From Candidatus Poriferihabitaceae bacterium (GTDB lineage: Bacteria > Pseudomonadota > Gammaproteobacteria > Arenicellales > Poriferihabitantaceae): 64,000 nt of DNA. The notes under the pieces are model-generated. The model ran no database searches and was not told where the DNA came from. It saw only the letters and a program-made list of their open reading frames with translations. The position numbers and the translations under genes were made by a program. The stretch lies in contig CBDFKV010000007.1 in assembly GCA_965249035.1 (NCBI GenBank), positions 640,313 to 704,312 of the forward strand, written 5' to 3'. Below are positions 1-64,000 of this stretch, one piece after another (within the stretch, counting starts at the first letter, position 1; every line of letters begins with the position of its first letter).

Positions 1-309
1 TGCGACAGTCAATAACACCGCCCCCAACAAATTTGGAGCTACCCCAACCAGCATTGAGATCAGGAATATCTTTACCAAGCCAATCAATAACACTAAGACT
101 AAGGGCGCCAATTCTATGCCAGAAATACCGGGTACAAAACGGCGCAATACCGCCAATGGCACTTGGGTGATACGAATAACTGATGCCACCACCGGGTTGC
201 GATAATCAACACTGCCAAACTGAAATAGAAATCGTAGTAGTACCAGCGAGATAAAAATATCCGCAACGGTTGAAATCAAAAAAATCAAGCTTTCTTGCAC
301 TGGATTCAT
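1..309 (-). CDS. yggT: YggT family integral membrane protein (partial; C-terminus lies beyond the window edge)
   Basis: Not in the ORF track. Reverse translation from the ATG at 309..307 gives MNPVQESLIFLISTVADIFISLVLLRFLFQFGSVDYRNPVVASVIRITQVPLAVLRRFVPGISGIELAP..., the YggT repeat pattern. ATGA overlap with the proC stop. Conserved yggS-proC-yggT order. Confidence 0.8.
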   Translation of the reverse strand, partial: MNPVQESLIFLISTVADIFISLVLLRFLFQFGSVDYRNPVVASVIRITQVPLAVLRRFVPGISGIELAPLVLVLLIGLVKIFLISMLVGVAPNLLGAVLLTVA

Positions 310-1139
310 TTTTTATCTCCTGCTAGTTGAGCCAATTCCGCACTGCGCTGAACGGCTGCGGCGACAGCCTTATCGACCATCACCGAAAAACCTTGTTGTT
401 GCATTTGCGCAATTGCCGCTTCAGTAGTCCCGCCGGGTGAAGTCACGCGGCGACGTAATTCAGCAGCGCTATAGTCACTCTCCAGCGCCAGCTTAGCAGC
501 ACCAAACGCCGTTTCAATGCTGAGTAACCGCGCCTGATCTTCGCTAAGCCCCTGCTTAATACCCGCTTCAGCAAGCACTTCCATCAGATAAAAAAAGTAC
601 GCGGGACCACTGCCTGAAACGGCCGTCACGCTATCGATCAAGTATTCGTTATCTACCCAAACTACGACACCAACAGCGCGCATGATGGATTCTGCCAGGC
701 TTCTATGTGCTTCACTCACCCCTTCAGCCGCGTATAAACCAGACGCACCGGCGCGTACCAGCGCGGGAGTATTCGGCATCACTCTTACCACCGCTGCATC
801 CGCATCTGTCCAAGCCTGTATTAATTGAATCGGGATACCAGCCGCAACTGAAATCAGCAAAGGCTGTTGTCTTTGAATCGACGCCGCCAGCGGCTTTAAC
901 ACATCGGCCATCACCTGCGGCTTAACTGCGAGCACGACTACCTCCGCATGGGTAACAAGCGCCTCATTATCATTCGCTATTTTGACCCCTGTTCTATTAC
1001 TGAATTCGGTCAACTTGGCGTGATCAGGGTCAGATATCCATAAATGATCAGCGGCAAACCCCGCGTTAATCAAGCCACCCATAATCGCTTGCGCCATATT
1101 GCCGCCGCCAATAAATCCGATTGTTTGTTGATCTAACAT
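306..1139 (-). CDS. proC: Pyrroline-5-carboxylate reductase
   Basis: 277 aa. N-terminal GFIGGGNMAQAI Rossmann motif and C-terminal SPGGTTEAAI motif, typical of ProC. Confidence 0.93.
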   Translation of the reverse strand: MLDQQTIGFIGGGNMAQAIMGGLINAGFAADHLWISDPDHAKLTEFSNRTGVKIANDNEALVTHAEVVVLAVKPQVMADVLKPLAASIQRQQPLLISVAAGIPIQLIQAWTDADAAVVRVMPNTPALVRAGASGLYAAEGVSEAHRSLAESIMRAVGVVVWVDNEYLIDSVTAVSGSGPAYFFYLMEVLAEAGIKQGLSEDQARLLSIETAFGAAKLALESDYSAAELRRRVTSPGGTTEAAIAQMQQQGFSVMVDKAVAAAVQRSAELAQLAGDKK

Positions 1140-1235
1140 GTCATGTCCTAATTAACTCGCTGTCTTATAGTGTTTGATCGTTATCACCATGATACGACGT
1201 CTTAGTGTGGTGCTTAGTTACACTGTGGTAATCAA

Positions 1236-1976
1236 TCACGCATTCTTAGTATTGGTCTGTTTTGGTTTCCGCGCACCAAATATCGCAGTACCCACCCTGA
1301 CCATCGTGGCACCTTCAGCAATAGCCGCTGGCAAGTCATCGGTCATCCCCATTGATAGCTCAGTCAAGCCTAAACCGCGCTGATTAAGGTTATCGAGCGC
1401 GATTCGAGCCTTAGCAAAAACGGCTCGCTGACGTTCGATATCTGGCTGCGGCTCAGGGATAACCATCAATCCCCGCAAGCGCACATTGGGCAGCACCGCC
1501 ATTTGCTCGGCCAAAATCGGCAGATCCTCTAACAACACTCCCGATTTGGTCGGCTCGGCTTGTAGATTGACTTGAATTAAAAGGTTGATCGGGCCAAGCT
1601 CTGGGTCACGCGACTGGCTTAAACCATTCGCCACCTTTAAGCGATCAACGCTATGCACCCAATCAAAATTCTGAGCCAATTGCTTGGCTTTTCGGCTTTG
1701 AATTGAACCGATAAAATGCCATTCCAACGACCCATTTGCCAATTCAGCTTTTTTTTCCAGTGCTTCCTGTAGATAATTCTCTCCAAATGCTACCTGGCCC
1801 TGATTTACAATCGTATTCACCTCATCAGCCGTACGAGTCTTACTCACAGCAATCAGACGAACACTGTTGCACTCTCGTTCATACTCCTGCTCATAGCGGC
1901 GAATATCGCTCACTACCCGTTGATAAGCACTAAGCGTGTCTTGGCTTTGAATGGCTGGTTGTTTATCAGAAATCAC
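1236..1976 (-). CDS. yggS: YggS family pyridoxal-phosphate homeostasis protein
   Basis: 246 aa. IAVSKT PLP-lysine motif, alanine-racemase N-terminal-like fold. Lies next to proC. Confidence 0.9.
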   Translation of the reverse strand: MISDKQPAIQSQDTLSAYQRVVSDIRRYEQEYERECNSVRLIAVSKTRTADEVNTIVNQGQVAFGENYLQEALEKKAELANGSLEWHFIGSIQSRKAKQLAQNFDWVHSVDRLKVANGLSQSRDPELGPINLLIQVNLQAEPTKSGVLLEDLPILAEQMAVLPNVRLRGLMVIPEPQPDIERQRAVFAKARIALDNLNQRGLGLTELSMGMTDDLPAAIAEGATMVRVGTAIFGARKPKQTNTKNA

Positions 1977-2145
1977 TGAATAGTTTGCTAAGTCGTTGTA
2001 TTATCGAGTTGCTGCTGTATCACTATCATTGCTGCGGTAGCGATTTTACCTTGAGACTGGACCAATGGCGTAACAATATTGCCAGACACACCACTCGCGA
2101 CACTTGACGGCCTTTGGCGACAAGGAATGAGACGACTGATAAGCC

Positions 2146-3186
2146 ATGACACTGACTGAATTGCTGCAATATACGATCAAACGCCAAGCTTCAGATTTAC
2201 ATCTGTCTGCTGGATTGCCACCGATCATCCGTATCGATGGCAGAATCGCCCAGCTGGATACGCCCGCATTAAGCGGTAACGACATTCACTCAATGCTGGC
2301 CGAAATAATGAGCAGCGAGCAGCGCACCACATTCGAGCGAGACCAAGATATTGACCTTGCGTATGAAATCGCGGGCCTGTCTCGATTTCGGGTCAACGCT
2401 TTTCAACAAGCACGCGGCCCAGCTGCCGCTTTTCGGGTCATCCCCTCACGTATCATGAGTCTGGATGAAATTGACGCACCCACCGCTTTATATTCTCTAA
2501 TCAATCGCACCAATGGTCTGATTTTGGTAACCGGCCCCACAGGCTGTGGCAAATCAACGACCCTGGCGGCGATGATTGATTTACTCAATCAGCAAAGCAG
2601 TGGCCATCTGATCACAATCGAAGACCCGATCGAATATATCCATACCTCTAAGCGCTGCGTGATCAATCAACGAGAGATTGGCACCCACACACATTCATTT
2701 GGAGCCGCATTGCGCGCGTCACTACGTGAAGACCCCGACACTATAATGATTGGTGAAATGCGCGACCCGGAGACCATGAGACTCGCCTTAACCGCAGCAG
2801 AAACGGGCCATTTAGTGTTTTCGACCTTACACACGAGTTCATCTGCTAAAACCATCGACCGCATTATCGATTCATTTCCTAGCGATGAAAAGCCGATGGT
2901 TCGCGCGATGCTGGCTGAGTCTTTGCAGGCGGTGATAGCACAAGTACTTATCCCAAAACTCGGTGGCGGACGCATCGCGGCGCATGAAATCTTGCTATGC
3001 AACGGTGCGGTTCGAAATCTCATCCGTGAGAATAAAACACCGCAGATTTATTCATCGATGCAAACTCATCTTGGCATAGGCATGCAAACCATGGATCACG
3101 CATTGACCAAACTGCTTAGACAAGGCGTGGTCGCCCCCGAAAGTGTTGCCAGCTACTTAGTTGACCCTGGCAAGGTGGAGCAGTAA
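2146..3186 (+). CDS. pilT: Type IV pilus twitching-motility ATPase PilT
   Basis: 346 aa. ASDLHL start, Walker A GPTGCGKST, AIRNLIRE-like (AVRNLIRE) PilT signature. Divergent from yggS, as in pseudomonads. Confidence 0.93.
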   Translation: MTLTELLQYTIKRQASDLHLSAGLPPIIRIDGRIAQLDTPALSGNDIHSMLAEIMSSEQRTTFERDQDIDLAYEIAGLSRFRVNAFQQARGPAAAFRVIPSRIMSLDEIDAPTALYSLINRTNGLILVTGPTGCGKSTTLAAMIDLLNQQSSGHLITIEDPIEYIHTSKRCVINQREIGTHTHSFGAALRASLREDPDTIMIGEMRDPETMRLALTAAETGHLVFSTLHTSSSAKTIDRIIDSFPSDEKPMVRAMLAESLQAVIAQVLIPKLGGGRIAAHEILLCNGAVRNLIRENKTPQIYSSMQTHLGIGMQTMDHALTKLLRQGVVAPESVASYLVDPGKVEQ

Positions 3187-3189
3187 AAA

Positions 3190-3669
3190 TTACCCCTTGG
3201 CAGCGCGTTCGCGTACTTGCTCCAAGACTTTGGTTGGGTGATCCGCCGCCTTGGGCACACGCTTCCAGTGCTTGATTAGCTTACCATCTGCGTCAATCCA
3301 AGCAGTTGAGCGAATTGTGCCGGTGACCTTTTTGCCATACATCATCTTTTCGCCCCACGCGCCATACTCAGCCATGACTTTTTTATCGGGGTCTGATAAC
3401 AAGGGGTAAGGAATACTGAACTGTTCTATAAAGTTTTGGTGCGATGTTGCGCCGTCCGGAGATACCCCGATAATTTCCACCCCCGCTTCTTGGTACTGCT
3501 CATAGAGCTCAGTAAAGCCTATCGCTTGCTTGGTGCAGCCAGGTGTATTGTCTCGCGGGTAAAAATAGAGGATCACTTGCTTGCCTCGAAAATCACTCAG
3601 CGTGGTTGCTTCTTCGTGCTGATTCGGCAAGGTGAAATCTGGTACAGCTGTATTTTCTTCTAAGATCAT
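3190..3669 (-). CDS. bcp: Thioredoxin-dependent peroxiredoxin Bcp
   Basis: 159 aa. YFYPRDNTPGCTKQ peroxidatic-cysteine motif. Confidence 0.9.
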   Translation of the reverse strand: MILEENTAVPDFTLPNQHEEATTLSDFRGKQVILYFYPRDNTPGCTKQAIGFTELYEQYQEAGVEIIGVSPDGATSHQNFIEQFSIPYPLLSDPDKKVMAEYGAWGEKMMYGKKVTGTIRSTAWIDADGKLIKHWKRVPKAADHPTKVLEQVRERAAKG

Positions 3670-4211
3670 TGGCTCTCACCTTCTTTAAAAGCACTCTCTT
3701 TAAGTGCATTTTCTTTGGTCTCTTCAGCGGTTGCAGCACCTAAGGGTAATTTGCGAGCAGGCGCGGACGGACGTGGCCCACCCAAGATCGGTCGCGGCCC
3801 GTTGGGCTTCGGTACTGGGCGCCTGCCTGGTTTTCCAGCTAGAGCACGATCTCCCGCACCACCGATGTCTTTATGGTCCATATCGACCGTACCCTTGAAC
3901 TGACAACCGTCTCCCAGCATCACACGTGGCGCACGAATATCGCCGTGAACCGTACCATTTGGCTTGATTTCAACCGATTCTGACCCCCTTAACTCCCCTC
4001 GAACCTCGCCCTCGACAACAATTATTTTAGCAATAACGTCTGCCTTAACTACACCCGTCTCCGCCACAATAATGTTGGCATCCTGCACGGTAATCGTGCC
4101 TTCAACGGTACCCTCAATAACCAAGTCTTCTTCACCACGGACGTGACCATCAACATGAATAGAGCGTCCTATGGTTGCCGTCGAGTGAACTTCCGGTTTT
4201 TTGTCAGTCAT
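3666..4211 (-). CDS. Bactofilin family cytoskeletal protein with a Pro/Gly-rich C-terminal tail
   Basis: 181 aa. Repetitive beta-helix pattern (I.G.V.G.I..) typical of DUF583/bactofilin. Stop overlaps the bcp start (ATGA). Confidence 0.85.
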   Translation of the reverse strand: MTDKKPEVHSTATIGRSIHVDGHVRGEEDLVIEGTVEGTITVQDANIIVAETGVVKADVIAKIIVVEGEVRGELRGSESVEIKPNGTVHGDIRAPRVMLGDGCQFKGTVDMDHKDIGGAGDRALAGKPGRRPVPKPNGPRPILGGPRPSAPARKLPLGAATAEETKENALKESAFKEGESQ

Positions 4212-4238
4212 TAGAATATATAGTATCTACTTAAATTG

Positions 4239-4562
4239 TTAGAAGTGGTAGTAACTGTCGTTTAGAAATGCCGTTACGTCATCCATTTGATCACTATCCA
4301 AGCCTGCGCCTGAATTAGTATTGCACATCTCCACAAAGCCCATCAAGCCTTCAATCGATTTAACTTTGTGATCTTCTCGTTGATAGACCGCCTCACCCTC
4401 ATTGTCAAACCGCTGAGTGTGGCAGCCAGCACATTTATCGGTGTGCAACCACTCGCCATTTTCAACATCACCAAACAGCAATGCGTCACTATATGCCACA
4501 TGCACACCGCCCGTTAGCATTAGCAATGCAGCACCCACGATTAAGCTTTTTGATTTCATCAT
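4239..4562 (-). CDS. Small periplasmic monohaem c-type cytochrome
   Basis: 107 aa. N-terminal signal peptide and a single CAGCH haem-binding motif. Confidence 0.7.
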   Translation of the reverse strand: MMKSKSLIVGAALLMLTGGVHVAYSDALLFGDVENGEWLHTDKCAGCHTQRFDNEGEAVYQREDHKVKSIEGLMGFVEMCNTNSGAGLDSDQMDDVTAFLNDSYYHF

Positions 4563-4736
4563 AGATTCCTAGATTTGACTGGACACGGCTAGAGTCTAAC
4601 CATTTCAGACTGCGGGTTCCAGATGGATTTTAGCTTCATTCCCGCGATGCACAAAATTAGTCGCCTTCGAGCATACCAATGCGCTCGCAGAACGCTTAGA
4701 ATAACCGACCGTTTTAGTCTCAAATCTATTGTTATT

Positions 4737-5810
4737 GTGAATACGCGCTACGAAACTGATAACCTGCGAATCGTGTCTGTTAAAAGAATCCCACCCCCTG
4801 GGGAGGTGCACGCTCAGTACCCAATAAATGACGAAGCCGCAGCCACTACCTTTAGTACGCGCCATGCTATTGATGATGCACTTCATGATGAAGAAGATCG
4901 ACTGGTAGTCGTTTGCGGGCCCTGTTCAATTCACGACGTCGATGCGGCAATGGAGTATGCCCAGCAACTAAAAGTCTTGATTGATCAATACGCCGGTGAA
5001 TTGCTACTGATCATGCGCGTTTACTTTGAGAAACCACGCACTACGATTGGCTGGAAAGGTTTGATCAACGATCCTTTTCTGGATAATACCTTCCAAATCA
5101 ACAAAGGCATTCAAAAAGCACGCAAGCTGCTGTTAGACCTCAACATGATGGGTGTGCCTGCAGCCACTGAATACTTGGATATGCTATCGCCGCAGTATTA
5201 TTCCGACTTGATCTCATGGGGAGCGATCGGCGCCCGAACCACTGAAAGCCAAAGCCACCGTGAGCTTGCATCGGGTTTATCCTGCCCGGTTGGCTTTAAA
5301 AACGGCACTGACGGTAATATTCAAATTGCGGTCGACGCCATCGGTGCAGCCTCCAAGCCACACCATTTTCTAAGTCGCACCAAATCTGATACATCTGCGA
5401 TTTACGAAACCTCCGGCAACGACTGTTGCCATTTGATTTTGCGCGGCGGCACTGATGGCCCTAACTATAAGGCCAAAGATATCAACGACGCCTGTGAAAA
5501 GCTGAAAGATTCTGGTCTGAAAGAACTGGTTATGGTTGATCTCAGCCATGCCAATTCGCGCAAGGATCCCGACAGGCAAGTGGATGTGGCGGCAGACATT
5601 GCCCAGCAAATTGCTGGCGGTGAACACCGCGTCATGGGCGTCATGATCGAAAGCCATTTGGTCCACGGCAACCAAAAGCACGAACCAGGCAAAACCCTGG
5701 TTTATGGTCAAAGTATTACAGATGCCTGTATTGATATGACGCAAACCAAGGCGGTGCTTGCCAACTTAGCCGCTGCGGTGAAAACGCGAAGAGCCAATAA
5801 AGCAGGATAG
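4737..5810 (+). CDS. 3-deoxy-7-phosphoheptulonate (DAHP) synthase, class I; isozyme not assignable
   Basis: Track ORF is 4623..5810. Homology to AroF/G/H starts at DNLRI...DRLVVVCGPCSIHD, also KPRTTIGWKGLINDP. The in-frame GTG at 4737 gives the expected length of about 357 aa. The start is uncertain. Confidence 0.85.
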   Translation: MNTRYETDNLRIVSVKRIPPPGEVHAQYPINDEAAATTFSTRHAIDDALHDEEDRLVVVCGPCSIHDVDAAMEYAQQLKVLIDQYAGELLLIMRVYFEKPRTTIGWKGLINDPFLDNTFQINKGIQKARKLLLDLNMMGVPAATEYLDMLSPQYYSDLISWGAIGARTTESQSHRELASGLSCPVGFKNGTDGNIQIAVDAIGAASKPHHFLSRTKSDTSAIYETSGNDCCHLILRGGTDGPNYKAKDINDACEKLKDSGLKELVMVDLSHANSRKDPDRQVDVAADIAQQIAGGEHRVMGVMIESHLVHGNQKHEPGKTLVYGQSITDACIDMTQTKAVLANLAAAVKTRRANKAG

Positions 5811-6080
5811 CGTTTTCTACTGGCACTTTGACCAGTGACCGCTTGATTCACCTTCGTTTTACCAAGTGTCCGTCTTATACGGTGATCAATTATTTCATCG
5901 CTTGCGGGCTAACGGCCTAAGCATGATTGGTGATACCTTATTCGTGGCTGACGACCTTGGCACAGCGCGACTTGTAATGCGTGACCAACGTCATCCAATC
6001 ATCTCTTAATGACAAGACTAATCGGGCACTGGTTGATGCCACAGTAGCGCAAAACCTTGCTTCCCAACGAGGAGAAACTC

Positions 6081-7271
6081 ATGATCAAACCCCACGGCTC
6101 GGATACCTTAAACCCCTTATTCGTCGCTGACGATGCCGCTCGCTCCGCTCTGGCCAAAGAAGCGGAATCCTTGCCTTCAGTTATCGTTAGCTCTGCTGAC
6201 GCCGCCAACGCGGTGATGCTGGGCGCTGGTTATTTCAATCCACTGACCGGCTATATGAATAAAGCGGATGCCCTAAACGTTGCCAACAGTATGCACACAA
6301 CTTCGGGATTATTTTGGCCTACCCCCGTTGTGTGCTTGATTGACGATGACTCGGCGATTGTTGGGCACAAGCGCATCGCGTTGCGCGACCCGAATGTCGA
6401 CGGTAATCCAGTATTGGCGGTGATGGATATCGAAGCTGTTGAAACCTTTAGCGGTGAAGAAATGGCACTCATTTCTGAAAAAGTGTATCGCACCACTGAC
6501 CCCAAGCACCCTGGCCTTGAAGCGTTTAACGCCCAAGGCAATATTGCGCTGTCCGGGCCGATTCAAGTGCTTAATTACAGCTATTTTGAAACTGATTTCC
6601 CAAACACCTTCAAAACCGCCTACGAAATCCGAGCCGATATCGAAAAGGCTGGTTGGAAAAAGATCGTCGCCTTTCAAACCCGTAACCCCATGCACCGCGC
6701 GCACGAAGAATTGTGCCACATGGCAATGGATCGACTCGGCGCTGACGGCTTGGTGGTGCACATGCTGTTGGGTCAATTAAAACCCGGCGATATCCCCGCA
6801 GACGTGCGTGATAACGCCATCCGAACCATGGCCGATGCCTATTTCCCGCCCAATTCAGTGATGGTGACGGGTTATGGCTTTGACATGCTCTACGCCGGCC
6901 CACGCGAAGGCGTGCTGCATGCGGTGTTCCGACAAAACATGGGCGCTACCCACTTCATTATTGGCCGCGACCACGCAGGTGTTGGCGATTATTATGGCGA
7001 CTTTGATGCGCAGACTATTTTTCAGGATGAAGTACCCGATGATGCGCTGGAAATCGAAATCTTCGAAGCAGATCATACGGCTTATTCCAAGAAGCTGGAT
7101 GAAGTCGTGATGATGCGTGAAGTCACTAACCACACCAAAGAAGACTTTGTGTTGCTGTCGGGCACTCGCGTGCGTGAAATGCTAGGCAATGGTGAAGCAC
7201 CTCCGCCTGAGTTTTCGCGTCCGGAAGTCGCTAAGATACTGATTGATTACTACCAAAGTATCAGCAGCTAG
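6081..7271 (+). CDS. sat: Sulfate adenylyltransferase, homo-oligomeric Sat type
   Basis: [11 protein letters not shown] and GRDHAGVG motifs. The ATG at 6081 is preceded by GGAGA. The track ORF starts 24 nt upstream. Confidence 0.9.
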
Positions 7272-7294
7272 AAATCTGTACCTTGCTACAAACG

Positions 7295-7320
7295 ACGGGG
7301 CCAGTTGGCTCCGTTTTTTA
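7295..7320 (+). terminator. Rho-independent terminator after sat
   Basis: ACGGGGCC-agtt-GGCTCCGT stem (one G-U pair) followed by TTTTTT. Confidence 0.75.
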
Positions 7321-7334
7321 TGGGTACAGGCAGG

Positions 7335-7340
7335 TATAAT
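7335..7340 (+). promoter_or_regulatory. Candidate -10 hexamer (TATAAT) for queF
   Basis: Perfect TATAAT 38 nt upstream of the queF ATG, immediately after the sat terminator. No convincing -35 element. Confidence 0.35.
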
Positions 7341-7377
7341 CGTCTCTTTCTTGTTTCGACCAACCGACCATACCGCA

Positions 7378-7842
7378 ATGAATGAAACCAACGCGCTGGG
7401 GCTTACCCAATTGGGCAGCTCTACCGAAGCCCCTACTTCGCCTGATCAGGCAGTTTTGGAAATCGTCCCGAACCCTCACCCCGACACGCTATACGTTACG
7501 CGCTTTGTCACCCCTGAATTCACGTCGCTGTGCCCGGTAACCGGACAGCCCGACTTTGCCCACTTGGTGATCGACTATATTGCGGATCAATCTCTGGTTG
7601 AGAGTAAATCCTTAAAACTATTTTTGGCGAGTTTTCGCAATCATGGCAGCTTTCACGAAGGTTGCACGATTGAAATCGCTAAACGGTTGGTGGCTGCAGC
7701 CAGCCCCATTTGGCTACGAATCGGTGGCTATTGGTTCCCGCGCGGGGGTATTCCGATTGATGTTTTTTACCAAACAGGCAACCCGCCCAAAGGCGTATGG
7801 ATTCCAGACCAAGGGGTGCCCGCTTACCGTGGGCGTGGCTAA
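7378..7842 (+). CDS. queF: NADPH-dependent 7-cyano-7-deazaguanine (preQ0) reductase, short type
   Basis: [13 protein letters not shown] catalytic-cysteine motif and ESKSLKLFL motif. The ATG at 7378 (Met46 of the track ORF) lies after the terminator and promoter. Confidence 0.9.
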
Positions 7843-7958
7843 GCAGAAAACTGCACGACTAAACTAGGGGCCGCAATCACATCAGCAACCCTTGCGGTTC
7901 TGGGCCTGGAAATACTAAGCGCGCTTGTCACGGCCGTGCTTAACGCACGGTATAGGAT

Positions 7959-8153
7959 TTAATTGGCGAATTTTTTAGCGCTTTCGGTATTACCATTTTG
8001 ACCATCTTCATAGCCGGCCTCATAGGCATCGGTAACACGCTGCTCTTCGCGCTCGGGATTAGACAAGTAACCGCCCGCCCATCCGGTGAAATAATCATTG
8101 TCCACGCCCATATCTTGTAGCTTGGACAGCGTCTCGTAATAGGTTTTATCCAT
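7959..8153 (-). CDS. Small acidic hypothetical protein (64 aa)
   Basis: Internal Met52 of track ORF 7959..8306, preceded by GGAGA. No family recognised. Confidence 0.45.
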   Translation of the reverse strand: MDKTYYETLSKLQDMGVDNDYFTGWAGGYLSNPEREEQRVTDAYEAGYEDGQNGNTESAKKFAN

Positions 8154-8332
8154 CGTGTATCTCCAAATCAAGTGGAATTGCCTCAGAAGCGGGTATTCTA
8201 TGCGATGCCACTCTATGGGGAAATTGCCCCTGTCACCAAATTCTGGTCGCAAATGAGATAAGTAAACTATCTCTTTCGGTCTAATAGTTGAGCTAAACCT
8301 ACCCAATGAGACGCAAGATTTGATAATAAGAC

Positions 8333-9916
8333 TTAACTTTCAGCTAAGGGTTTGTGCGCGAGTTCGTTAAGTTGCGCCGTTTCTTCTGCACTTAAGCCTA
8401 CCGCAACAGAATACCTTGGGTCTTCAATCACATTCACTTCTACCAAATTACCCGCTTTTTTAAGCAATAGACGGCACTCAGGGCTTAGGTGTTTCAGGTG
8501 CAAGCGCTTACCGGCTCGTTCATAGCGATCGGCCAGAATATCAATCGCTTCAATCGCAGAATGATCCGCTACTCGTGAATGCTTAAAATCAACCGTGACA
8601 TCATCGCTGTCTTCACGAGGGTTAAATATTTCTTGAAAATTGTGCGTGGAAGCAAAAAATAGGGGGCCATTGAGTTGATAGACTGTGTTACCCATTTTAT
8701 CGGTTTGCGTCACGGCATAGATATGCTTAGCGTGGTTCCAGGCAAATACTAATGCTGAAAGAATCACGCCTAACACCACTGCCACCGCGAGATCAGTTAA
8801 CACGGTGGTAATCGTCACGATCGCAGTAATCGCAATATCTGAAGCGGGTACTTTACCGAGCAAGCGTAAGCTGGACCAACTAAAGGTGCCCACCACCACC
8901 ATGAACATAACGCCAACCAACACCGCGACAGGGATCTGCTCAATTAAGGGGGCGCCGACTAAGATAATGGCTAACAAAGCCAATGCGGCAGTGATCCCAG
9001 ATAGTCTGCCGCGCCCACCCGAATTAATATTAATGATGCTTTGGCCAACCATTGCACAACCACCCATGCCCCCAAAAAACCCAGTTACGAGGTTGGCGAA
9101 GCCTTGTGCCAGGCTTTCGCGGTTTGCCTGACCACGAGTATCGGTCAAGGCATCGACTAAGTTTAGCGTTAATAAACTTTCTATCAAGCCCACCAGCGCC
9201 AACACAATTGAATACGGTAAAACGATCATAAACGTTTCAAAAGTGAGTGGGATCGCTGGAATATGGAATTGTGGCAAGCCACCGGCCACAGAGGCAATAT
9301 CACCGACTGTTCGCGTCTCTAAACCAGAGAAAATGACTACCAAGCTCAGCACCACAATCGCCACCAGTGTTGAAGGAACCGCCTTGGTCAACTTTGGCAA
9401 GAAATGAATGATAGCCATCGTTCCGAAAGCCAGCAGTAACATAATCATTAACGGGCTGCCGCTTATCCACTGACTGATGCCGACATCATCTACAAACTGA
9501 AATTGCTTCAGTTGTGCCAGGAAGATGACTAAGGCAAGGCCATTCACGAAGCCGAGGAAAACCGGATGGGGTACCAATCGAATGAATTTACCCAATCGCA
9601 ATGCACCAAAAACCATCTGGATCAGGCCCATGAGAATCACAGCCGCAAAAAGATATTCAACCCCATGCTCAACAACGAGACTGATCAGCACCACGGCAAT
9701 CGCGCCCGTTGCCCCTGTGATCATGCCTGGACGACCGCCCAATACTGCTGTTATCAAGCCCATGAAAAAAGCCGCATACAGGCCAACCAAGGGATGAACC
9801 TGCGCCACCAAGGCAAAGGCCACCGCTTCAGGAACCAAGGCTAATGCAACGGTTAAACCAGAAAGGAGATCATTTCTGACGTTAGCGGGTCGATAGCGGG
9901 CGAAAAGTTGAAACAT
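8333..9916 (-). CDS. SulP family anion (sulfate) permease with C-terminal STAS domain
   Basis: 527 aa, polytopic. SulP N-terminal signature (GLTVALALVPEAVAFA) plus a STAS-like tail. Confidence 0.88.
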   Translation of the reverse strand: MFQLFARYRPANVRNDLLSGLTVALALVPEAVAFALVAQVHPLVGLYAAFFMGLITAVLGGRPGMITGATGAIAVVLISLVVEHGVEYLFAAVILMGLIQMVFGALRLGKFIRLVPHPVFLGFVNGLALVIFLAQLKQFQFVDDVGISQWISGSPLMIMLLLAFGTMAIIHFLPKLTKAVPSTLVAIVVLSLVVIFSGLETRTVGDIASVAGGLPQFHIPAIPLTFETFMIVLPYSIVLALVGLIESLLTLNLVDALTDTRGQANRESLAQGFANLVTGFFGGMGGCAMVGQSIININSGGRGRLSGITAALALLAIILVGAPLIEQIPVAVLVGVMFMVVVGTFSWSSLRLLGKVPASDIAITAIVTITTVLTDLAVAVVLGVILSALVFAWNHAKHIYAVTQTDKMGNTVYQLNGPLFFASTHNFQEIFNPREDSDDVTVDFKHSRVADHSAIEAIDILADRYERAGKRLHLKHLSPECRLLLKKAGNLVEVNVIEDPRYSVAVGLSAEETAQLNELAHKPLAES

Positions 9917-10020
9917 GAAGTGCGCTTACCAAGCAAAATAGCGCGCGATTCTTCCACAACCGAGCATGGCATTCCAGAAGTATTTCACCAAAAGCTAATA
10001 TATTATTCCAGTGCTAAATG

Positions 10021-10485
10021 CTAAAGCGCTTTAGACATAAACAGGCTGTATGGGTCTTCCACATAGTCAGCGAACGGTTCGCAATACTCAAAGCCAAACT
10101 GCAGGTAAAGCTTGCGCGCAGGGATAAACACTGATGGTGAGCCAGTTTCCAGCCAAACGGTTGAATAGCCACGGCATTTTGCTTCTTCCAAAAGATGGCT
10201 AAGCAGCGTAGATGCAACGCCACGCCGAAGGGCCGAGCGCGACGTTCTCATCGATTTGATTTCCACGTTCAACTGGTCTAGTTCCTTCAACGCTCCACAG
10301 CCCGCTAATTGATTGTCAATCCAACCAGTCCAGAAGGTTATTTCAGACGCTCTCAGAGATTCCAAATCCAAAGTATGAACACTCTCCACTGGCGAGTGTT
10401 TCAGCATATCTTGATGATGTTCGAGAAGTAGTTCAGCAATAGGCTTACCACTTAAATCATCAACCCGAATCTCCAGATTAGTCAC
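10021..10485 (-). CDS. GNAT family N-acetyltransferase
   Basis: 154 aa. Acetyl-CoA-binding R..G.A..LL motif (RRGVASTLLSHLL). Confidence 0.8.
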   Translation of the reverse strand: MTNLEIRVDDLSGKPIAELLLEHHQDMLKHSPVESVHTLDLESLRASEITFWTGWIDNQLAGCGALKELDQLNVEIKSMRTSRSALRRGVASTLLSHLLEEAKCRGYSTVWLETGSPSVFIPARKLYLQFGFEYCEPFADYVEDPYSLFMSKAL

Positions 10486-10861
10486 CGATTCTGGCGGTCA
10501 CTTCGATCTCAAGCTTCATCTTGTCGTCCATCAAGCCTGCGACAAACATGGTTGCTGCTGGCCTGGAACGGCCAAAATACTTTTTAAATACCGGCCAGCA
10601 CGGCTCAAAATCAGCCTTATCCGGGAAGATGTAATGCACACGTACCACTTGATCAAGACTACTACCTGCTTCAAGCAATGCCTTTTCGATGTTGACTAAA
10701 CATTGCTCCGCTTGCTCAACCGGACTATCTGATATCGTCATTGATTCGTAATCAAAACCGGTCGTGCCTGCGACAAAGACATAGTCCCCATCGACCACTG
10801 CTCGTGAATATCCCACTTTGGATTCAAATTCAGAACCACTTGAAATGAGTTGTCTGTTCAT
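10478..10861 (-). CDS. RidA/YjgF family protein
   Basis: 127 aa, YjgF/Rid fold pattern. 8-nt overlap with the GNAT gene. Confidence 0.75.
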   Translation of the reverse strand: MNRQLISSGSEFESKVGYSRAVVDGDYVFVAGTTGFDYESMTISDSPVEQAEQCLVNIEKALLEAGSSLDQVVRVHYIFPDKADFEPCWPVFKKYFGRSRPAATMFVAGLMDDKMKLEIEVTARIGD

Positions 10862-10920
10862 ATTGCTGTGTTAATAAAATGGGTAATGTTAGCTGGATGA
10901 CCTCTCAACTGCTTTCTAAC

Positions 10921-12015
<1,095 letters not shown>

Positions 12016-12028
12016 TTAATTAAACCTA

Positions 12029-13054
12029 TTAACCTTTTGTTTTTTCGATAAACATCGCGTCACCATAACTAAAGAATCGATAACCCGATTCGACCGCGTG
12101 GTGATAAGCTTGCAGCATACTTTGTTTGCCCGCGAACGCAGAGACCAACATCAGTAGCGTTGATTTAGGCAAATGGAAATTGGTGATCAGCGCATCCACG
12201 ACCTGAAACTGAAAGCCGGGATATATAAACAACTGTGAATCGCCACCGCCCGCGCACAATTCGCCGCTAACGGCAGCCGTCTCCAACGCACGCACGCTGG
12301 TGGTGCCCACCGCAATCACCCGGCCACCCGCCGCCTTGGTTTGCTGAATTGTCTCAACCACGGCAGCGCTCACTTCAAAGCGCTCGCGGTGCATCTGATG
12401 TGACTGCACATCGTCCACCTTGACTGGCTGAAAGGTGCCTGCACCCACATGCAGGGTGAGCGTTGCGGTATTAACGCCCCGTTTTGGCAGTTCAGCCAGC
12501 ATCTGTTGGTTAAAGTGCAGCCCCGCTGTTGGCGCTGCTACCGCGCCCTCTTTTTCAGCGAAAATCGTTTGATAACGATCCACATCCAAGTCTTTGTCAA
12601 CACGCCGTATGTAAGGCGGTAACGGTATGTGCCCGTGGTCATAAAACAGTGCGATGCCATTCGCAGGTTCAAGCAGTCTGAACTCAAAGAACGTTCCCAC
12701 ACGCCGCTCAAACTGCACAACGGCTTCACCCGACTGAAGTAAAACTTGGCCTGGTTTCAACGGCTTGTTACTTTTGGCTAAGGCGATAAATCGGTCTTCA
12801 TTAATCAGTCTCTCCAGCATCACTTCAACCGCGCCACCGCTGGGTTTATTCAGGTGCAATCGAGCCGGAATGACCTTGGTATCATTCATGACCAGCAAAT
12901 CACCCGCACGCAAAAACTGGGGCAAATCAACAAATTGATGATCCAACAGGCGCTTATCTTCAACCACCAAAAGGCGTGAGCCACCGCGAAATTTCGATGG
13001 CATTTGCGCGATCAGCGCTGCTGGCAACTCGTAATCAAAATCGTCCGTTTTCAT
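12029..13054 (-). CDS. queA: S-adenosylmethionine:tRNA ribosyltransferase-isomerase
   Basis: DFDYELP N-terminus, TAGLHF, AVGTTS motifs. Start taken at Met8 of the track ORF. Confidence 0.93.
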   Translation of the reverse strand: MKTDDFDYELPAALIAQMPSKFRGGSRLLVVEDKRLLDHQFVDLPQFLRAGDLLVMNDTKVIPARLHLNKPSGGAVEVMLERLINEDRFIALAKSNKPLKPGQVLLQSGEAVVQFERRVGTFFEFRLLEPANGIALFYDHGHIPLPPYIRRVDKDLDVDRYQTIFAEKEGAVAAPTAGLHFNQQMLAELPKRGVNTATLTLHVGAGTFQPVKVDDVQSHQMHRERFEVSAAVVETIQQTKAAGGRVIAVGTTSVRALETAAVSGELCAGGGDSQLFIYPGFQFQVVDALITNFHLPKSTLLMLVSAFAGKQSMLQAYHHAVESGYRFFSYGDAMFIEKTKG

Positions 13055-13089
13055 ACTATTACCAAGCTTCGCCACCGCGCTTGCAGCTC

Positions 13090-13917
13090 TTATCGGAGTC
13101 GCCCGGTTAATACGGTATCCAGTGATTCCATAATACTACTGAACACCTGTGCTAAACGCTCAGCAACCATTATCTGCCCCGCTTCATCGGCAATCAAATC
13201 TTGCCGAATTTCCAACAAAGCATGGGGATAGCCGTGATCTTCTGCGTGCGCTTCCATCGAATAGCCGATCGGCTTGCAGGGGTGATACGGCTCGTTATCG
13301 CCAATGCACCAGTCTTCGAATTTCTCTAATTCATCGATCAGTAAAGAGGCAACACCGTCATCACGATTCCATAACACACCCAGGTGCCACGGTCGCGTGT
13401 CGCCCTGCCAGCTCGGTGTAAAACTATGCATCGACACTACCAGTGGCATCAGAAATTCGTGACGCATGGAGCCCAGTTCGCGCGCTACGCGATTGTGATA
13501 CGGCACAAACAACTCTTCGATACGAAGCATTCGGTCAAGCAGGCTGATATCTTGATTGCGGGGAATGACCACACCGTCACTCACAGCCAACACTGAGCTA
13601 TCATCCGTCGGATAGCGATTCGGGTCGATCACCAGTCGGGAAAAACGCGATAGTACGGCCCTCGCCCCCAGCTGTTTAGCTAACAAGCGGCTGACAGCTG
13701 CGGCACCAATATCGTAACCAATATGATTCTCTAAACTCTCAGGATTAACTCCTAAACCATTGAGCTTTTGAGGAATATAGTTGCTTGCATGATCACACAA
13801 AATCAGCATCGGCGAATGTGCATCCGGGTTAAAAACTTCAAACGGGTAAGGATCAGCCGGAGTCAGCAGGCGGTGTGTTTTCTCACACTCGTATTGTGAT
13901 TCAAAGATTTCGGTCAT
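13090..13917 (-). CDS. N-formylglutamate amidohydrolase family protein
   Basis: 275 aa. CDHASN, SRLVIDPNR, SMHSFTP, EIRQDLI motifs of the FGase family. Confidence 0.8.
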   Translation of the reverse strand: MTEIFESQYECEKTHRLLTPADPYPFEVFNPDAHSPMLILCDHASNYIPQKLNGLGVNPESLENHIGYDIGAAAVSRLLAKQLGARAVLSRFSRLVIDPNRYPTDDSSVLAVSDGVVIPRNQDISLLDRMLRIEELFVPYHNRVARELGSMRHEFLMPLVVSMHSFTPSWQGDTRPWHLGVLWNRDDGVASLLIDELEKFEDWCIGDNEPYHPCKPIGYSMEAHAEDHGYPHALLEIRQDLIADEAGQIMVAERLAQVFSSIMESLDTVLTGRLR

Positions 13918-13944
13918 CAGGTTTCACTGTGAAGAAGTACCGTT

Positions 13945-14808
13945 TTAGACGACACTTTCAAGAATAAATTGCGCCAAGCGCTGCACCACCTTGGATGGGC
14001 GAGCGGACAGGTAGTGTATGGAAACCGGCGCATTTTGCAATGCCGGCAAGTAAGACGTTTGCTTTATTATTTTTAAGCCCTTTGGCACGGTGCTGCGCGC
14101 CAGTGCAGTCACACCCAAACCAGCCATCACCGCCGCACGAATACCGCCATAACTCGAACCCGTATAAACAATGTCCCAGGCCTTTTTGGAGGCGTCTAAG
14201 GTATGCAACATTCGCTCTCGATAAACACAGCCTTCAGGCGCGACCACCAGCGGCAAGGCACGCGTGTCGCTAAATAACTGCTCAACACCGGTGACCCAAA
14301 CCAAATCTTCACTCCACATTACTTGCTGAGCTGGCTGACCTTCTTCGACCGAATCAATGCCATCAGCACTCAAGGCGATGACAATATCCAAATCCTGCTC
14401 GCGCTGAGAGCGCAGTAAATCGCGTGACAAGCTGCTGACCACTTCAAGACGCACATCCGGATAGCGCTTGGAAAACCCGGCCAAGACTTGGGGTAAATAC
14501 GATACCGCGAACTCGTTGGGGATCCCGAGTCGTACTCGACCTTTAAGCTGTGACTCGCGCAAGCGATGTTTAAGTTCCTGATTTAGCTCTAGAATTTTTC
14601 GACCATATTCAAGCACCAACTTGCCGGAATCAGTTAAAGCCAAGTCCCGCCCGGAATGAACAAACAGGCGACTGCCCACCAGTGCTTCCAGACGCTTGAT
14701 CTGCAGGCTCACCGCCGGTTGCGATTTGCCCAGCACTTTACCGGCCTGGCTAAAGCCATCGCGGTCAACAATGGTGACAAAACAACGGAGTAAATCAGTT
14801 GGATACAT
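13945..14808 (-). CDS. LysR family transcriptional regulator, divergent from gcvT
   Basis: 287 aa. N-terminal wHTH (FSQAGKVLGKSQPAVSLQIKRLE). Confidence 0.9.
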   Translation of the reverse strand: MYPTDLLRCFVTIVDRDGFSQAGKVLGKSQPAVSLQIKRLEALVGSRLFVHSGRDLALTDSGKLVLEYGRKILELNQELKHRLRESQLKGRVRLGIPNEFAVSYLPQVLAGFSKRYPDVRLEVVSSLSRDLLRSQREQDLDIVIALSADGIDSVEEGQPAQQVMWSEDLVWVTGVEQLFSDTRALPLVVAPEGCVYRERMLHTLDASKKAWDIVYTGSSYGGIRAAVMAGLGVTALARSTVPKGLKIIKQTSYLPALQNAPVSIHYLSARPSKVVQRLAQFILESVV

Positions 14809-14827
14809 TTGTGTAGTTGTTTTAGGT

Positions 14828-14852
14828 AAACTATTAGTATTATAAATAGTTT
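14828..14852. promoter_or_regulatory. Candidate LysR-type operator (inverted repeat)
   Basis: AAACTATT-N9-AATAGTTT, perfect 8-bp arms, in the 120-bp LysR/gcvT divergent region. An extra AACTATT half-site lies at about 14859. Confidence 0.5.
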
Positions 14853-14928
14853 GATTTTAACTATTCATTTTTATTAATGCTAGTACTGCGCTATTCTCTC
14901 GCCACACAAAAAATGATACATTTGCTTT

Positions 14929-16041
14929 ATGACCACATCAATCAAAATCACCGCACTGACTGATTTGCACCGTGAGAATGGTGCCAAATTAGTCGAATTC
15001 GCGGGCTATGAAATGCCCATCCAATACCCTTTAGGGATCGTCAAAGAGCACTTACACACCCGTGAAAAAGCCGGACTGTTCGATGTCTCGCACATGGGCC
15101 AAGCCCGCGTGGTCGGTCCGAATGCCGCATTGGAGCTAGAAGCACTCATTCCTATCGACATCGTCGATTTAGCCGATGGCGAGCAGCGCTATGGCTTTTT
15201 CACTAATCCAGAAGGTGGCATTGAAGATGATTTAATGGTGTCGCGCTGGGGAGATGTCATCCACGTAGTGGTCAATGCAGCTTGCAAAGACGCTGATTTT
15301 GCCCATTTGCAAAAGCATCTGACTACTAGCGAGCTGCAAATTCGTGATGATCGTGCGCTCATTGCCTTACAGGGCCCGACTGCGAAAGACGTGATGAGCC
15401 GCCTTGGGCAAGAGCTGGATGATTTCTTATTTATGCAGTGCCAACAATTTGAGATTGGAGGCATTGACTGCGAAATGAGCCGCTCTGGCTATAGCGGTGA
15501 AGATGGCTTTGAGATATCGGTCGACAACCAGGACGCCGTTGCCCTGGCGCGCTTATTGCAAGCCGATGCGGATACTGAGTGGGTCGGCCTAGGTGCACGC
15601 GACACACTGCGGCTTGAAGGTGGCTTGTGTTTATATGGCCACGACATTGACAGCACCACCACGCCTGTTGAAGCGGCATTGACTTGGGCCATCTCCCCTG
15701 CCCGTCGCGCAGACGGCGAGCGAGCGGGCGGCTTCCCGGGCGCAGCATATATTTTGGCACAAATGCCGGCTAAAATTACGCGCAAGCGAGTAGGCCTCAA
15801 GCCCAGTGGCCGAGCACCCATTCGTGATGACACGCCCTTGCTCGACAGCGAAGGCGCCGTCATCGGCAAAGTGTCTAGCGGCGGCTTTAGTCCGTCATTA
15901 GGCCATCCCATTGCGATGGGGTATGTAGACAAATCATACTCGCGCAGAGATACTGTCGTCTATGCCGATGTTCGGCAAAAATCCGTTGAATTGACCGTGT
16001 GCAATCCAACATTTGTACCCAACCGTTTTTATCGAGGATAA
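14929..16041 (+). CDS. gcvT: Glycine cleavage system aminomethyltransferase (T protein)
   Basis: 370 aa. FAGYEMP, LFDVSHMG, SRSGYSGEDGFE motifs. Confidence 0.95.
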   Translation: MTTSIKITALTDLHRENGAKLVEFAGYEMPIQYPLGIVKEHLHTREKAGLFDVSHMGQARVVGPNAALELEALIPIDIVDLADGEQRYGFFTNPEGGIEDDLMVSRWGDVIHVVVNAACKDADFAHLQKHLTTSELQIRDDRALIALQGPTAKDVMSRLGQELDDFLFMQCQQFEIGGIDCEMSRSGYSGEDGFEISVDNQDAVALARLLQADADTEWVGLGARDTLRLEGGLCLYGHDIDSTTTPVEAALTWAISPARRADGERAGGFPGAAYILAQMPAKITRKRVGLKPSGRAPIRDDTPLLDSEGAVIGKVSSGGFSPSLGHPIAMGYVDKSYSRRDTVVYADVRQKSVELTVCNPTFVPNRFYRG

Positions 16042-16047
16042 ATAATA

Positions 16048-16425
16048 ATGAGTGACATGCGTTTTACTGAAGCCCACGAGTGGGCGCGCCAAGAAGGCGA
16101 TGAGATTGTGGTCGGAATCACCCAATTTGCCCAAGAACAACTAGGCGATATCGTATTTGTTGAATTGCCGGATATAGGCGCCGAAATCAGTGCAGGTGAA
16201 GAGGCCGCAGTGGTGGAATCCGTCAAAGCTGCCGGAGACCTAAAAGCACCCATCTCGGGCACGGTGACGGCGGTTAACGAAGTCTTAGTCGACGAGCCAG
16301 AAACAGTTAATGAATCGCCGGAAACTGAGGGCTGGTTTTTTAAGCTCAAAGCCAGCAATAAAGATGAAATGGCTTCCTTAATGGATGCTGATGCCTACGC
16401 CGCATTCGTCGAAACCCAAGCGTAA
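16048..16425 (+). CDS. gcvH: Glycine cleavage system H protein
   Basis: 125 aa. Lipoyl-lysine motif VESVKAA. Confidence 0.95.
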
Positions 16426-16453
16426 AGCCACCCTCTTAACCCAGCCTAAAACC

Positions 16454-19297
16454 ATGCCAAGCGATTTTTCCATGCGCCATATTGGCGTCAGCGACGCTGA
16501 TGTTGCCGAGATGCTATCGACGCTCAGCCTTGATAGTATCGATGCCCTAATCGAGCAAACCATACCCGCCAGCCTGCCGCGTGCGCCACAGCGCTTTGAA
16601 GCAGCGCTGAGTGAGCCCGAGGCTTTAGCGCGTCTTAGCGAGCTGGGGGCACAGAATCAATTGCTAACGTCGATGATTGGCTGTGGTTATTATGGTACGC
16701 ACATGCCCGCAGTGATTCGCCGCAATGCGCTAGAAAACCCGGATTGGTATACCGCTTACACGCCCTATCAGCCTGAAATCAGCCAGGGCCGGCTGGAAAT
16801 GCTGACGGTGTTCCAGCAAATGGTCATGGACCTTACTGGGCTGACGATTGCCAATGCTTCGATGCTGGATGAAGCGACGGCAGCTGCTGAAGCGATGATG
16901 ATGTCCAAGCGCTTGGCGAAAAGCAAAGCAGAAGGCTTTTTCATAGATCAGGATTGCCACCCGCAGACCATCGCGGTGGTACAAACTCGCGCCGAAGCAT
17001 TAGGCTACCCCACTATTGTCGGCGACCCACTCACCGATCTGGACGCCAGCACGATATTTGGCGGCTTATTTCAATATCCTGGCACTAGCGGCGCTATTGT
17101 TGATTATCGCGAGCAAATAGCTGCCTTACACGACCAGCAAGCCTTCGTAACCATGGCCGCCGATATTCTCGCGCTAACATTACTCACCCCACCGGGTGAA
17201 CTAGGTGCGGATATTGCGGTCGGCAGCACCCAGCGTTTTGGTATTCCAATGGGCTACGGCGGCCCTCACGCCGCTTATTTTGCCACCCAAGAAATCTACA
17301 AGCGCTCTATGCCAGGGCGCTTAATTGGAGTCTCCATCGATTCCCAAGGCAAGCAAGCCTACCGCATGGCCTTGCAAACTCGTGAACAACACATTCGCCG
17401 CGAAAAAGCGACCAGCAACATCTGCACGTCGCAAGTTTTGCTGGCGGTGATGGCGGCAATGTACGCCGTCTATCATGGCCCCAAAGGTGTTCAGGCGATT
17501 GCCGAATCGGTACACGTTTTGTGCTGCCGCTTGGCTAAAAGCATGCTTAACGCAGGATTTGAAATTAAGCACAAACACTTTTTTGATACGCTGCAATTTT
17601 CAGCTCCCGGTCAGTCAAATATAGTCATTCAGCAAGCATTGGATGCTGGTATTAACTTACGCGCTATCGACGATAACACCTTCGGGATGAGCCTCGATGA
17701 AACCACTACTGAAGCTGATGTAGAACGCTTACTGGCGGCCATTGCTCCTGAAACGCAATTGGCAGCTGACCCCGGTAACCATATCCCTGAATCATTGCAG
17801 CGTAGCAGCGATTTTCTAACCCATCCGACTTTTTCACTGTATCGAAACGAAACGGCAATGATGCGCTATCTACGTCAACTCTCGCGCAAAGACATTACGC
17901 TGGCTCGCTCCATGATCCCTCTCGGCTCATGCACTATGAAGCTCAATGCTGCAGCGGAGATGGAATCGGTCAGCAACCCAGCGTTTGCCAATTTGCATCC
18001 TTTTGTGCCGATCAATCAAGCTGCCGGTTATCAGCAATTGATTCAGGAACTGGCCGACGACCTGTGTGAGATAACTGGCTACGATGGCCTCTCTATGCAG
18101 CCCAATGCTGGCTCCCAAGGCGAATACGCTGGACTATTAACCATCCGTGCCTATCACCTCAGTCGTGGTGATAGCGACCGCACAATTTGCCTAATCCCGT
18201 CATCCGCACACGGCACCAACCCTGCCAGCGCGGTAATGGCCGGGATGAAAGTGGTGATCATCAAATGCCTGGATAATGGCAATATTGATATTGATGACTT
18301 ACGCACCAAAGCGGAGCAACACAGCGACCAATTAGCCGCCATGATGGTCACCTACCCATCGACTTTCGGCGTATTTGAAGCCGAGATTCGCACCCTATGC
18401 GACCTCATCCACGAGCACGGCGGGCAGGTCTATTTAGACGGCGCCAATATGAACGCAATGGTCGGCTTATGCCGACCCGGTGATTTGGGTTCTGATGTCT
18501 CACACTTAAATCTGCACAAGACTTTCGCAATTCCACACGGCGGTGGTGGCCCAGGTATGGGGCCGATTGGCGTAAAAAAGCACTTGATCCCCTTTCTACC
18601 GGCCCACAGCCTGGTTGACGGCGTCAATCCCGCAAAAGATGCACAGCCCATTGGTAGTGTCTCTGCTGCGCCATGGGGCTCACCACTGATCTTGCCCATT
18701 TCGTGGGCATACATCAAAATGCTGGGAACCGAAGGCTTACTGGCGTCAACCAAAATTGCGATTTTAAATTCTAACTACATTGCCACCCGCTTGGCAGATC
18801 ACTTCCCCGTGCGCTATACCGGCGAAAATGGCCGCGTTGCGCACGAGTGCATCATTGACTGTCACGCCTTTAAAGAAAGCTGTGGTATTTCAGTAGAAGA
18901 TATCGCTAAGCGATTGATTGACTATGGTTTTCATTCCCCAACCATGTCTTGGCCAGTAGCCGACTCACTGATGATAGAGCCGACCGAAAGCGAGCCTAAA
19001 GCAGAGATTGATCGTTTCATCGAGGCGATGATTGCGATCCGAGCAGAAATTGCAGAGATCGAATCCGGCAAGGCGGATCATGACAACAATTTACTTAAAA
19101 ATGCACCACACAGCCACAGCTTGATCGCAACTGACAAGTGGCCATTCCTGTATTCGCGTGAACAAGCCTTTTTCCCAGCGCAGCAATCACATGATGACAA
19201 GTACTGGCCACCGGTTGGTCGCCTGGATAATATTTATGGTGACCGCAACTTGTTCTGCTCATGCCCAGCGATTGAAAGCTACGAGCAAGAAACATGA
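16454..19297 (+). CDS. gcvP: Glycine dehydrogenase (decarboxylating), single-chain P protein
   Basis: FSMRHIG N-terminus, PLP site NLHKTF. Start taken at the ATG at 16454, because the track start 16385 would overlap gcvH. Confidence 0.95.
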
Positions 19298-20250
19298 ACA
19301 GCCCGATAGCCGTCGTAACCGGGGTTAAACAACGCGGCGAAGATAAAACCGCTCGTATCCCGGTGAAGATTAGCCCTCAACCGAAACAAGAGCGGCTGCG
19401 CAAGCCGAAATGGATCAGGGCAAGTTTTACCGGCACGGCTGAAGTCAGTGAGCTAAAACGTATTCTGCGCGCACAAAATATGCACACCGTCTGTGAAGAA
19501 GCCGCTTGTCCCAATTTGGGCGAGTGCTTTAGCAAGGGCACTGCAACCTTTCTGGTAATGGGTGATATTTGTACGCGTCGCTGCCCGTTCTGCGACGTCG
19601 CCCATGGTCGCCCATTAGCGCTGGATACTGAAGAACCACGCAAACTGGCTGAGACCATCAAAGCGATGGGCTTGAAATATGTCGTCATCACCTCAGTCAA
19701 CCGGGATGATTTACGCGATGCCGGTGCCGCCCATATCGCTGACTGTGTGCGCGAAGTACGCGCCGCTTGTGAGGGTATAAAAATTGAGATCCTCACGCCT
19801 GATTTCAGAGGCCGGGTTGACGTTGCGCTCGATATTCTCGAAACGGCTCCGCCGGATGTGTTTAACCACAACATGGAAACGGTCAAACGCCTCTATCTTG
19901 AGGCACGCCCGGGTGCTGATTATCAAGTATCGCTCGATCTGCTCCAAGCCCACAAACAACGTATTCCCGAGGTGACCACCAAGACAGGAATCATGGTCGG
20001 AATCGGTGAAACCAAGGACGAGTTGGTTGAGTTATTTTCTGATCTGCGCACGCATCAAGTCGAGATGCTTACCGTCGGCCAATACCTGCAACCCAGCGCC
20101 CACCACCTCGCCGTTAAGAAATACTACAGCCCAGAAGAGTTTGATGAGTTGCGTGACATTGCCGAAAGTATGGGCTTTAGTAATGTCGCATCGGGGCCAA
20201 TGGTGCGCTCGTCATACCACGCCGATCAGCAAGCTAGTGAGGCTTGCTAG
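19294..20250 (+). CDS. lipA: Lipoyl synthase
   Basis: 318 aa. [12 protein letters not shown] and radical-SAM CTRRCPFC cysteine clusters. ATGA overlap with the gcvP stop. Confidence 0.95.
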
Positions 20251-20719
20251 ATAACCCTCAATCTACCTAATAATAATGATTCATACCAAATAGTAGGGAT
20301 TCATACATATTTCAGAAACGCTTAATCCGGGCTAGACTCAACATTGGGAGTTAACAAAACTAATAACGGCCTTAGTATAGGGGTTGGCAGCCATTTCCAG
20401 TAAACAGCTTCGTTACTCACCTACACAAAAGTGGCGACACACGCATAACGATCGCGCACCTCCTATGGTTTGATGAACATCCGTAATTTGTAAAGAAGAA
20501 AGTGTCTAGCAAGCTCAGGCCGTATCATAAAACTGTATTGCACGGTAACACAAAAACCACGTTCGCCCTCGTCACTAAATTAGGTCACCCTCGGTCTATA
20601 TCATCTGACCAAATATGGGTCTCTGTCGATCGAAACAAGCGTACTAAATAGAGGCACCTAAAGGTTTCGGCATTTCCACAGCCACGTTATTTTTTTCGAT
20701 TAAGCATAAGCTGGCCGTT

Positions 20720-20734
20720 ATGTACTATACTTTT
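20720..20734 (+). repeat. Direct repeat copy 1 (ATGTACTATACTTTT)
   Basis: Exact 15-mer, also present at 22710..22724. GT precedes both copies, so 17 of 18 positions match. Confidence 0.9.
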
Positions 20735-20814
20735 CGTTCACTCTTTAATGGGGCAAAGTATGCGCAACTTACTTCCCATAGTGACGCCAGTGCCATTGGA
20801 GCGGCCGTACGCCA

Positions 20815-22530
20815 ATGGCTAGACAGTACATTATATTTAGCGCCTTGCTGCTGCTGGGTTTTTTCCTGTTCACAAAGCTGGAGTGGGATACCTCTCCTAT
20901 TGACCACGCATATCAAGTACGCAAAGACAACCCTGCTGGAGATAACAGCTCCCCGGATCATTCTGACCTACGGACAGGCAACGCGTCTGACCGATGGATG
21001 TCAGTTGAGCCCCCAACCAAGGCTAATCAGTCTCCTGAAATTGCTATTCAGTCTAAATCGGTCGCACCAACAAATACAACCCGCACAGCTCAAGCAACAA
21101 TGTCCGTTGATGTAGGTGCCGCCCTGGAAGATGGTCATGGCCAAAAAGACACCGCACACTATACGAGTACCCTACACATAGCTGGCAATGTCATCGACTC
21201 CCTGGGTGAATGGGTCGTAGGCATGCCCATGACGTTAAATCTGATCCACGCGTCAGAGGCTGATAAGGCGATTTTTGGTGTAAAAAACCGTAGCTCGCAA
21301 ACTAACGCGGCTGGTCACTACACCTTTCGAAATCTAGTCGCTGGCGACTATGAGATATGTACGGAGACCTCACTTAGCTATATACGCACCTGTCTGCGCA
21401 CTCACTCGCCCTTTTTAACCGCTGATTTCGCCTTAATTGCTATTACAAAAGGGCAAGTATCTGGCTTCATCATTGATCAACAAAATCAACCATTATCTGG
21501 CGTGATTGTCACCGCAGAACCGCACCAGAAAGCGCAAACAAAAACTGATCAACAGGGCCAATTCGAGCTGCCTATGTTTGTCAATGAATCAACTGATTAT
21601 CAAGTCCACTTTAACAAGAAAGGCTATGGGTCGACACTGATTCGGCTTCCGGGCACAGCGATCCTTCAACAACAAAAAGTGGGCACTCAGATGCGAGCAC
21701 TGGGCGGGTTTGAAGTGACTGGCCAGGTGTTAGATCAGCACCACCAGCCCGTCAGCGGAGTCGGAATTCGTTTCTATTCACCGACGGCTAAGAATGAAGC
21801 CACAATATCGTCCCCTTCCAATGCCATCGGCGAATTTGCCATTCAAAATATTCCCGCTGCGAGTGACTACAACCTAAGCATTACTGGCCGAGGTAAATAC
21901 ACCCTTGATGCCACAAATAAACTAAGAATATCGATATATGAGAACATGCCGGGCCTGAAGGTATACGTTACCTCAAAGGCTTCTACCCAAGGCTCATACC
22001 ATGCCCGCGTAACCAGTCCCTCTGATGGCCTTCCACTGGCGGGTGTTGAGTTTGAGCTATCGGCCGATGGACTCTATACCGACCACCAAACTACTGGAGC
22101 TAACGGTGATCTTCATTTTAGCGCCATTCCCATCAAGTACGGAGGCTCATCAATCAGTATAAGCAGTCAAAACAATACACCTGACTACAGTTTTGGCAAC
22201 ATTTCATTAGCACAAAGCGCACAAGGGGCTGGAAACTTGATCGTCTCGAAAGGCCCTTACGCACTAACCGTTATGATTACTGATGAGGTAAAAGCCCCTA
22301 TAAAGGGCGCAAGAGCACGCGTGATTTGGCGACATAAACGTGATGGGATTATTCACATCACCACTCGCAGCGGCAAAGTCTCTCCACCGACTGGCATCGT
22401 TAAGTTCTCTGGTATGACCGCTGGCAAACACCAACTATCAATCACAAACCCTGGTTACAAGAATTATCGGGAGAATGTTGATATCACTCAGCTGAATCAA
22501 ACGCACCTAGTTAAGCTCAAAAAGCACTAA
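20815..22530 (+). CDS. Membrane-anchored envelope protein with about five tandem carboxypeptidase-regulatory-like (prealbumin-fold) beta-sandwich domains
   Basis: 571 aa. N-terminal hydrophobic anchor (IIFSALLLLGFFLF), a polar linker of about 100 aa, then five repeats with G.V.D....P..G..V......T...G.F.F..L..G.Y-type patterns (GHYTFRNLVAGDYEI, GQFELPMF, GEFAIQNIPAASDYNLSI, GDLHFSAIP, GIVKFSGMTAGKHQLSI). No clear SD before the ATG. Confidence 0.65.
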   Translation: MARQYIIFSALLLLGFFLFTKLEWDTSPIDHAYQVRKDNPAGDNSSPDHSDLRTGNASDRWMSVEPPTKANQSPEIAIQSKSVAPTNTTRTAQATMSVDVGAALEDGHGQKDTAHYTSTLHIAGNVIDSLGEWVVGMPMTLNLIHASEADKAIFGVKNRSSQTNAAGHYTFRNLVAGDYEICTETSLSYIRTCLRTHSPFLTADFALIAITKGQVSGFIIDQQNQPLSGVIVTAEPHQKAQTKTDQQGQFELPMFVNESTDYQVHFNKKGYGSTLIRLPGTAILQQQKVGTQMRALGGFEVTGQVLDQHHQPVSGVGIRFYSPTAKNEATISSPSNAIGEFAIQNIPAASDYNLSITGRGKYTLDATNKLRISIYENMPGLKVYVTSKASTQGSYHARVTSPSDGLPLAGVEFELSADGLYTDHQTTGANGDLHFSAIPIKYGGSSISISSQNNTPDYSFGNISLAQSAQGAGNLIVSKGPYALTVMITDEVKAPIKGARARVIWRHKRDGIIHITTRSGKVSPPTGIVKFSGMTAGKHQLSITNPGYKNYRENVDITQLNQTHLVKLKKH

Positions 22531-22681
22531 CCGACAAAAGTGGTTAAATTGAGTGCCCTTTTCTCGCCGCGAGGCCGAGCGAAATCCTAAACGACCTAAT
22601 TCGAAATTGCCGGTTTCTCTATCAAGCTTCGGCTATTCCTAAATCCGCTCTTGTCTAAAGACCAATCTGTTTCGAAACGCG

Positions 22682-22705
22682 CCGTGTTTTTCCGCCCAAA
22701 CACGG
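22682..22705 (+). terminator. Hairpin downstream of the 571-aa gene (possible terminator)
   Basis: CCGTGTTT-N8-AAACACGG, perfect 8-bp stem. No immediate T-tract, so a terminator function is uncertain. Confidence 0.3.
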
Positions 22706-22709
22706 TGTC

Positions 22710-22724
22710 ATGTACTATACTTTT
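22710..22724 (+). repeat. Direct repeat copy 2 (ATGTACTATACTTTT)
   Basis: Exact copy of 20720..20734, 1990 bp downstream and 25 nt upstream of the aminotransferase ATG. Confidence 0.9.
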
Positions 22725-22748
22725 TGATTTAAGAATCCGGATAAAAAT

Positions 22749-23876
22749 ATGCCAGGCTTACTCCCCAACGTAGACCCTGACGGTCTACTGGAATACTCGG
22801 TCGTTTTCACTGACCGCTCTCTCAACCACATGTCTCAGTCCTTTCAGGGAGTAATGAATGATATCTCCAGCACGCTTAAGACTGTTTACAACGCTGAAGC
22901 AGTAGCAGTCGTCCCCGGCAGCGGTACTTTTGCGATGGAAGCGGTAGCGCGCCAGTTTGCCACCAACAAAAAATGCTTGGTGATTCGAAATGGTTGGTTT
23001 AGTTACCGCTGGACACAGATTTTCGAAATGGGTGATATCCCCGCTCAATCAGTCGTCTTAAAGGCGCGTCTGGTTGACGACAAACCACAAGCTGCCTTTG
23101 CGCCCGCTCCTATCGACGAAGTGGTCGCAGCCATCCACGCTGAAAAGCCTGATATGGTATTTGCCCCGCACGTCGAAACGTCGTCGGGCATTATTCTTCC
23201 CAACGATTACCTGCTAGCGATGGCAGAGGCAACCCACGCTGTTGGCGGCCTATTTGTTTTAGACTGCATCGCTTCAGGTGCCATCTGGATCGACATACCA
23301 GCTTGTGGTGTTGACGTATTGATCAGCGCGCCACAAAAAGGCTGGAGTGGCTCGCCCTGTTGTGGCTTAGTCATGCTTAGCTCACTAGCGCTAGAACGCA
23401 TCCAAACCACCACCAGCTCCAGCTTCGCCTGTGATTTGCTCAAATGGTTACAGATCATGCAAGCTTATGAAAATGGCGGACATGCCTATCACGCCACCAT
23501 GCCGACTGACGCTCTCAAACGCTTTCGCGACGTCATGAAAGAAACCGAAGCAGTTGGGTTTGATCACGTCCGTGCACGGCAACAAGCCCTCGGTGATAGT
23601 GTCCGGGCACTGCTGACCGACAACGGGTTTAAGAGCGTTGCCGCGCAAGGATTTCAGGCACCCGGGGTCGTGGTTTCCTACACCGACGACGCTGACCTAC
23701 ACACCGGCAAGAAATTCGCAGGCGTGGGCTTGCAAATTGCTGCTGGCGTACCATTGCAGTGCGACGAGCCCGAAGGCTTCCAAACCTTTCGCTTAGGACT
23801 ATTTGGTTTAGATAAATTTCAAGACGTTGATCGCACCGTTAATCATCTCAAAAGCGCTTTGAGCCACATCCTATAA
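22749..23876 (+). CDS. Class V (alanine-glyoxylate/serine-pyruvate type) PLP-dependent aminotransferase
   Basis: 375 aa. PGSGT, and SAPQKGW with the PLP lysine. Confidence 0.8.
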   Translation: MPGLLPNVDPDGLLEYSVVFTDRSLNHMSQSFQGVMNDISSTLKTVYNAEAVAVVPGSGTFAMEAVARQFATNKKCLVIRNGWFSYRWTQIFEMGDIPAQSVVLKARLVDDKPQAAFAPAPIDEVVAAIHAEKPDMVFAPHVETSSGIILPNDYLLAMAEATHAVGGLFVLDCIASGAIWIDIPACGVDVLISAPQKGWSGSPCCGLVMLSSLALERIQTTTSSSFACDLLKWLQIMQAYENGGHAYHATMPTDALKRFRDVMKETEAVGFDHVRARQQALGDSVRALLTDNGFKSVAAQGFQAPGVVVSYTDDADLHTGKKFAGVGLQIAAGVPLQCDEPEGFQTFRLGLFGLDKFQDVDRTVNHLKSALSHIL

Positions 23877-23892
23877 TTCTGGTAAAGAGCAC

Positions 23893-24948
23893 ATGATGAC
23901 CACACTATTTGAGCCCGTGCAGTTGGGTGAATTATCCCTGCCTAATCGCATTATCATGTCACCACTCACTCGTTGCCGAGCCAATGATGACCGCGTGCCG
24001 AATGCGCTAATGGCCGAATACTACACTCAACGTGCCAGCGCTGGCCTGATTATCACCGAAGCAACTTCGGTTGAACCAATGGGGGTGGGATACCCCAATA
24101 CGCCAGGGATTTGGTCGAACGCCCAAGTGGAAGGCTGGCAACTAATCACCAACGCTGTGCACCAAGCTGGGGGACGGATAATCTTACAGCTATGGCACGT
24201 CGGCCGGATTTCTCACTCCACCTATTTGAGCGGTGAATTGCCAGTCGCACCCAGTGCGATCGCGCCCGACGGACACGTTAGTTTGATCACTCCACGAATT
24301 GATTACGAAGTACCCCGCGCTTTGGAGTTAGCCGAAATTCCCGACCTTATCGAAGCGTTCCGCCTAGGCGCAGAGAATGCTAAAAAGGCGGGGTTTGATG
24401 GCGTCGAGGTTCATGGCGCGAATGGTTATCTGTTGGATCAATTCCTGCAAAGCTCGACTAATCTGCGTCAGGATAGATACGGCGGTAGTCTTGAGAATCG
24501 GGCGCGCCTATTACTGGAAGTAAGCGATGCGGCTATTTCGGTTTGGGGTCCAGGCCGAGTGGGTGTCCATTTGGCTCCCCGGTGCGATGCGCATACGATG
24601 GGCGATGATGATCCAGCGGCGACTTTTGGCTATTGTGCTAAGGCCTTGGGCGAACGCGGTATTGCCTTTATCTTTACCCGCGAACACTTTAATCAACCAG
24701 CGTTGACGCCTTCAATTAAGAAGGCATTCGGCGGGAAAGTGATCGCCAATGAACAATTCAACAAACAGAGCGCCACCCAGACATTACAAGAGGGCGTCGC
24801 TGACGCCATCGCCTTTGGCAAAGACTATATCGCTAACCCGGACTTGGTCGCCCGCCTGCGCCAAAATGCAGCCTTGAATGAACTGGACAAAAAAACCATG
24901 TATGGCTTCGGTCCAAACGGCTATATCGACTACCCGGCCTTGGAATAA
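23893..24948 (+). CDS. Old Yellow Enzyme family NADH:flavin oxidoreductase (NemA-like alkene reductase)
   Basis: 351 aa. PNRIIMSPLTR, LWHVGR, GFDGVEVHGANGYLLDQFL motifs. Confidence 0.9.
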   Translation: MMTTLFEPVQLGELSLPNRIIMSPLTRCRANDDRVPNALMAEYYTQRASAGLIITEATSVEPMGVGYPNTPGIWSNAQVEGWQLITNAVHQAGGRIILQLWHVGRISHSTYLSGELPVAPSAIAPDGHVSLITPRIDYEVPRALELAEIPDLIEAFRLGAENAKKAGFDGVEVHGANGYLLDQFLQSSTNLRQDRYGGSLENRARLLLEVSDAAISVWGPGRVGVHLAPRCDAHTMGDDDPAATFGYCAKALGERGIAFIFTREHFNQPALTPSIKKAFGGKVIANEQFNKQSATQTLQEGVADAIAFGKDYIANPDLVARLRQNAALNELDKKTMYGFGPNGYIDYPALE

Positions 24949-24992
24949 TTTGGAGGATGCTTGGCAGGAGGCGCGTAGTGGAAAAGTATTGT

Positions 24993-27389
24993 CTAATAAG
25001 ACGCGCTATACACCAGTTTTCTGATCACCAAAAAGGCCAACACATAACAGGCGATAGCGATACAGAGCGTGATCGTAAAGCCGAATAAAATAGAAAAAAT
25101 GACGCTCATAAAGCCGCCAATAACGGTAAATACGCCGTTAATACCCCAGGCCCAAGCAATTGCCTGACGCGCATAGTGGGTATTAGATAAGCGCAATACG
25201 CCCAGCGGAAAAGCCATCCCCAGAAAGAACGCAATCGGTAGAATCATCAACAAAGTCACGCCGATTCGAATCCACTGTGCTTCCTTAAGGAATAAATCAA
25301 TGACCATCGGGTGAATAAACAGGACGATCAATGACGTTAGCAAAATGCCAATAAAGGGCAACTGCCAGCGTCGGGTCGGTGAAATACCCAATAATTCGGA
25401 GGCATAACTTCCAACGCCAGCACCGAGAAGGTAGCCAAATATTACGGTGGTGACGGTATACAGTGGATAGCCAATCAAACGCATAAATAAATGCACCGAA
25501 ACCAGCTCAAACAATATAAAGCCCAAACCTAATAAGGCAAAATACGTGAGCGTTAGTCCCTTATTGGGCCAAGGGTTGCGGCCCACTTGAGAAAACAACA
25601 AAGGAATCAAAATGGTCAGCAAAGCAAATACCGAAGCACCAGCGCTGACCACGTATAAGTGAATCACGTCCATCGGCAAGCCTGCCATAATCTGTGAATT
25701 CAGCAAGCGCGCGGTAGCGGTATCGAGCAAATTATCCGGGTCGGAATCGATCTTGTGGCGATCCTTGCGGAGCAAATTGAAATACGGGTGGTCATCCGTC
25801 GTCGGCCTTATCTGATAAGGAGCTTGATTGAGGTCAGCTTGAGTTAATTCACCCTGCATCAATCGTTCAAACAGTGGATTACTGTCGGGATTTAGTGGGT
25901 CGACTACCAACCTCGAAGGTCGAAGACGCTGGTTAAGGATATCAATCTCAGGCTGGGTCCAGGGCGAGTTTTTGACCATAAACGTCGGCAGATTATCTTG
26001 CGCGGCAGGTACCACATAAACAACAACATGCTGATAAAAATCGGCCAGTCCCCTCTCTTTCCATGCCGTTGCAGCGGTCGCCAACATGCGTGGATAAACA
26101 TGATGGTTGATGTGTAAAACGCCGTCGTCTTTAAGGTGTGAAAAATACTCTAGATAAGCCTCTTTGGTTTGCAAATAAGTAGGGTTTACTGCGGTACTCC
26201 CAGACGCGATGCTTGAGCTGGTGTGGTTGCTCATAATCTGAATGATGTCGTATTTTTTGTCAGTGGCCCGCAGAAAGCTACGACCCTCGCCTTTCATCAC
26301 ATTCACTTTAGGGTGATTAAAAACATTACCGGTATACTCGGCGTATTGATTTTTACCCAGATCTACCACGGTACCGACGAGCTCTACACCATCAACTGAT
26401 TTAGCCCCATAAGTCAACGCCGCGGTCATTTCCTGACCACCCGCGCTACCGATAACCAACACGTCTTGATCGGTATCTTGCTTTAAATAGTGTGATGCGA
26501 GAACAAAATTTCCCCAGAAATGTTCTTGGCTTTTGCCACTTTCAACATCGTCTCGTATCTGTTGAAAGTCACCATTAAACTTATAGAAATAGCTGGTTTG
26601 GGTACCACTATCATAGGCAATCCACTTATAGCCATAGGGTTCGTCAGGCTTGCGTATTGTATCAATCACATCAATGCGCGCGATCGGGTCCCAATGGGTC
26701 AGTTCTAGCCCTTCTTGATGCTGAAGAATACCGCGCTTATCGGCGTGCAAATCAAGCGATAAATAGTCGTCTTGAGTAAAAGGGAATACACATAGAGCAA
26801 TACCCAAAACCCCCAAAACCCACGCCACTTTAGAGTAGGCAAAAAAGGCAGCGCTGACCAAGGCTAAACCAGCCGCCACCACCAACAAACCTTCTGGTGC
26901 GATATAGGGAATTAGAGGAATAATCAGCACACAGCCGATAGAGGCACCCACCAAATCATAGAAATATAACTTCTGGATGTCTTTGGAATAGCTTGAGAAT
27001 AAATTGGATAGAACCAAACCACTTAGAAAAAAGGGTAGCGTTATATAAGCTATTGAAAGTAAGACGTTTCGTATGGCTAAATAGGGGGCTCCTTTGAGCA
27101 AGCCAAAATTGAAACGAAAGGTGTCGAGTACGACAAAGGTTCCCAATATCGTGATCGCAAACAGAACTGCCAGCCAGGTCAGGCTATGGCTCTTTTCACG
27201 CGTGACATTGATCGGGAAGAGCGTGGTATAAACGCCTGCCAAGCCCAACGCGAACATCGCTAAAGAAATCACCAAATAGCTAAGATTCGACGACCATAAA
27301 GTATCGTAAATCTTGACCAGGTTGAGTTCAAACAAAAGCGTAGTCATGGCGATAAAAAAGACGCCAAGGCTGATTTTTCGGTTTGTCAT
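24993..27389 (-). CDS. Polytopic membrane protein with a central spermidine-synthase-like (class I methyltransferase-fold) domain
   Basis: 798 aa. About 7 N-terminal and 6-7 C-terminal TM helices flank VLVIGSAGGQ...DGVEL...YDIIQI, the SpeE-like fold. Confidence 0.7.
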   Translation of the reverse strand: MTNRKISLGVFFIAMTTLLFELNLVKIYDTLWSSNLSYLVISLAMFALGLAGVYTTLFPINVTREKSHSLTWLAVLFAITILGTFVVLDTFRFNFGLLKGAPYLAIRNVLLSIAYITLPFFLSGLVLSNLFSSYSKDIQKLYFYDLVGASIGCVLIIPLIPYIAPEGLLVVAAGLALVSAAFFAYSKVAWVLGVLGIALCVFPFTQDDYLSLDLHADKRGILQHQEGLELTHWDPIARIDVIDTIRKPDEPYGYKWIAYDSGTQTSYFYKFNGDFQQIRDDVESGKSQEHFWGNFVLASHYLKQDTDQDVLVIGSAGGQEMTAALTYGAKSVDGVELVGTVVDLGKNQYAEYTGNVFNHPKVNVMKGEGRSFLRATDKKYDIIQIMSNHTSSSIASGSTAVNPTYLQTKEAYLEYFSHLKDDGVLHINHHVYPRMLATAATAWKERGLADFYQHVVVYVVPAAQDNLPTFMVKNSPWTQPEIDILNQRLRPSRLVVDPLNPDSNPLFERLMQGELTQADLNQAPYQIRPTTDDHPYFNLLRKDRHKIDSDPDNLLDTATARLLNSQIMAGLPMDVIHLYVVSAGASVFALLTILIPLLFSQVGRNPWPNKGLTLTYFALLGLGFILFELVSVHLFMRLIGYPLYTVTTVIFGYLLGAGVGSYASELLGISPTRRWQLPFIGILLTSLIVLFIHPMVIDLFLKEAQWIRIGVTLLMILPIAFFLGMAFPLGVLRLSNTHYARQAIAWAWGINGVFTVIGGFMSVIFSILFGFTITLCIAIACYVLAFLVIRKLVYSASY

Positions 27390-27641
27390 TGAGATAAAGG
27401 TATTACTTGGTTGTACTTCGATCCGAATCTGACCGACACTGTGCGTTCAGATATCCCCAGGTGGCGCGAAGGGTATCAGATCAACGCAGCTGAAAAAGCG
27501 GTTTTTGGCCAAAAATCTATAGTCTATCGCAACCGAGCATATCAACCTTCCACTTCGGTTTCTAACGACACTCTACTGCTGATCTAACGGCTCAACTGCA
27601 CGCCTATTTTAGCGGAGATCAACGTTATCCAGGCACAGCAA

Positions 27642-29138
27642 TTACGTAACGGTTTGGTTACTCATTTTATCGACACACTCCACCGCTTGCTGCCATTTTC
27701 CAACAAGCGATGTGCGCTGTTGTGCCGACATTGTTGAATCAAAACCTCGGTCTTTCTGCCATAGGGCGCTAAGCGCTTGTTTGGATTCAAATAGGCCGAC
27801 TTGAAGGCCTGCCAGATAGGCAGCACCTAGAGCGGTGGTTTCGGTGATTTTTGGGCGCTCTACTGTGATGTTCAACACATCAGCCAGCATTTGGCACAGC
27901 CAATTATTGTTGACCATGCCACCATCAACTCGTAAGGTATCCAGCGACCGTTCTGAATCTTTAATCATGGCATCGACCAAGTCGTTGGTTTGATAGCAGA
28001 CCGACTCCAGCGCAGCACGAACCAATTCGGCAGGCCCGGTATCACGGGTCAAACCAAACAACGCCCCTCTTGCGTGTGGGTTCCAGTGTGGCGCTCCCAA
28101 TCCAACAAAGGCGGGCACCATATAAACACCACCATTGTCTTCAAGACTATCAGCCAATGCTTCCGACGCACTGGCGTGGTTGACTAATTTGAGCTGGTCG
28201 CGCAACCATTGGATGGCCGCCCCGGCAACGAAAATTGACCCTTCGAGCGCATAAGTCGTTTTGCCGTTGAGTCGATAGGCAACCGTAGTTAACAAGCCAT
28301 TATTCGATACGACCGCTTTATCGCCGGTGTTCATCATCGCGAAACAACCCGTGCCATAAGTGCTTTTAATCATGCCGGGCTTAAAGCAACACTGGCCAAT
28401 AGTGGCCGCTTGTTGATCTCCCGCTACACCCGCTATCGGCGCCTCGACCCCTATCGCACGCTTGCTCGAAAACCCATAATCAGCCGCACTATCGCGCACG
28501 TCGGGTAACAGTGATGCAGGAACTTTAAATAGTTCCAATAACTCTTGATCCCAAGATTGTGTATGGATATTAAACAACAGGGTACGTGATGCATTGCTGG
28601 CGTCAGTTGCGTGTACCCTACCCTCGGTAAGCCTCCAGATGAGAAAACTATCTACTGTCCCACAAGCAAGCTCACCCGCTTCTGCACGCTCTCTCGCACC
28701 GTCTACGTTATCTAAGATCCAGGCAATTTTGGTCGCTGAAAAATACGGGTCCAGCACCAGACCCGTTTTATCTTTGACCATTTGCTCATGCCCTTGATCA
28801 ATATAGTCTTGGCAAATGTCGGCTGTTCTACGGTCTTGCCAAACGATGGCTCGATGAATGACATCACCGCTTGAACGTTCCCAAACTATTGTGGTTTCGC
28901 GCTGATTAGTAATCCCAATCGCTGCGATGGAATCGCCTTCGCTGGCAGCCAAGACTTGCCGACACACCGCTTCGGTGGAATCCCATATTTCGTTGGCATC
29001 GTGTTCGACCCAGCCCGAGTGTGGAAAATACTGCTTGAACTCCCGCTGGGCGGTATTCTGGATTCTGCCCAATCGGTCAAACGTAATGGCGCGCGAGCTG
29101 GTCGTGCCCTGATCAATGCTAAGAATTAACTCTTTCAT
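27642..29138 (-). CDS. glpK: Glycerol kinase
   Basis: 498 aa. [24 protein letters not shown]-like (YGTGCF) motifs. Confidence 0.96.
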
Positions 29139-29148
29139 TTGTCTGTTT

Positions 29149-30711
29149 TTATCGTTTAGCTAAGCCATTATCGAGGCTACGTAACCAGTTTGCTAGCTGT
29201 TCAACTGCGGCGGTATCAAGTTTCAAGCCCTTTTTGCTACGACGCCACAGTATATCGTCGGTGGTTTCTGCCCACTCATGCTCAACTAGATAAGCAACTT
29301 CACAGGCGTATAAGCCTCCGCCAAAGTAGGCTCCCAAATCATCCTTTTGATGACAGTCCTCGAGTATCGTATGAATGTCCAAGCCGTAATTTCGACAATA
29401 GTCGATGACGATAGCGCGATCCAACCAACCATAGTGGTGTTCGCACTCCGCCAAAAAACGCGCGAAATCCCCATTGACGATATCGCCACCCGGCAAGGGA
29501 CTGGCTCCCGTCCACGGGTCATCCTCACAATCGAGGATCGGCTGTAATAAATCCATCACTTCTTCACCTAGCTTACGGTAAGTCGTGATTTTGCCGCCGT
29601 AGACCGAAACAATCGGCGCTCCCTGGGTATCCAAATGTAATTCGTGCTCGCGCGATATTTTACTAATATTGTCAGAAGCGTCGTTAAACAACGGACGCAC
29701 ACCCGAATAGCTCCACACGACTTGATTCTTGTTAATCGGCTGTTGGAAATAGTCGCTAACTGCCGCGCAGATATAATCGATTTCAGCGTCATTAATACTG
29801 ACTTGATCAAGATCCCCTTGAAAATCGAGATCGGTGGTGCCTAGTAAAGTAAAATCTTGTTCGAACGGGATCGCAAATAAAATACGTCCATCGTGGTGTT
29901 GAAAAATATAAGGGTAATCATGATTAAACAGTTTTTTAACGACAACATGGCTACCTTTAACATGGCGAATGGATCGCTTAGAGGATTGGGTAGAATATAG
30001 ACCCAGCGTCTTTTCCACCCACGGACCAGACGCATTAACGACCGCCGCCGCCGTGGTTTTTTCAAGTGTGCCTGTGCGGCTATTCTTTAGTGTTATTTCC
30101 CAGTAATTGTCTTTTCGATCTAGCTGCACACATTCAGTACGAGTGAGCACTGTAGCACCGTGGTTGGCGGCATCGCGCGCATTCAAAACCACTAACCGAG
30201 CATCCTGTACCCAGCAATCAGAATATTCGAAGGCATGGGAGAACTCCTTCTTTAAGGGTGCTCCTGCGGTATGTCGAGCCAGATTGACCCCACGAGATTT
30301 AGGCAACAATTTGCGCCCACCAATATGGTCATATAAAAACAGCCCTGCTCGCAACAACCAACGCGGTCTTAGTGCGCTGTGGTGCGGCAAAATAAACCGC
30401 AGCGGCCAAATGATATGTGGCGCGATACCGAGTAAAACTTCGCGCTCCTTTAGCGCCTGTCGAACCAGCGAAAAATCATAGTGCTCCAAATAGCGTAAAC
30501 CGCCGTGAATCAGCTTGGTGCTGGACGATGAGGTATGCGCAGCCAAGTCATCTTTTTCGCATAGGAGCACATTCAAACCACGACCAGAAGCATCACGGGC
30601 AACTCCGCTGCCATTAATGCCGCCCCCAATGACCACCAGGTCGTACTCGACATTAGGGTCTTTTGCGCTGTGTTGAGGGCCCTCCATTTCGACATGTTCA
30701 CGGTCATTCAT
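29149..30711 (-). CDS. glpD: Aerobic glycerol-3-phosphate dehydrogenase (FAD)
   Basis: 520 aa. [16 protein letters not shown] motif and [15 protein letters not shown]. Confidence 0.93.
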
Positions 30712-30733
30712 TAGTCATCCCCTTTAAACTGTC

Positions 30734-31018
30734 CTATACCCATTTAAAAACGACCACGCTGTAAATAACAGAAATAAACAAGGGACCGTACAACGGCGTA
30801 CCAAAAAAGCCTAGCCAGCCCAAAAATATAAATATGCTGCCCAATATGGAGATGAATAGCCGGTCACCACGGGTTGTATCCAATCCCAATATGCCGCGAC
30901 GTGGATTACCTCCGGGTGAGTAGTGTTCCCATACCGCCATCGCTAACAAGCACAGCAAAATGAACAAAAAGAACGCAGCTGTGGGCCATGTCCACGCCAT
31001 CCAGGATAAGTCAATCAT
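30734..31018 (-). CDS. DUF2160 small integral membrane protein
   Basis: 94 aa, 3 TM, TTRGDRLFI motif. Characteristically encoded inside this type of ABC operon. Confidence 0.75.
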   Translation of the reverse strand: MIDLSWMAWTWPTAAFFLFILLCLLAMAVWEHYSPGGNPRRGILGLDTTRGDRLFISILGSIFIFLGWLGFFGTPLYGPLFISVIYSVVVFKWV

Positions 31019-31056
31019 CTCTATTCCTCATAGCCAAGCACTGCCTTAACACGCAC

Positions 31057-31857
31057 CTACACTCGTCCAAGGGCAAATCCCTTGGCAATGTGATTACGCA
31101 CAAAATAGATAACGAATGCGCCCGGGATGATCGTCAAAGTGCCCGCGGCCGCCAGCAGCCCCAACTCGTAACCGGCAGTGCTGGCTGTTCGCGTCATGGT
31201 CGCGGCGATGGGTTTGGCGTAAACCGAAGTCAGGGTTTTTGCTAATAGCAGTTCCACCCACGAATACATAAAGCAAAAGAAGGCAACCACACCGATCCCC
31301 GCCGCGATTGTAGGAATGAATATCTTGACGAAAAAATGTGAAAACGAATAGCCATCTAGAAACGCCGTTTCATCCAGCTCTTTCGGGACACCTGACATAA
31401 AGCCTTCCAATATCCAAACTGCCAAGGGAATATTAAATAGGCAATGCGCCAATGCGACCGCAATGTGCGTATCGAACAAGCCGACTGCAGAGTAAAGCTG
31501 GAAAAAAGGCAAGGCGAAAACGGCCGCGGGTGCCATGCGATTGGTGAGTAACCAAAAGAACAGATGCTTATCACCCAAAAACCGATACCGTGAGAATGCG
31601 TAAGCTGCGGGTAACGCCACCAATAAGGAAATCACCGTGTTCATGACCACATAGGTAATTGAGTTCAGATAGCCGTTGTACCAAGTGGGATCAGTAAATA
31701 TTTTCTGATAGTTGGCCAGAGTGAATTCTTGCGGCCACAACGAAAACACACCCAGAATCTCATTGGTCGTTTTAAACGACATATTGATCAACCAATAGAT
31801 CGGCAGCATCAAAAAGATAATGTAGATGATCGGCAATAGGGATTTAAATTTGGTCAT
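31057..31857 (-). CDS. Carbohydrate/polyol ABC transporter permease
   Basis: 266 aa, MalG/UgpE-like with an EAA loop (DETAFLDG). Confidence 0.88.
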   Translation of the reverse strand: MTKFKSLLPIIYIIFLMLPIYWLINMSFKTTNEILGVFSLWPQEFTLANYQKIFTDPTWYNGYLNSITYVVMNTVISLLVALPAAYAFSRYRFLGDKHLFFWLLTNRMAPAAVFALPFFQLYSAVGLFDTHIAVALAHCLFNIPLAVWILEGFMSGVPKELDETAFLDGYSFSHFFVKIFIPTIAAGIGVVAFFCFMYSWVELLLAKTLTSVYAKPIAATMTRTASTAGYELGLLAAAGTLTIIPGAFVIYFVRNHIAKGFALGRV

Positions 31858-31859
31858 GA

Positions 31860-32723
31860 TTAATCCTCGTTACGCATCATCAGCGTGTAAAAAACCCAAC
31901 TAACTAACAGCACCACGAAGAAATAGATCAAAGACATGGCCGCAGCCGGGCCTAAATCGAACTGCCCTAAAGCAACTTTGACTAAATCAATCGATAAAAA
32001 GGTGGTGGTATTCCCCGGCCCGCCGCCGGTCAGTACAAAGGGTTCGGTATAAATCATGAAACTATCCATGAATCGCAGCAATATCGCGATGGTCAGGACG
32101 CGTTTCATTTTCGGCAATTGTATCCGCCAAAACACCGCCCAATTGCTAGCGCCATCAATCTTTGCCGCTTGATAAAAAGCATCTGGAATGGAGCAGACGC
32201 CCGCATAAGCCAGCAAAACCACCAGTGATGTCCAGTGCCAAACATCCATCATTACCGTGGTTATCCATGCGGCGGTCGGTTGCTGGGTAAAATTATAGTC
32301 AATCCCCAGCGCATTAATGCTACGGCCCAATAGGCCGATATCAGGTAGCGCAAAAATATTCCACATCGCACCCACCACATTCCAAGGAATTAACAAGGGT
32401 AAAGCCATCAAAACCAGACATACCGAGACCCAAGGACCCTTCCTTGGCATCGCCAAGGCAACCGCAATCCCTAGTGGAATTTCAATCGCCAGGATCATGC
32501 CAGTAAAAGCCAATTGACGAAGAAATGCCGCATGGAATCGTTCCGAATTTAGAACCTCCTCGAACCATCTCACCCCTTCCCAAAAAAACACATTATTGCC
32601 AAACGTTTCCTGCACTGAGTAGTTCACTACCGTCATCAACGGGATCAGTGCATTAAAAGCGACCAGCAAAACAACGGGGATCACAAAAAACCAGGCTTTC
32701 TGATTAGTGGTTTTATTAATCAT
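31860..32723 (-). CDS. Carbohydrate/polyol ABC transporter permease
   Basis: MalF/UgpA-like (AAKIDGASNW EAA loop). Start taken at Met21 of the track ORF, because the track start (TTG at 32783) would overlap the upstream ATPase by 50 nt. Confidence 0.85.
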   Translation of the reverse strand: MINKTTNQKAWFFVIPVVLLVAFNALIPLMTVVNYSVQETFGNNVFFWEGVRWFEEVLNSERFHAAFLRQLAFTGMILAIEIPLGIAVALAMPRKGPWVSVCLVLMALPLLIPWNVVGAMWNIFALPDIGLLGRSINALGIDYNFTQQPTAAWITTVMMDVWHWTSLVVLLAYAGVCSIPDAFYQAAKIDGASNWAVFWRIQLPKMKRVLTIAILLRFMDSFMIYTEPFVLTGGGPGNTTTFLSIDLVKVALGQFDLGPAAAMSLIYFFVVLLVSWVFYTLMMRNED

Positions 32724-32733
32724 AATAGGGGCC

Positions 32734-33813
32734 TCAATTGGCTGCCCAGCTATCGACATAGAGCCGGGTTTTACTCGGGTCAAACACGATATGCGCTTGT
32801 TCGCTAGGTATCGTCTGATCTTCGTTAGCTATCAGCTTGATCGAATATTCCTCATGTTTAACTTCTACGATTCGATGTCGCCCCAAGTCATTAACTTTAA
32901 TAATTTCCACTGGAAAGCTTGACTCGTCCTGGCCTGCGTCGAACTGGATAAATTCTGGCCGAATACCAACCTCAAACGTGCCGCTTAGCTTTTCTGGCGA
33001 ACTGATTGGCACTGTTTTTATGGCGTTCGCACCAAATCGAACCTCTCCATTATTGAGTGTCACGGGCAAGATATTCATCCCTGGTGAGCCAATAAAATGT
33101 CCCACAAACGTGTGCTGAGGGTGCTCGAACAATTCGACGGGCGTGCCTATTTGCACCACAGTGCCGTCGTACATCACCACCACTTGATCAGCAAATGTCA
33201 GTGCTTCGGTTTGATCATGGGTGACGTAGATCATGGTTGAGCCAACACGTTGGTGCAGCTCTTTCAGTTTTGAGCGCAGCTTCCATTTCAGGTGTGGGTC
33301 GATCACGGTCAACGGCTCATCAAACATAATGACGTTGACATCCTTACGCACCAAACCGCGGCCTAACGATATTTTCTGTTTGCCGTCAGCGGTGAGGCCT
33401 GAGGCTCGAGTTTGCAATACGTCTTCAAGCTCCAACATTTCTGCGATCTCGGTCACCCGCTGATGGATTTCCGGTTCTGCAAACTTTCGATTCCTAAGTG
33501 GGAATGCAAGATTGTCGTAAACACTCATGGTGTCGTAGACGACCGGGAATTGAAATACCTGTGCAATTTGCCGTTCTATGGTCGGCATATGCGTCACATC
33601 TACCTCATCAAATAGAATGCGGCCTTCTGAAGGCGTGAGCAAGCCTGAGATAATATTCAACAGCGTCGTTTTGCCACAGCCAGATGGCCCCAGTAAGGCA
33701 TAGGCACCACCGTCATCCCAAACCGTATTGATTTCCTGCAGTGCGTAGTCATCATCACTGCTCGGATTGGGAAGGTAGCTGTGCTTGAGTTGCTGTAGGC
33801 TAATTTTGGCCAT
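32734..33813 (-). CDS. ABC transporter ATP-binding protein (MalK/UgpC-like)
   Basis: 359 aa. Walker A GPSGCGKTT, Walker B IMFDEP, C-terminal TOBE-like domain. Confidence 0.9.
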   Translation of the reverse strand: MAKISLQQLKHSYLPNPSSDDDYALQEINTVWDDGGAYALLGPSGCGKTTLLNIISGLLTPSEGRILFDEVDVTHMPTIERQIAQVFQFPVVYDTMSVYDNLAFPLRNRKFAEPEIHQRVTEIAEMLELEDVLQTRASGLTADGKQKISLGRGLVRKDVNVIMFDEPLTVIDPHLKWKLRSKLKELHQRVGSTMIYVTHDQTEALTFADQVVVMYDGTVVQIGTPVELFEHPQHTFVGHFIGSPGMNILPVTLNNGEVRFGANAIKTVPISSPEKLSGTFEVGIRPEFIQFDAGQDESSFPVEIIKVNDLGRHRIVEVKHEEYSIKLIANEDQTIPSEQAHIVFDPSKTRLYVDSWAAN

Positions 33814-33873
33814 CTTATTGGTAGAGTGTCTGGAAGTTAATCATCACTATTGCTCATTCTGGCTCAATTTGGC

Positions 33874-34941
33874 TCAGGCAGAAATCAACTCACCTTGCTC
33901 ACTAAATAGCAAGCTACGAGCGACATCAAAATATAAATCAGCGATCTCATCTACTTGATACGGGTGGACGCCATGCGATTCAGAGACCCAGTTGTTTTCA
34001 CCAAATTTGACATGAATAATAGACTCGGAACCGCTGATCTCTGTCACTAACACGCGTCCTTTAATTTTGATTTTGTGTTCGCCACTGCCTGATGGCGTCA
34101 AATGATGCGGCCGAACGCCCAGTACATAATCACCATCAGGCAAATGTTGAAACCGCTCACCAACCTCCCAGCTTACTGATGCTGGAATTGAAAACTGGCT
34201 GCCGCGTTTGGTAATAGGTGCGATATTGATCGGCGGGTCTGAAAAAACTCCGGCACTGGTGAGATTATTGGGCGTTCGATAAATAGCGGCAGTTTCTCCG
34301 TATTGCACGACTCGACCTTCATGCAAGGTAGCGGTATGTCCGCCCAACAGCAACGCTTCCATCGGCTCGCTGGTGGCGTACACAACCGTCGCCCCGGAAT
34401 CGGCAAACAGCTTGGGTAACTCATCGCGTAATTCTTCACGCAGTTTGTAGTCCAGGTTAGCCAACGGTTCGTCCAGCAGCACCAATTCGGCATTTTTTAC
34501 CAACGCGCGTGCTAAGGCTGTACGTTGTTGTTGACCACCAGATAGCTCACTCGGCATCCGCTCTAGCATTTTATCCAGCTTTAATAGCTCAGCAATTGAT
34601 CTAACTCGCGAGCTGATTTCTGTTTTGGGTATGCCTTGAACTTTAAGTGGGGAGGCAATGTTATCAAACACCGTATAGCTGGGGTAATTAACAAAGGCTT
34701 GGTAGACCATCGCTACGCTGCGCTTTTGCACAGCCACCCCGGTAACATTTTGATCGTCGAACCACACTTCACCTGTCGTTGGTTTTTCCAAGCCCGCCAT
34801 CAACCGCATCAAGGTGGTCTTACCCGATAGTGTCGTACCCAGCAGAACGTTGAACCCGCCTTTAGTCAACCTTAAATCGGTCGGATAAATATGCGTTTCA
34901 GCACCCACTCGCTTAACCACACCTTTTAGCTCAATTGCCAT
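33874..34941 (-). CDS. ABC transporter ATP-binding protein (MalK/UgpC-like, second copy)
   Basis: 355 aa. Walker A GTTLSGKTT, signature LSGGQQQR, Walker B VLLDEP. Confidence 0.9.
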   Translation of the reverse strand: MAIELKGVVKRVGAETHIYPTDLRLTKGGFNVLLGTTLSGKTTLMRLMAGLEKPTTGEVWFDDQNVTGVAVQKRSVAMVYQAFVNYPSYTVFDNIASPLKVQGIPKTEISSRVRSIAELLKLDKMLERMPSELSGGQQQRTALARALVKNAELVLLDEPLANLDYKLREELRDELPKLFADSGATVVYATSEPMEALLLGGHTATLHEGRVVQYGETAAIYRTPNNLTSAGVFSDPPINIAPITKRGSQFSIPASVSWEVGERFQHLPDGDYVLGVRPHHLTPSGSGEHKIKIKGRVLVTEISGSESIIHVKFGENNWVSESHGVHPYQVDEIADLYFDVARSLLFSEQGELISA

Positions 34942-34953
34942 TTACCCATCGAC

Positions 34954-35760
34954 TCACTTATTTTCAGATTGGTTCTTGGCGCATTGAACCTTAATAATGA
35001 CGCCATTCTCTTGACATATTTTTATAAACTCAGCATCTGGCTGGGTATCGGTGATGAAGTAATCCACTTGCGAAATATGGCCAACGCGAACTGGGGCTCT
35101 GCGATTAAATTTCATCCCCTCAGCAACCAGTATTACCGACCTTGAATTACGAATAATCGCCTTCGTAACGCTGACTTCTCGGGCATCATGATCGAGGATG
35201 GTGCCATCATCTTCGATCGCTGAGGCACCAATAATCGCGTAATCAACTTTGTATTGTCCGATAAAATCGGCGGTCGACGCACCCACAATTGCGCCGTCCT
35301 CACGCCGAACAGACCCTCCAGCCGTTACAATTTCAATACCGTCACTTCGACGCAAGGTATTAACCACATTCAGATTATTAGTCACTACCAGCAAGCCCAA
35401 ATGACTGAGCAAATGCTCAGCCACCTGCTCGGTGGTGGTGCCAATATTGATAAATAGTGATGAATCATTGGGTATTAGTGACGCTGCGCATTTGCCAATT
35501 TCATCTTTATTCTCTGCCCCTAATCGCTTTCGGGCATCGTAGCCAAGATGACCGACGGTATCTGCAGCGACTGCACCGCCATGGATACGTTGCAATAATC
35601 GCAGTTGGCACAGCTCGCTTAAATCTCGTCGAATCGACTGCGGCGTTTTATCGAATAGTCGGGCTAAAGATTCAACTAAAACCTTACCTTCCTTACGCGC
35701 CAACTCCAATATATCTTGCTGGCGTTTGCTTAGATTCGGATTGTTGGGGGTATGACCCAT
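34954..35760 (-). CDS. glpR: DeoR family repressor, GlpR-like
   Basis: 268 aa. DeoR HTH N-terminus and sugar-phosphate-binding C-domain. First gene of the glp ABC-glpD-glpK transcription unit. Confidence 0.8.
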   Translation of the reverse strand: MGHTPNNPNLSKRQQDILELARKEGKVLVESLARLFDKTPQSIRRDLSELCQLRLLQRIHGGAVAADTVGHLGYDARKRLGAENKDEIGKCAASLIPNDSSLFINIGTTTEQVAEHLLSHLGLLVVTNNLNVVNTLRRSDGIEIVTAGGSVRREDGAIVGASTADFIGQYKVDYAIIGASAIEDDGTILDHDAREVSVTKAIIRNSRSVILVAEGMKFNRRAPVRVGHISQVDYFITDTQPDAEFIKICQENGVIIKVQCAKNQSENK

Positions 35761-35813
35761 AAGACGCTTACTAGGTACAAAGATTCAGTCTCAAAGTTGA
35801 CTGAGAAAAGATT

Positions 35814-35840
35814 GGGGACGCGCTAGGCGCCCCCATTTTT
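35814..35840 (-). terminator. Rho-independent (bidirectional-looking) terminator after the binding-protein gene
   Basis: GGGGACGC-gctag-GCGCCCCC stem (one G-U pair), with a T-tract on the plus strand (CATTTTT) and TCTTTT on the minus strand. Confidence 0.65.
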
Positions 35841-35903
35841 GAGTAGCTACTCGTTTGGTTATTGTCTTACAACAACACCTTAGAGCTGACTACGCTGGGT
35901 CAA

Positions 35904-37637
35904 TTAACTACTCTGCCAGCGTTTGATTAACTCATCATAGTCAATCGTTTCGCCTTGAGGTTTCTCGTTCTCAAGTTTAGCTTTAGGAGAACCTTCTTTT
36001 TCCAGCCAAACTGTAGGATCCTGCTCCTCGTTCAATCGAGGGCCGCACCCACCATAGGTTTCTGCTTTCTCGTCGGCTGATTGCATACGCGCCATAACTT
36101 GATCCATTTCCGAGGCGAGGCGGTCCATTGCTTCCTGCGGGCTAAATACACCCGAGTTAACGTCACCAATTTGTTGCCACCAAATCTGGGCCAGCTTTGG
36201 GTAATCCGGTACGTTTACGCCAGTAGGAGACCAACGCACACGATCCGGTGAACGATAAAACTCAACCAGCCCACCTAAGCTAGGCGCTCTTTCGGTAAAC
36301 GATTCATGGCGAATATCGCTATCACGAATCGGGGTCAAACCCACATGCGTTTTCTTCAGAGAAACGGTTTTTGAGACAGCAAATTGTGCGTATAACCAAG
36401 CTGCTTTGCGACGATCAACCGGCGTTGAATTAAACAACGTCCAAGAACCGGTGTCTTGATAACCCAACTTTTGGCCATCTTCCCAATACGGGCCATGCGG
36501 AGATGGGGCCATGCGCCATAAAGGCTTGCCGGCTTCATCAACGGTATTGTTACCATTTTCTTGGGAGTCCACCATTGATGAGGTGAACGCGGTGTACCAA
36601 AAAATTTGCTGCGCTACGTTACCTTGCGACAACGCGGGTAAAGACTGGTAAAAGTCGTAACTAGCCGCTCCGGGAGGTGCATATTTACGCAACCACTCAT
36701 CCCATTTACGGATCGCGTATACCGCCGCTGGCGCATTGGTTGCACCACCACGAGAGACAGAAGCACCCACCGGGTTACAACTGCCCTCTTCCATACGGAT
36801 ACCCCACTCGTCGACGGGAATGCCATTTGGCAAGCCTTTGCTGCCAGCGCCAGCCATTGACAGCCATGCATCCGTCATGCGCCAACCCAAATCGGGTGCG
36901 CGCTTGCCGTAATCCATATGACCATAAATTTCAACACCGTCAATTTCTTTCACATGCACGCTAAAGAATTCGGCAATGTCTTCGTAGGCAGACCAGTTGA
37001 CCGGCACACCTAACTCGTAACCGTACAGCTCTTTAAATTGAGCCTTTAATTCAGGACGCTGGAACCAGTCGTAGCGAAACCAATAGAGATTGGCAAATTG
37101 TTGGTCTGGTAGTTGGTAGAGTTTGCCATCGGGACCAGTGGTAAACGAAAGACCCATGAAATCCTCTAAGTCCAGCATGGGGTTGGTTACGTCTTTACCA
37201 TCACCCGCCATCCAGTCAGTGAGATTGGTCGCAAGCTGCAAGCGGGAGTGAGTGCCGATTAAGTCTGAGTCATTGATATAGGCATCGTACAGATTACGCT
37301 TGGTTTGCATCTGCGTCTGCACAGCCTGAACCACTTCACCTTCACCCAGTAATTGATGATTCACCTTGATGCCGGTTATTTCTTCAAATGCTTTGGTCAG
37401 TGTCTTGGATTCGTATTCGTGCGTTGGAATGGTTTCGGATAAAACGTTGATTTCCATTCCCTTAAACGGTGCGGCAGCATTGACAAACCACTCCATTTCT
37501 TTGGCCTGGTCTTGTTTCGACAAGGTCGATGGTTGAAACTCATCATCGATCCATTTACTAGCTTGTGCCATATCCGCAAATGCGGCAGGTTGCGCGGTCA
37601 TCAAGGTGATGGCCACTGCGATTGATAGTGGGCGCAT
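35904..37637 (-). CDS. Large (about 577 aa) ABC transporter substrate-binding protein, probable glycerol-binding component
   Basis: Signal peptide MRPLSIAVAITLMTAQPAAFA. Start at the ATG at 37637, preceded by AGGAGG (the track start is 69 nt upstream). Family-1 solute-binding fold of the size seen in DUF2160-type operons. Confidence 0.85.
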   Translation of the reverse strand: MRPLSIAVAITLMTAQPAAFADMAQASKWIDDEFQPSTLSKQDQAKEMEWFVNAAAPFKGMEINVLSETIPTHEYESKTLTKAFEEITGIKVNHQLLGEGEVVQAVQTQMQTKRNLYDAYINDSDLIGTHSRLQLATNLTDWMAGDGKDVTNPMLDLEDFMGLSFTTGPDGKLYQLPDQQFANLYWFRYDWFQRPELKAQFKELYGYELGVPVNWSAYEDIAEFFSVHVKEIDGVEIYGHMDYGKRAPDLGWRMTDAWLSMAGAGSKGLPNGIPVDEWGIRMEEGSCNPVGASVSRGGATNAPAAVYAIRKWDEWLRKYAPPGAASYDFYQSLPALSQGNVAQQIFWYTAFTSSMVDSQENGNNTVDEAGKPLWRMAPSPHGPYWEDGQKLGYQDTGSWTLFNSTPVDRRKAAWLYAQFAVSKTVSLKKTHVGLTPIRDSDIRHESFTERAPSLGGLVEFYRSPDRVRWSPTGVNVPDYPKLAQIWWQQIGDVNSGVFSPQEAMDRLASEMDQVMARMQSADEKAETYGGCGPRLNEEQDPTVWLEKEGSPKAKLENEKPQGETIDYDELIKRWQSS

Positions 37638-37695
37638 GTTCACGTGCTCCTCCTGATTGGTGGTAGTTTGGTTTGGGTGGCACATAGTATGAGAA

Positions 37696-37761
37696 TCTAT
37701 GTTCATTTACAATTCATATTTAAGTTCGTTCGAAAGATATAGTTAATAAAACGAACATAGA
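37696..37761. promoter_or_regulatory. Cluster of GlpR-type operator half-sites upstream of the binding-protein gene
   Basis: TATGTTCATT (37696), AGTTCGTTCGAA (37723) and AACGAACATA (37750). The last matches the E. coli GlpR half-site AWCGAACATW exactly. Confidence 0.55.
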
Positions 37762-37895
37762 AACCTGTTTGTTAGTCTTAAGAAGGCACCCAAAACCTAA
37801 ATCTTGGCCGCTCACCCCGCCCTAGCTTGCAGATAGAATCCTGCTATTGACGATAAAAATACGCTAGATTTAGGCGTCATTACTGAGAATAAAGC

Positions 37896-39944
37896 ATGAC
37901 CAACCACCTGAAGCACGAAACCAGCCCCTATTTGTTGCAGCATGCCGACAATCCGGTTAATTGGCATCCGTGGAACGAGACTTCACTCCAGCTAGCCCGT
38001 GATTTGGATAAACCGATTCTCTTATCGATTGGATATGCCGCCTGTCACTGGTGCCACGTGATGGCACATGAATGCTTTGAAAATGTTGATATCGCCGCAG
38101 TGATGAACGAGTCATACGTCTGCATCAAAGTGGATCGTGAAGAGCGCCCAGATCTAGATAAAGTCTATCAAACCGCCCACCAATTAATCACCCAACGCCC
38201 TGGCGGTTGGCCCTTAACCCTTGCCCTGACGCCTGATGCGCACGCACCCATCTTTGCTGGAACCTACTTTCCCCCAACGCCGCGAGGAGGCTTGCCTGAC
38301 TTCACTACTGTGTTACGTCAGGTGGAAGCACACTTCCGTGAGCATCGTGACGACATGGGCAAACATGAACTGCAATTTTCTGATGCCTTATCGCAAGTGG
38401 GGGCACACCCACCGGCCAACTCACTGCCGGGTAAACCGCTATTTGAAGAGGCCCGCCAGCAATTAGCACAGCAATTTGATCGCGAACATGGAGGTTTCGG
38501 CAATGAACCAAAATTTCCCCACCCCACTCAAATCAGTTTTTTAATGCGCTATTGGCAACATCAAAAGGGCGAAGGCCACACTGATAAGGCCGCATTGGAC
38601 ATGCCGCTGATTACGCTGAAAAATATGGCCATGCGTGGCTTAAATGATCAGCTCGCCGGCGGCTTTTATCGCTATTCGGTTGACGAACGCTGGGAGATTC
38701 CACACTTTGAAAAAATGGGTTATGACAACGCTCAACTCATGCCTTTGTATGCCGAAGCCTACCAAATCACCCAAGACGCCTATTTTGCGGATATTGCCCA
38801 AAACACCGCAGATTGGATCATCGGTGAAATGCAAGCGCCCGAAGGCGGGTTTTACTCAACTCTTGATGCTGACTCCGAAGGTGAGGAAGGACGATACTAT
38901 GTTTGGTCGAATCAAGAGCTCAAAACTCTGCTCAGCGCCGAACACTATCACCTGGCGAGCACTCTGTATCAACTCGACGACAAACCCAATTTTGAGGGGA
39001 AGTGGCATCTTAATCAATGGCATGATCTAACACCCACTGCCAAGCGCCTAGAGATTAAACCGGAGCTCGCTGCTCATGAATTAGCCACAATCAAACAGTC
39101 TTTATTGGTAGCACGAAACAAACGCATACGCCCCGGGCTGGATGACAAAATTCTCACCTCTTGGAACGCGCTAATGATTAAAGGGCTGGCGACTAGCGCG
39201 CGTATTTTGCAGCGCGATGATTATTATAAAGCCGCCGTACACGCCCTTGATTTCATCCATAGTTCACTGTGGGACGGCGAACGCTTGCTGGCTACGCACC
39301 GCGCGGGAAAATCACACCTGAATGCGTATCTGGATGATTACGTGATGCTCGCCGATGCCTTGCTTTCACTCTGCCAAACCCATTGGGACAGCGCTCAAAT
39401 GAATTGGGCCGTTGGGTTGATGGAACACGTACATAAAGCTTTTGAAGACGATAAAAATGGTGGTCATTTTTTCACCGAACACGAGCACGAACAATTACTT
39501 TACCGGCCCAAACCCGGCTCCGACGACTCAACGCCCTCGGGCAATGGCGTCGCTGCCAATGTCCTTTTGAAACTGGGACATCTGCTCGGACGAACCGACT
39601 TTATCGACAGCGCTGAACGCACCCTACGTTCGTTATCAAACGAATTGCAATCCATGCCTTCAGCACACGCCAGCTTGCTGCTGGCATTGATGCAGATTCG
39701 CTATGAACCACAAACGATCATTATCCGCGGCAAAATCGAAGAAGCGCAACGCTGGAAAACTGAAATTGACGCAGCTTACCAGCCGCTCAACCAGTGCTTT
39801 GCGATTCCTGATGACGTGGTCGATTTGCCCGACGCACTCGCCTTGCGGATACCAAAAAGCCACTGCTGCGCCTATGTCTGCAGCAAGTATAGCTGTAGCG
39901 CACCGATAGACAGTTTGGAAGAACTTAAAGACTTCCTAACTTAA
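37896..39944 (+). CDS. Thioredoxin-domain protein, DUF255/YyaL family
   Basis: 682 aa. SPYLLQHADNPVNWHPW and GYAACHWCHVM motifs, followed by an (alpha/alpha)6-barrel-like region. Confidence 0.88.
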   Translation: MTNHLKHETSPYLLQHADNPVNWHPWNETSLQLARDLDKPILLSIGYAACHWCHVMAHECFENVDIAAVMNESYVCIKVDREERPDLDKVYQTAHQLITQRPGGWPLTLALTPDAHAPIFAGTYFPPTPRGGLPDFTTVLRQVEAHFREHRDDMGKHELQFSDALSQVGAHPPANSLPGKPLFEEARQQLAQQFDREHGGFGNEPKFPHPTQISFLMRYWQHQKGEGHTDKAALDMPLITLKNMAMRGLNDQLAGGFYRYSVDERWEIPHFEKMGYDNAQLMPLYAEAYQITQDAYFADIAQNTADWIIGEMQAPEGGFYSTLDADSEGEEGRYYVWSNQELKTLLSAEHYHLASTLYQLDDKPNFEGKWHLNQWHDLTPTAKRLEIKPELAAHELATIKQSLLVARNKRIRPGLDDKILTSWNALMIKGLATSARILQRDDYYKAAVHALDFIHSSLWDGERLLATHRAGKSHLNAYLDDYVMLADALLSLCQTHWDSAQMNWAVGLMEHVHKAFEDDKNGGHFFTEHEHEQLLYRPKPGSDDSTPSGNGVAANVLLKLGHLLGRTDFIDSAERTLRSLSNELQSMPSAHASLLLALMQIRYEPQTIIIRGKIEEAQRWKTEIDAAYQPLNQCFAIPDDVVDLPDALALRIPKSHCCAYVCSKYSCSAPIDSLEELKDFLT

Positions 39945-39952
39945 GTTCTGGG

Positions 39953-43295
<3,343 letters not shown>

Positions 43296-43413
43296 TTCAC
43301 ACTCACCCTCATCTCGGTTTAATTCGTCTACCGCTGCGCCCACATCATCCATTTGCCACAGTATTATTTAATTCAATCGGTTCGATTATTGCAACCTTAT
43401 CACGCAACGTCAT

Positions 43414-45078
43414 TTAGGATCGCAGCGCCCGTCGTAAGACTTTACCCACATTGGTTTTGGGTAACTCATCGACGAAGGTCACTTGCTGCGGCACTTTGTA
43501 TCCCGTCAAATGTTCGCGACACCAAGTACGCACGGTTTCTTCGCTAAGATCGTCGCCAGATTTGACTACAAACAATTTAACTGTTTCACCTGACACTTCA
43601 TCGGGCACCCCGATTGCTGCACACTCGATAATATCGGGGTGTTGCGAGGCAACGTCCTCAATTTCATTCGGATATACATTAAAACCCGACACGATAATCA
43701 AGTCTTTAGCGCGATCAACGATGCGAAAATAGCCATCCGGGCCCATCGTCGCAATATCGCCAGTCAAGAAATAACCGTCCTCCGTGAAGCTGTCACGGGT
43801 ATCTTGTTCGCGCAGCCAATACCCCACCATCACTTGCGGCCCCCATACGCAGAGTTCGCCCGGTTCCCCGGGTTCAACCTCATGGCCACCCGCATCAATG
43901 ATCCGAACTTCGGTATGCGGAACGGGTAAACCGATCGTGCCCAGCCGATTATCCAGCGGCGGATTAATCGTTACCAAGGGCGACGTCTCGGTTAGGCCAT
44001 AGCCCTCTAACGGTTTGCAGCCCGTGGCCTGCTCCCAGTGCTCTGCTGCTGCTTGGGTTAGTGCCATGCCACCTGAAATGGTTGCCTTCAACTGACTAAA
44101 ATCAACTTCCTTAAACCCAGGGTCGCGGCATAATGCAACAAATAAAGTGTTCAAGCCTAGAAAGGTACTGGCTTGCCACTTTTTCATCTCTTTGACAAAA
44201 CCAGGAATATCTCTTGGGTTAGGGATCAAAATACTGTGCCCGCCACGACACATCACACCCTGGGCCATGGTAAAGGCGTAGATATGATACAGCGGCAACG
44301 GCGAAATCACTGTCGTCACCCAACTATCACCTGCGGCTTGCAAGCAGGAAACGCCCTGAAACGTATTAGACAATAGGTTTGCATGGCTTAATTCCGCGCC
44401 CTTCGAAACGCCCGTGGTACCGCCGGTGTACTGCAAAACTGCAGTCTCAGCCGAACTCACCGCTAACGGCTCAGGCCTGCGACCGGCATAGCGCTTTAAG
44501 AGGTCACGAAATGACTCTGCCTCAGGCAAGCTAAACGGTGGCTGCATTTTTTTGACATATTTAACCACGAAATTGATCAGGTTTCGTTTGATCGGGCTAT
44601 GCATATCGCCCAGTTCGGTAAGCAGCACAGTTTCAATCTCGGTATCCGCCAATACCTTTTCGGCATTGTGCGCCATACATTGATAAATCAATAAAGCTTT
44701 GGCGCCAGAATCCTTAAATTGGTGCGCCATCTCTGTTGGCGAGTACAGTGGGTTGGTATTGACAACCACCAAGCCCGCACGCAGCGCACCAAATGCCGCA
44801 ATCGGATATTGCACCAAATTCGGCAGCTGAATCGCGATCCGATCACCCGGCATCAGGTTTGTTTCGGTTTGCAAATAGGCCGCAAATGCGGCTGAATACG
44901 AATCTAGCTCTGCGTAGCTAATGGTACGACCCAAGCTTGTAAATGCGGGCTTGGAGCCATATTGCTGACAACAATGCGTCAGCATATCGTTAAGATTTTC
45001 AAATCCATCGGGGTTTAAATCCTCAGGGACCCAGCCTTTTGCTGCTTTGCCGCTTATCACTTCCCTATTATTAGCCAT
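43414..45078 (-). CDS. fadD: Long-chain fatty acid-CoA ligase
   Basis: 554 aa. AMP-binding motif YTGGTTGVSKGA, and TGD...GY..I.DR.KD. Confidence 0.92.
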   Translation of the reverse strand: MANNREVISGKAAKGWVPEDLNPDGFENLNDMLTHCCQQYGSKPAFTSLGRTISYAELDSYSAAFAAYLQTETNLMPGDRIAIQLPNLVQYPIAAFGALRAGLVVVNTNPLYSPTEMAHQFKDSGAKALLIYQCMAHNAEKVLADTEIETVLLTELGDMHSPIKRNLINFVVKYVKKMQPPFSLPEAESFRDLLKRYAGRRPEPLAVSSAETAVLQYTGGTTGVSKGAELSHANLLSNTFQGVSCLQAAGDSWVTTVISPLPLYHIYAFTMAQGVMCRGGHSILIPNPRDIPGFVKEMKKWQASTFLGLNTLFVALCRDPGFKEVDFSQLKATISGGMALTQAAAEHWEQATGCKPLEGYGLTETSPLVTINPPLDNRLGTIGLPVPHTEVRIIDAGGHEVEPGEPGELCVWGPQVMVGYWLREQDTRDSFTEDGYFLTGDIATMGPDGYFRIVDRAKDLIIVSGFNVYPNEIEDVASQHPDIIECAAIGVPDEVSGETVKLFVVKSGDDLSEETVRTWCREHLTGYKVPQQVTFVDELPKTNVGKVLRRALRS

Positions 45079-45092
45079 CCAACCATCCTCCT

Positions 45093-45410
45093 CTAAGCCA
45101 GCGGAAAAATATCACTCAAGCGTGTAGCCAGCATAATATCACCACTTGCCTGGATACTGCCGGACATAAACGCCTGCATGCCATCGGTTTCACCGGACAG
45201 CACCGACGCTAACGTCGCCGTATCCATTCCTAAGGTAACCGTCGCTTCATCGGGTTCACCTTCGTTAATCTCGCATATGCCGTCTTTAACTGCGATTTGC
45301 CAACTACCTTCCTGATCGATGTCATATTGAAAAATTGCATCAACATCAGCCGCGGCATCCGAATCAAATCGCTTTTGCATTTCTGCCAATAACTTGTTTA
45401 CTTCACTCAC
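45093..45410 (-). CDS. SCP2 sterol/lipid-carrier domain protein
   Basis: 105 aa, SCP2 fold pattern (...GMQAFMSGSIQASGDIMLATRL). 14 nt upstream of fadD. Confidence 0.75.
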   Translation of the reverse strand: MSEVNKLLAEMQKRFDSDAAADVDAIFQYDIDQEGSWQIAVKDGICEINEGEPDEATVTLGMDTATLASVLSGETDGMQAFMSGSIQASGDIMLATRLSDIFPLA

Positions 45411-45496
45411 CTTGCATTCCTCCTACGGGTTCAAATTGCTTGTTGCGTTTTTCCTTAGACTAACAGCACAGGTTTGGGTTCAAAATTTGCCCCATC

Positions 45497-47296
45497 TCAA
45501 TAGATAAAACGATCTTCATCTAGCGCCATTAAATTATCGGATCCAGATAACATCGTTTCTACCAATGAGCGCGTACGCGGTAAAATTCGCTCAAAATAAA
45601 ACCGTGCTGTAGCAACCTTGGCCGCATAAAACTCTTTTTGTTCTGGCCCATTATCCCTATTGCTTTGTGCGGTCTGCGCCATTCTGGCCCACAAATATGC
45701 CAGCGTGACATAGCCGGAATACATCAGATAGTCGACCGATGCCGCACCCACCTCATCGCGGTTCTTGATCGCCTTCATGCCGATCTTCATCGTGATATCA
45801 CCCCACTCCTTGTTGAGTGTTTGCAATGGCTCGATAAATTCCTTCATTGATTTATCACCAGCGTGTTGCTTGCAATACAAATGAATGATTTTGGTGAATT
45901 GCTTCAGCGATTCACCCTGGGTCATTAAGACTTTACGCCCCAGCAAGTCGAGTGCCTGAATTTGGGTGGTGCCTTCGTACAGCATCGAAATACGGCTATC
46001 GCGCACGTTTTGTTCCATTCCCCACTCAGCGATATAACCGTGGCCACCATAGACTTGCAATCCATGATTGGCTGATTCAAAGCCCAGTTCGGTCAAAAAG
46101 GCCTTTGCGATGGGCGTGATAAATGCGAGCAAACTATCTGCCGACTTTTTGGTATCGTTATCTTTTGCGTATTTAACAATATCCACTTGCATTGCGGTGA
46201 AGTATGCCAATGCCCTGCCGCCTTCGGCGATTGCCTTTTGGGTCAGCAACATTTTGCGGACTTCTGGATGGACGATAATCGGGTCGGCTGGCTTTTCTGG
46301 TTGCTTAGGGCCGGTTAAAGAACGCATCTGCAAACGCTCGCGCGCATAGGTTAGTGAATTCTGAAAGCCCCATTCTGCATGCGCCAAGCCCTGCACTGCT
46401 GTTCCCAGACGTGCCGCATTCATAAAAGTGAACATGCAGTTCAGCCCCTTGTTCGGTGGACCAATCAAAAAGCCTGTGGCACCATCAAAATTGAGCACAG
46501 CGGTGGCATTACCGTGGATTCCCATCTTGTGTTCAATCGAGCCGCAGTTCATTTGGTTGCGTTCACCAACGCCACCCTTTTCATCCGGCATGAATTTGGG
46601 AACGATGAACAATGAAATGCCTTTGGTGCCCTCGGGTGCGTCGGGCAAACGAGCCAAGACGATATGGATAATATTTTCAGCCATGTCGTGCTCACCAGCC
46701 GAAATAAATATCTTACTACCTTTGATGGCATAACTGCCATCATCCAGCGGTTCGGCTTTGGTACGCAGCATGCCCAGGTCTGTCCCGCAGTGGGACTCGG
46801 TTAAGCACATGGTGCCAGTCCACTCACCACTGACTAATTTGGTCAGGTAGGTCTGCTTCTGGTCTTCAGTACCGTGCGCCTCCAGCGTATTCATGGCGCC
46901 GTGGCTTAATCCCGGATACATCCCCCAGGACCAGTTAGCGCTGCCAATCATTTCGCTAATAACCACCCCCAGCGATTCTGGTAAGCCCTGCCCGCCCCAT
47001 TCAGGATCATGTGCCAGTGACGGCCAACCACCCTCAACGTATTGCTGATAGGCTTCCTTAAACCCCGCAGGCGTCGTGACATTGCCCTCATCAAACTGGC
47101 AACCTTCCTGGTCGCCACTGTGGTTCAATGGGCCAATCACCTGTTCAGCAAACTTACCTGCACCTTCCAGGACCGCATCGACCAAGTCAGTTGTTGCTTC
47201 CTCGCAACCTGGCAAGTTCTGGTAATGCGTATCAATGTCCAGCACTTCGTTTAAAACAAAGCGCATATCGCGATGTGGTACTTTGTATTCGCCCAT
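45497..47296 (-). CDS. Long (about 599 aa) acyl-CoA dehydrogenase, FadE-like
   Basis: N-terminal ACAD-N extension (YKVPHRDMRFVLNEV), core ACAD motifs (CLTESHCGTDLG; YEGTTQIQALDL) and a C-terminal helical extension. Start at Met13 of the track ORF. Confidence 0.9.
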   Translation of the reverse strand: MGEYKVPHRDMRFVLNEVLDIDTHYQNLPGCEEATTDLVDAVLEGAGKFAEQVIGPLNHSGDQEGCQFDEGNVTTPAGFKEAYQQYVEGGWPSLAHDPEWGGQGLPESLGVVISEMIGSANWSWGMYPGLSHGAMNTLEAHGTEDQKQTYLTKLVSGEWTGTMCLTESHCGTDLGMLRTKAEPLDDGSYAIKGSKIFISAGEHDMAENIIHIVLARLPDAPEGTKGISLFIVPKFMPDEKGGVGERNQMNCGSIEHKMGIHGNATAVLNFDGATGFLIGPPNKGLNCMFTFMNAARLGTAVQGLAHAEWGFQNSLTYARERLQMRSLTGPKQPEKPADPIIVHPEVRKMLLTQKAIAEGGRALAYFTAMQVDIVKYAKDNDTKKSADSLLAFITPIAKAFLTELGFESANHGLQVYGGHGYIAEWGMEQNVRDSRISMLYEGTTQIQALDLLGRKVLMTQGESLKQFTKIIHLYCKQHAGDKSMKEFIEPLQTLNKEWGDITMKIGMKAIKNRDEVGAASVDYLMYSGYVTLAYLWARMAQTAQSNRDNGPEQKEFYAAKVATARFYFERILPRTRSLVETMLSGSDNLMALDEDRFIY

Positions 47297-47651
47297 AAAG
47301 GTTAAGCCTCTGTCTAAATTAACGGCGCCCACGACTTGGGTAACACCTTTTACACTTATTACACCTATTGACTAGAATGAAACAAAATCAAGCGTTTTCC
47401 AATGACAAATTCATTCATATTCGATACCGAAATACGTCTACTCCTATACCCGAACGCATTGATGTATTTGTTTTATGCGAAAAAACACCGCACAATCATA
47501 AAAACTGATTTTAGGTGACTTTAACCGTCATGCTAGCCCGTCATCGAACCTAATTGTTAGCAAAATTGACGTCATTTGTTATTGGCCTTTATGCTCAAAT
47601 CTCCCACGCTAGTGCTATGAACAGTTGGATTTCTTTTATTGTGACTACAAT

Positions 47652-48176
47652 ATGAACCTGATTTTTCGCCTGCTTGGCCTGCTACTGCCCTTCCGGCGGC
47701 GCCTTCAAATAGGGCTTTTGGACACCTCAGAACTATGCCTAAGGGTTTGGCCAAGCGATCTCGACATCAACCGTCATTTAACCAACTCACGCTATTTAAG
47801 CATGATGGACTTGGGTCGGGTTGAATTAATCCTGCAGACGGGCCTGTTCAAAAAACTGCTAAAACACCACTGGTTGCCGGTAATCGCCAATGTCAGCATT
47901 CAATTCAAGCGCCAGATTAATCCCTTTCAACGGTTCGTCTTGAAAACTCGTGTGGTTGGCTGGGATGAAAAATGGTTATACATTGAGCAACGCTTTGAAA
48001 CCGAACAAGGAATCGCTGCAGTCGGCATCATCAAGGGCTTGTTCCGTAACCGTAAGCACAGCATCCCCACCGGAGAATTACTGGCATTAGCTGGATACGA
48101 TGGCCCACCACCCGAGATTACCGACGAAGTCCGACATATCATGACAATGACGTCAACACTCCATCCAACTCGTTAA
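47652..48176 (+). CDS. Hotdog-fold acyl-CoA thioesterase family protein
   Basis: VWPSDLDINRHLTNSRYLSMMDLGR motif. Start at the ATG at 47652 (Met10 of the track ORF). Confidence 0.75.
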   Translation: MNLIFRLLGLLLPFRRRLQIGLLDTSELCLRVWPSDLDINRHLTNSRYLSMMDLGRVELILQTGLFKKLLKHHWLPVIANVSIQFKRQINPFQRFVLKTRVVGWDEKWLYIEQRFETEQGIAAVGIIKGLFRNRKHSIPTGELLALAGYDGPPPEITDEVRHIMTMTSTLHPTR

Positions 48177-48354
48177 CACCAAGGCCATTATTGGGATGAT
48201 CTACGTTCCAGTTGCCGCTGGCACTAGCTATCTACCAAATAGCATGGCATTAGCGCATAATAATTGCCACGATGACCCCACTCCTATCCCATTTTCTGGC
48301 ACCCCGCTCAAATCTGCATGTCATGCGCGGCCACGGTTTAAGCTCCTACAGGCA

Positions 48355-49434
48355 ATGAAGCGAACCGTCACAGTCCCCACAGGCTACGTTAAACAGTTAC
48401 TCGACCAAGTGGCTGAACAAGGCTACGCGGTCAATGAACTACTCGAGCATGTTGGGATTAGTCCCGAAGAAATCGAACAACAAACCGAGTTTTCGGCCGA
48501 GAAATTTGGCATGCTATACCAACACGTCATGTATATTGCTCAGGATGAATACTTTGGCATGATTAGTGGTGGCAAAGTTCCGAACGGCGCATTTCGAATG
48601 ATGTGCCACGCCATCATTCAATGCAAAACCCTGGGCCATGCGATCAGTCGTGCGAGCAATTTTCATGAGATCGTCCGTGGCACAAAGATCAAGCCCAGCC
48701 TGATACTCAAAAACCGGGGCCGGTTCGCCAAGCTCACCTTTTCGGCAGTAGACAGTATGGAAAAGGCTGAACTAGAAGCATTCTTAGCATCAGAATCCCC
48801 AGCTGAAATTACCAACTCACTATCAATGTGGCACCACTTTATCAGTTGGTTGATCGGTGAACGCGTCGTGCTGAAAGCAGCGAACTTCAGCTTTGCGGAG
48901 ACCAGTGCAAGCACTAATACCCGGCGGCGATTTCAGTCAACAGTGAAGTATGACCAAGACAGTAATGGCATATTATTTTCTACGCGCTATCTGGATTATC
49001 CCATCGTTCAGACGGAAGAAACACTACAAGGTTTTCTAAAAACCGCTCCGTATCAATTGCTGGTGATGGTGGATGATGACAACAGCCTCAGCGCTCAGAT
49101 CGTCGCCCTTATCGGTCGAGATTTCAGCAGGCCACCGCCCAGCGCTGAAAAAGTAGCAGAGACACTTAACCTCTCGCTCTCTACCCTGAGACGCCGTTTA
49201 TTGGCAGAAAACACCACCTTTCAGACCATCAAAGACGAGTGCCGCAAAAACTCGGCGATTGAATATATGAATGCTCCGCAGTTGTCGATCAATGACGTAG
49301 CAGGCTTAATGGGGTTTGACGAACCCTCTGCATTTTTTCGATCATTCAAACGCTGGACCAGCATGACCCCCGGCGAATACCGCCAAATCCTCGCCTACGA
49401 TAAGCCACTTCACAATCCGGCCAAATTTCGATAA
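48355..49434 (+). CDS. AraC family transcriptional regulator with N-terminal ligand-binding domain
   Basis: C-terminal double HTH (...SAFFRSFKRWTSMTPGEYR). Start proposed at Met54 of the track ORF and is uncertain. Confidence 0.85.
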   Translation: MKRTVTVPTGYVKQLLDQVAEQGYAVNELLEHVGISPEEIEQQTEFSAEKFGMLYQHVMYIAQDEYFGMISGGKVPNGAFRMMCHAIIQCKTLGHAISRASNFHEIVRGTKIKPSLILKNRGRFAKLTFSAVDSMEKAELEAFLASESPAEITNSLSMWHHFISWLIGERVVLKAANFSFAETSASTNTRRRFQSTVKYDQDSNGILFSTRYLDYPIVQTEETLQGFLKTAPYQLLVMVDDDNSLSAQIVALIGRDFSRPPPSAEKVAETLNLSLSTLRRRLLAENTTFQTIKDECRKNSAIEYMNAPQLSINDVAGLMGFDEPSAFFRSFKRWTSMTPGEYRQILAYDKPLHNPAKFR

Positions 49435-49450
49435 GAACTGATACAAGACC

Positions 49451-50296
49451 ATGAATTACTCCACCTTGAATATCACCGAAAACGCTCATATTACCCATAT
49501 CGAGTTGTCTCGCCCACAAGCTTATAACGCCATGAACCGCGCATTCTGGCGCGAGTTTCCGGCGGCTCTGCGCCAAGTTCGTGATAGTTCCGATACCCGA
49601 GCCCTGGTCATATCGTCGACTGGGAAGCACTTTTCTGCAGGCATGGACTTAGAAGTATTCTCCCAACCTGACCCACGCCTTTTTAGCGGTGAAGCCGCCA
49701 GACGCGGGGAATTTGTACGTCGGCTGGTGCTGGATTTACAGGATATTTTCAATCAAATTGAAGACCTGAGAATCCCTGTACTAGCGGCGATTCAGGGTGG
49801 CTGTATTGGTGGTGCGCTGGATTTAATCTGCGCCTGCGACTGTCGCTACTGTACCGACGATGCCTTTTTCACCGTCAAAGAAACTGAGCTGGGCATGACC
49901 GCTGATTTAGGTACTTTACAAAGACTACCCGGCTTAGTCGGCCCTGGATTGGCCCGTGAACTCGCTTATACGGCGCGCAAATTGAGCGCTGCAGAAGCGC
50001 ACTCTAGCGGGCTTGTAAACGCGACATTTACGGATACCACCTCAATGCTAGAAGGCGTAATGACCATCGCGCGGCAAATTGCCAGCCACTCACCTATTGC
50101 GGTTTCTGGCAGCAAAGCCATGATCAATTATGCCCGCGACCATAGCGTGGCTGATAGTCTCAAGCACATGGCAACTTGGCAAGCAGGCATGTTTCAACCA
50201 GCCGACATGATGGAAGTGTTCGCTGCAAAAACCCAAAAGCGCGAACCTGAATTCAAGCCATTGAACCCGGTCGAGCCTCCTTTTTCCGAAGACTGA
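49451..50296 (+). CDS. Crotonase-family enzyme, delta3,5-delta2,4-dienoyl-CoA isomerase-like
   Basis: 281 aa. FSAGMDL, GGCIGGALDL, ELGMTADLGTLQRLP motifs. Confidence 0.82.
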   Translation: MNYSTLNITENAHITHIELSRPQAYNAMNRAFWREFPAALRQVRDSSDTRALVISSTGKHFSAGMDLEVFSQPDPRLFSGEAARRGEFVRRLVLDLQDIFNQIEDLRIPVLAAIQGGCIGGALDLICACDCRYCTDDAFFTVKETELGMTADLGTLQRLPGLVGPGLARELAYTARKLSAAEAHSSGLVNATFTDTTSMLEGVMTIARQIASHSPIAVSGSKAMINYARDHSVADSLKHMATWQAGMFQPADMMEVFAAKTQKREPEFKPLNPVEPPFSED

Positions 50297-50331
50297 CTGC
50301 ATCGATCTAACCGGCGATACCTAATACCTAA

Positions 50332-52410
<2,079 letters not shown>

Positions 52411-52485
52411 GCAGTAACCCTATATACCCCAGCAATTTTTGCCGCTAGCGGGCTTTAGAAAGGTAGAAATAAGGGGCTGGCTATC

Positions 52486-52656
52486 GTTCCTAAGAGAGCG
52501 ATTATTTCGCAAGGTGATCTGTTCAAGGTTCACATGACAGACCTAATCAACCTGAAGCACCCCCTTTTGCCGTCTGTCGGGTTGGTTGACCAGGAACGGC
52601 TCGATGTTGATACCAAACGCAGCAGCCTCGGAGTCAGACTAGCTCAATTTGTGTGA
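52486..52656 (+). pseudogene. IS5-family transposase relic, N-terminal (DUF772) fragment
   Basis: Translates as VPKRAIISQGDLFKVHMTDLINLKHPLLPSVGLVDQERLDVDTKRSSLGVRLAQFV*. The PK....QGDLF......IN.KHPL pattern is the N-terminus of about 470-aa IS5-family transposases. No start codon, and truncated after about 70 residues. Confidence 0.7.
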
Positions 52657-52663
52657 TTGAGCT
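52641..52663. repeat. Inverted repeat / hairpin at the left junction of the 7.9-kb module
   Basis: AGCTCAAT-ttgtgtg-ATTGAGCT, perfect 8-bp arms, 30 nt downstream of the C-N hydrolase stop. No T-tract. Confidence 0.5.
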
Positions 52664-52692
52664 TAGGCTGAAACAGTTCTAATCAGGCGGGA

Positions 52693-53541
52693 CTAATTAC
52701 GCTCCGGTTTTTTCAAGTCCCCCAAGCTGTCTAGCGTATTTGAACTCGCCCCCAATTTATACTGCGGGTAAGCAATTTCGCCATCGCGAAAACTTTTTAA
52801 AGGCTGGCCCAGTCCCAGAATACCTGTTTCACGTGTATAGCCGACCCTGTCCAGATCAAGAATTACAGGGATAGGCTCAGCTGTGTCGCCGGACTGGTGA
52901 ATAATATCTCCTTCCGGACCAACAATAATGGACTTCCCATTACCGAGATCTCCGCAGGAATTGATATCAACGAAATAGCATTGATTGGTTACAGCGCTGG
53001 CGCGTGCAATAGAAAGCTCAAGATCTCTATCGATAGTATTGGTTAAAGTTGGATGCAGAATCACTTCTGCCCCCAGATAGGCCAATGCCCTAACGGTTTC
53101 CGGAAACCACATGTCGTAACAAATTGACACCCCGAAACAGCCCACCCCGGGTATATCAAATACCGTATGTTGGTCACCACTATCTATGCCGCTTTCGTAA
53201 GGCTCAAATGGATACAGCTTTCTATGCCGAGCCACAAGGTCTCCCTCCGGATTTATAACGGGTGCTGTGTTGTAAATTTTCTCCCCATCCATTTCATACA
53301 TGGAACCGGGAATCAGCCAAATATTATGCTTTTTGGCTAAACTGCAAAAATGATTGACAGCAGGGCCTGGGATCGGTTGAGCGGAACGCAGCGATGTTCC
53401 AAAGATGCTGAGCTCACCGAACATGATTAATTGAACCCAGGGAAATCGGTGCACGACATTGAGGATTTGTTTTGTCATGACGTCAAGATTGTCGCCGTTA
53501 ATCGCTTTCATCTGGACACCTGCGACTGCAAATTTATTCAT
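52693..53541 (-). CDS. Carbon-nitrogen hydrolase (nitrilase superfamily amidase)
   Basis: 282 aa. Glu-Lys-Cys triad motifs FGE (E43), RHRKLYPF (K108), SICYDMWFPE (C141). Confidence 0.88.
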   Translation of the reverse strand: MNKFAVAGVQMKAINGDNLDVMTKQILNVVHRFPWVQLIMFGELSIFGTSLRSAQPIPGPAVNHFCSLAKKHNIWLIPGSMYEMDGEKIYNTAPVINPEGDLVARHRKLYPFEPYESGIDSGDQHTVFDIPGVGCFGVSICYDMWFPETVRALAYLGAEVILHPTLTNTIDRDLELSIARASAVTNQCYFVDINSCGDLGNGKSIIVGPEGDIIHQSGDTAEPIPVILDLDRVGYTRETGILGLGQPLKSFRDGEIAYPQYKLGASSNTLDSLGDLKKPERN

Positions 53542-53544
53542 ATC

Positions 53545-54498
53545 TTAATTACTGGTAATTGGGTTAAAACAGGCGACAGCACCCGTAGAATCTTCCGATA
53601 TCAACCGGGGCTGATGCGAGATGCATTTATCGCTTGATAAATCGCAACGAGAACAAAAAGCGCACCCATTCGGCAAATTGAGCGGATTGGGTAACTCACC
53701 TTTCAGCACGCGTAATTGATTGCGCATAGTCGGATCAATAGAAGGAACAGAATCTAGTAGTCCACGCGTGTAGGGATGCTTTGGATTTTCAAATATCGCT
53801 GTAACAGAACCTTGCTCGACGATCTTTCCTAGATACATGACCATCACGTCATCAGCGATGTACTCGACCGTTGCCAGATTGTGGGATATAAACAAATAAG
53901 CCAACCCTAAGCGGCTTTTCAACTCCTTCAATAAATTAAGCACCTGCGCCTGTACCGAAACATCCAATGCTGCAGTCGGCTCATCCAGTATCAGCACCTG
54001 AGGTTCAAGTGCCAAAGCTCTGGCAATGGCAATTCGTTGCCGTTGCCCTCCTGAAAATTGATGAGGAAAACGATTCAAGTGCTCCGACCCTAGCCCGACA
54101 TCTTCTAAATGCTGGACTACCCTATTAGTGAGTTCCCTGCCCTTAATCCCGTAACAGACAACCAACGGCTCTGCGACGATATTTTTCAGCCTCATCTTTG
54201 GATTTAAAGAAGAATAAGGGTTTTGAAAAACAATGCTGACGTTCCGTCGATACCGCTGTAATTCGCCTAAGCTCATCTCTCTGACGCTCTGCCCGGCAAA
54301 ATTAATGTCCCCCGACTCAGACTCAATCAGGCGTAAAACAGCAGAAGCAACTGTACTTTTCCCGCAACCGGACTCGCCGACCAATGCCAGTGTTTGCCCA
54401 CGCTTAAGCTCGAAACTCACATCGTTTACGGCATTAATCACCCCGTCAGTGGTATGGAATTGTTTGTGCAAATTCACCACTGATAACGTTCCATTCAT
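53545..54498 (-). CDS. Oligopeptide/dipeptide-type ABC transporter ATP-binding protein (DppF/OppF-like)
   Basis: Walker A GESGCGKST, FSGGQRQR, ILDEPT, and a C-terminal oligo_HPY region. Start at Met13 of the track ORF, giving an ATGA overlap with the upstream stop. Confidence 0.9.
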   Translation of the reverse strand: MNGTLSVVNLHKQFHTTDGVINAVNDVSFELKRGQTLALVGESGCGKSTVASAVLRLIESESGDINFAGQSVREMSLGELQRYRRNVSIVFQNPYSSLNPKMRLKNIVAEPLVVCYGIKGRELTNRVVQHLEDVGLGSEHLNRFPHQFSGGQRQRIAIARALALEPQVLILDEPTAALDVSVQAQVLNLLKELKSRLGLAYLFISHNLATVEYIADDVMVMYLGKIVEQGSVTAIFENPKHPYTRGLLDSVPSIDPTMRNQLRVLKGELPNPLNLPNGCAFCSRCDLSSDKCISHQPRLISEDSTGAVACFNPITSN

Positions 54499-55475
54499 TG
54501 GACCGCGTCCCCCTGTATCCCGCTCATATGGCAAGCCACGCTGTGTGTGGTAGTTACATTGTTCGTAAGAGGTGAACGTGTTTGGCAGAGTTCAATGTCC
54601 TCGCTACACCGCGCCTGAAAGGCACAGCCCGTGGGTAAGGCCGCCATATCCGGCATTTGTCCGGCAATATAGTCAAGTTTCCTGTCTTTGCATCCTATAG
54701 TCGGAACAGTTTGCAATAATTTTCGGGTATAGGGATGAGCAGGATGACTAAATACATCGTCTACCTCGCCCGATTCAACAATCTCACCCGCATACATTAC
54801 TGAGACGCGATCACATAATGATGCCACCACCCCTAAATCATGCGTAATAAATAGTACCGCCAAATTATTTTTGGCTGTCAGTTCTCTAATGAGCAACAAA
54901 ATCTGCGCCTGGATGGTGACATCTAACGCTGTAGTTGGCTCATCCGCGATCAGCAAATCAGGTTTACAGGCAATCGCCATGGCAATCATAATGCGCTGTA
55001 ACTGGCCACCGGATAGTTGGTGAGGGTATTTCTTTAAGGTTTCAGATGGGTTTGGAATATGAACTGACTTCAGGGCACTAAGTCCTTCATCGGCGGCTGC
55101 TCGATGAGACATCGGTAAGCTGAAGCGAATCGCATCACAGAGTTGATCACCAATACAAATAAAAGGGTTGAGCGCGGTCATCGGATTTTGAAAAATCATC
55201 GCGGCTGTACCTCCGCGCAATTTACAAAGCTGACTGTCAGGCATATCCAACACTTCCTGGCCATTAATGCGGATATGGCCACTGGATTTGCCTGGCTTTG
55301 GAACCAGCCCCAGACAGGACAAAGCGGTCATCGACTTGCCACTGCCTGACTCCCCCACCAAGCCCACTATTTCCCCACTGTTTACCTCCAAAGAACACCC
55401 TCGTACAACCTCAATTTGATTGCTCAGTTTGGGGAAGGTGACACGCAACTCCTGAATATTTAAAACTGAATCCAT
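54495..55475 (-). CDS. Oligopeptide/dipeptide-type ABC transporter ATP-binding protein (DppD/OppD-like)
   Basis: 326 aa. GESGSGKSM, LSGGQLQR, LIADEPTTALD. Confidence 0.9.
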   Translation of the reverse strand: MDSVLNIQELRVTFPKLSNQIEVVRGCSLEVNSGEIVGLVGESGSGKSMTALSCLGLVPKPGKSSGHIRINGQEVLDMPDSQLCKLRGGTAAMIFQNPMTALNPFICIGDQLCDAIRFSLPMSHRAAADEGLSALKSVHIPNPSETLKKYPHQLSGGQLQRIMIAMAIACKPDLLIADEPTTALDVTIQAQILLLIRELTAKNNLAVLFITHDLGVVASLCDRVSVMYAGEIVESGEVDDVFSHPAHPYTRKLLQTVPTIGCKDRKLDYIAGQMPDMAALPTGCAFQARCSEDIELCQTRSPLTNNVTTTHSVACHMSGIQGDAVQ

Positions 55476-56359
55476 TACTGAGAATTTCCGTGTTTTGGGT
55501 CGAGCAGATCCCTGATCCCATCACCGAGTAAATTTACCGCTAGAACGGTAATAAATATCGCAAAACCCGGAGCGGCTGCGGTCCACCAGAAATCAAGAAA
55601 CTTTGAACGAGACAATGCCGCCATCAGCCCCCACTCAATGGTCGGTGGGCGCGCCCCGATACCAATAAAACTTAAAGAGGCCGCAGCCAAAATGGTGTAA
55701 CCAAAATCCATGGATGCCTGGACGATCACAGGTGTGGTAGCGTTGGGCAGTGCATGCCTGACCATAATTCGAAAATGACCGACACCCATTACTCGGGCAG
55801 CATCGATATATAACTCCTTTTTAATTGCCAGTACCGAGCTACGCATAATTCTGGCGTACCACGGAAACCAGGAAATGGCCAATGCCAACATCGCATTAAA
55901 CAGCCCAGCTCCTAGCGCGGCGGTAATCGCGATGGGCAGTAAGAGCGGAGGAAAAGCCAGAAAAATATCCGAAATTCGCATCAAGATAGTATCGATACGA
56001 CCACCAAAATACCCAGAAACAAGGCCAATGGGAACGCCTATTAATACTGATAATACCAGCACAGAGAAGCCGATCACCAGTGACGTCCGCGCACCGTAAA
56101 TTACTCGGGAGAAAAGGTCTCGGCCCAACTCATCCGTACCCATCAAATGGGTCAGCCCAGGTGGTAAGAGCTTGTCACTAAAATTGATTTTTGCAGGGTC
56201 AAAAGGTGCTATCAGAGGTGCCATGACCGCCATCAGCACAACCAGAATAAATAGCGCGCTACCAAAAACAAATAAAATATTACTGGAAATAAAATACCGG
56301 CACTTCTCAGCCCAGAAAGGTCCCTCGGAAAGCATAGACTCAGCCGCCTGATTAGACAC
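55475..56359 (-). CDS. ABC transporter permease (DppC/OppC-like)
   Basis: 294 aa. N-terminal OppC_N-type helix and an EAA loop (DAARVMGVGHFRIM). Confidence 0.9.
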   Translation of the reverse strand: MSNQAAESMLSEGPFWAEKCRYFISSNILFVFGSALFILVVLMAVMAPLIAPFDPAKINFSDKLLPPGLTHLMGTDELGRDLFSRVIYGARTSLVIGFSVLVLSVLIGVPIGLVSGYFGGRIDTILMRISDIFLAFPPLLLPIAITAALGAGLFNAMLALAISWFPWYARIMRSSVLAIKKELYIDAARVMGVGHFRIMVRHALPNATTPVIVQASMDFGYTILAAASLSFIGIGARPPTIEWGLMAALSRSKFLDFWWTAAAPGFAIFITVLAVNLLGDGIRDLLDPKHGNSQ

Positions 56360-56361
56360 GT

Positions 56362-57378
56362 TCAGGAGGCCTCAAGGCGTGGATCTGCCACGAAATAGAG
56401 TAGGTCAACAATCAGATTGATACTCAAATAAATCGTTGCTAAAAACAAGGTTACGCCCATCACTGCGGGAAAGTCGCTTTGGGTAATTGCACCGACGACA
56501 TAGCCGCCAAGGCCAGGCCAGTCAAATATATATTCAACAACCACCGAACCACCGAGCATAAATCCATATGTCAGACCAATGATGGTCATCATGGGAATCA
56601 AAGTGGCCTTTAGCGCATAGCGAAAATACACTAGCCTGTCAGGCAAACCGAATGCTCTGGCGGTTCGTATGTAATCCTCACTCAACACTTCTACCATGGT
56701 ATTGCGCGTAATTCTGATGATCACAGAAAGCGAAGCAATGCTCAGGGTTAATACCGGTAACACCAGGTGTGCAGCCGCACTTTTAAACGCCACCCAATGC
56801 CCTGACAACAGGGTATCAATTAAATAAATTCCCGTGACTCTATCAAAAGGAAAATCAAGCAGCACTTCTACATTCATTCGCCCCTGGAGTGGCAGCCACC
56901 TCAACCATCCGTAGAACACCATCTGCAATATCATTCCAATCAGGAATATGGGTAGTGCCATACCGGCGATGGAGAAACTCCTAGTGATATGGTCACTGAA
57001 TGTGTTTTGACGAACCGCCGACAACACGCCCAGTGGAATTCCAAGCACGATAACCAACATAACCGCCAAAGTGGTTAACTCAAACGTAGCTGTCATCCGT
57101 TCCAGTAAATCATCAAGCACCGGTTGTCGAGTACGCAGGCTTATTCCAAAGTCACCCTGTAACACCCCCGATACGTAATGGATAAATTGAACCGGAATGG
57201 GATGATCCAGGCCATATTCAGCCCGAGCCAGGTCTATCTGCTCCTGGGTGGGGCGGTGACCTAGCATCATCTCTATAGGCGAGCCCGGTAATAAGCGGCT
57301 CAGCGCAAATGTGACAATCAATACCCCGACAAGAATAAGGATCATCAGCATCAGGCGCTGAGCAATGTGTTTCCACAT
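56362..57378 (-). CDS. ABC transporter permease (DppB/OppB-like)
   Basis: 338 aa. BPD_transp_1 core with SEDYIRTARAFGL. Confidence 0.9.
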   Translation of the reverse strand: MWKHIAQRLMLMILILVGVLIVTFALSRLLPGSPIEMMLGHRPTQEQIDLARAEYGLDHPIPVQFIHYVSGVLQGDFGISLRTRQPVLDDLLERMTATFELTTLAVMLVIVLGIPLGVLSAVRQNTFSDHITRSFSIAGMALPIFLIGMILQMVFYGWLRWLPLQGRMNVEVLLDFPFDRVTGIYLIDTLLSGHWVAFKSAAAHLVLPVLTLSIASLSVIIRITRNTMVEVLSEDYIRTARAFGLPDRLVYFRYALKATLIPMMTIIGLTYGFMLGGSVVVEYIFDWPGLGGYVVGAITQSDFPAVMGVTLFLATIYLSINLIVDLLYFVADPRLEAS

Positions 57379-57405
57379 TTTGGTTAACTCATCTTTGTTA
57401 AACGC

Positions 57406-58962
57406 TTATTGTGAAAGTCGATGGAAAAATACCGCGTCGTAGGCTGGGTTCGCTTCCAGCCCTTTAATAGAGGATGCTCGTGCCACTCTCTTTTTAATAT
57501 CGGCAAAGAATATAGCGACCGCGTCATCCATCAAAATTTGCTGTGCTTTGGCATAATTGTCGATGGCCTTTTCGCGATCCGATCCTTCAAGTTCGATCCC
57601 TTCATTCAATAGCTTGTCGTACTCGGGGTTAGAATAGTGGGAAAGATTAAATAAAGCTTTTTCTTCAGTACGGAACAAACCAACCATCCAATCATTAGGG
57701 GTAGCATAAGTGGGCCACCAGGTCATGGATTGCATGTTGGGAGCAGTCTTAAGGGTTTTTGCTTTATCCCAAATTACACCCCACTCTCCGGGTAACAGCT
57801 CAACTTCAACGCCGACTTGGCGAGCATTTTCTTGAAACAAAAGCGCTGAGTTTTTGTACTCTTCAGATGTTCCAATGTACGCGATGCTGACTTTCCTCTC
57901 TGATTCAGGCACGCCAGATTCCTCGATCAACATTTTGGCTTTTTCCAGGTCGAATTCAGGCGCCTGAATGGCAGCGTTATGGCCCCACATCGTTGCAGGA
58001 ACAGGCCCGCGTCCCACCTCAGCGTGACCCGCGTAAATATCATTTACCACCGTGTCATAATCCCACATACGAGTAAGGGCTTGGCGAAATTTCTTGTTAT
58101 TCGTTGGTGCTTTTTGGGTGTTTATCAGAAACTGTGAGTTCTTCCACGACGGGATGGCATACGCGGTCAGACCTTCTTCTTGGTTTACCGAATCCACCAT
58201 ATCGGCTGGCACCAACGAAATAAAATCCGCCTCACCGGCTTTCAGCATTTGTAACTGAGTTGAATTCTCGGTGACGACTTTAAGGATCACACGGTCGAAA
58301 TTGTCATCTTTCCAGCCTCCCCAGTAATCGCCATTCTTTTCAAGCACAACCTGCTGGGCTTTATCCCATTGTCGAACCGCATAAGGCCCGGTGCCTGCTG
58401 CATTTCCCTGGTTGAACCAGTCAGCTCCATTTGCAGCAGCCTTGGGTGAATACATGTAGGCGGCGTACTGCGAAGACGCAATCAGGTCCAGCGGCTGAGG
58501 TGTCTTGGTTTTAATCACCAAAGTGTGACCATCCGCATTGATTGACTCCACGCTGGCCCAGATATAGTGAGCACCCTTTTTGAGTTCCATCGTTCTTTCG
58601 AGCGATTTCTTGGCCGCTTCAGCGTTAAAAACTTCGCCATCATGGAACTTGACGTTCTCGCGTAGATTAAAGGTCCAGGTCAAACCATCATTACTCACCG
58701 ACCAGTCTGTTGCTAGCGCCGGCGTGAACTGCTCTTTGCTTCCCGGTGGGTTGTACCACATTAAAGGCTCGTACACGTTTACCAGCATCACCACCTCGAG
58801 CGAAAATGCGCTGGCAGGATCCCAGTCCTTAATATCGCCATACATGGCGTATGTAACCGTTTTATTATCTGCCTGGGCGACAGAGCCGGCGAATAACATG
58901 TTTGCAAAAATCAGGGCAAACGAAGCCGTCAGTAGTTTTTTAAATAGATTTATGTATCTCAT
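57406..58962 (-). CDS. ABC transporter substrate-binding protein, family 5 (peptide/nickel/opine)
   Basis: 518 aa. Signal peptide ending AGSVAQA; SBP_bac_5 pattern (LATDWSVSNDGLTWTFNLRENVKFHDG). Confidence 0.9.
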   Translation of the reverse strand: MRYINLFKKLLTASFALIFANMLFAGSVAQADNKTVTYAMYGDIKDWDPASAFSLEVVMLVNVYEPLMWYNPPGSKEQFTPALATDWSVSNDGLTWTFNLRENVKFHDGEVFNAEAAKKSLERTMELKKGAHYIWASVESINADGHTLVIKTKTPQPLDLIASSQYAAYMYSPKAAANGADWFNQGNAAGTGPYAVRQWDKAQQVVLEKNGDYWGGWKDDNFDRVILKVVTENSTQLQMLKAGEADFISLVPADMVDSVNQEEGLTAYAIPSWKNSQFLINTQKAPTNNKKFRQALTRMWDYDTVVNDIYAGHAEVGRGPVPATMWGHNAAIQAPEFDLEKAKMLIEESGVPESERKVSIAYIGTSEEYKNSALLFQENARQVGVEVELLPGEWGVIWDKAKTLKTAPNMQSMTWWPTYATPNDWMVGLFRTEEKALFNLSHYSNPEYDKLLNEGIELEGSDREKAIDNYAKAQQILMDDAVAIFFADIKKRVARASSIKGLEANPAYDAVFFHRLSQ

Positions 58963-59000
58963 TTCGATCCTCTTTATAGTCTTGGGTGCGTGTGGTTCAG

Positions 59001-59014
59001 TCAGAATATTCTGA
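59001..59014. promoter_or_regulatory. Perfect 14-bp palindrome in the 5' leader of the binding-protein gene
   Basis: TCAGAATATTCTGA, located between the sigma-54 promoter and the RBS. Confidence 0.35.
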
Positions 59015-59034
59015 CAAAACCGTCACATAAGCGA

Positions 59035-59050
59035 AGCAAAATACATGCCA
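59035..59050 (-). promoter_or_regulatory. Sigma-54 (-24/-12) promoter for the ABC/C-N hydrolase operon
   Basis: The minus strand reads TTGGCATGTATTTTGCTT, which is TGGCA-N6-TTGC with exact GG-N10-GC spacing. It lies about 75 nt upstream of the SBP ATG and directly downstream of a sigma-54 activator gene. Confidence 0.75.
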
Positions 59051-59163
59051 ATTTTTATAAATACTAATTATCCTATAATTTACAAAGAGTTACCTATTTA
59101 TTTACCGGTCAATAATTATTCACAGTTGGATAACAGCAGGTTTATATTCATAACTGAATGAAA

Positions 59164-60570
59164 TTAAACCGCCCCGGTTCGAAATCCGTGTTTTTTCAGG
59201 AGTCTGGCAACAGTGGGTTGAGAAATGCCGAGCGCACCAGCAATTTGACTTTGAGTTTTGTATCGACGGCAGGCTGAAGACAGACACTCGCTTTCGACCG
59301 CGTCCAGGGATTGCTTAAGGTTTGCAGTGACTTGTCTGGTTCTTAGCGGTGATACTGTATCCAGTATATTTTGAGGAAGATCGCTTATGGTGATTTCATC
59401 GGACTGACTGAGTACATAACTGTGTTCCAATATATTTTCCAGTTCGCGAACGTTGCCCGGATAGTGATATCGGGAAAGAAGTTCCATCGCATGCTGGTCA
59501 ATTGATTTAGCCACCTTGTGTTGATTAGCAAGCCTTTGAAGAAAATGGGCTACCAATGGAAATAGGTCATCGTACCGCTCAGACAAAGACGGTAGGTCGA
59601 TCGGCACCACATTGAGGCGATACCATAAATCTTTACGAAACGCTCCCTGCTCTACTTTTGATTCCAGATCACTGTTGGTAGCCGCGATAAGCCTAACATC
59701 GACCTGCTGAACTCGTCTCCCCCCAACTTTTATAAAGCCCTGGGTATCGAGAAAGGTCAGTAGCTTTACTTGCACATCAAGTGAAAATGCGTCTATTTCA
59801 TCAAGAAATAACGTTCCACCATCAGCGGCTTCAACCAGGCCACTTTTACCCCCAGGTCGCGCACCCGTAAACGCCCCGTCGGCATAGCCGAATAACTCTG
59901 CTTCCGCCAGCGAATCAGGAATAGCACCACAATTGAGCGTTAGGAAAGACTTGTCTCGGCGACTAGATCCATCATGGATAAGTCGCGCAATCATGCTTTT
60001 GCCGGTTCCCGATGCACCCGTGAGCAATACGGTTGTGTCAAATTCAGCGACGCGGAAAACCATTTCCATTACCCTTTCCATGGGTTCACTGATTGCAACG
60101 ATTTCCTGAAGTTTCAAGCCCTTCATTTTCATTGATAGTAACTCTGACTGGATTTTTTTTGCCACCTCCTGGTTTTGCTCGACCTCCTCTTTAAGCATAT
60201 TTAACTCGGTCATATCCCGCTCACTGCCAACGACGAACTTAACGTTTCCCTGTTTATCGAATATGGGCACGCCATTGACCAGCAAGGTACGCTTTGATTT
60301 GACTTTCTGGATAATGGTGACAGGCTTCTTTTCGCGCAATACCCTTTGCGTTACATCCGTGTCGATGTTTCCCATGCTCAATATCTCTTCTACCGATTTG
60401 CCACATACTTCTTCTCGCTTAATATTATTCAGCGCCTCACACGCACTGTTTATCCAAAGCAGTTTGGGCGTTGCATCGCATACCCATACCCCATCAGTCA
60501 TCGCTTCAAATATTTGCTCGAGTTCATTAGCGGCAAATACATCCTGTACATTTTCCAGCTGTAATTTCAT
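59164..60570 (-). CDS. Sigma-54-dependent transcriptional activator (PAS sensor - AAA+ - Fis-type HTH)
   Basis: 468 aa. PAS (DGVWVCD...LWINSACEALN), Walker A GASGTGKS, GAFTGA motif, ESELFGY-like (AELFGY), and a C-terminal HTH (QSQIAGALGISQPTVARLLKKHG). Confidence 0.92.
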   Translation of the reverse strand: MKLQLENVQDVFAANELEQIFEAMTDGVWVCDATPKLLWINSACEALNNIKREEVCGKSVEEILSMGNIDTDVTQRVLREKKPVTIIQKVKSKRTLLVNGVPIFDKQGNVKFVVGSERDMTELNMLKEEVEQNQEVAKKIQSELLSMKMKGLKLQEIVAISEPMERVMEMVFRVAEFDTTVLLTGASGTGKSMIARLIHDGSSRRDKSFLTLNCGAIPDSLAEAELFGYADGAFTGARPGGKSGLVEAADGGTLFLDEIDAFSLDVQVKLLTFLDTQGFIKVGGRRVQQVDVRLIAATNSDLESKVEQGAFRKDLWYRLNVVPIDLPSLSERYDDLFPLVAHFLQRLANQHKVAKSIDQHAMELLSRYHYPGNVRELENILEHSYVLSQSDEITISDLPQNILDTVSPLRTRQVTANLKQSLDAVESECLSSACRRYKTQSQIAGALGISQPTVARLLKKHGFRTGAV

Positions 60571-60572
60571 GA

Positions 60573-61013
60573 CTGCTATATAGACCCGCCGTTTTATCCA
60601 TTATTGAATACTTTAACGTACCATACATCAACTAGAACTCGATATCATTTTAGAGCTATCTGTAGCACGCCGAAAGCATCTACGGTGATACTTAGGTTGA
60701 ACTTGGGTGCAGAATCCTTGCTAACAACTATTTTGTGAAGAAGGGCGTGGCTGGCTTTTAACGGCCACCTTTGAGGTGGTCTTGAACGCAGCACGACCAC
60801 CTATATCAGCTTCAATCGGGATGTCGCACCCACGTACAGGAGAAGAATATTGCCTTTCCAACCGACACAGCCAGCTCGATTACCAATCACGCCAATAGTC
60901 GGTTAAGATTGCCCCGGGCAGGAAACTATTTTACGTCAGACCTATCAAAAGGACAGCCGATTATGACCATGAAAGCAGGTCGTTATGCGCGTGCCAAGCA
61001 GTTCAAACGGATG
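60573..61013 (+). pseudogene. IS5-family transposase relic, middle fragment (frameshifted, with internal stops)
   Basis: Frame 0: LLYRPAVLSIIEYFNVPYIN*. Frame +1: ...STVILRLNLGAESLLTTIL*. Frame 0 again: ...CRTHVQEKNIAFPTDTASS...KAGRYARAKQFKRM. The motifs LS..(W).NPY.QYF, (W)RKR.GEE, VQEK.IAFPTD and GRYA.AKQFKR occur in this order in about 470-aa IS5-family transposases. The DDE catalytic C-terminal half is missing; the MTAP gene begins at 61035. Confidence 0.7.
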
Positions 61014-61034
61014 CTCATAACCAATATTGAGCAC

Positions 61035-61790
61035 TTACTCCCTAGCAAATAACTGCTGCAAGACCTCAATTACGTCGTTCATCCCAGCCTCAAGATGCTT
61101 TTGGATATCGGTAAAACTTATTGCGGGCGCCCTTCCAGCGGCCTCGTTGACCACTAAAGAGAGCGCTGCATACGGCAAATTCAGTTCAGCCGCGAGCGCC
61201 GCCTCAGGCATGCCGGTCATACCAACGATCGTGCCGCCATCGCGCTCAATCCGGTCAATTTCTGCTGCGGTTTCGAGCCGTGGCCCTTGGGTAGCGGCGT
61301 ACACGCCACTATCATGCACAGCCACACCGGCTTTTTTCGCCGCTTTGAGCAGTGTTTGGCGTAATGACTCATTGTAGGGCTTGGTGAATTCAATATGAAA
61401 AACCTCACCCGATTCACCGTCAAAATAGGTATGCTCGCGGCCGTAGGTGTAGTCAATTATTTGGTCAGGAATCACGATCTGGCGGGGTTTTAAGTCCGGC
61501 AAGATACCACCCACCGCACCCACACCAATCACCTGTTTGACGCCAAGCTGCTTCAAGGCCCACAAATTAGCGCGGTAGTTGACGCGGTGTGGTGGGATCA
61601 CGTGTTTCAGGCCGTGGCGCGGTAAAAAGACCACGCCTTGATCGCCCATACGGCCTAAAGTCATCGGTGCAGAGGGGTCGCCATACGGTGTGCGCCCAAC
61701 TTGTCGGTGCACATCGGTCAGCACATCAAGCTGATTCAAGCCGCTGCCACCTAAAATGCCCGTTGTATACTCCACGTTTGATCGGTCCAT
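61035..61790 (-). CDS. S-methyl-5'-thioadenosine (or thioinosine) phosphorylase, PNP family 2
   Basis: 251 aa. GILGGSG, FLPRHG, YRANLWALK, and VGMTGMPEA motifs. Confidence 0.88.
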   Translation of the reverse strand: MDRSNVEYTTGILGGSGLNQLDVLTDVHRQVGRTPYGDPSAPMTLGRMGDQGVVFLPRHGLKHVIPPHRVNYRANLWALKQLGVKQVIGVGAVGGILPDLKPRQIVIPDQIIDYTYGREHTYFDGESGEVFHIEFTKPYNESLRQTLLKAAKKAGVAVHDSGVYAATQGPRLETAAEIDRIERDGGTIVGMTGMPEAALAAELNLPYAALSLVVNEAAGRAPAISFTDIQKHLEAGMNDVIEVLQQLFARE

Positions 61791-61801
61791 AGTCTAATCG
61801 C

Positions 61802-63568
61802 TTAAGGGCGAAACTTGCCCGGTTGATAGTTGAAATCGTTTTGCGCTGAGCTAATATCGTAATCCATATCTTTCTGCATTCGGCTAACCATTTCCGGGCT
61901 AATAAAGCCAAAGCCGGGGAATTTGCTAATCAGCGTTACCCAGCGACGTAAACGAGTCACTGAAAACTGAAGAAATTGGGGTGGCAGCTTATTGGCGGCA
62001 AATACACGCTCGACCATGGCTTGGTAGCTGAGTATCTCGCCGCCTGCCAAAGTATAGATCTTTTCGGGTAACGGTACTTGCTTACGAATATTCTGGATCG
62101 CCGTCACCAAGTCATCAATGTGCACCGGTTGCCGTAAGCCGCCACCGCCCTCGATCATAGGAAAACGCCGAACCAGCCGAATCATACGGGCAATAAAGCT
62201 GATACTTTGATCCTTACGACCACCGTAGATCATACTCGCCCGACCAATGATGGCATCAACATCTTGTTGTTTGGCCCATTCAAGCAAATCATGTTCACCA
62301 TCCAGCAACTGCGTAACAACGGATCGCTCAGCCTTGTCTGCAGAATTCGCTTTGCCTAGCACGCTGGTGGAACTGATCGCGACCACTTGCTGTAAGCCAC
62401 CAAATTGATGCAGGTTTTTAGCAATTTTTGGCGTTGCCCATATCGGTGACACCGCGATCAATTCTCTAATTGGGCCTAAATCTTTAGCCGGCACTTTGTC
62501 AAAATAGCTGCTGTGATGCCAAGTTTCGCCAAAATGAGAATGTTTGGGTACGGCTTTGCGAGTGACAGCAATCAGCCGCTCCGCTGAATGATCAAAACTG
62601 TGCAACACCGCATGACCTAAATCACTGCTCGCGCCAGTCACCACCACTGCTGGTGTTTCATTATTGACTAGGTGAACGGGCAAACGGGGCGTAGCATTAG
62701 TCTGCCGCAACGCAATCCGAACGGTGTGGCGAAATAGCGTCCAAGCCAAATTCACCAGAACCACCGCTTGCGACAACAACAATATCGCCGTATTGCGGTT
62801 CTGTGGCGCGAACTTGCTGTAATAGCGCATCATGCCTTTGTGTTTAAACCATTCAGTGAGCACCGGCACGCGGCCGCTCGACACGCCTTGATGGTGAAAC
62901 AAAGAAACACTGGGTACAAAAATGACGCCACCGCCTAAATCACGAACCCGCCGGCACAAATCCAAGTCTTCAACGTGCAAAAAATAACCTTCGTCCACGC
63001 CTCCGAGTTGGTCAAAGGTGCTGCGTCGAATCATCATTGCCGCACCAGAAACTGCCTCCACTGCAACAGGTGCATCACCGCTGATCTCCTGATGGGTCAA
63101 ATTGACGCCATCATAACGATCATCCAGTCTTAGTGCAGTGATGATACTACGGCGTAAGGTCGGCTCGCGGCGCCGACAGCCACGCTGCTCGGTGCCATCT
63201 TCATTAAATACCATCGCTCCAGCAATACTGGCCTCAGTCGACGCCTGCAATGCTGCTGCCAAATCGCCAATGGTATGCGGATACACTTCACAATCAGGGT
63301 TCAGCAAAAAAATGAACTCACCTTCCCCCGTGCGTGCTCCTATATTCACTGCCTTAGCAAACCCATCGTTGCCAGGGTTGGCGATCAGTTCCAGTTGATG
63401 ACCATGAGTCGCAATATCGGCAACGCGGCTAAAGCTATCGTCGCTGGATGCGTTATCCACCACGCTGACTGAAAGCGGTATTGTTGAGGTAAAGATCGAT
63501 TTCAGGCAACGCTCCAGATAGGCGCCACTATTAAAATTAACCAGAATGACATCAATACTAGTGCTCAT
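61802..63568 (-). CDS. Fusion protein: N-terminal family-2 glycosyltransferase, a TM segment, and a C-terminal NAD(P)-binding SDR/epimerase-like domain
   Basis: GT2: IDVILVNFNSG...DNASSD...NPGNDGFAKAVN...LLNPDC...HVEDLDLCRR. TM: AILLLSQAVVLVNLAWTLF. SDR: VVVTGASSDLG...RASMIYGG...VHIDDLV. Start at Met11 of the track ORF (ATGA overlap with the upstream gene). Confidence 0.8.
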   Translation of the reverse strand: MSTSIDVILVNFNSGAYLERCLKSIFTSTIPLSVSVVDNASSDDSFSRVADIATHGHQLELIANPGNDGFAKAVNIGARTGEGEFIFLLNPDCEVYPHTIGDLAAALQASTEASIAGAMVFNEDGTEQRGCRRREPTLRRSIITALRLDDRYDGVNLTHQEISGDAPVAVEAVSGAAMMIRRSTFDQLGGVDEGYFLHVEDLDLCRRVRDLGGGVIFVPSVSLFHHQGVSSGRVPVLTEWFKHKGMMRYYSKFAPQNRNTAILLLSQAVVLVNLAWTLFRHTVRIALRQTNATPRLPVHLVNNETPAVVVTGASSDLGHAVLHSFDHSAERLIAVTRKAVPKHSHFGETWHHSSYFDKVPAKDLGPIRELIAVSPIWATPKIAKNLHQFGGLQQVVAISSTSVLGKANSADKAERSVVTQLLDGEHDLLEWAKQQDVDAIIGRASMIYGGRKDQSISFIARMIRLVRRFPMIEGGGGLRQPVHIDDLVTAIQNIRKQVPLPEKIYTLAGGEILSYQAMVERVFAANKLPPQFLQFSVTRLRRWVTLISKFPGFGFISPEMVSRMQKDMDYDISSAQNDFNYQPGKFRP

Positions 63569-64000
63569 CGATTGCGCCCGATATAGGGGGTTAACCAACC
63601 ATCAGTCATCGATGTTCGCAACGATTCGGGGTCGTATTGGGCGTTTACATGGATCGATTCGCGCGCACGCCAATGCGCTGCCAGCCCTTTAAGCGCGTGC
63701 CATTTTGCCTTAAAAATGATACCCGGACGACCACGCAAGGAGTAATACAGCAACGCCACGACATTCATCAGTAAATGCTGCGGTAAATAGCGCCAAAACC
63801 AAGAACGCGGCATATTCTTGACATAGGTCCAAACCAAATTTCGGTGGCCATGATAAATCGAAAAATCACTTTCTCGGGCTGTTATACCGGAGCCAACATG
63901 ACGCACCTTGCTGGCCGTGACGTGCTCGCCCTCATAACCTGCTATGCGTAAACGAAAACCCAAATCAACGTCTTCGATATAGCAAAAAAAAGATTCGTCG
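63565..64000 (-). CDS. Family-2 glycosyltransferase (partial; N-terminus beyond the window edge)
   Basis: The reading frame is open to the window end (…FFCYIEDVDLGFRLRIAGYE…HGHRNLVWTYVKNMP), the typical GT2 C-terminal region. Confidence 0.75.
   Translation of the reverse strand, partial: DESFFCYIEDVDLGFRLRIAGYEGEHVTASKVRHVGSGITARESDFSIYHGHRNLVWTYVKNMPRSWFWRYLPQHLLMNVVALLYYSLRGRPGIIFKAKWHALKGLAAHWRARESIHVNAQYDPESLRTSMTDGWLTPYIGRNR

Follow-up and report, generated by a model that had tools for sequence, protein, structure and literature searches.

A sigma-54-type ABC importer and amidase operon between two decayed copies, in the same orientation, of one IS5-family element: a putative remnant of a composite transposon

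Background

Composite transposons with direct IS repeats are exemplified by Tn9, in which two copies of IS1 flank the cat gene (IS1-cat-IS1). IS5 targets and duplicates the sequence YTAR, and intergenic YTAR sites are preferred by IS5-type elements (PMC5009759). Here we describe a locus in a 64,000-nt stretch of DNA from a Candidatus Poriferihabitaceae bacterium (hereafter, the window), in which pieces of one type of IS5-family element, both on the + strand, lie on the two flanks of a block. The bracketed segment comprises seven genes, whose products are a sigma-54 activator, the components of an ABC importer of the Opp/Dpp type and an amidase of the nitrilase superfamily.

The reference IS5-family element

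The closest intact relative of the flank pieces was a 1551-bp IS in locus L083, whose transposase (DUF772 plus a DDE domain) scored 532 bits on NF033578 (cut-off 275). The ends of the IS were defined from L083, L084 and L085, three independent contexts in all of which similarity begins at IS nt 1, and the L083 and L085 copies (isA and isD, respectively) were used as references. These NF033578-type copies end in short, imperfect inverted repeats and show a duplication of 4 bp, CTAG/CTAA: CTAG is duplicated at both sides of the L085 IS, and the L083 IS is flanked by CTAG/CTAA. With 66–84% DNA identity to the nearest metagenomic copies, the window element is an unnamed member of the IS5 family.

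The fadH–MTAP site

The outer flanks of the locus contain the following features.

50353–52410, + strand: fadH-like 2,4-dienoyl-CoA reductase gene (Pfam Oxidored_FMN and Pyr_redox_2)
52411–52490: fadH 3' flank, not IS-derived; IS nt 1–129 (leader and left inverted repeat) absent
61014–61034: 21-nt spacer preceding the stop codon of the MTAP gene; IS alignments end at 61013
61035–61790, - strand: MTAP/MTIP-type nucleoside phosphorylase gene, intact by profile scores and homologue alignment

The genes AraC, ECH and fadH form a conserved block with fadH as its last member; this gene order is common to L174–L176, where the proteins are 68–78% identical, and synteny stops past fadH. The site downstream of fadH is variable among relatives, and in L174 it is occupied by toxin-antitoxin genes and IS110. 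The AraC, ECH and fadH proteins reach a top identity of only about 68–79% to their best relatives, and the MTAP-like gene showed at most 66% protein identity among the matches listed in a scan of one genome per species. The MTAP-type product scored 357 bits on NF006599 (cut-off 223) and 281 bits on TIGR01694, and its homologues align as far as residues 244–251. Local alignment of 52411–52490 with IS nt 1–135 scored no better than shuffled sequence.

The left IS remnant ends at the amidase stop codon

The left remnant consists of two distant parts of the element.

52491–52692, + strand: left remnant, an N-terminal part fused to the IS 3' end by an internal deletion of ~1.2 kb
52491–52600, + strand: 5' part, IS nt 130–~245, transposase codons ~4–44 (..ISQGDLFKVHMTDLINLKHPL..VDQERLD)
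52599–52692, + strand: 3' part, IS nt 1456–1549, with the final 17 codons of the transposase followed by the 3' untranslated tail and the right inverted repeat
52681–52692, + strand: right inverted repeat AATCAGGCGGGA, inside the left remnant
52693–52696: YTAR target site CTAA (TTAG on the - strand), adjoining the IS right end

The 5' part matches the IS at 52491–52552/52595 (blastn E 1e-11), and its local alignment scores were 88 against the L085 copy and 74 against the L083 copy (shuffles: mean 19, maximum 33). The 3' part follows directly after IS nt ~245, with the deletion junction at ~52596–52606. It reads ..SLGVRLAQFV* up to the authentic transposase stop at 52654–52656, and 52599–52695 correspond to the last 97 nt of the IS (82–84% identity to the L085 copy, blastn E 8e-21). 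The initial annotation had taken the whole left piece for residues 1–70 of the transposase; only ~52491–52600 are N-terminal (residues ~4–44), and 52599–52695 belong to the IS 3' end.

Positions 52693–52695 are the TAG stop codon of the amidase gene and lie within the CTAA target site. At the equivalent place, L173 has the native sequence CGTATTTAG, with TTAG at the amidase stop and without an IS. Judging from these junctions, the left IS copy was evidently inserted at the TTAG that forms the amidase stop codon. Of the YTAR duplication pair, CTAA is seen beside the surviving right repeat, and its partner at the left end has been deleted. Afterwards, this copy lost ~129 nt from its start and ~1.2 kb from within.

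The right IS remnant and the need for two IS copies

On the other flank, the remnant is internal to the element and is likewise made of two parts.

60657–61013, + strand: right remnant, codons ~67–90 and 114–211
60657–60727, + strand: part a, IS nt 318–389, codons ~67–90 (YL*HAESIYGDT*VE-LGCRI, corresponding to MYLQHAEGISDEAIVERWVQN)
60725–61013, + strand: part b, IS nt 458–751, codons 114–211, with stops and frameshifts

Part a had a local alignment score of 45, which was reached by 0/300 shuffles (mean 20, sd 3, maximum 35). Part b matches the IS from 60725/60737 to 61013 with 71% identity (blastn E 7e-28 to 1e-32) and aligns to NF033578 profile positions 141–202 (E 7e-7). IS nt 390–457 are deleted between the two parts, and the remnant contains nothing past IS nt 751, the DDE domain and right inverted repeat being among the lost parts. 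Moreover, no sequence matching IS nt 752–1455 was found anywhere in the window; both copies are non-functional relics. Besides the flank remnants, the window contains no other pieces of the IS; the left inverted repeat and leader were found at neither copy, and the right repeat is present only once. The two remnants are about equally related to the same reference ISs and have no IS segment in common, which precludes a direct comparison between them.

Several elements of the initial annotation agree with these results. Both flanks are + strand pieces of the same kind of transposase, since their blastn matches are to one IS5-family element; VQEKNIAFPTD and GRYARAKQFKRM are real transposase motifs (residues ~150–211); and the DDE half is missing, as had been proposed. 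Other details needed correction. The right piece had been started at 60573 and extended to about residue 250; it begins at 60657 (IS nt 318, residue ~67) and ends at residue 211, with IS nt 390–457 also lost inside it. The motif LL.....LS..E.F..PY, on which the earlier start was based, is a chance match, because 60571–60656 show ~25% identity to the IS whatever the offset tried and align with the LysR-activator intergenic region of L168/L173. RLNLGAE proved to be an out-of-frame reading of the VERWVQN codons.

The same annotation had favoured one resident IS cut in two by the module, with halves abutting at the same residue. The remnants are indeed co-oriented and in N-to-C order, but the N-terminal part stops ~73 nt (about 23 codons) before the start of the right piece, with breakpoints at nt ~245 and nt 318, and 60573–60656 are module DNA rather than IS. 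The IS right terminus with its target site (52681–52696) and the last 17 codons lie to the left of the module, so that the fragments are not the contiguous halves of one element. One insertion into one IS cannot put the right inverted repeat ahead of the insert; hence two IS copies are needed, and the single-split explanation is contradicted. The seven-gene segment is thus evidently bracketed by two separate, co-oriented copies of one IS5-family element, as read from their alignments.

The bracketed operon

The block between the remnants has the following layout.

52693–58962, - strand: six-gene operon with SBP_bac_5, two permeases, two ATPases and a CN_hydrolase amidase (Pfam)
52693–53541, - strand: CN_hydrolase amidase gene
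57406–58962, - strand: SBP_bac_5 gene
59036–59050, - strand: predicted sigma-54 -24/-12 promoter TGGCATGTATTTTGC, 74 nt upstream of the SBP start codon
59164–60570, - strand: PAS-domain sigma-54 activator gene (Pfam Sigma54_activat, PAS and HTH_50)
60571–60656, - strand: upstream region belonging to the activator itself, containing the conserved block TATGGTACGTTAAAGTATTCAATAATGGATAA; alignment with L087, L090 and L168–L173

The operon gene order is the same in ten module-spanning loci (L088, L089, L091, L096–L098, L101, L102, L168 and L173). The predicted promoter reads TGGCAT-N5-TTTGC at 59050–59036, and a matching element is present in the same intergenic region in all ten of the loci examined. 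The activator is 92–93% identical to those of L168/L173, and its Sigma54_activat domain was detected with E 1e-62. An enhancer-binding activator and a -24/-12 promoter upstream of the putatively regulated genes are thus both present, the hallmarks of a sigma-54-dependent operon.

The activator promoter had been placed inside IS-derived DNA by the initial annotation. This is not supported: the window keeps 86 nt of the activator's own upstream region, the complete native intergenic region of L173 being 89 nt long, and the conserved TATGGTA..TATTCAATAATGRATAA block is retained. The operon has probably kept the function that it has in its relatives, with the activator expressed from the DNA upstream of it and the transporter and amidase genes from the conserved -24/-12 promoter.

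Origin of the segment

Positions 52693–60653 are DNA common to the metagenome contigs L168/L173, with 87.5% identity over 7.97 kb, and the module proteins are 89–96% identical. The native context in L168–L173 is LysR, the module, C45/AAT and Pirin, with no IS, fadH or MTAP. The bracketed DNA is exactly the portion from the intergenic region and activator to the amidase stop of this eight-gene locus of close relatives. Horizontal acquisition of the block, as previously proposed, is supported, because the module has 87.5% DNA identity in a different, IS-free context and its neighbours have only 66–79% protein identity. The composition differs only weakly: the GC content is 47.1% in the module and 49.6% in the rest, with a per-gene gap of 2.7 points (~1.3 sd).

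The DNA in common begins and ends at YTAR sites. The right boundary is a TTAG (60650–60653; CTAA/TTAG) at the far end of the activator upstream region; it is also present natively in L173, where it lies 8 nt after the stop codon of LysR. The right copy starts (IS nt 318) three bases from it, with AGC (60654–60656) in between. The module is joined here to an internal IS position (nt 318) and not to the left inverted repeat, so that insertion of the right copy at the 60650–60653 TTAG is itself inferred; in AT-rich intergenic DNA, a YTAR would lie this close to any chosen point by chance in ~10% of cases.

These boundaries are most readily explained by an IS5-family composite transposon that has since decayed, or at the least by acquired DNA with an IS at each side, a reading to which we assign a probability of about 0.6 from the sequence comparisons. 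The initial annotation had mentioned a decayed composite element as its alternative, and this fits best. In a donor, one IS copy would have entered a YTAR site at each end of the segment, and the pair, as direct repeats, would have made it a composite transposon. The whole would then have moved into the variable spot downstream of fadH, where deletions took both outer ends and both transposase genes and fixed the operon in place. The same IS is found at both sides of the cargo (52491–52692 and 60657–61013), and in L168/L173 the cargo is IS-free, its boundaries coinciding with the IS junctions. Functional outer ends are absent, the left copy lacking nt 1–129 and the right copy nt 752–1552. With both outer ends gone, no outer target-site duplication can be demonstrated, and we infer composite transposition from the remaining features. 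An intact IS-module-IS unit was not found in any collection searched.

Alternatively, the module may have arrived otherwise or been already present, and the same IS may then have inserted next to it twice, in independent events at separate YTAR sites; later deletions would have removed LysR, C45 and most of both ISs, which then had no role in moving the module. The IS-end/target junction at 52681–52696 by itself proves only transposition next to the amidase gene, the outer ends and the outer duplication are all lost, and this scenario accords with the preference of IS5-type elements for intergenic YTAR sites and with the variable fadH-downstream region, prone to mobile elements in relatives. 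However, the DNA common to relatives stops exactly at both IS remnants, and nothing of the donor-context genes LysR and C45 is left outside them. Deletions on both sides would have had to stop precisely at or inside an IS, requiring more events than one IS-bounded unit, and both copies are co-oriented. We consider independent insertions unlikely.

The positions of the IS breakpoints suggest another route, in which an IS copy resident at the fadH–MTAP site served as homology anchor for incoming DNA that contained the operon and another copy of the IS. Capture would have occurred by homologous recombination within the IS on one side and, on the other, by an illegitimate join into the resident copy at nt ~318 (homology-facilitated illegitimate recombination). 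In this case the resident copy would be the source of both the N-terminal part and the right piece, and the 3'-end piece would have arrived with the module, nt ~245–1455 being deleted later. The rough complementarity of the pieces would not be fortuitous here: they are co-oriented, ordered and non-overlapping, and two independent breakpoints would fall within ~73 nt of a 1552-nt element with a chance of ~10% (rough estimate). The sharp join between module and internal IS would also be explained. Nevertheless, this route still requires two IS copies and a later internal deletion, does not account for the 73-nt gap, and leaves a right boundary on YTAR that is expected of a transposition junction rather than an illegitimate join. 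A resident IS was found at this site in none of the relatives, and we regard capture by a resident copy as improbable. A related point is that the preference for YTAR, which includes the stop codons TAA and TAG, may have cut the operon at exact gene boundaries, producing a minimal mobile cassette.

Comparison with known systems

Among NF033578-type IS5 elements, for which E. coli IS5 is the YTAR-targeting archetype, the window remnants align to the reference copies, keep one inverted repeat and have CTAA adjoining. Unlike functional members, both window copies are dead, without a start codon, DDE domain or left inverted repeat, and the right inverted repeat survives only in the left copy.

A truly split element is available for comparison in L085, whose copy of this IS5-family element contains, at nt ~205, an inserted IS3-family element with a duplication of 3 bp (CTT). 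The two halves of that IS5-family copy are contiguous, whereas the window pieces are not. In the window, moreover, the IS right end precedes the intervening DNA, which has no ends or transposase of its own.

The cargo resembles ABC-uptake/amidase operons controlled by sigma-54 enhancer-binding proteins, sharing a separately transcribed PAS/AAA+/HTH activator and a conserved -24/-12 element before the SBP gene, followed by Opp/Dpp-type transporter genes and CN_hydrolase. In its closest relatives, the amidase gene is followed by a C45 acyltransferase/hydrolase gene, which is missing from the window copy.

With Tn9-type composites, the unit shares co-oriented IS copies around a cargo, boundaries at IS insertion sites and a cargo that is IS-free elsewhere. 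It differs from them in lacking outer ends, transposases and an outer duplication, and would thus represent a formerly mobile, now immobile unit. An IS-bracketed operon of this kind is an ordinary kind of genome scar.

Two remnants of an IS5-family element bracket the operon

The module at 52693-60653, comprising a sigma-54 activator gene, Opp/Dpp-type ABC importer genes and a CN_hydrolase amidase gene, lies between a fadH-like gene and an MTAP-like gene.

Genes and gaps of the region (genes from the ORF listing and Pfam; the phosphorylase from NF006599, 357 bits)
50353-52410, + strand: fadH-like reductase
282-nt gap from fadH to the amidase gene: holds the left remnant, 52491-52692
52693-53541, - strand: CN_hydrolase amidase
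between the amidase and SBP_bac_5 genes, - strand: two ABC ATPases and two permeases
57406-58962, - strand: SBP_bac_5 binding protein (SBP)
59164-60570, - strand: PAS/sigma-54 activator
464-nt gap from the activator to the MTAP-like gene: holds the right remnant, 60657-61013
61035-61790, - strand: MTAP/MTIP-type phosphorylase

The stitched translation of both gaps matched IS5-family transposases, and reference elements were taken from the contigs of the best transposase protein matches. The element in contig L083 (isA, 1551 bp) encodes an intact transposase of 428 aa (NF033578, 532 bits), and the copy in contig L085 (isD) measures 1552 bp after removal of a nested IS3-family element. L083, L084 and L085 provide three differing contexts in which the common sequence always begins at precisely IS nt 1, and the terminal repeats were identified through this comparison; an inverted-repeat finder did not detect them in L083. 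The IS is flanked by CTAG on both sides in L085 and by CTAG/CTAA in L083, matching the 4-bp YTAR duplication that IS5 typically makes (PMC5009759).

Additionally, L083 carries two IS copies within a 2.36-kb inverted duplication (5400-7800 and 9500-11900, 99.45% identical) that reaches past the IS ends, and one of the two is frameshifted. The IS5-family copy in L085 (2375-5238) is a frameshifted pseudogene that hosts the IS3-family element at 2580-3891, at IS nt ~205; the latter has rve/HTH_21 genes, TG..CA ends and a 3-bp CTT duplication. A related IS5-family transposase gene, frameshifted and unannotated, was found at L081:1494-2760 (Neptuniibacter halophilus plasmid pLMG25378), where no gene is listed.

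In the left remnant, 52491-52595 corresponds to IS nt 130-234, transposase codons 4-39 (local alignment scores of 88 and 74; shuffle maximum of 33), and the match extends to about nt 245 as judged by eye. From 52599, the homology jumps to IS nt 1456-1552 (82-84% identity, E 8e-21), a stretch that comprises the last 17 codons, the 3' tail and the right inverted repeat AATCAGGCGGGA; the last codons read ..SLGVRLAQFV* here and ..NLGARLAQFV* in isD. The deletion junction, at ~52596-52606, falls inside a short GAT/CGAT microhomology, and no resemblance to the IS leader or left inverted repeat was found upstream of 52491. The alignment shows that this remnant, initially taken for the N-terminal half of a transposase, is a copy that has an internal deletion and retains a right end of its own. 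Position 52692 is the last base of the IS, and CTAA comes next at 52693-52696; on the - strand this site is TTAG and contains the amidase stop codon. At the same site, L173, one of the two closest module relatives, has the native sequence CGTATTTAG without an IS. Therefore, 52692/52693 is a true transposition junction, created when an IS inserted at the amidase stop codon.

The internal deletion leaves 57 codons of the + strand (52486-52656) open in one frame, which begins at transposase codon ~3, ends at the authentic stop and joins the N-terminal codons to those for the last 17 residues. The start codon of the family is missing, and the 40-aa ORF listed at 52534-52656 begins at an internal ATG. 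Such a run of stop-free codons may be due to chance, with an estimated probability of about 6%. Pfam and NCBIfam searches with the translated pieces gave a match for the right piece only and none for the left, and the left piece had no blastn match among plasmids.

On the other side of the module, homology to the IS begins at 60657, corresponding to IS nt 318 and codon ~67 (score of 45; shuffle maximum of 35), not near 60573 as initially annotated. The intervening 60571-60656 showed only about 25% identity to the IS, whichever collinear offset was used, and aligned instead with the activator upstream region in L087, L090 and L168-L173, including the conserved block TATGGTA..TATTCAATAATGRATAA. 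The right remnant follows the IS to 60727 (nt 389), lacks nt 390-457, and resumes at 60725-61013 as nt 458-751 (codons 114-211, E 1e-32). It is a second copy, cut short on either side. No further pieces of the same IS were found elsewhere in the window.

Along the + strand, the order is IS nt 130-245, IS nt 1456-1552 with the right inverted repeat, the module, and IS nt 318-389 and 458-751. A single insertion into a single IS cannot put the right terminus before the inserted DNA, so two copies are required. The initial annotation had proposed that the module split one IS into abutting halves; the shared IS family, the common strand and the absence of the DDE half were borne out, and the coordinates, residue assignments and abutment were not. 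The breakpoints, at ~245 and 318, are 73 nt apart, a proximity that independent breakpoints would reach about 10% of the time by our estimate. For ~96% of the stitched pseudo-protein, a tblastn search against plasmids gave a collinear match to IS5 transposases, but DNA-level alignment exposed this as BLAST bridging of non-homologous stretches. Alignment to the reference IS likewise ruled out the assignments of 'VDQERLDVDTKRSSLGVRLAQFV' to transposase residues 37-65 and of 'LLY..LS..PY' to residues 65-90, and the 'RLNLGAE' motif proved to be VERWVQN codons in another frame. With the IS right terminus on the left of the module, a simple split of one IS is extremely improbable.

Native context of the module

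Scanning metagenomes with the activator as query recovered ten loci that span the module with the same set of genes, together with fragments on shorter contigs. The closest loci, L168 and L173, were drawn from the activator's 90% cluster and share 87.5% DNA identity and 89-96% protein identity with 52693-60653. Both have a LysR gene on one side of the module, its stop separated by 89 nt from the start of the activator, and a C45/AAT acyltransferase-hydrolase gene on the other, beginning 27 nt past the amidase stop codon and followed by Pirin and DoxX genes; neither locus contains an IS, fadH or the MTAP gene. The C45-family autoproteolytic gene (PF03417, NF040521) was located at L173:17906-18934, L168:17135-18163 and L091:7591-8619. 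It is probably the last gene of the operon in the closest relatives, and its absence from the window is explained by the position of the IS end, on the stop codon of the amidase gene. A decayed IS end after the amidase gene in L091 was tested for and was not significant. Searches of PLSDB plasmids for the module returned generic ABC-transporter similarity only.

The window contains exactly the intergenic region, activator and following genes to the amidase stop of the relatives' locus. On the right, homology breaks off at a TTAG (60650-60653) whose counterpart in L173 is a native CTAA lying 8 nt past the LysR stop; on the left, it breaks off at the TTAG of the amidase stop codon. Thus, both ends of the acquired DNA are YTAR sites adjoining IS remnants.

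Regulatory elements of the operon

A -24/-12 element, TGGCATGTATTTTGC, was found at 59050-59036 (- strand), 74 nt upstream of the SBP gene, and a matching element occurs in the same intergenic region in 10 of the 10 loci examined. The activator was previously thought to depend on a promoter inside IS DNA. Of the ~89 nt of native sequence upstream of this gene, 86 are still present, and no IS-borne promoter is therefore needed. Scanning the two junctions for sigma-70 promoters and terminators gave nothing useful. AT-rich TTCA-N-TGAATA palindromes, conserved in relatives, are present on the - strand at 60590-60625 and 59110-59160, with TATTCAATAATGGATAA upstream of the activator and TTCATTCAGTTATGAATA and TGTGAATAATTATT upstream of the sigma-54 promoter. 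These are candidate activator-binding sites, which, if true, would imply autoregulation of the activator.

Horizontal transfer and the host neighbourhood

Apart from a 100% match in its own 1.69-Mb source contig, the host fadH showed at most 79% identity to anything among 5.8 billion proteins. The AraC-ECH-fadH block is syntenic with contigs L174-L176 of the nearest available relatives (68-78% protein identity); synteny ends directly after fadH, and unrelated genes follow in L176 and L167. At L174:8433-14046, the genes beyond fadH are RelE/HTH and HipA toxin-antitoxin genes, together with IS110 and IS3-type transposases; more than one lineage thus takes up mobile DNA at this spot. The best match of the MTAP-like protein had 66% identity among the matches listed (GTDB representative genomes), without synteny. 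None of the core genes examined had a relative above 79% protein identity, and their best hits were named Thiotrichaceae, Thiolinea or Oceanospirillaceae; the host therefore belongs to a poorly sampled gammaproteobacterial lineage.

The 87.5% DNA identity of the module to another lineage, beside isolated host genes, points to horizontal transfer, as initially proposed. The GC content of the block (47.1% vs 49.6%) leans the same way, with GC and GC3 differences too weak to decide anything.

Origin of the IS-bracketed operon

Two IS copies and YTAR sites at both module ends support what had been raised as a secondary alternative, a decayed composite element. We favour, at roughly 60%, a composite transposon with direct IS repeats that formed in the donor and moved to the spot after fadH. 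Specifically, two IS copies would have inserted at two YTAR sites in the donor, the resulting transposon would have entered the variable spot downstream of fadH, and later deletions would have stripped it of its two outer ends and of both transposase genes. An intact amidase-side inner junction is predicted to read ...CGTAATTAG at the amidase end and then TCCCGCCTGATT, and the activator-side one to join the left inverted repeat (CTAG/TTAG + TCGCCCCTG...) to the activator-upstream TTAG. Because the outer ends are gone, the choice between this composite transposon and two other models rests on parsimony and the YTAR coincidence, not on direct proof. Independent IS insertions and deletions, with no IS-mediated transfer, are an unlikely source of the arrangement, and a resident IS serving as a recombination anchor is somewhat less likely still.

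For annotation, the region holds two IS5-family pseudogene remnants and an activator with its native upstream region, and lacks the C45 gene. Short translated motifs had hinted at two halves, and DNA alignment to full-length relatives shows two copies. The region exemplifies how a regulated uptake and amidase operon was trimmed precisely at the limits of its genes and became fixed in another genome via IS decay; it is an ordinary IS-bracketed acquired operon and raises no new biological question. A truly split copy of the same IS is, in contrast, the one in L085, whose halves are contiguous around the IS3-family element.

Follow-up and report, generated by a model that had tools for sequence, protein, structure and literature searches.

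The seven genes at 52693–60570 of the window, the 64,000-nt stretch analysed here from Candidatus Poriferihabitaceae bacterium (GCA_965249035.1 CBDFKV010000007.1:640313-704312), are best explained as a horizontally mobile, substrate-specific catabolic unit, a reading in which we place middling confidence. The unit couples a family-5 ABC importer and a nitrilase-superfamily C-N hydrolase to a sigma-54 activator of its own. As to its substrate, we propose that the module imports and cleaves a conjugate that yields GABA; the genomic associations described below leave this proposal about evenly poised between acceptance and doubt.

All seven ORFs are on the minus strand, and their coordinates and Pfam matches bear out the original prediction of seven co-directional genes with the domains listed in the table. 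With an SBP_bac_5 substrate-binding protein (SBP), two permeases and two oligo_HPY ATPases in one operon, the transporter belongs to the peptide/nickel/opine family of ABC importers. The junctions, re-read, are as tight as had been claimed: 27 nt separate SBP from PermB, 2 nt separate PermB from PermC, the PermC and DppD-type ATPase genes overlap by 1 nt (TAATG type, at 55475), the two ATPase genes overlap as ATGA (54498–54495), and 3 nt separate AtpF from the hydrolase gene. The ATG of AtpF at 54498 overlaps the preceding stop; the longest ORF begins with TTG at 54534. To judge from the overlaps, the importer and hydrolase genes are probably co-transcribed.

Features of the module and its flanks (positions counted from the first nucleotide of the window).
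Feature	Position	Strand	Length	Domains or remarks
IS5-like transposase gene, N-terminal remnant (left flank)	52459..52656	+		weak match
Nitrilase-superfamily C-N hydrolase (cytoplasmic)	52693..53541	-	282 aa	CN_hydrolase PF00795
ABC ATPase, DppF/OppF type (AtpF)	53545..54498	-		ABC_tran + oligo_HPY
ABC ATPase, DppD/OppD type	54495..55475	-	326 aa	ABC_tran + oligo_HPY
ABC permease, DppC/OppC type (PermC)	55475..56359	-	294 aa	OppC_N + BPD_transp_1
ABC permease, DppB/OppB type (PermB)	56362..57378	-	338 aa	BPD_transp_1_N + BPD_transp_1
Family-5 SBP (periplasmic)	57406..58962	-	518 aa	SBP_bac_5
Leader hairpin	58994..59021	-		perfect palindrome GTCAGAATATTCTGAC at 59015-59000
Sigma-54 promoter	59035..59050	-		TGGCATGTATTTTGCT; -24/-12, GG-N10-GC; TGGCAT-N5-TTGCT; 73 nt upstream of SBP start
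TAACT-N3-TTG block between UAS and promoter	59083..59092	-		alignment of 8 loci
UAS2 (predicted)	59118..59131	-		ATCCAACTGTGAAT; one mismatch; 28 bp from UAS1
UAS1 (predicted activator site)	59146..59159	-		ATTCAGTTATGAAT; palindrome ATTCA-N4-TGAAT
Enhancer-binding protein (EBP)	59164..60570	-	468 aa	PAS + Sigma54_activat + AAA_lid_14 + HTH_50
IS5-like transposase gene of the same kind, middle remnant, aa ~107-235 (right flank)	60704..61013	+		tblastn

The earlier view of the module as self-contained is supported by its conservation as a block. The refuting condition set in advance, that other genomes would lack the gene set as a unit, does not hold. The same seven-gene order was found again in at least 18 independent loci with unrelated flanks, in hosts that include Marinobacter, Saccharospirillum, Sneathiella and many metagenomes; the order is identical in L001, L002, L003/4, L005, L179, L180, L181 and about ten metagenome loci. 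Such recurrence far exceeds chance. A census of ABC loci was restricted to those whose SBP was 50% identical or more and that had sufficient downstream room (n = 29). The operon ended with this hydrolase in 24 of them, and the hydrolase, which co-evolves with the ABC operon, was also present in all four orphan-SBP loci. In the five exceptions its slot holds a GntR regulator, an amidase-signature enzyme, a Peptidase_S58 or an M20 peptidase; the step after import in these loci is still amide hydrolysis.

Because the SBP was absent from 40 of 40 family/order relatives searched, and because the module lies between two IS5-like remnants, it was probably acquired horizontally. The remnants that bracket it are co-oriented. 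The right one is 31–38% identical to its match (tblastn, E 4e-9); in the left one, 12 residues weakly match aa 42–53 of the genome’s own IS5-like transposase (E 0.029), and a Pfam search of it returned no match. A literature search found no paper on this combination of genes, in agreement with the earlier statement that it is not a recognised, characterised pathway.

The activator has the hallmarks of a bacterial enhancer-binding protein. Its PAS domain (residues 16–123) is followed by an AAA+ domain (158–324; PF00158, 1.3e-62) with Walker A GASGTGKS and a GAFTGA loop, a lid, and an HTH (417–462) whose HTH_50 score is borderline (25.6 vs. a cut-off of 27). The PAS domain is 56–92% identical over 87 relatives, after which identity falls to 33%. 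A sigma-54 promoter had been predicted; we located its -24/-12 element, which is conserved with the EBP, and found rpoN encoded in the genome. In most EBP-bearing loci this promoter lies 63–102 nt upstream of the SBP start (farther in two), and neither the promoter nor the UAS pair was found upstream of the SBP start in more than a very few of the loci that lack a linked EBP. UAS1 begins 5 nt past the EBP stop codon. Of 21 EBP-bearing loci, 17 have the UAS motif, 80–110 bp upstream of the -24 element, and the 28-bp pairing recurs in L087, L088, L089, L096 and L140. Only five copies of the motif exist genome-wide, and its combination with the promoter occurs at this locus only within this genome. 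Between sites and promoter, positions T79, A80, C82, T83, T86, T87 and G88 of the TAACT-N3-TTG block are invariant across the eight aligned loci, and the block is a possible IHF bending site. The promoter appears to depend on a PAS activator of its own, which has separate conserved sites, and not on NtrC; the analysis gave no support to the suggestion of nitrogen-scavenging control. The 75-nt leader RNA folds at -17 kcal/mol (z -2.2); hairpin variants in L085–L087 mostly keep their pairing via G-U wobbles, and an Rfam search with the hairpin gave no match.

What kind of compound might such a module take up? The SBP carries a Sec signal peptide, which ends in AQA (followed by D), and matches PF00496 at 1.5e-80, yet it scores under every NCBIfam cut-off. 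Its best PDB matches are 5u4o and HbpA, and its second-best PDB relatives are glutathione binders, namely HbpA itself and GsiB/YliB; for HbpA and YliB, the phmmer E-values of 1e-40 to 1e-33 denote similarity at the family level only. In DppA, D408 and R355 are the Asp/Arg pair that holds the N- and C-termini of the peptide. These residues align with T418 and E367 of the SBP, and assignment as a DppA dipeptide binder was rejected (NF043070, 121 vs. 1005). Judged by these positions, the SBP falls outside the canonical peptide binders, and its clade appears to have lost the anchors for peptide termini.

The hydrolase matches PF00795 at 1e-34 (120.5 bits vs. a cut-off of 23.2), and its AF2 model (pLDDT 95.7) has the four-layer alpha-beta-beta-alpha nitrilase fold. 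The Glu, Lys and Cys predicted for this enzyme are E43, K108 and C141, to which a second Glu, E116, is added; the resulting tetrad is invariant in 15- and 57-sequence alignments. The enzyme also has an invariant C-terminal motif of its own, LGQPLKSFRD. Foldseek probabilities are 1.00 to AmiF, Nit2, Nit3 and CPA (TM 0.77–0.86, identity at most 31%), with AmiF the best fold match (TMq 0.86) and Nit3 and Nit2 the best PDB sequence matches. The profile and structure searches that the original prediction had proposed assigned the enzyme to no characterised clade, identity of at most 31% to any solved structure being accompanied by scores far under every NCBIfam cut-off. Formamidase and aliphatic amidase (AmiF, AmiE; 74 vs. 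406 and 65 vs. 427; identity 22–26%) were rejected, as were N-carbamoylputrescine amidase (AguB; TIGR03381, 68.8 vs. 410) and omega-amidase/deaminated glutathione amidase (NF033621, 66 vs. 355; NF043013, 61 vs. 500; PRK10438, 25 vs. 249). The clade, found in at least 555 species, is uncharacterised, with no characterised member. Since this branch is uncharacterised and the SBP lacks the termini-binding residues of DppA, the most economical reading, as originally proposed, is that the imported compound carries a C-N bond of a non-peptide kind.

The hydrolase clade occurs in three main genomic contexts. The first is the present ABC operon, sometimes with gabT-gabD adjoining, and in one lineage these two genes have a sigma-54 promoter to themselves; the second is an operon with an Rv2531c-like decarboxylase (possibly a GAD) and an Rv1722-type GABA ligase; the third is a TonB receptor/MFS locus with gabT-gabD. 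Hydrolases of the latter two are 53–60% identical to that of the window. The second context, found in Halomonas, Marinobacter, Anaerolineales and Planctomycetota, also includes a C45 hydrolase. Its Rv1722-type ATP-grasp protein scores 760 against PRK06524 (cut-off 684), and the best NCBIfam matches of its 931-aa decarboxylase are Lys/Arg/Orn decarboxylases, all under cut-off. In M. tuberculosis, Rv2531c is a glutamate decarboxylase (PMC13506015), and Rv1722 joins GABA to trehalose as an ester; this GABA-trehalose, reported in 2026, was the first bacterial GABA conjugate to be described (bioRxiv 10.64898/2026.04.15.718621). The Halomonas operons are inserted in the ectoine-catabolism cluster. 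The transaminase and aldehyde dehydrogenase next to them are encoded by doeD and doeC, which are ectoine genes, and the Halomonas part of this association is accordingly not related to GABA. The partner in the TonB loci is secreted and 730 aa long; its CBM22-like domain and EstG/class-C beta-lactamase fold suggest that it is an esterase acting on a glycan.

The activator has similar connections. In L140, L133 and L023, an EBP 51–53% identical to ours adjoins gabT (TIGR00700, 584 vs. a cut-off of 507) and gabD (TIGR01780, 694 vs. 646); in L140, where the EBP is 53% identical, gabT is equipped with a separate sigma-54 promoter, together with a UAS-like site. In L114, L121 and L122, gabT and an SSADH-like gabD lie beside the operon. 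All told, gabT or gabD is adjacent in about 9 of 38 ABC-type loci, several of them of one lineage, and neither is adjacent in the closest seven-gene relatives of the module. This genome has gabT and gabD, but away from the module and with no UAS or sigma-54 signature, and homologues of Rv1722 and Rv2531c were found in neither the window nor the genome. These patterns of gene neighbourhood suggest recurrent ties to GABA metabolism for the activator and for the hydrolase and SBP clades, and they narrow the earlier list of candidates (N-acyl, N-carbamoyl and opine-like compounds, deaminated peptides) toward a GABA-yielding conjugate. The bond in the cargo is most likely an amide; it may be an ester, such as that of a GABA-sugar.

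In the mechanism that we propose, the periplasmic SBP would capture a small compound that resembles a peptide but has no normal peptide termini, and the Dpp-type transporter would bring it into the cytoplasm. There, the hydrolase would split its C-N bond via a thioester at Cys141, and the product most likely released would be GABA, which GabT and GabD, encoded elsewhere in the genome, could turn into succinate. The PAS domain, whose presumed ligand is the conjugate or GABA, would provide the trigger; the activator would bind both ATTCA-N4-TGAAT sites, some 100 bp upstream, and, assisted by a bend in the DNA, open the sigma-54 promoter.

It is possible, though we consider it doubtful, that the module instead imports and hydrolyses an amide unrelated to GABA, with ammonia and an ordinary acid serving as the nitrogen source; candidates are an amino-acid amide, a C-terminally amidated short peptide, and a beta-alanyl or N-carbamoyl compound. 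The closest folds, formamidase and aliphatic amidase and then Nit2/Nit3 and N-carbamoylputrescine amidohydrolase, agree with this alternative, as small-amide amidases like AmiF would fit a terminal carboxamide on any skeleton. The amidase-signature enzyme and the S58 and M20 peptidases of the hydrolase-less sister operons would suit peptide amides, and the closest seven-gene loci have no gabT/gabD beside them. However, the Rv1722-type ligase with its Rv2531c-like decarboxylase, the gabT-gabD pairs and the EBP-linked gabT promoter converge on GABA, and the hydrolase scores against characterised amidase and carbamoylase families are far under cut-off. Import of a GABA ester, such as a GABA-sugar resembling mycobacterial GABA-trehalose, with the hydrolase acting as an esterase via its Cys thioester, is improbable. 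Some family-5 SBPs do bind sugars, and the TonB-context partner hints at a glycan-directed esterase. An ester is also what the one Rv1722-type ligase characterised so far yields (bioRxiv 10.64898/2026.04.15.718621). Against this, the non-orthologous replacements of the hydrolase are amidases and peptidases. Moreover, nitrilase-superfamily enzymes are C-N hydrolases for which ester cleavage is a side activity, and we know of no dedicated esterases among them.

Highly improbable is an importer of glutathione or gamma-glutamyl peptides (Gsi/HbpA-like) whose omega-amidase or deaminated-glutathione amidase serves repair or salvage. The second-best PDB relatives of the SBP and the best PDB sequence matches of the hydrolase point in that direction, but the SBP reaches 137 bits against a GsiB cut-off of 594, the Asp common to DppA and HbpA is Thr in it, the hydrolase falls short of the amidase cut-offs given above and is only 27–31% identical to Nit2/Nit3, and no ggt or glutathione genes were found in any context examined. 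A nickel or metallophore (opine-type) importer with the hydrolase as an unrelated passenger can be nearly dismissed: NikA, Opp5A_nikA and CntA are the top NCBIfam matches of the SBP, but at 163 vs. 393, 163 vs. 600 and 133 vs. 800, and the hydrolase is coupled to and co-evolves with the operon, metal-related genes and regulators are not present, and a sigma-54/PAS activator is in control.

Returning to the GABA-yielding conjugate, we raise, as a tentative and rather speculative extension, that such a compound circulates in saline and marine communities. The operon with the decarboxylase, ligase and C45 hydrolase would make it; non-producers would scavenge it through the mobile sigma-54/ABC module or the TonB-receptor/MFS locus; and enzymes of the present clade would be dedicated to its hydrolysis, thereby forming a functional branch new to the nitrilase superfamily. 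The Halomonas operon lies inside an ectoine-catabolism cluster, and the conjugate may therefore be solute-like. The component families are well known, and it is their assembly that is new: a tightly conserved, mobile importer-amidase unit with its own sigma-54 switch, comprising a hydrolase clade without a characterised member and an SBP clade without anchors for peptide termini. If the GABA link is true, the module and its sister loci would show that the production, release and scavenging of GABA conjugates extend far outside mycobacteria, and the binding protein, the hydrolase and the inducible promoter offer three handles on the compound. Marinobacter sp. X15-166B and Saccharospirillum impatiens are cultured hosts of the module, and the predicted operator and promoter could potentially serve as a specific biosensor.

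Among known systems, the Dpp/Opp/Gsi/Nik importers (TC 3.A.1.5) share the five-component layout, including the OppC_N, BPD_transp_1_N and oligo_HPY extensions. Unlike them, the module has an SBP under every NCBIfam equivalog cut-off, with Thr/Glu in place of the Asp/Arg of DppA, and its sigma-54-driven operon ends in a C-N hydrolase. The hydrolase has the fold and Glu-Lys-Glu-Cys tetrad of the Nit2/Nit3 omega-amidases (branch 10) and of AmiF/AmiE (branch 2), and its C-terminal extension resembles that of AmiF (TMq 0.85–0.86); it differs in its low identity to these enzymes (22–31%), its own LGQPLKSFRD motif and its partners, an importer and GABA genes. In lysine catabolism of Pseudomonas, the amidase DavA (5-aminopentanamidase) frees an omega-amino acid, which then passes to the class-III transaminase DavT and the semialdehyde dehydrogenase DavD. 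The likeness is one of amidase-transaminase-dehydrogenase logic. The substrate of DavA is made intracellularly by DavB, with no importer and no sigma-54 control. The activator resembles GabR of B. thuringiensis, a PAS-AAA+-HTH sigma-54 activator of gabT that responds to GABA/SSA; by domain layout, PAS 22–119, AAA+ 149–320 and HTH 408–447 of GabR correspond to the three domains of the EBP (PMC4279683). GabR likewise binds repeats close upstream of its sigma-54 promoter, but these are 21-bp repeats, as opposed to the predicted pair of 14-bp palindromes here (PMC4279683). The regulated genes also differ (gabT vs. importer and hydrolase). In the L140-type relatives, the EBP adjoins gabT-gabD. Finally, genes of the Rv1722 type and Rv2531c-like genes, named for their M. 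tuberculosis counterparts, share an operon with relatives of our hydrolase, an arrangement that suggests that this clade is part of GABA-conjugate metabolism.

Seven co-directional genes with tight junctions had been described in the original prediction, and the ORFs of the window, together with Pfam searches, bore out their coordinates (52693-60570), strand and domains, which are collected in the table. The junctions proved equally tight: three are gaps (27, 2 and 3 nt) and two are overlaps, one base at 55475 and ATGA at 54498-54495. Judged from the sequence, the six genes presumably regulated by the activator (an enhancer-binding protein, EBP) probably form one transcript; no convincing intrinsic terminator was found 3' of the hydrolase. 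The substrate-binding protein (SBP) carries a Sec signal peptide that ends with AQA, ahead of a D, and no signal peptide was found on the hydrolase. Neither of these two proteins nor the activator reached an NCBIfam equivalog cut-off.

Features of the module and its flanks, and a related insertion in other genomes
Feature	Position	Strand	Description
Sigma-54 activator	59164-60570	-	468 aa; PAS, Sigma54_activat, AAA_lid and HTH (Pfam)
Predicted activator site UAS1	59159-59146	-	ATTCAGTTATGAAT
Predicted activator site UAS2	59131-59118	-	ATCCAACTGTGAAT
Sigma-54 promoter in SBP leader	59050-59035	-	TGGCATGTATTTTGCT
Leader hairpin	58994-59021	-	Around perfect 16-bp palindrome GTCAGAATATTCTGAC; between sigma-54 promoter and RBS
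Substrate-binding protein	57406-58962	-	518 aa; SBP_bac_5 (Pfam)
Permeases (two)		-	BPD_transp_1_N on one, OppC_N on the other (Pfam)
ABC ATPases (two)		-	oligo_HPY C-terminal domain on both (Pfam)
CN_hydrolase	52693-53541	-	282 aa (Pfam)
Left transposase remnant	52459-52656	+	Matches aa ~42-53 of the genome's own distant IS5-like transposase; weak match
Right transposase remnant	60704-61013	+	Matches aa ~107-235 of the same transposase
Ectoine-cluster insertion	L007, L043 and about 28 other Halomonadaceae loci, roughly 6900-19900		Context-B genes

Does the terminal hydrolase belong to a known amidase branch? The original prediction named as a refutation its placement in a well-characterised clade with a substrate unrelated to transported peptides, but no known branch fits, whether by NCBIfam profiles, by sequence searches of the PDB or by Foldseek. 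Membership tests for Nit1/Nit2, AmiE/AmiF and AguB all failed on NCBIfam scores. The tetrad E43, K108, E116 and C141 is invariant in alignments of homologues, as is the C-terminal motif LGQPLKSFRD within the clade, and the AF2 model is confident (pLDDT 95.7). The structures it matches best are the formamidase AmiF (TMq 0.85-0.86), Nit2/Nit3, N-carbamoylputrescine amidohydrolase and aliphatic amidase, at identities of only 22-31% throughout; by sequence, the best PDB matches are Nit3 and Nit2 (about 1e-21). Because of the invariant tetrad, the confident model and these low identities, we conclude that the protein genuinely belongs to the nitrilase superfamily but to none of its characterised branches.

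The binding protein likewise departs from its nearest solved relatives, which are the unannotated SBP 5u4o, HbpA, DppA and GsiB/YliB. Tests for membership in DppA, GsiB or NikA failed on NCBIfam scores, and glutathione and nickel readings of the module were rejected on scores and context. In an alignment to DppA and HbpA, Thr418, invariant in the family, falls on an Asp of DppA, and Glu367 falls on an Arg. The Asp presumably holds the peptide's alpha-amino group and the Arg its C-terminal carboxylate; the aligned PDB entry has opposite charges at exactly these two positions, in agreement with those roles. Since Thr418 and Glu367 replace the residues that hold the termini, an ordinary dipeptide is an unlikely ligand.

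Most activator-bearing loci have a TGGCAY-N5-YTGC(A/T/G) promoter at 63-102 nt before the SBP start (farther upstream in two), whereas a promoter of this form was found ahead of the SBP in almost no locus without a linked activator. The palindrome ATTCA-N4-TGAAT occurs in 17 of the 21 activator loci, about 80-110 bp upstream of the promoter and frequently doubled with a 28-bp spacing; we infer that it is bound by the activator. Alignment across loci revealed an invariant TAACT-N3-TTG block between the palindromes and the promoter, which could be an IHF site. Within the window genome, which encodes rpoN, the combination of palindrome and promoter is found only at this operon; the genome's own gabT and gabD were checked for it, and it was absent. 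The activator's PAS domain is 56-92% identical in 87 relatives, after which identity drops to 33%, a plateau and fall that fit a specific ligand. None of these features shows the nitrogen-scavenging control proposed in the original prediction. The leader hairpin is retained in the three closest loci, mainly through G-U-compatible changes, and an Rfam search of the leader returned no family match.

That the gene set might not be conserved as a unit had been named as a possible refutation. The same seven genes recur in the same order in Marinobacter sp. X15-166B, Saccharospirillum impatiens, a Sneathiella contig, two gammaproteobacterial MAGs and several long contigs, amid flanking genes that are wholly different in every record. 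We also scanned metagenomes with the SBP alignment, counting loci where SBP identity reached 50% or more and the downstream stretch was long enough (n = 33). Permeases and ATPases were present in 29, and in 24 of those 29 this hydrolase ends the operon; the four loci with an orphan SBP all have the hydrolase elsewhere within the locus. Contigs matching the activator and the hydrolase were equal in size in 14 cases. By the look of this distribution, the seven-gene block is a mobile unit. At two loci (L181:6693-8313 and L180:1998-7006), the module is flanked by arginase-family, isochorismatase, DDAH/ADI-like, AstE/AspA-like and Amidohydro_1 genes, which may reflect further guanidino or amide catabolism, or coincidence.

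In the window genome, several observations are evidence for acquisition. A search of 40 relatives from its family or order did not find the SBP, and of 399 other genomes sampled from the class just 6 have the hydrolase clade; the module sits at a synteny break and is bracketed by two remnants of one IS5-like transposase gene that share an orientation and do not overlap. The remnant peptides had no Pfam match; they were recognised only by comparison with the genome's own IS5-like transposase, and because the left match is weak the bracketing is only partly verified. No intact copy of the bracketing IS was found in the genome, which contains a distant IS5-like element in several copies (e.g., on its contigs C6:4236-4415 and C7:1336711-1336890). 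Even the nearest genomes are far removed (MTAP 59% identical) and retain GT2-MTAP as a pair but lack the fadH side; hence, no precise empty site can be drawn.

Close relatives of the hydrolase occur in at least 555 species (one genome per species was scanned; 53-60% identity among the matches listed), in several contexts that, by neighbourhood clustering and a tree, track phylogeny. The first, context A, is the ABC operon: the window falls in a 20-row subclade, with the operon present in 19 rows and an EBP detected in 18. On a deeper context-A branch, the hydrolase is 42-46% identical and neighbours GntR/FCD regulators and a Peptidase_S58 (DmpA/BapA-type). In five ABC loci that lack the hydrolase, the ATPases are followed instead by a GntR regulator, an amidase-signature enzyme, and S58 and M20 peptidases (L132, L134, L137, L156 and, in part, L125, where only the regulator is annotated); this looks like a non-orthologous replacement.

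Context B is a four-gene operon of hydrolase, ATP-grasp, C45 Ntn hydrolase and a 931-aa decarboxylase. Its ATP-grasp scores above the cut-off of PRK06524, which we take to be the family of Rv1722. In M. tuberculosis, the latter acts as GABA-trehalose synthetase (bioRxiv 10.64898/2026.04.15.718621). The decarboxylase, a candidate relative of the glutamate decarboxylase Rv2531c (PMC13506015), carries an OKR_DC_1 domain; lysine/arginine/ornithine decarboxylases are the NCBIfam families it matches best, below cut-off. In Halomonadaceae, the operon interrupts the ectoine-degradation cluster (doeA-doeB-doeX ... doeC-doeD), its four genes separating doeX from doeC.

Context C comprises a MocR regulator, the hydrolase, a TonB-dependent receptor, a TPR-sulfotransferase, a secreted protein of about 730 aa and an MFS transporter, frequently accompanied by gabT and gabD. 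The secreted protein has a beta-sandwich that resembles CBM22; conserved Cys/His residues (NANCTHNG) mark its middle beta domain, and its C-terminal part shows an EstG/class-C beta-lactamase fold that includes an SxxK motif (LPSYSLAKS). It is unannotated (L068:13361-15541 and relatives, cluster c25), and the TPR-sulfotransferase always adjoins it. Orphan copies from the same SBP clade, lacking permeases and ATPases, adjoin a TonB-dependent receptor and the 730-aa hydrolase at four loci (L113, L119, L124 and L150); one periplasmic binding protein seems to be common to two uptake routes.

GABA catabolism is directly linked to the ABC operon at L140, L133 and L023, where gabD, gabT and the activator lie in order, divergent from the SBP-permeases-ATPases-hydrolase genes; gabT and gabD score above the TIGR00700 and TIGR01780 cut-offs, respectively. 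On L140, a Phaeomarinobacter-like contig, the SBP side has the UAS pair and a sigma-54 promoter. A sigma-54 promoter, TGGCACAGCGGTTGCT, is predicted ahead of its gabT-gabD, and some 80 bp before that promoter stands a UAS-like ATTCAGCGGTGCAT with one mismatch; this region (8140-8340) is immediately downstream of an activator that shares 53% identity with the window's. At three other loci (L114, L121 and L122), gabT and an SSADH-like gabD converge on the hydrolase, and gabT, gabD or both are present at L112, L150 and L157. The window genome encodes both away from the module, so released GABA could be put to use.

The most economical explanation is that the module is a substrate-specific scavenging unit. 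The periplasmic SBP would capture a peptide-sized compound without normal termini, the ABC system would bring it into the cell, and the cytoplasmic hydrolase would split one of its C-N bonds, with the product, most likely GABA, passing to GabT/GabD. The same clade would serve producers in context B and, in context C, consumers that take a larger precursor across the outer membrane. In its general form (import and amide hydrolysis under a dedicated sigma-54 activator), we regard this as very probable. For the GABA-yielding version, the case appears evenly balanced. Against it, gabT and gabD are non-adjacent in the closest relatives and in the window genome, the transaminase/dehydrogenase association in Halomonas consists partly of ectoine genes, and the sole known Rv1722-type product is an ester.

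The original prediction did not recognise the combination as a characterised pathway, and we found no description of it in the literature, nor anything relevant on a C-N hydrolase in ectoine clusters or with gabT/gabD. The interest of the module lies in its substrate. Its parts resemble known systems: the importer half works like a Dpp-type uptake operon, the amidase step is like that of DavA, and the switch is like GabR. The GabR of B. thuringiensis, which responds to GABA and succinic semialdehyde, shares the activator's PAS-AAA+-HTH layout (PMC4279683).
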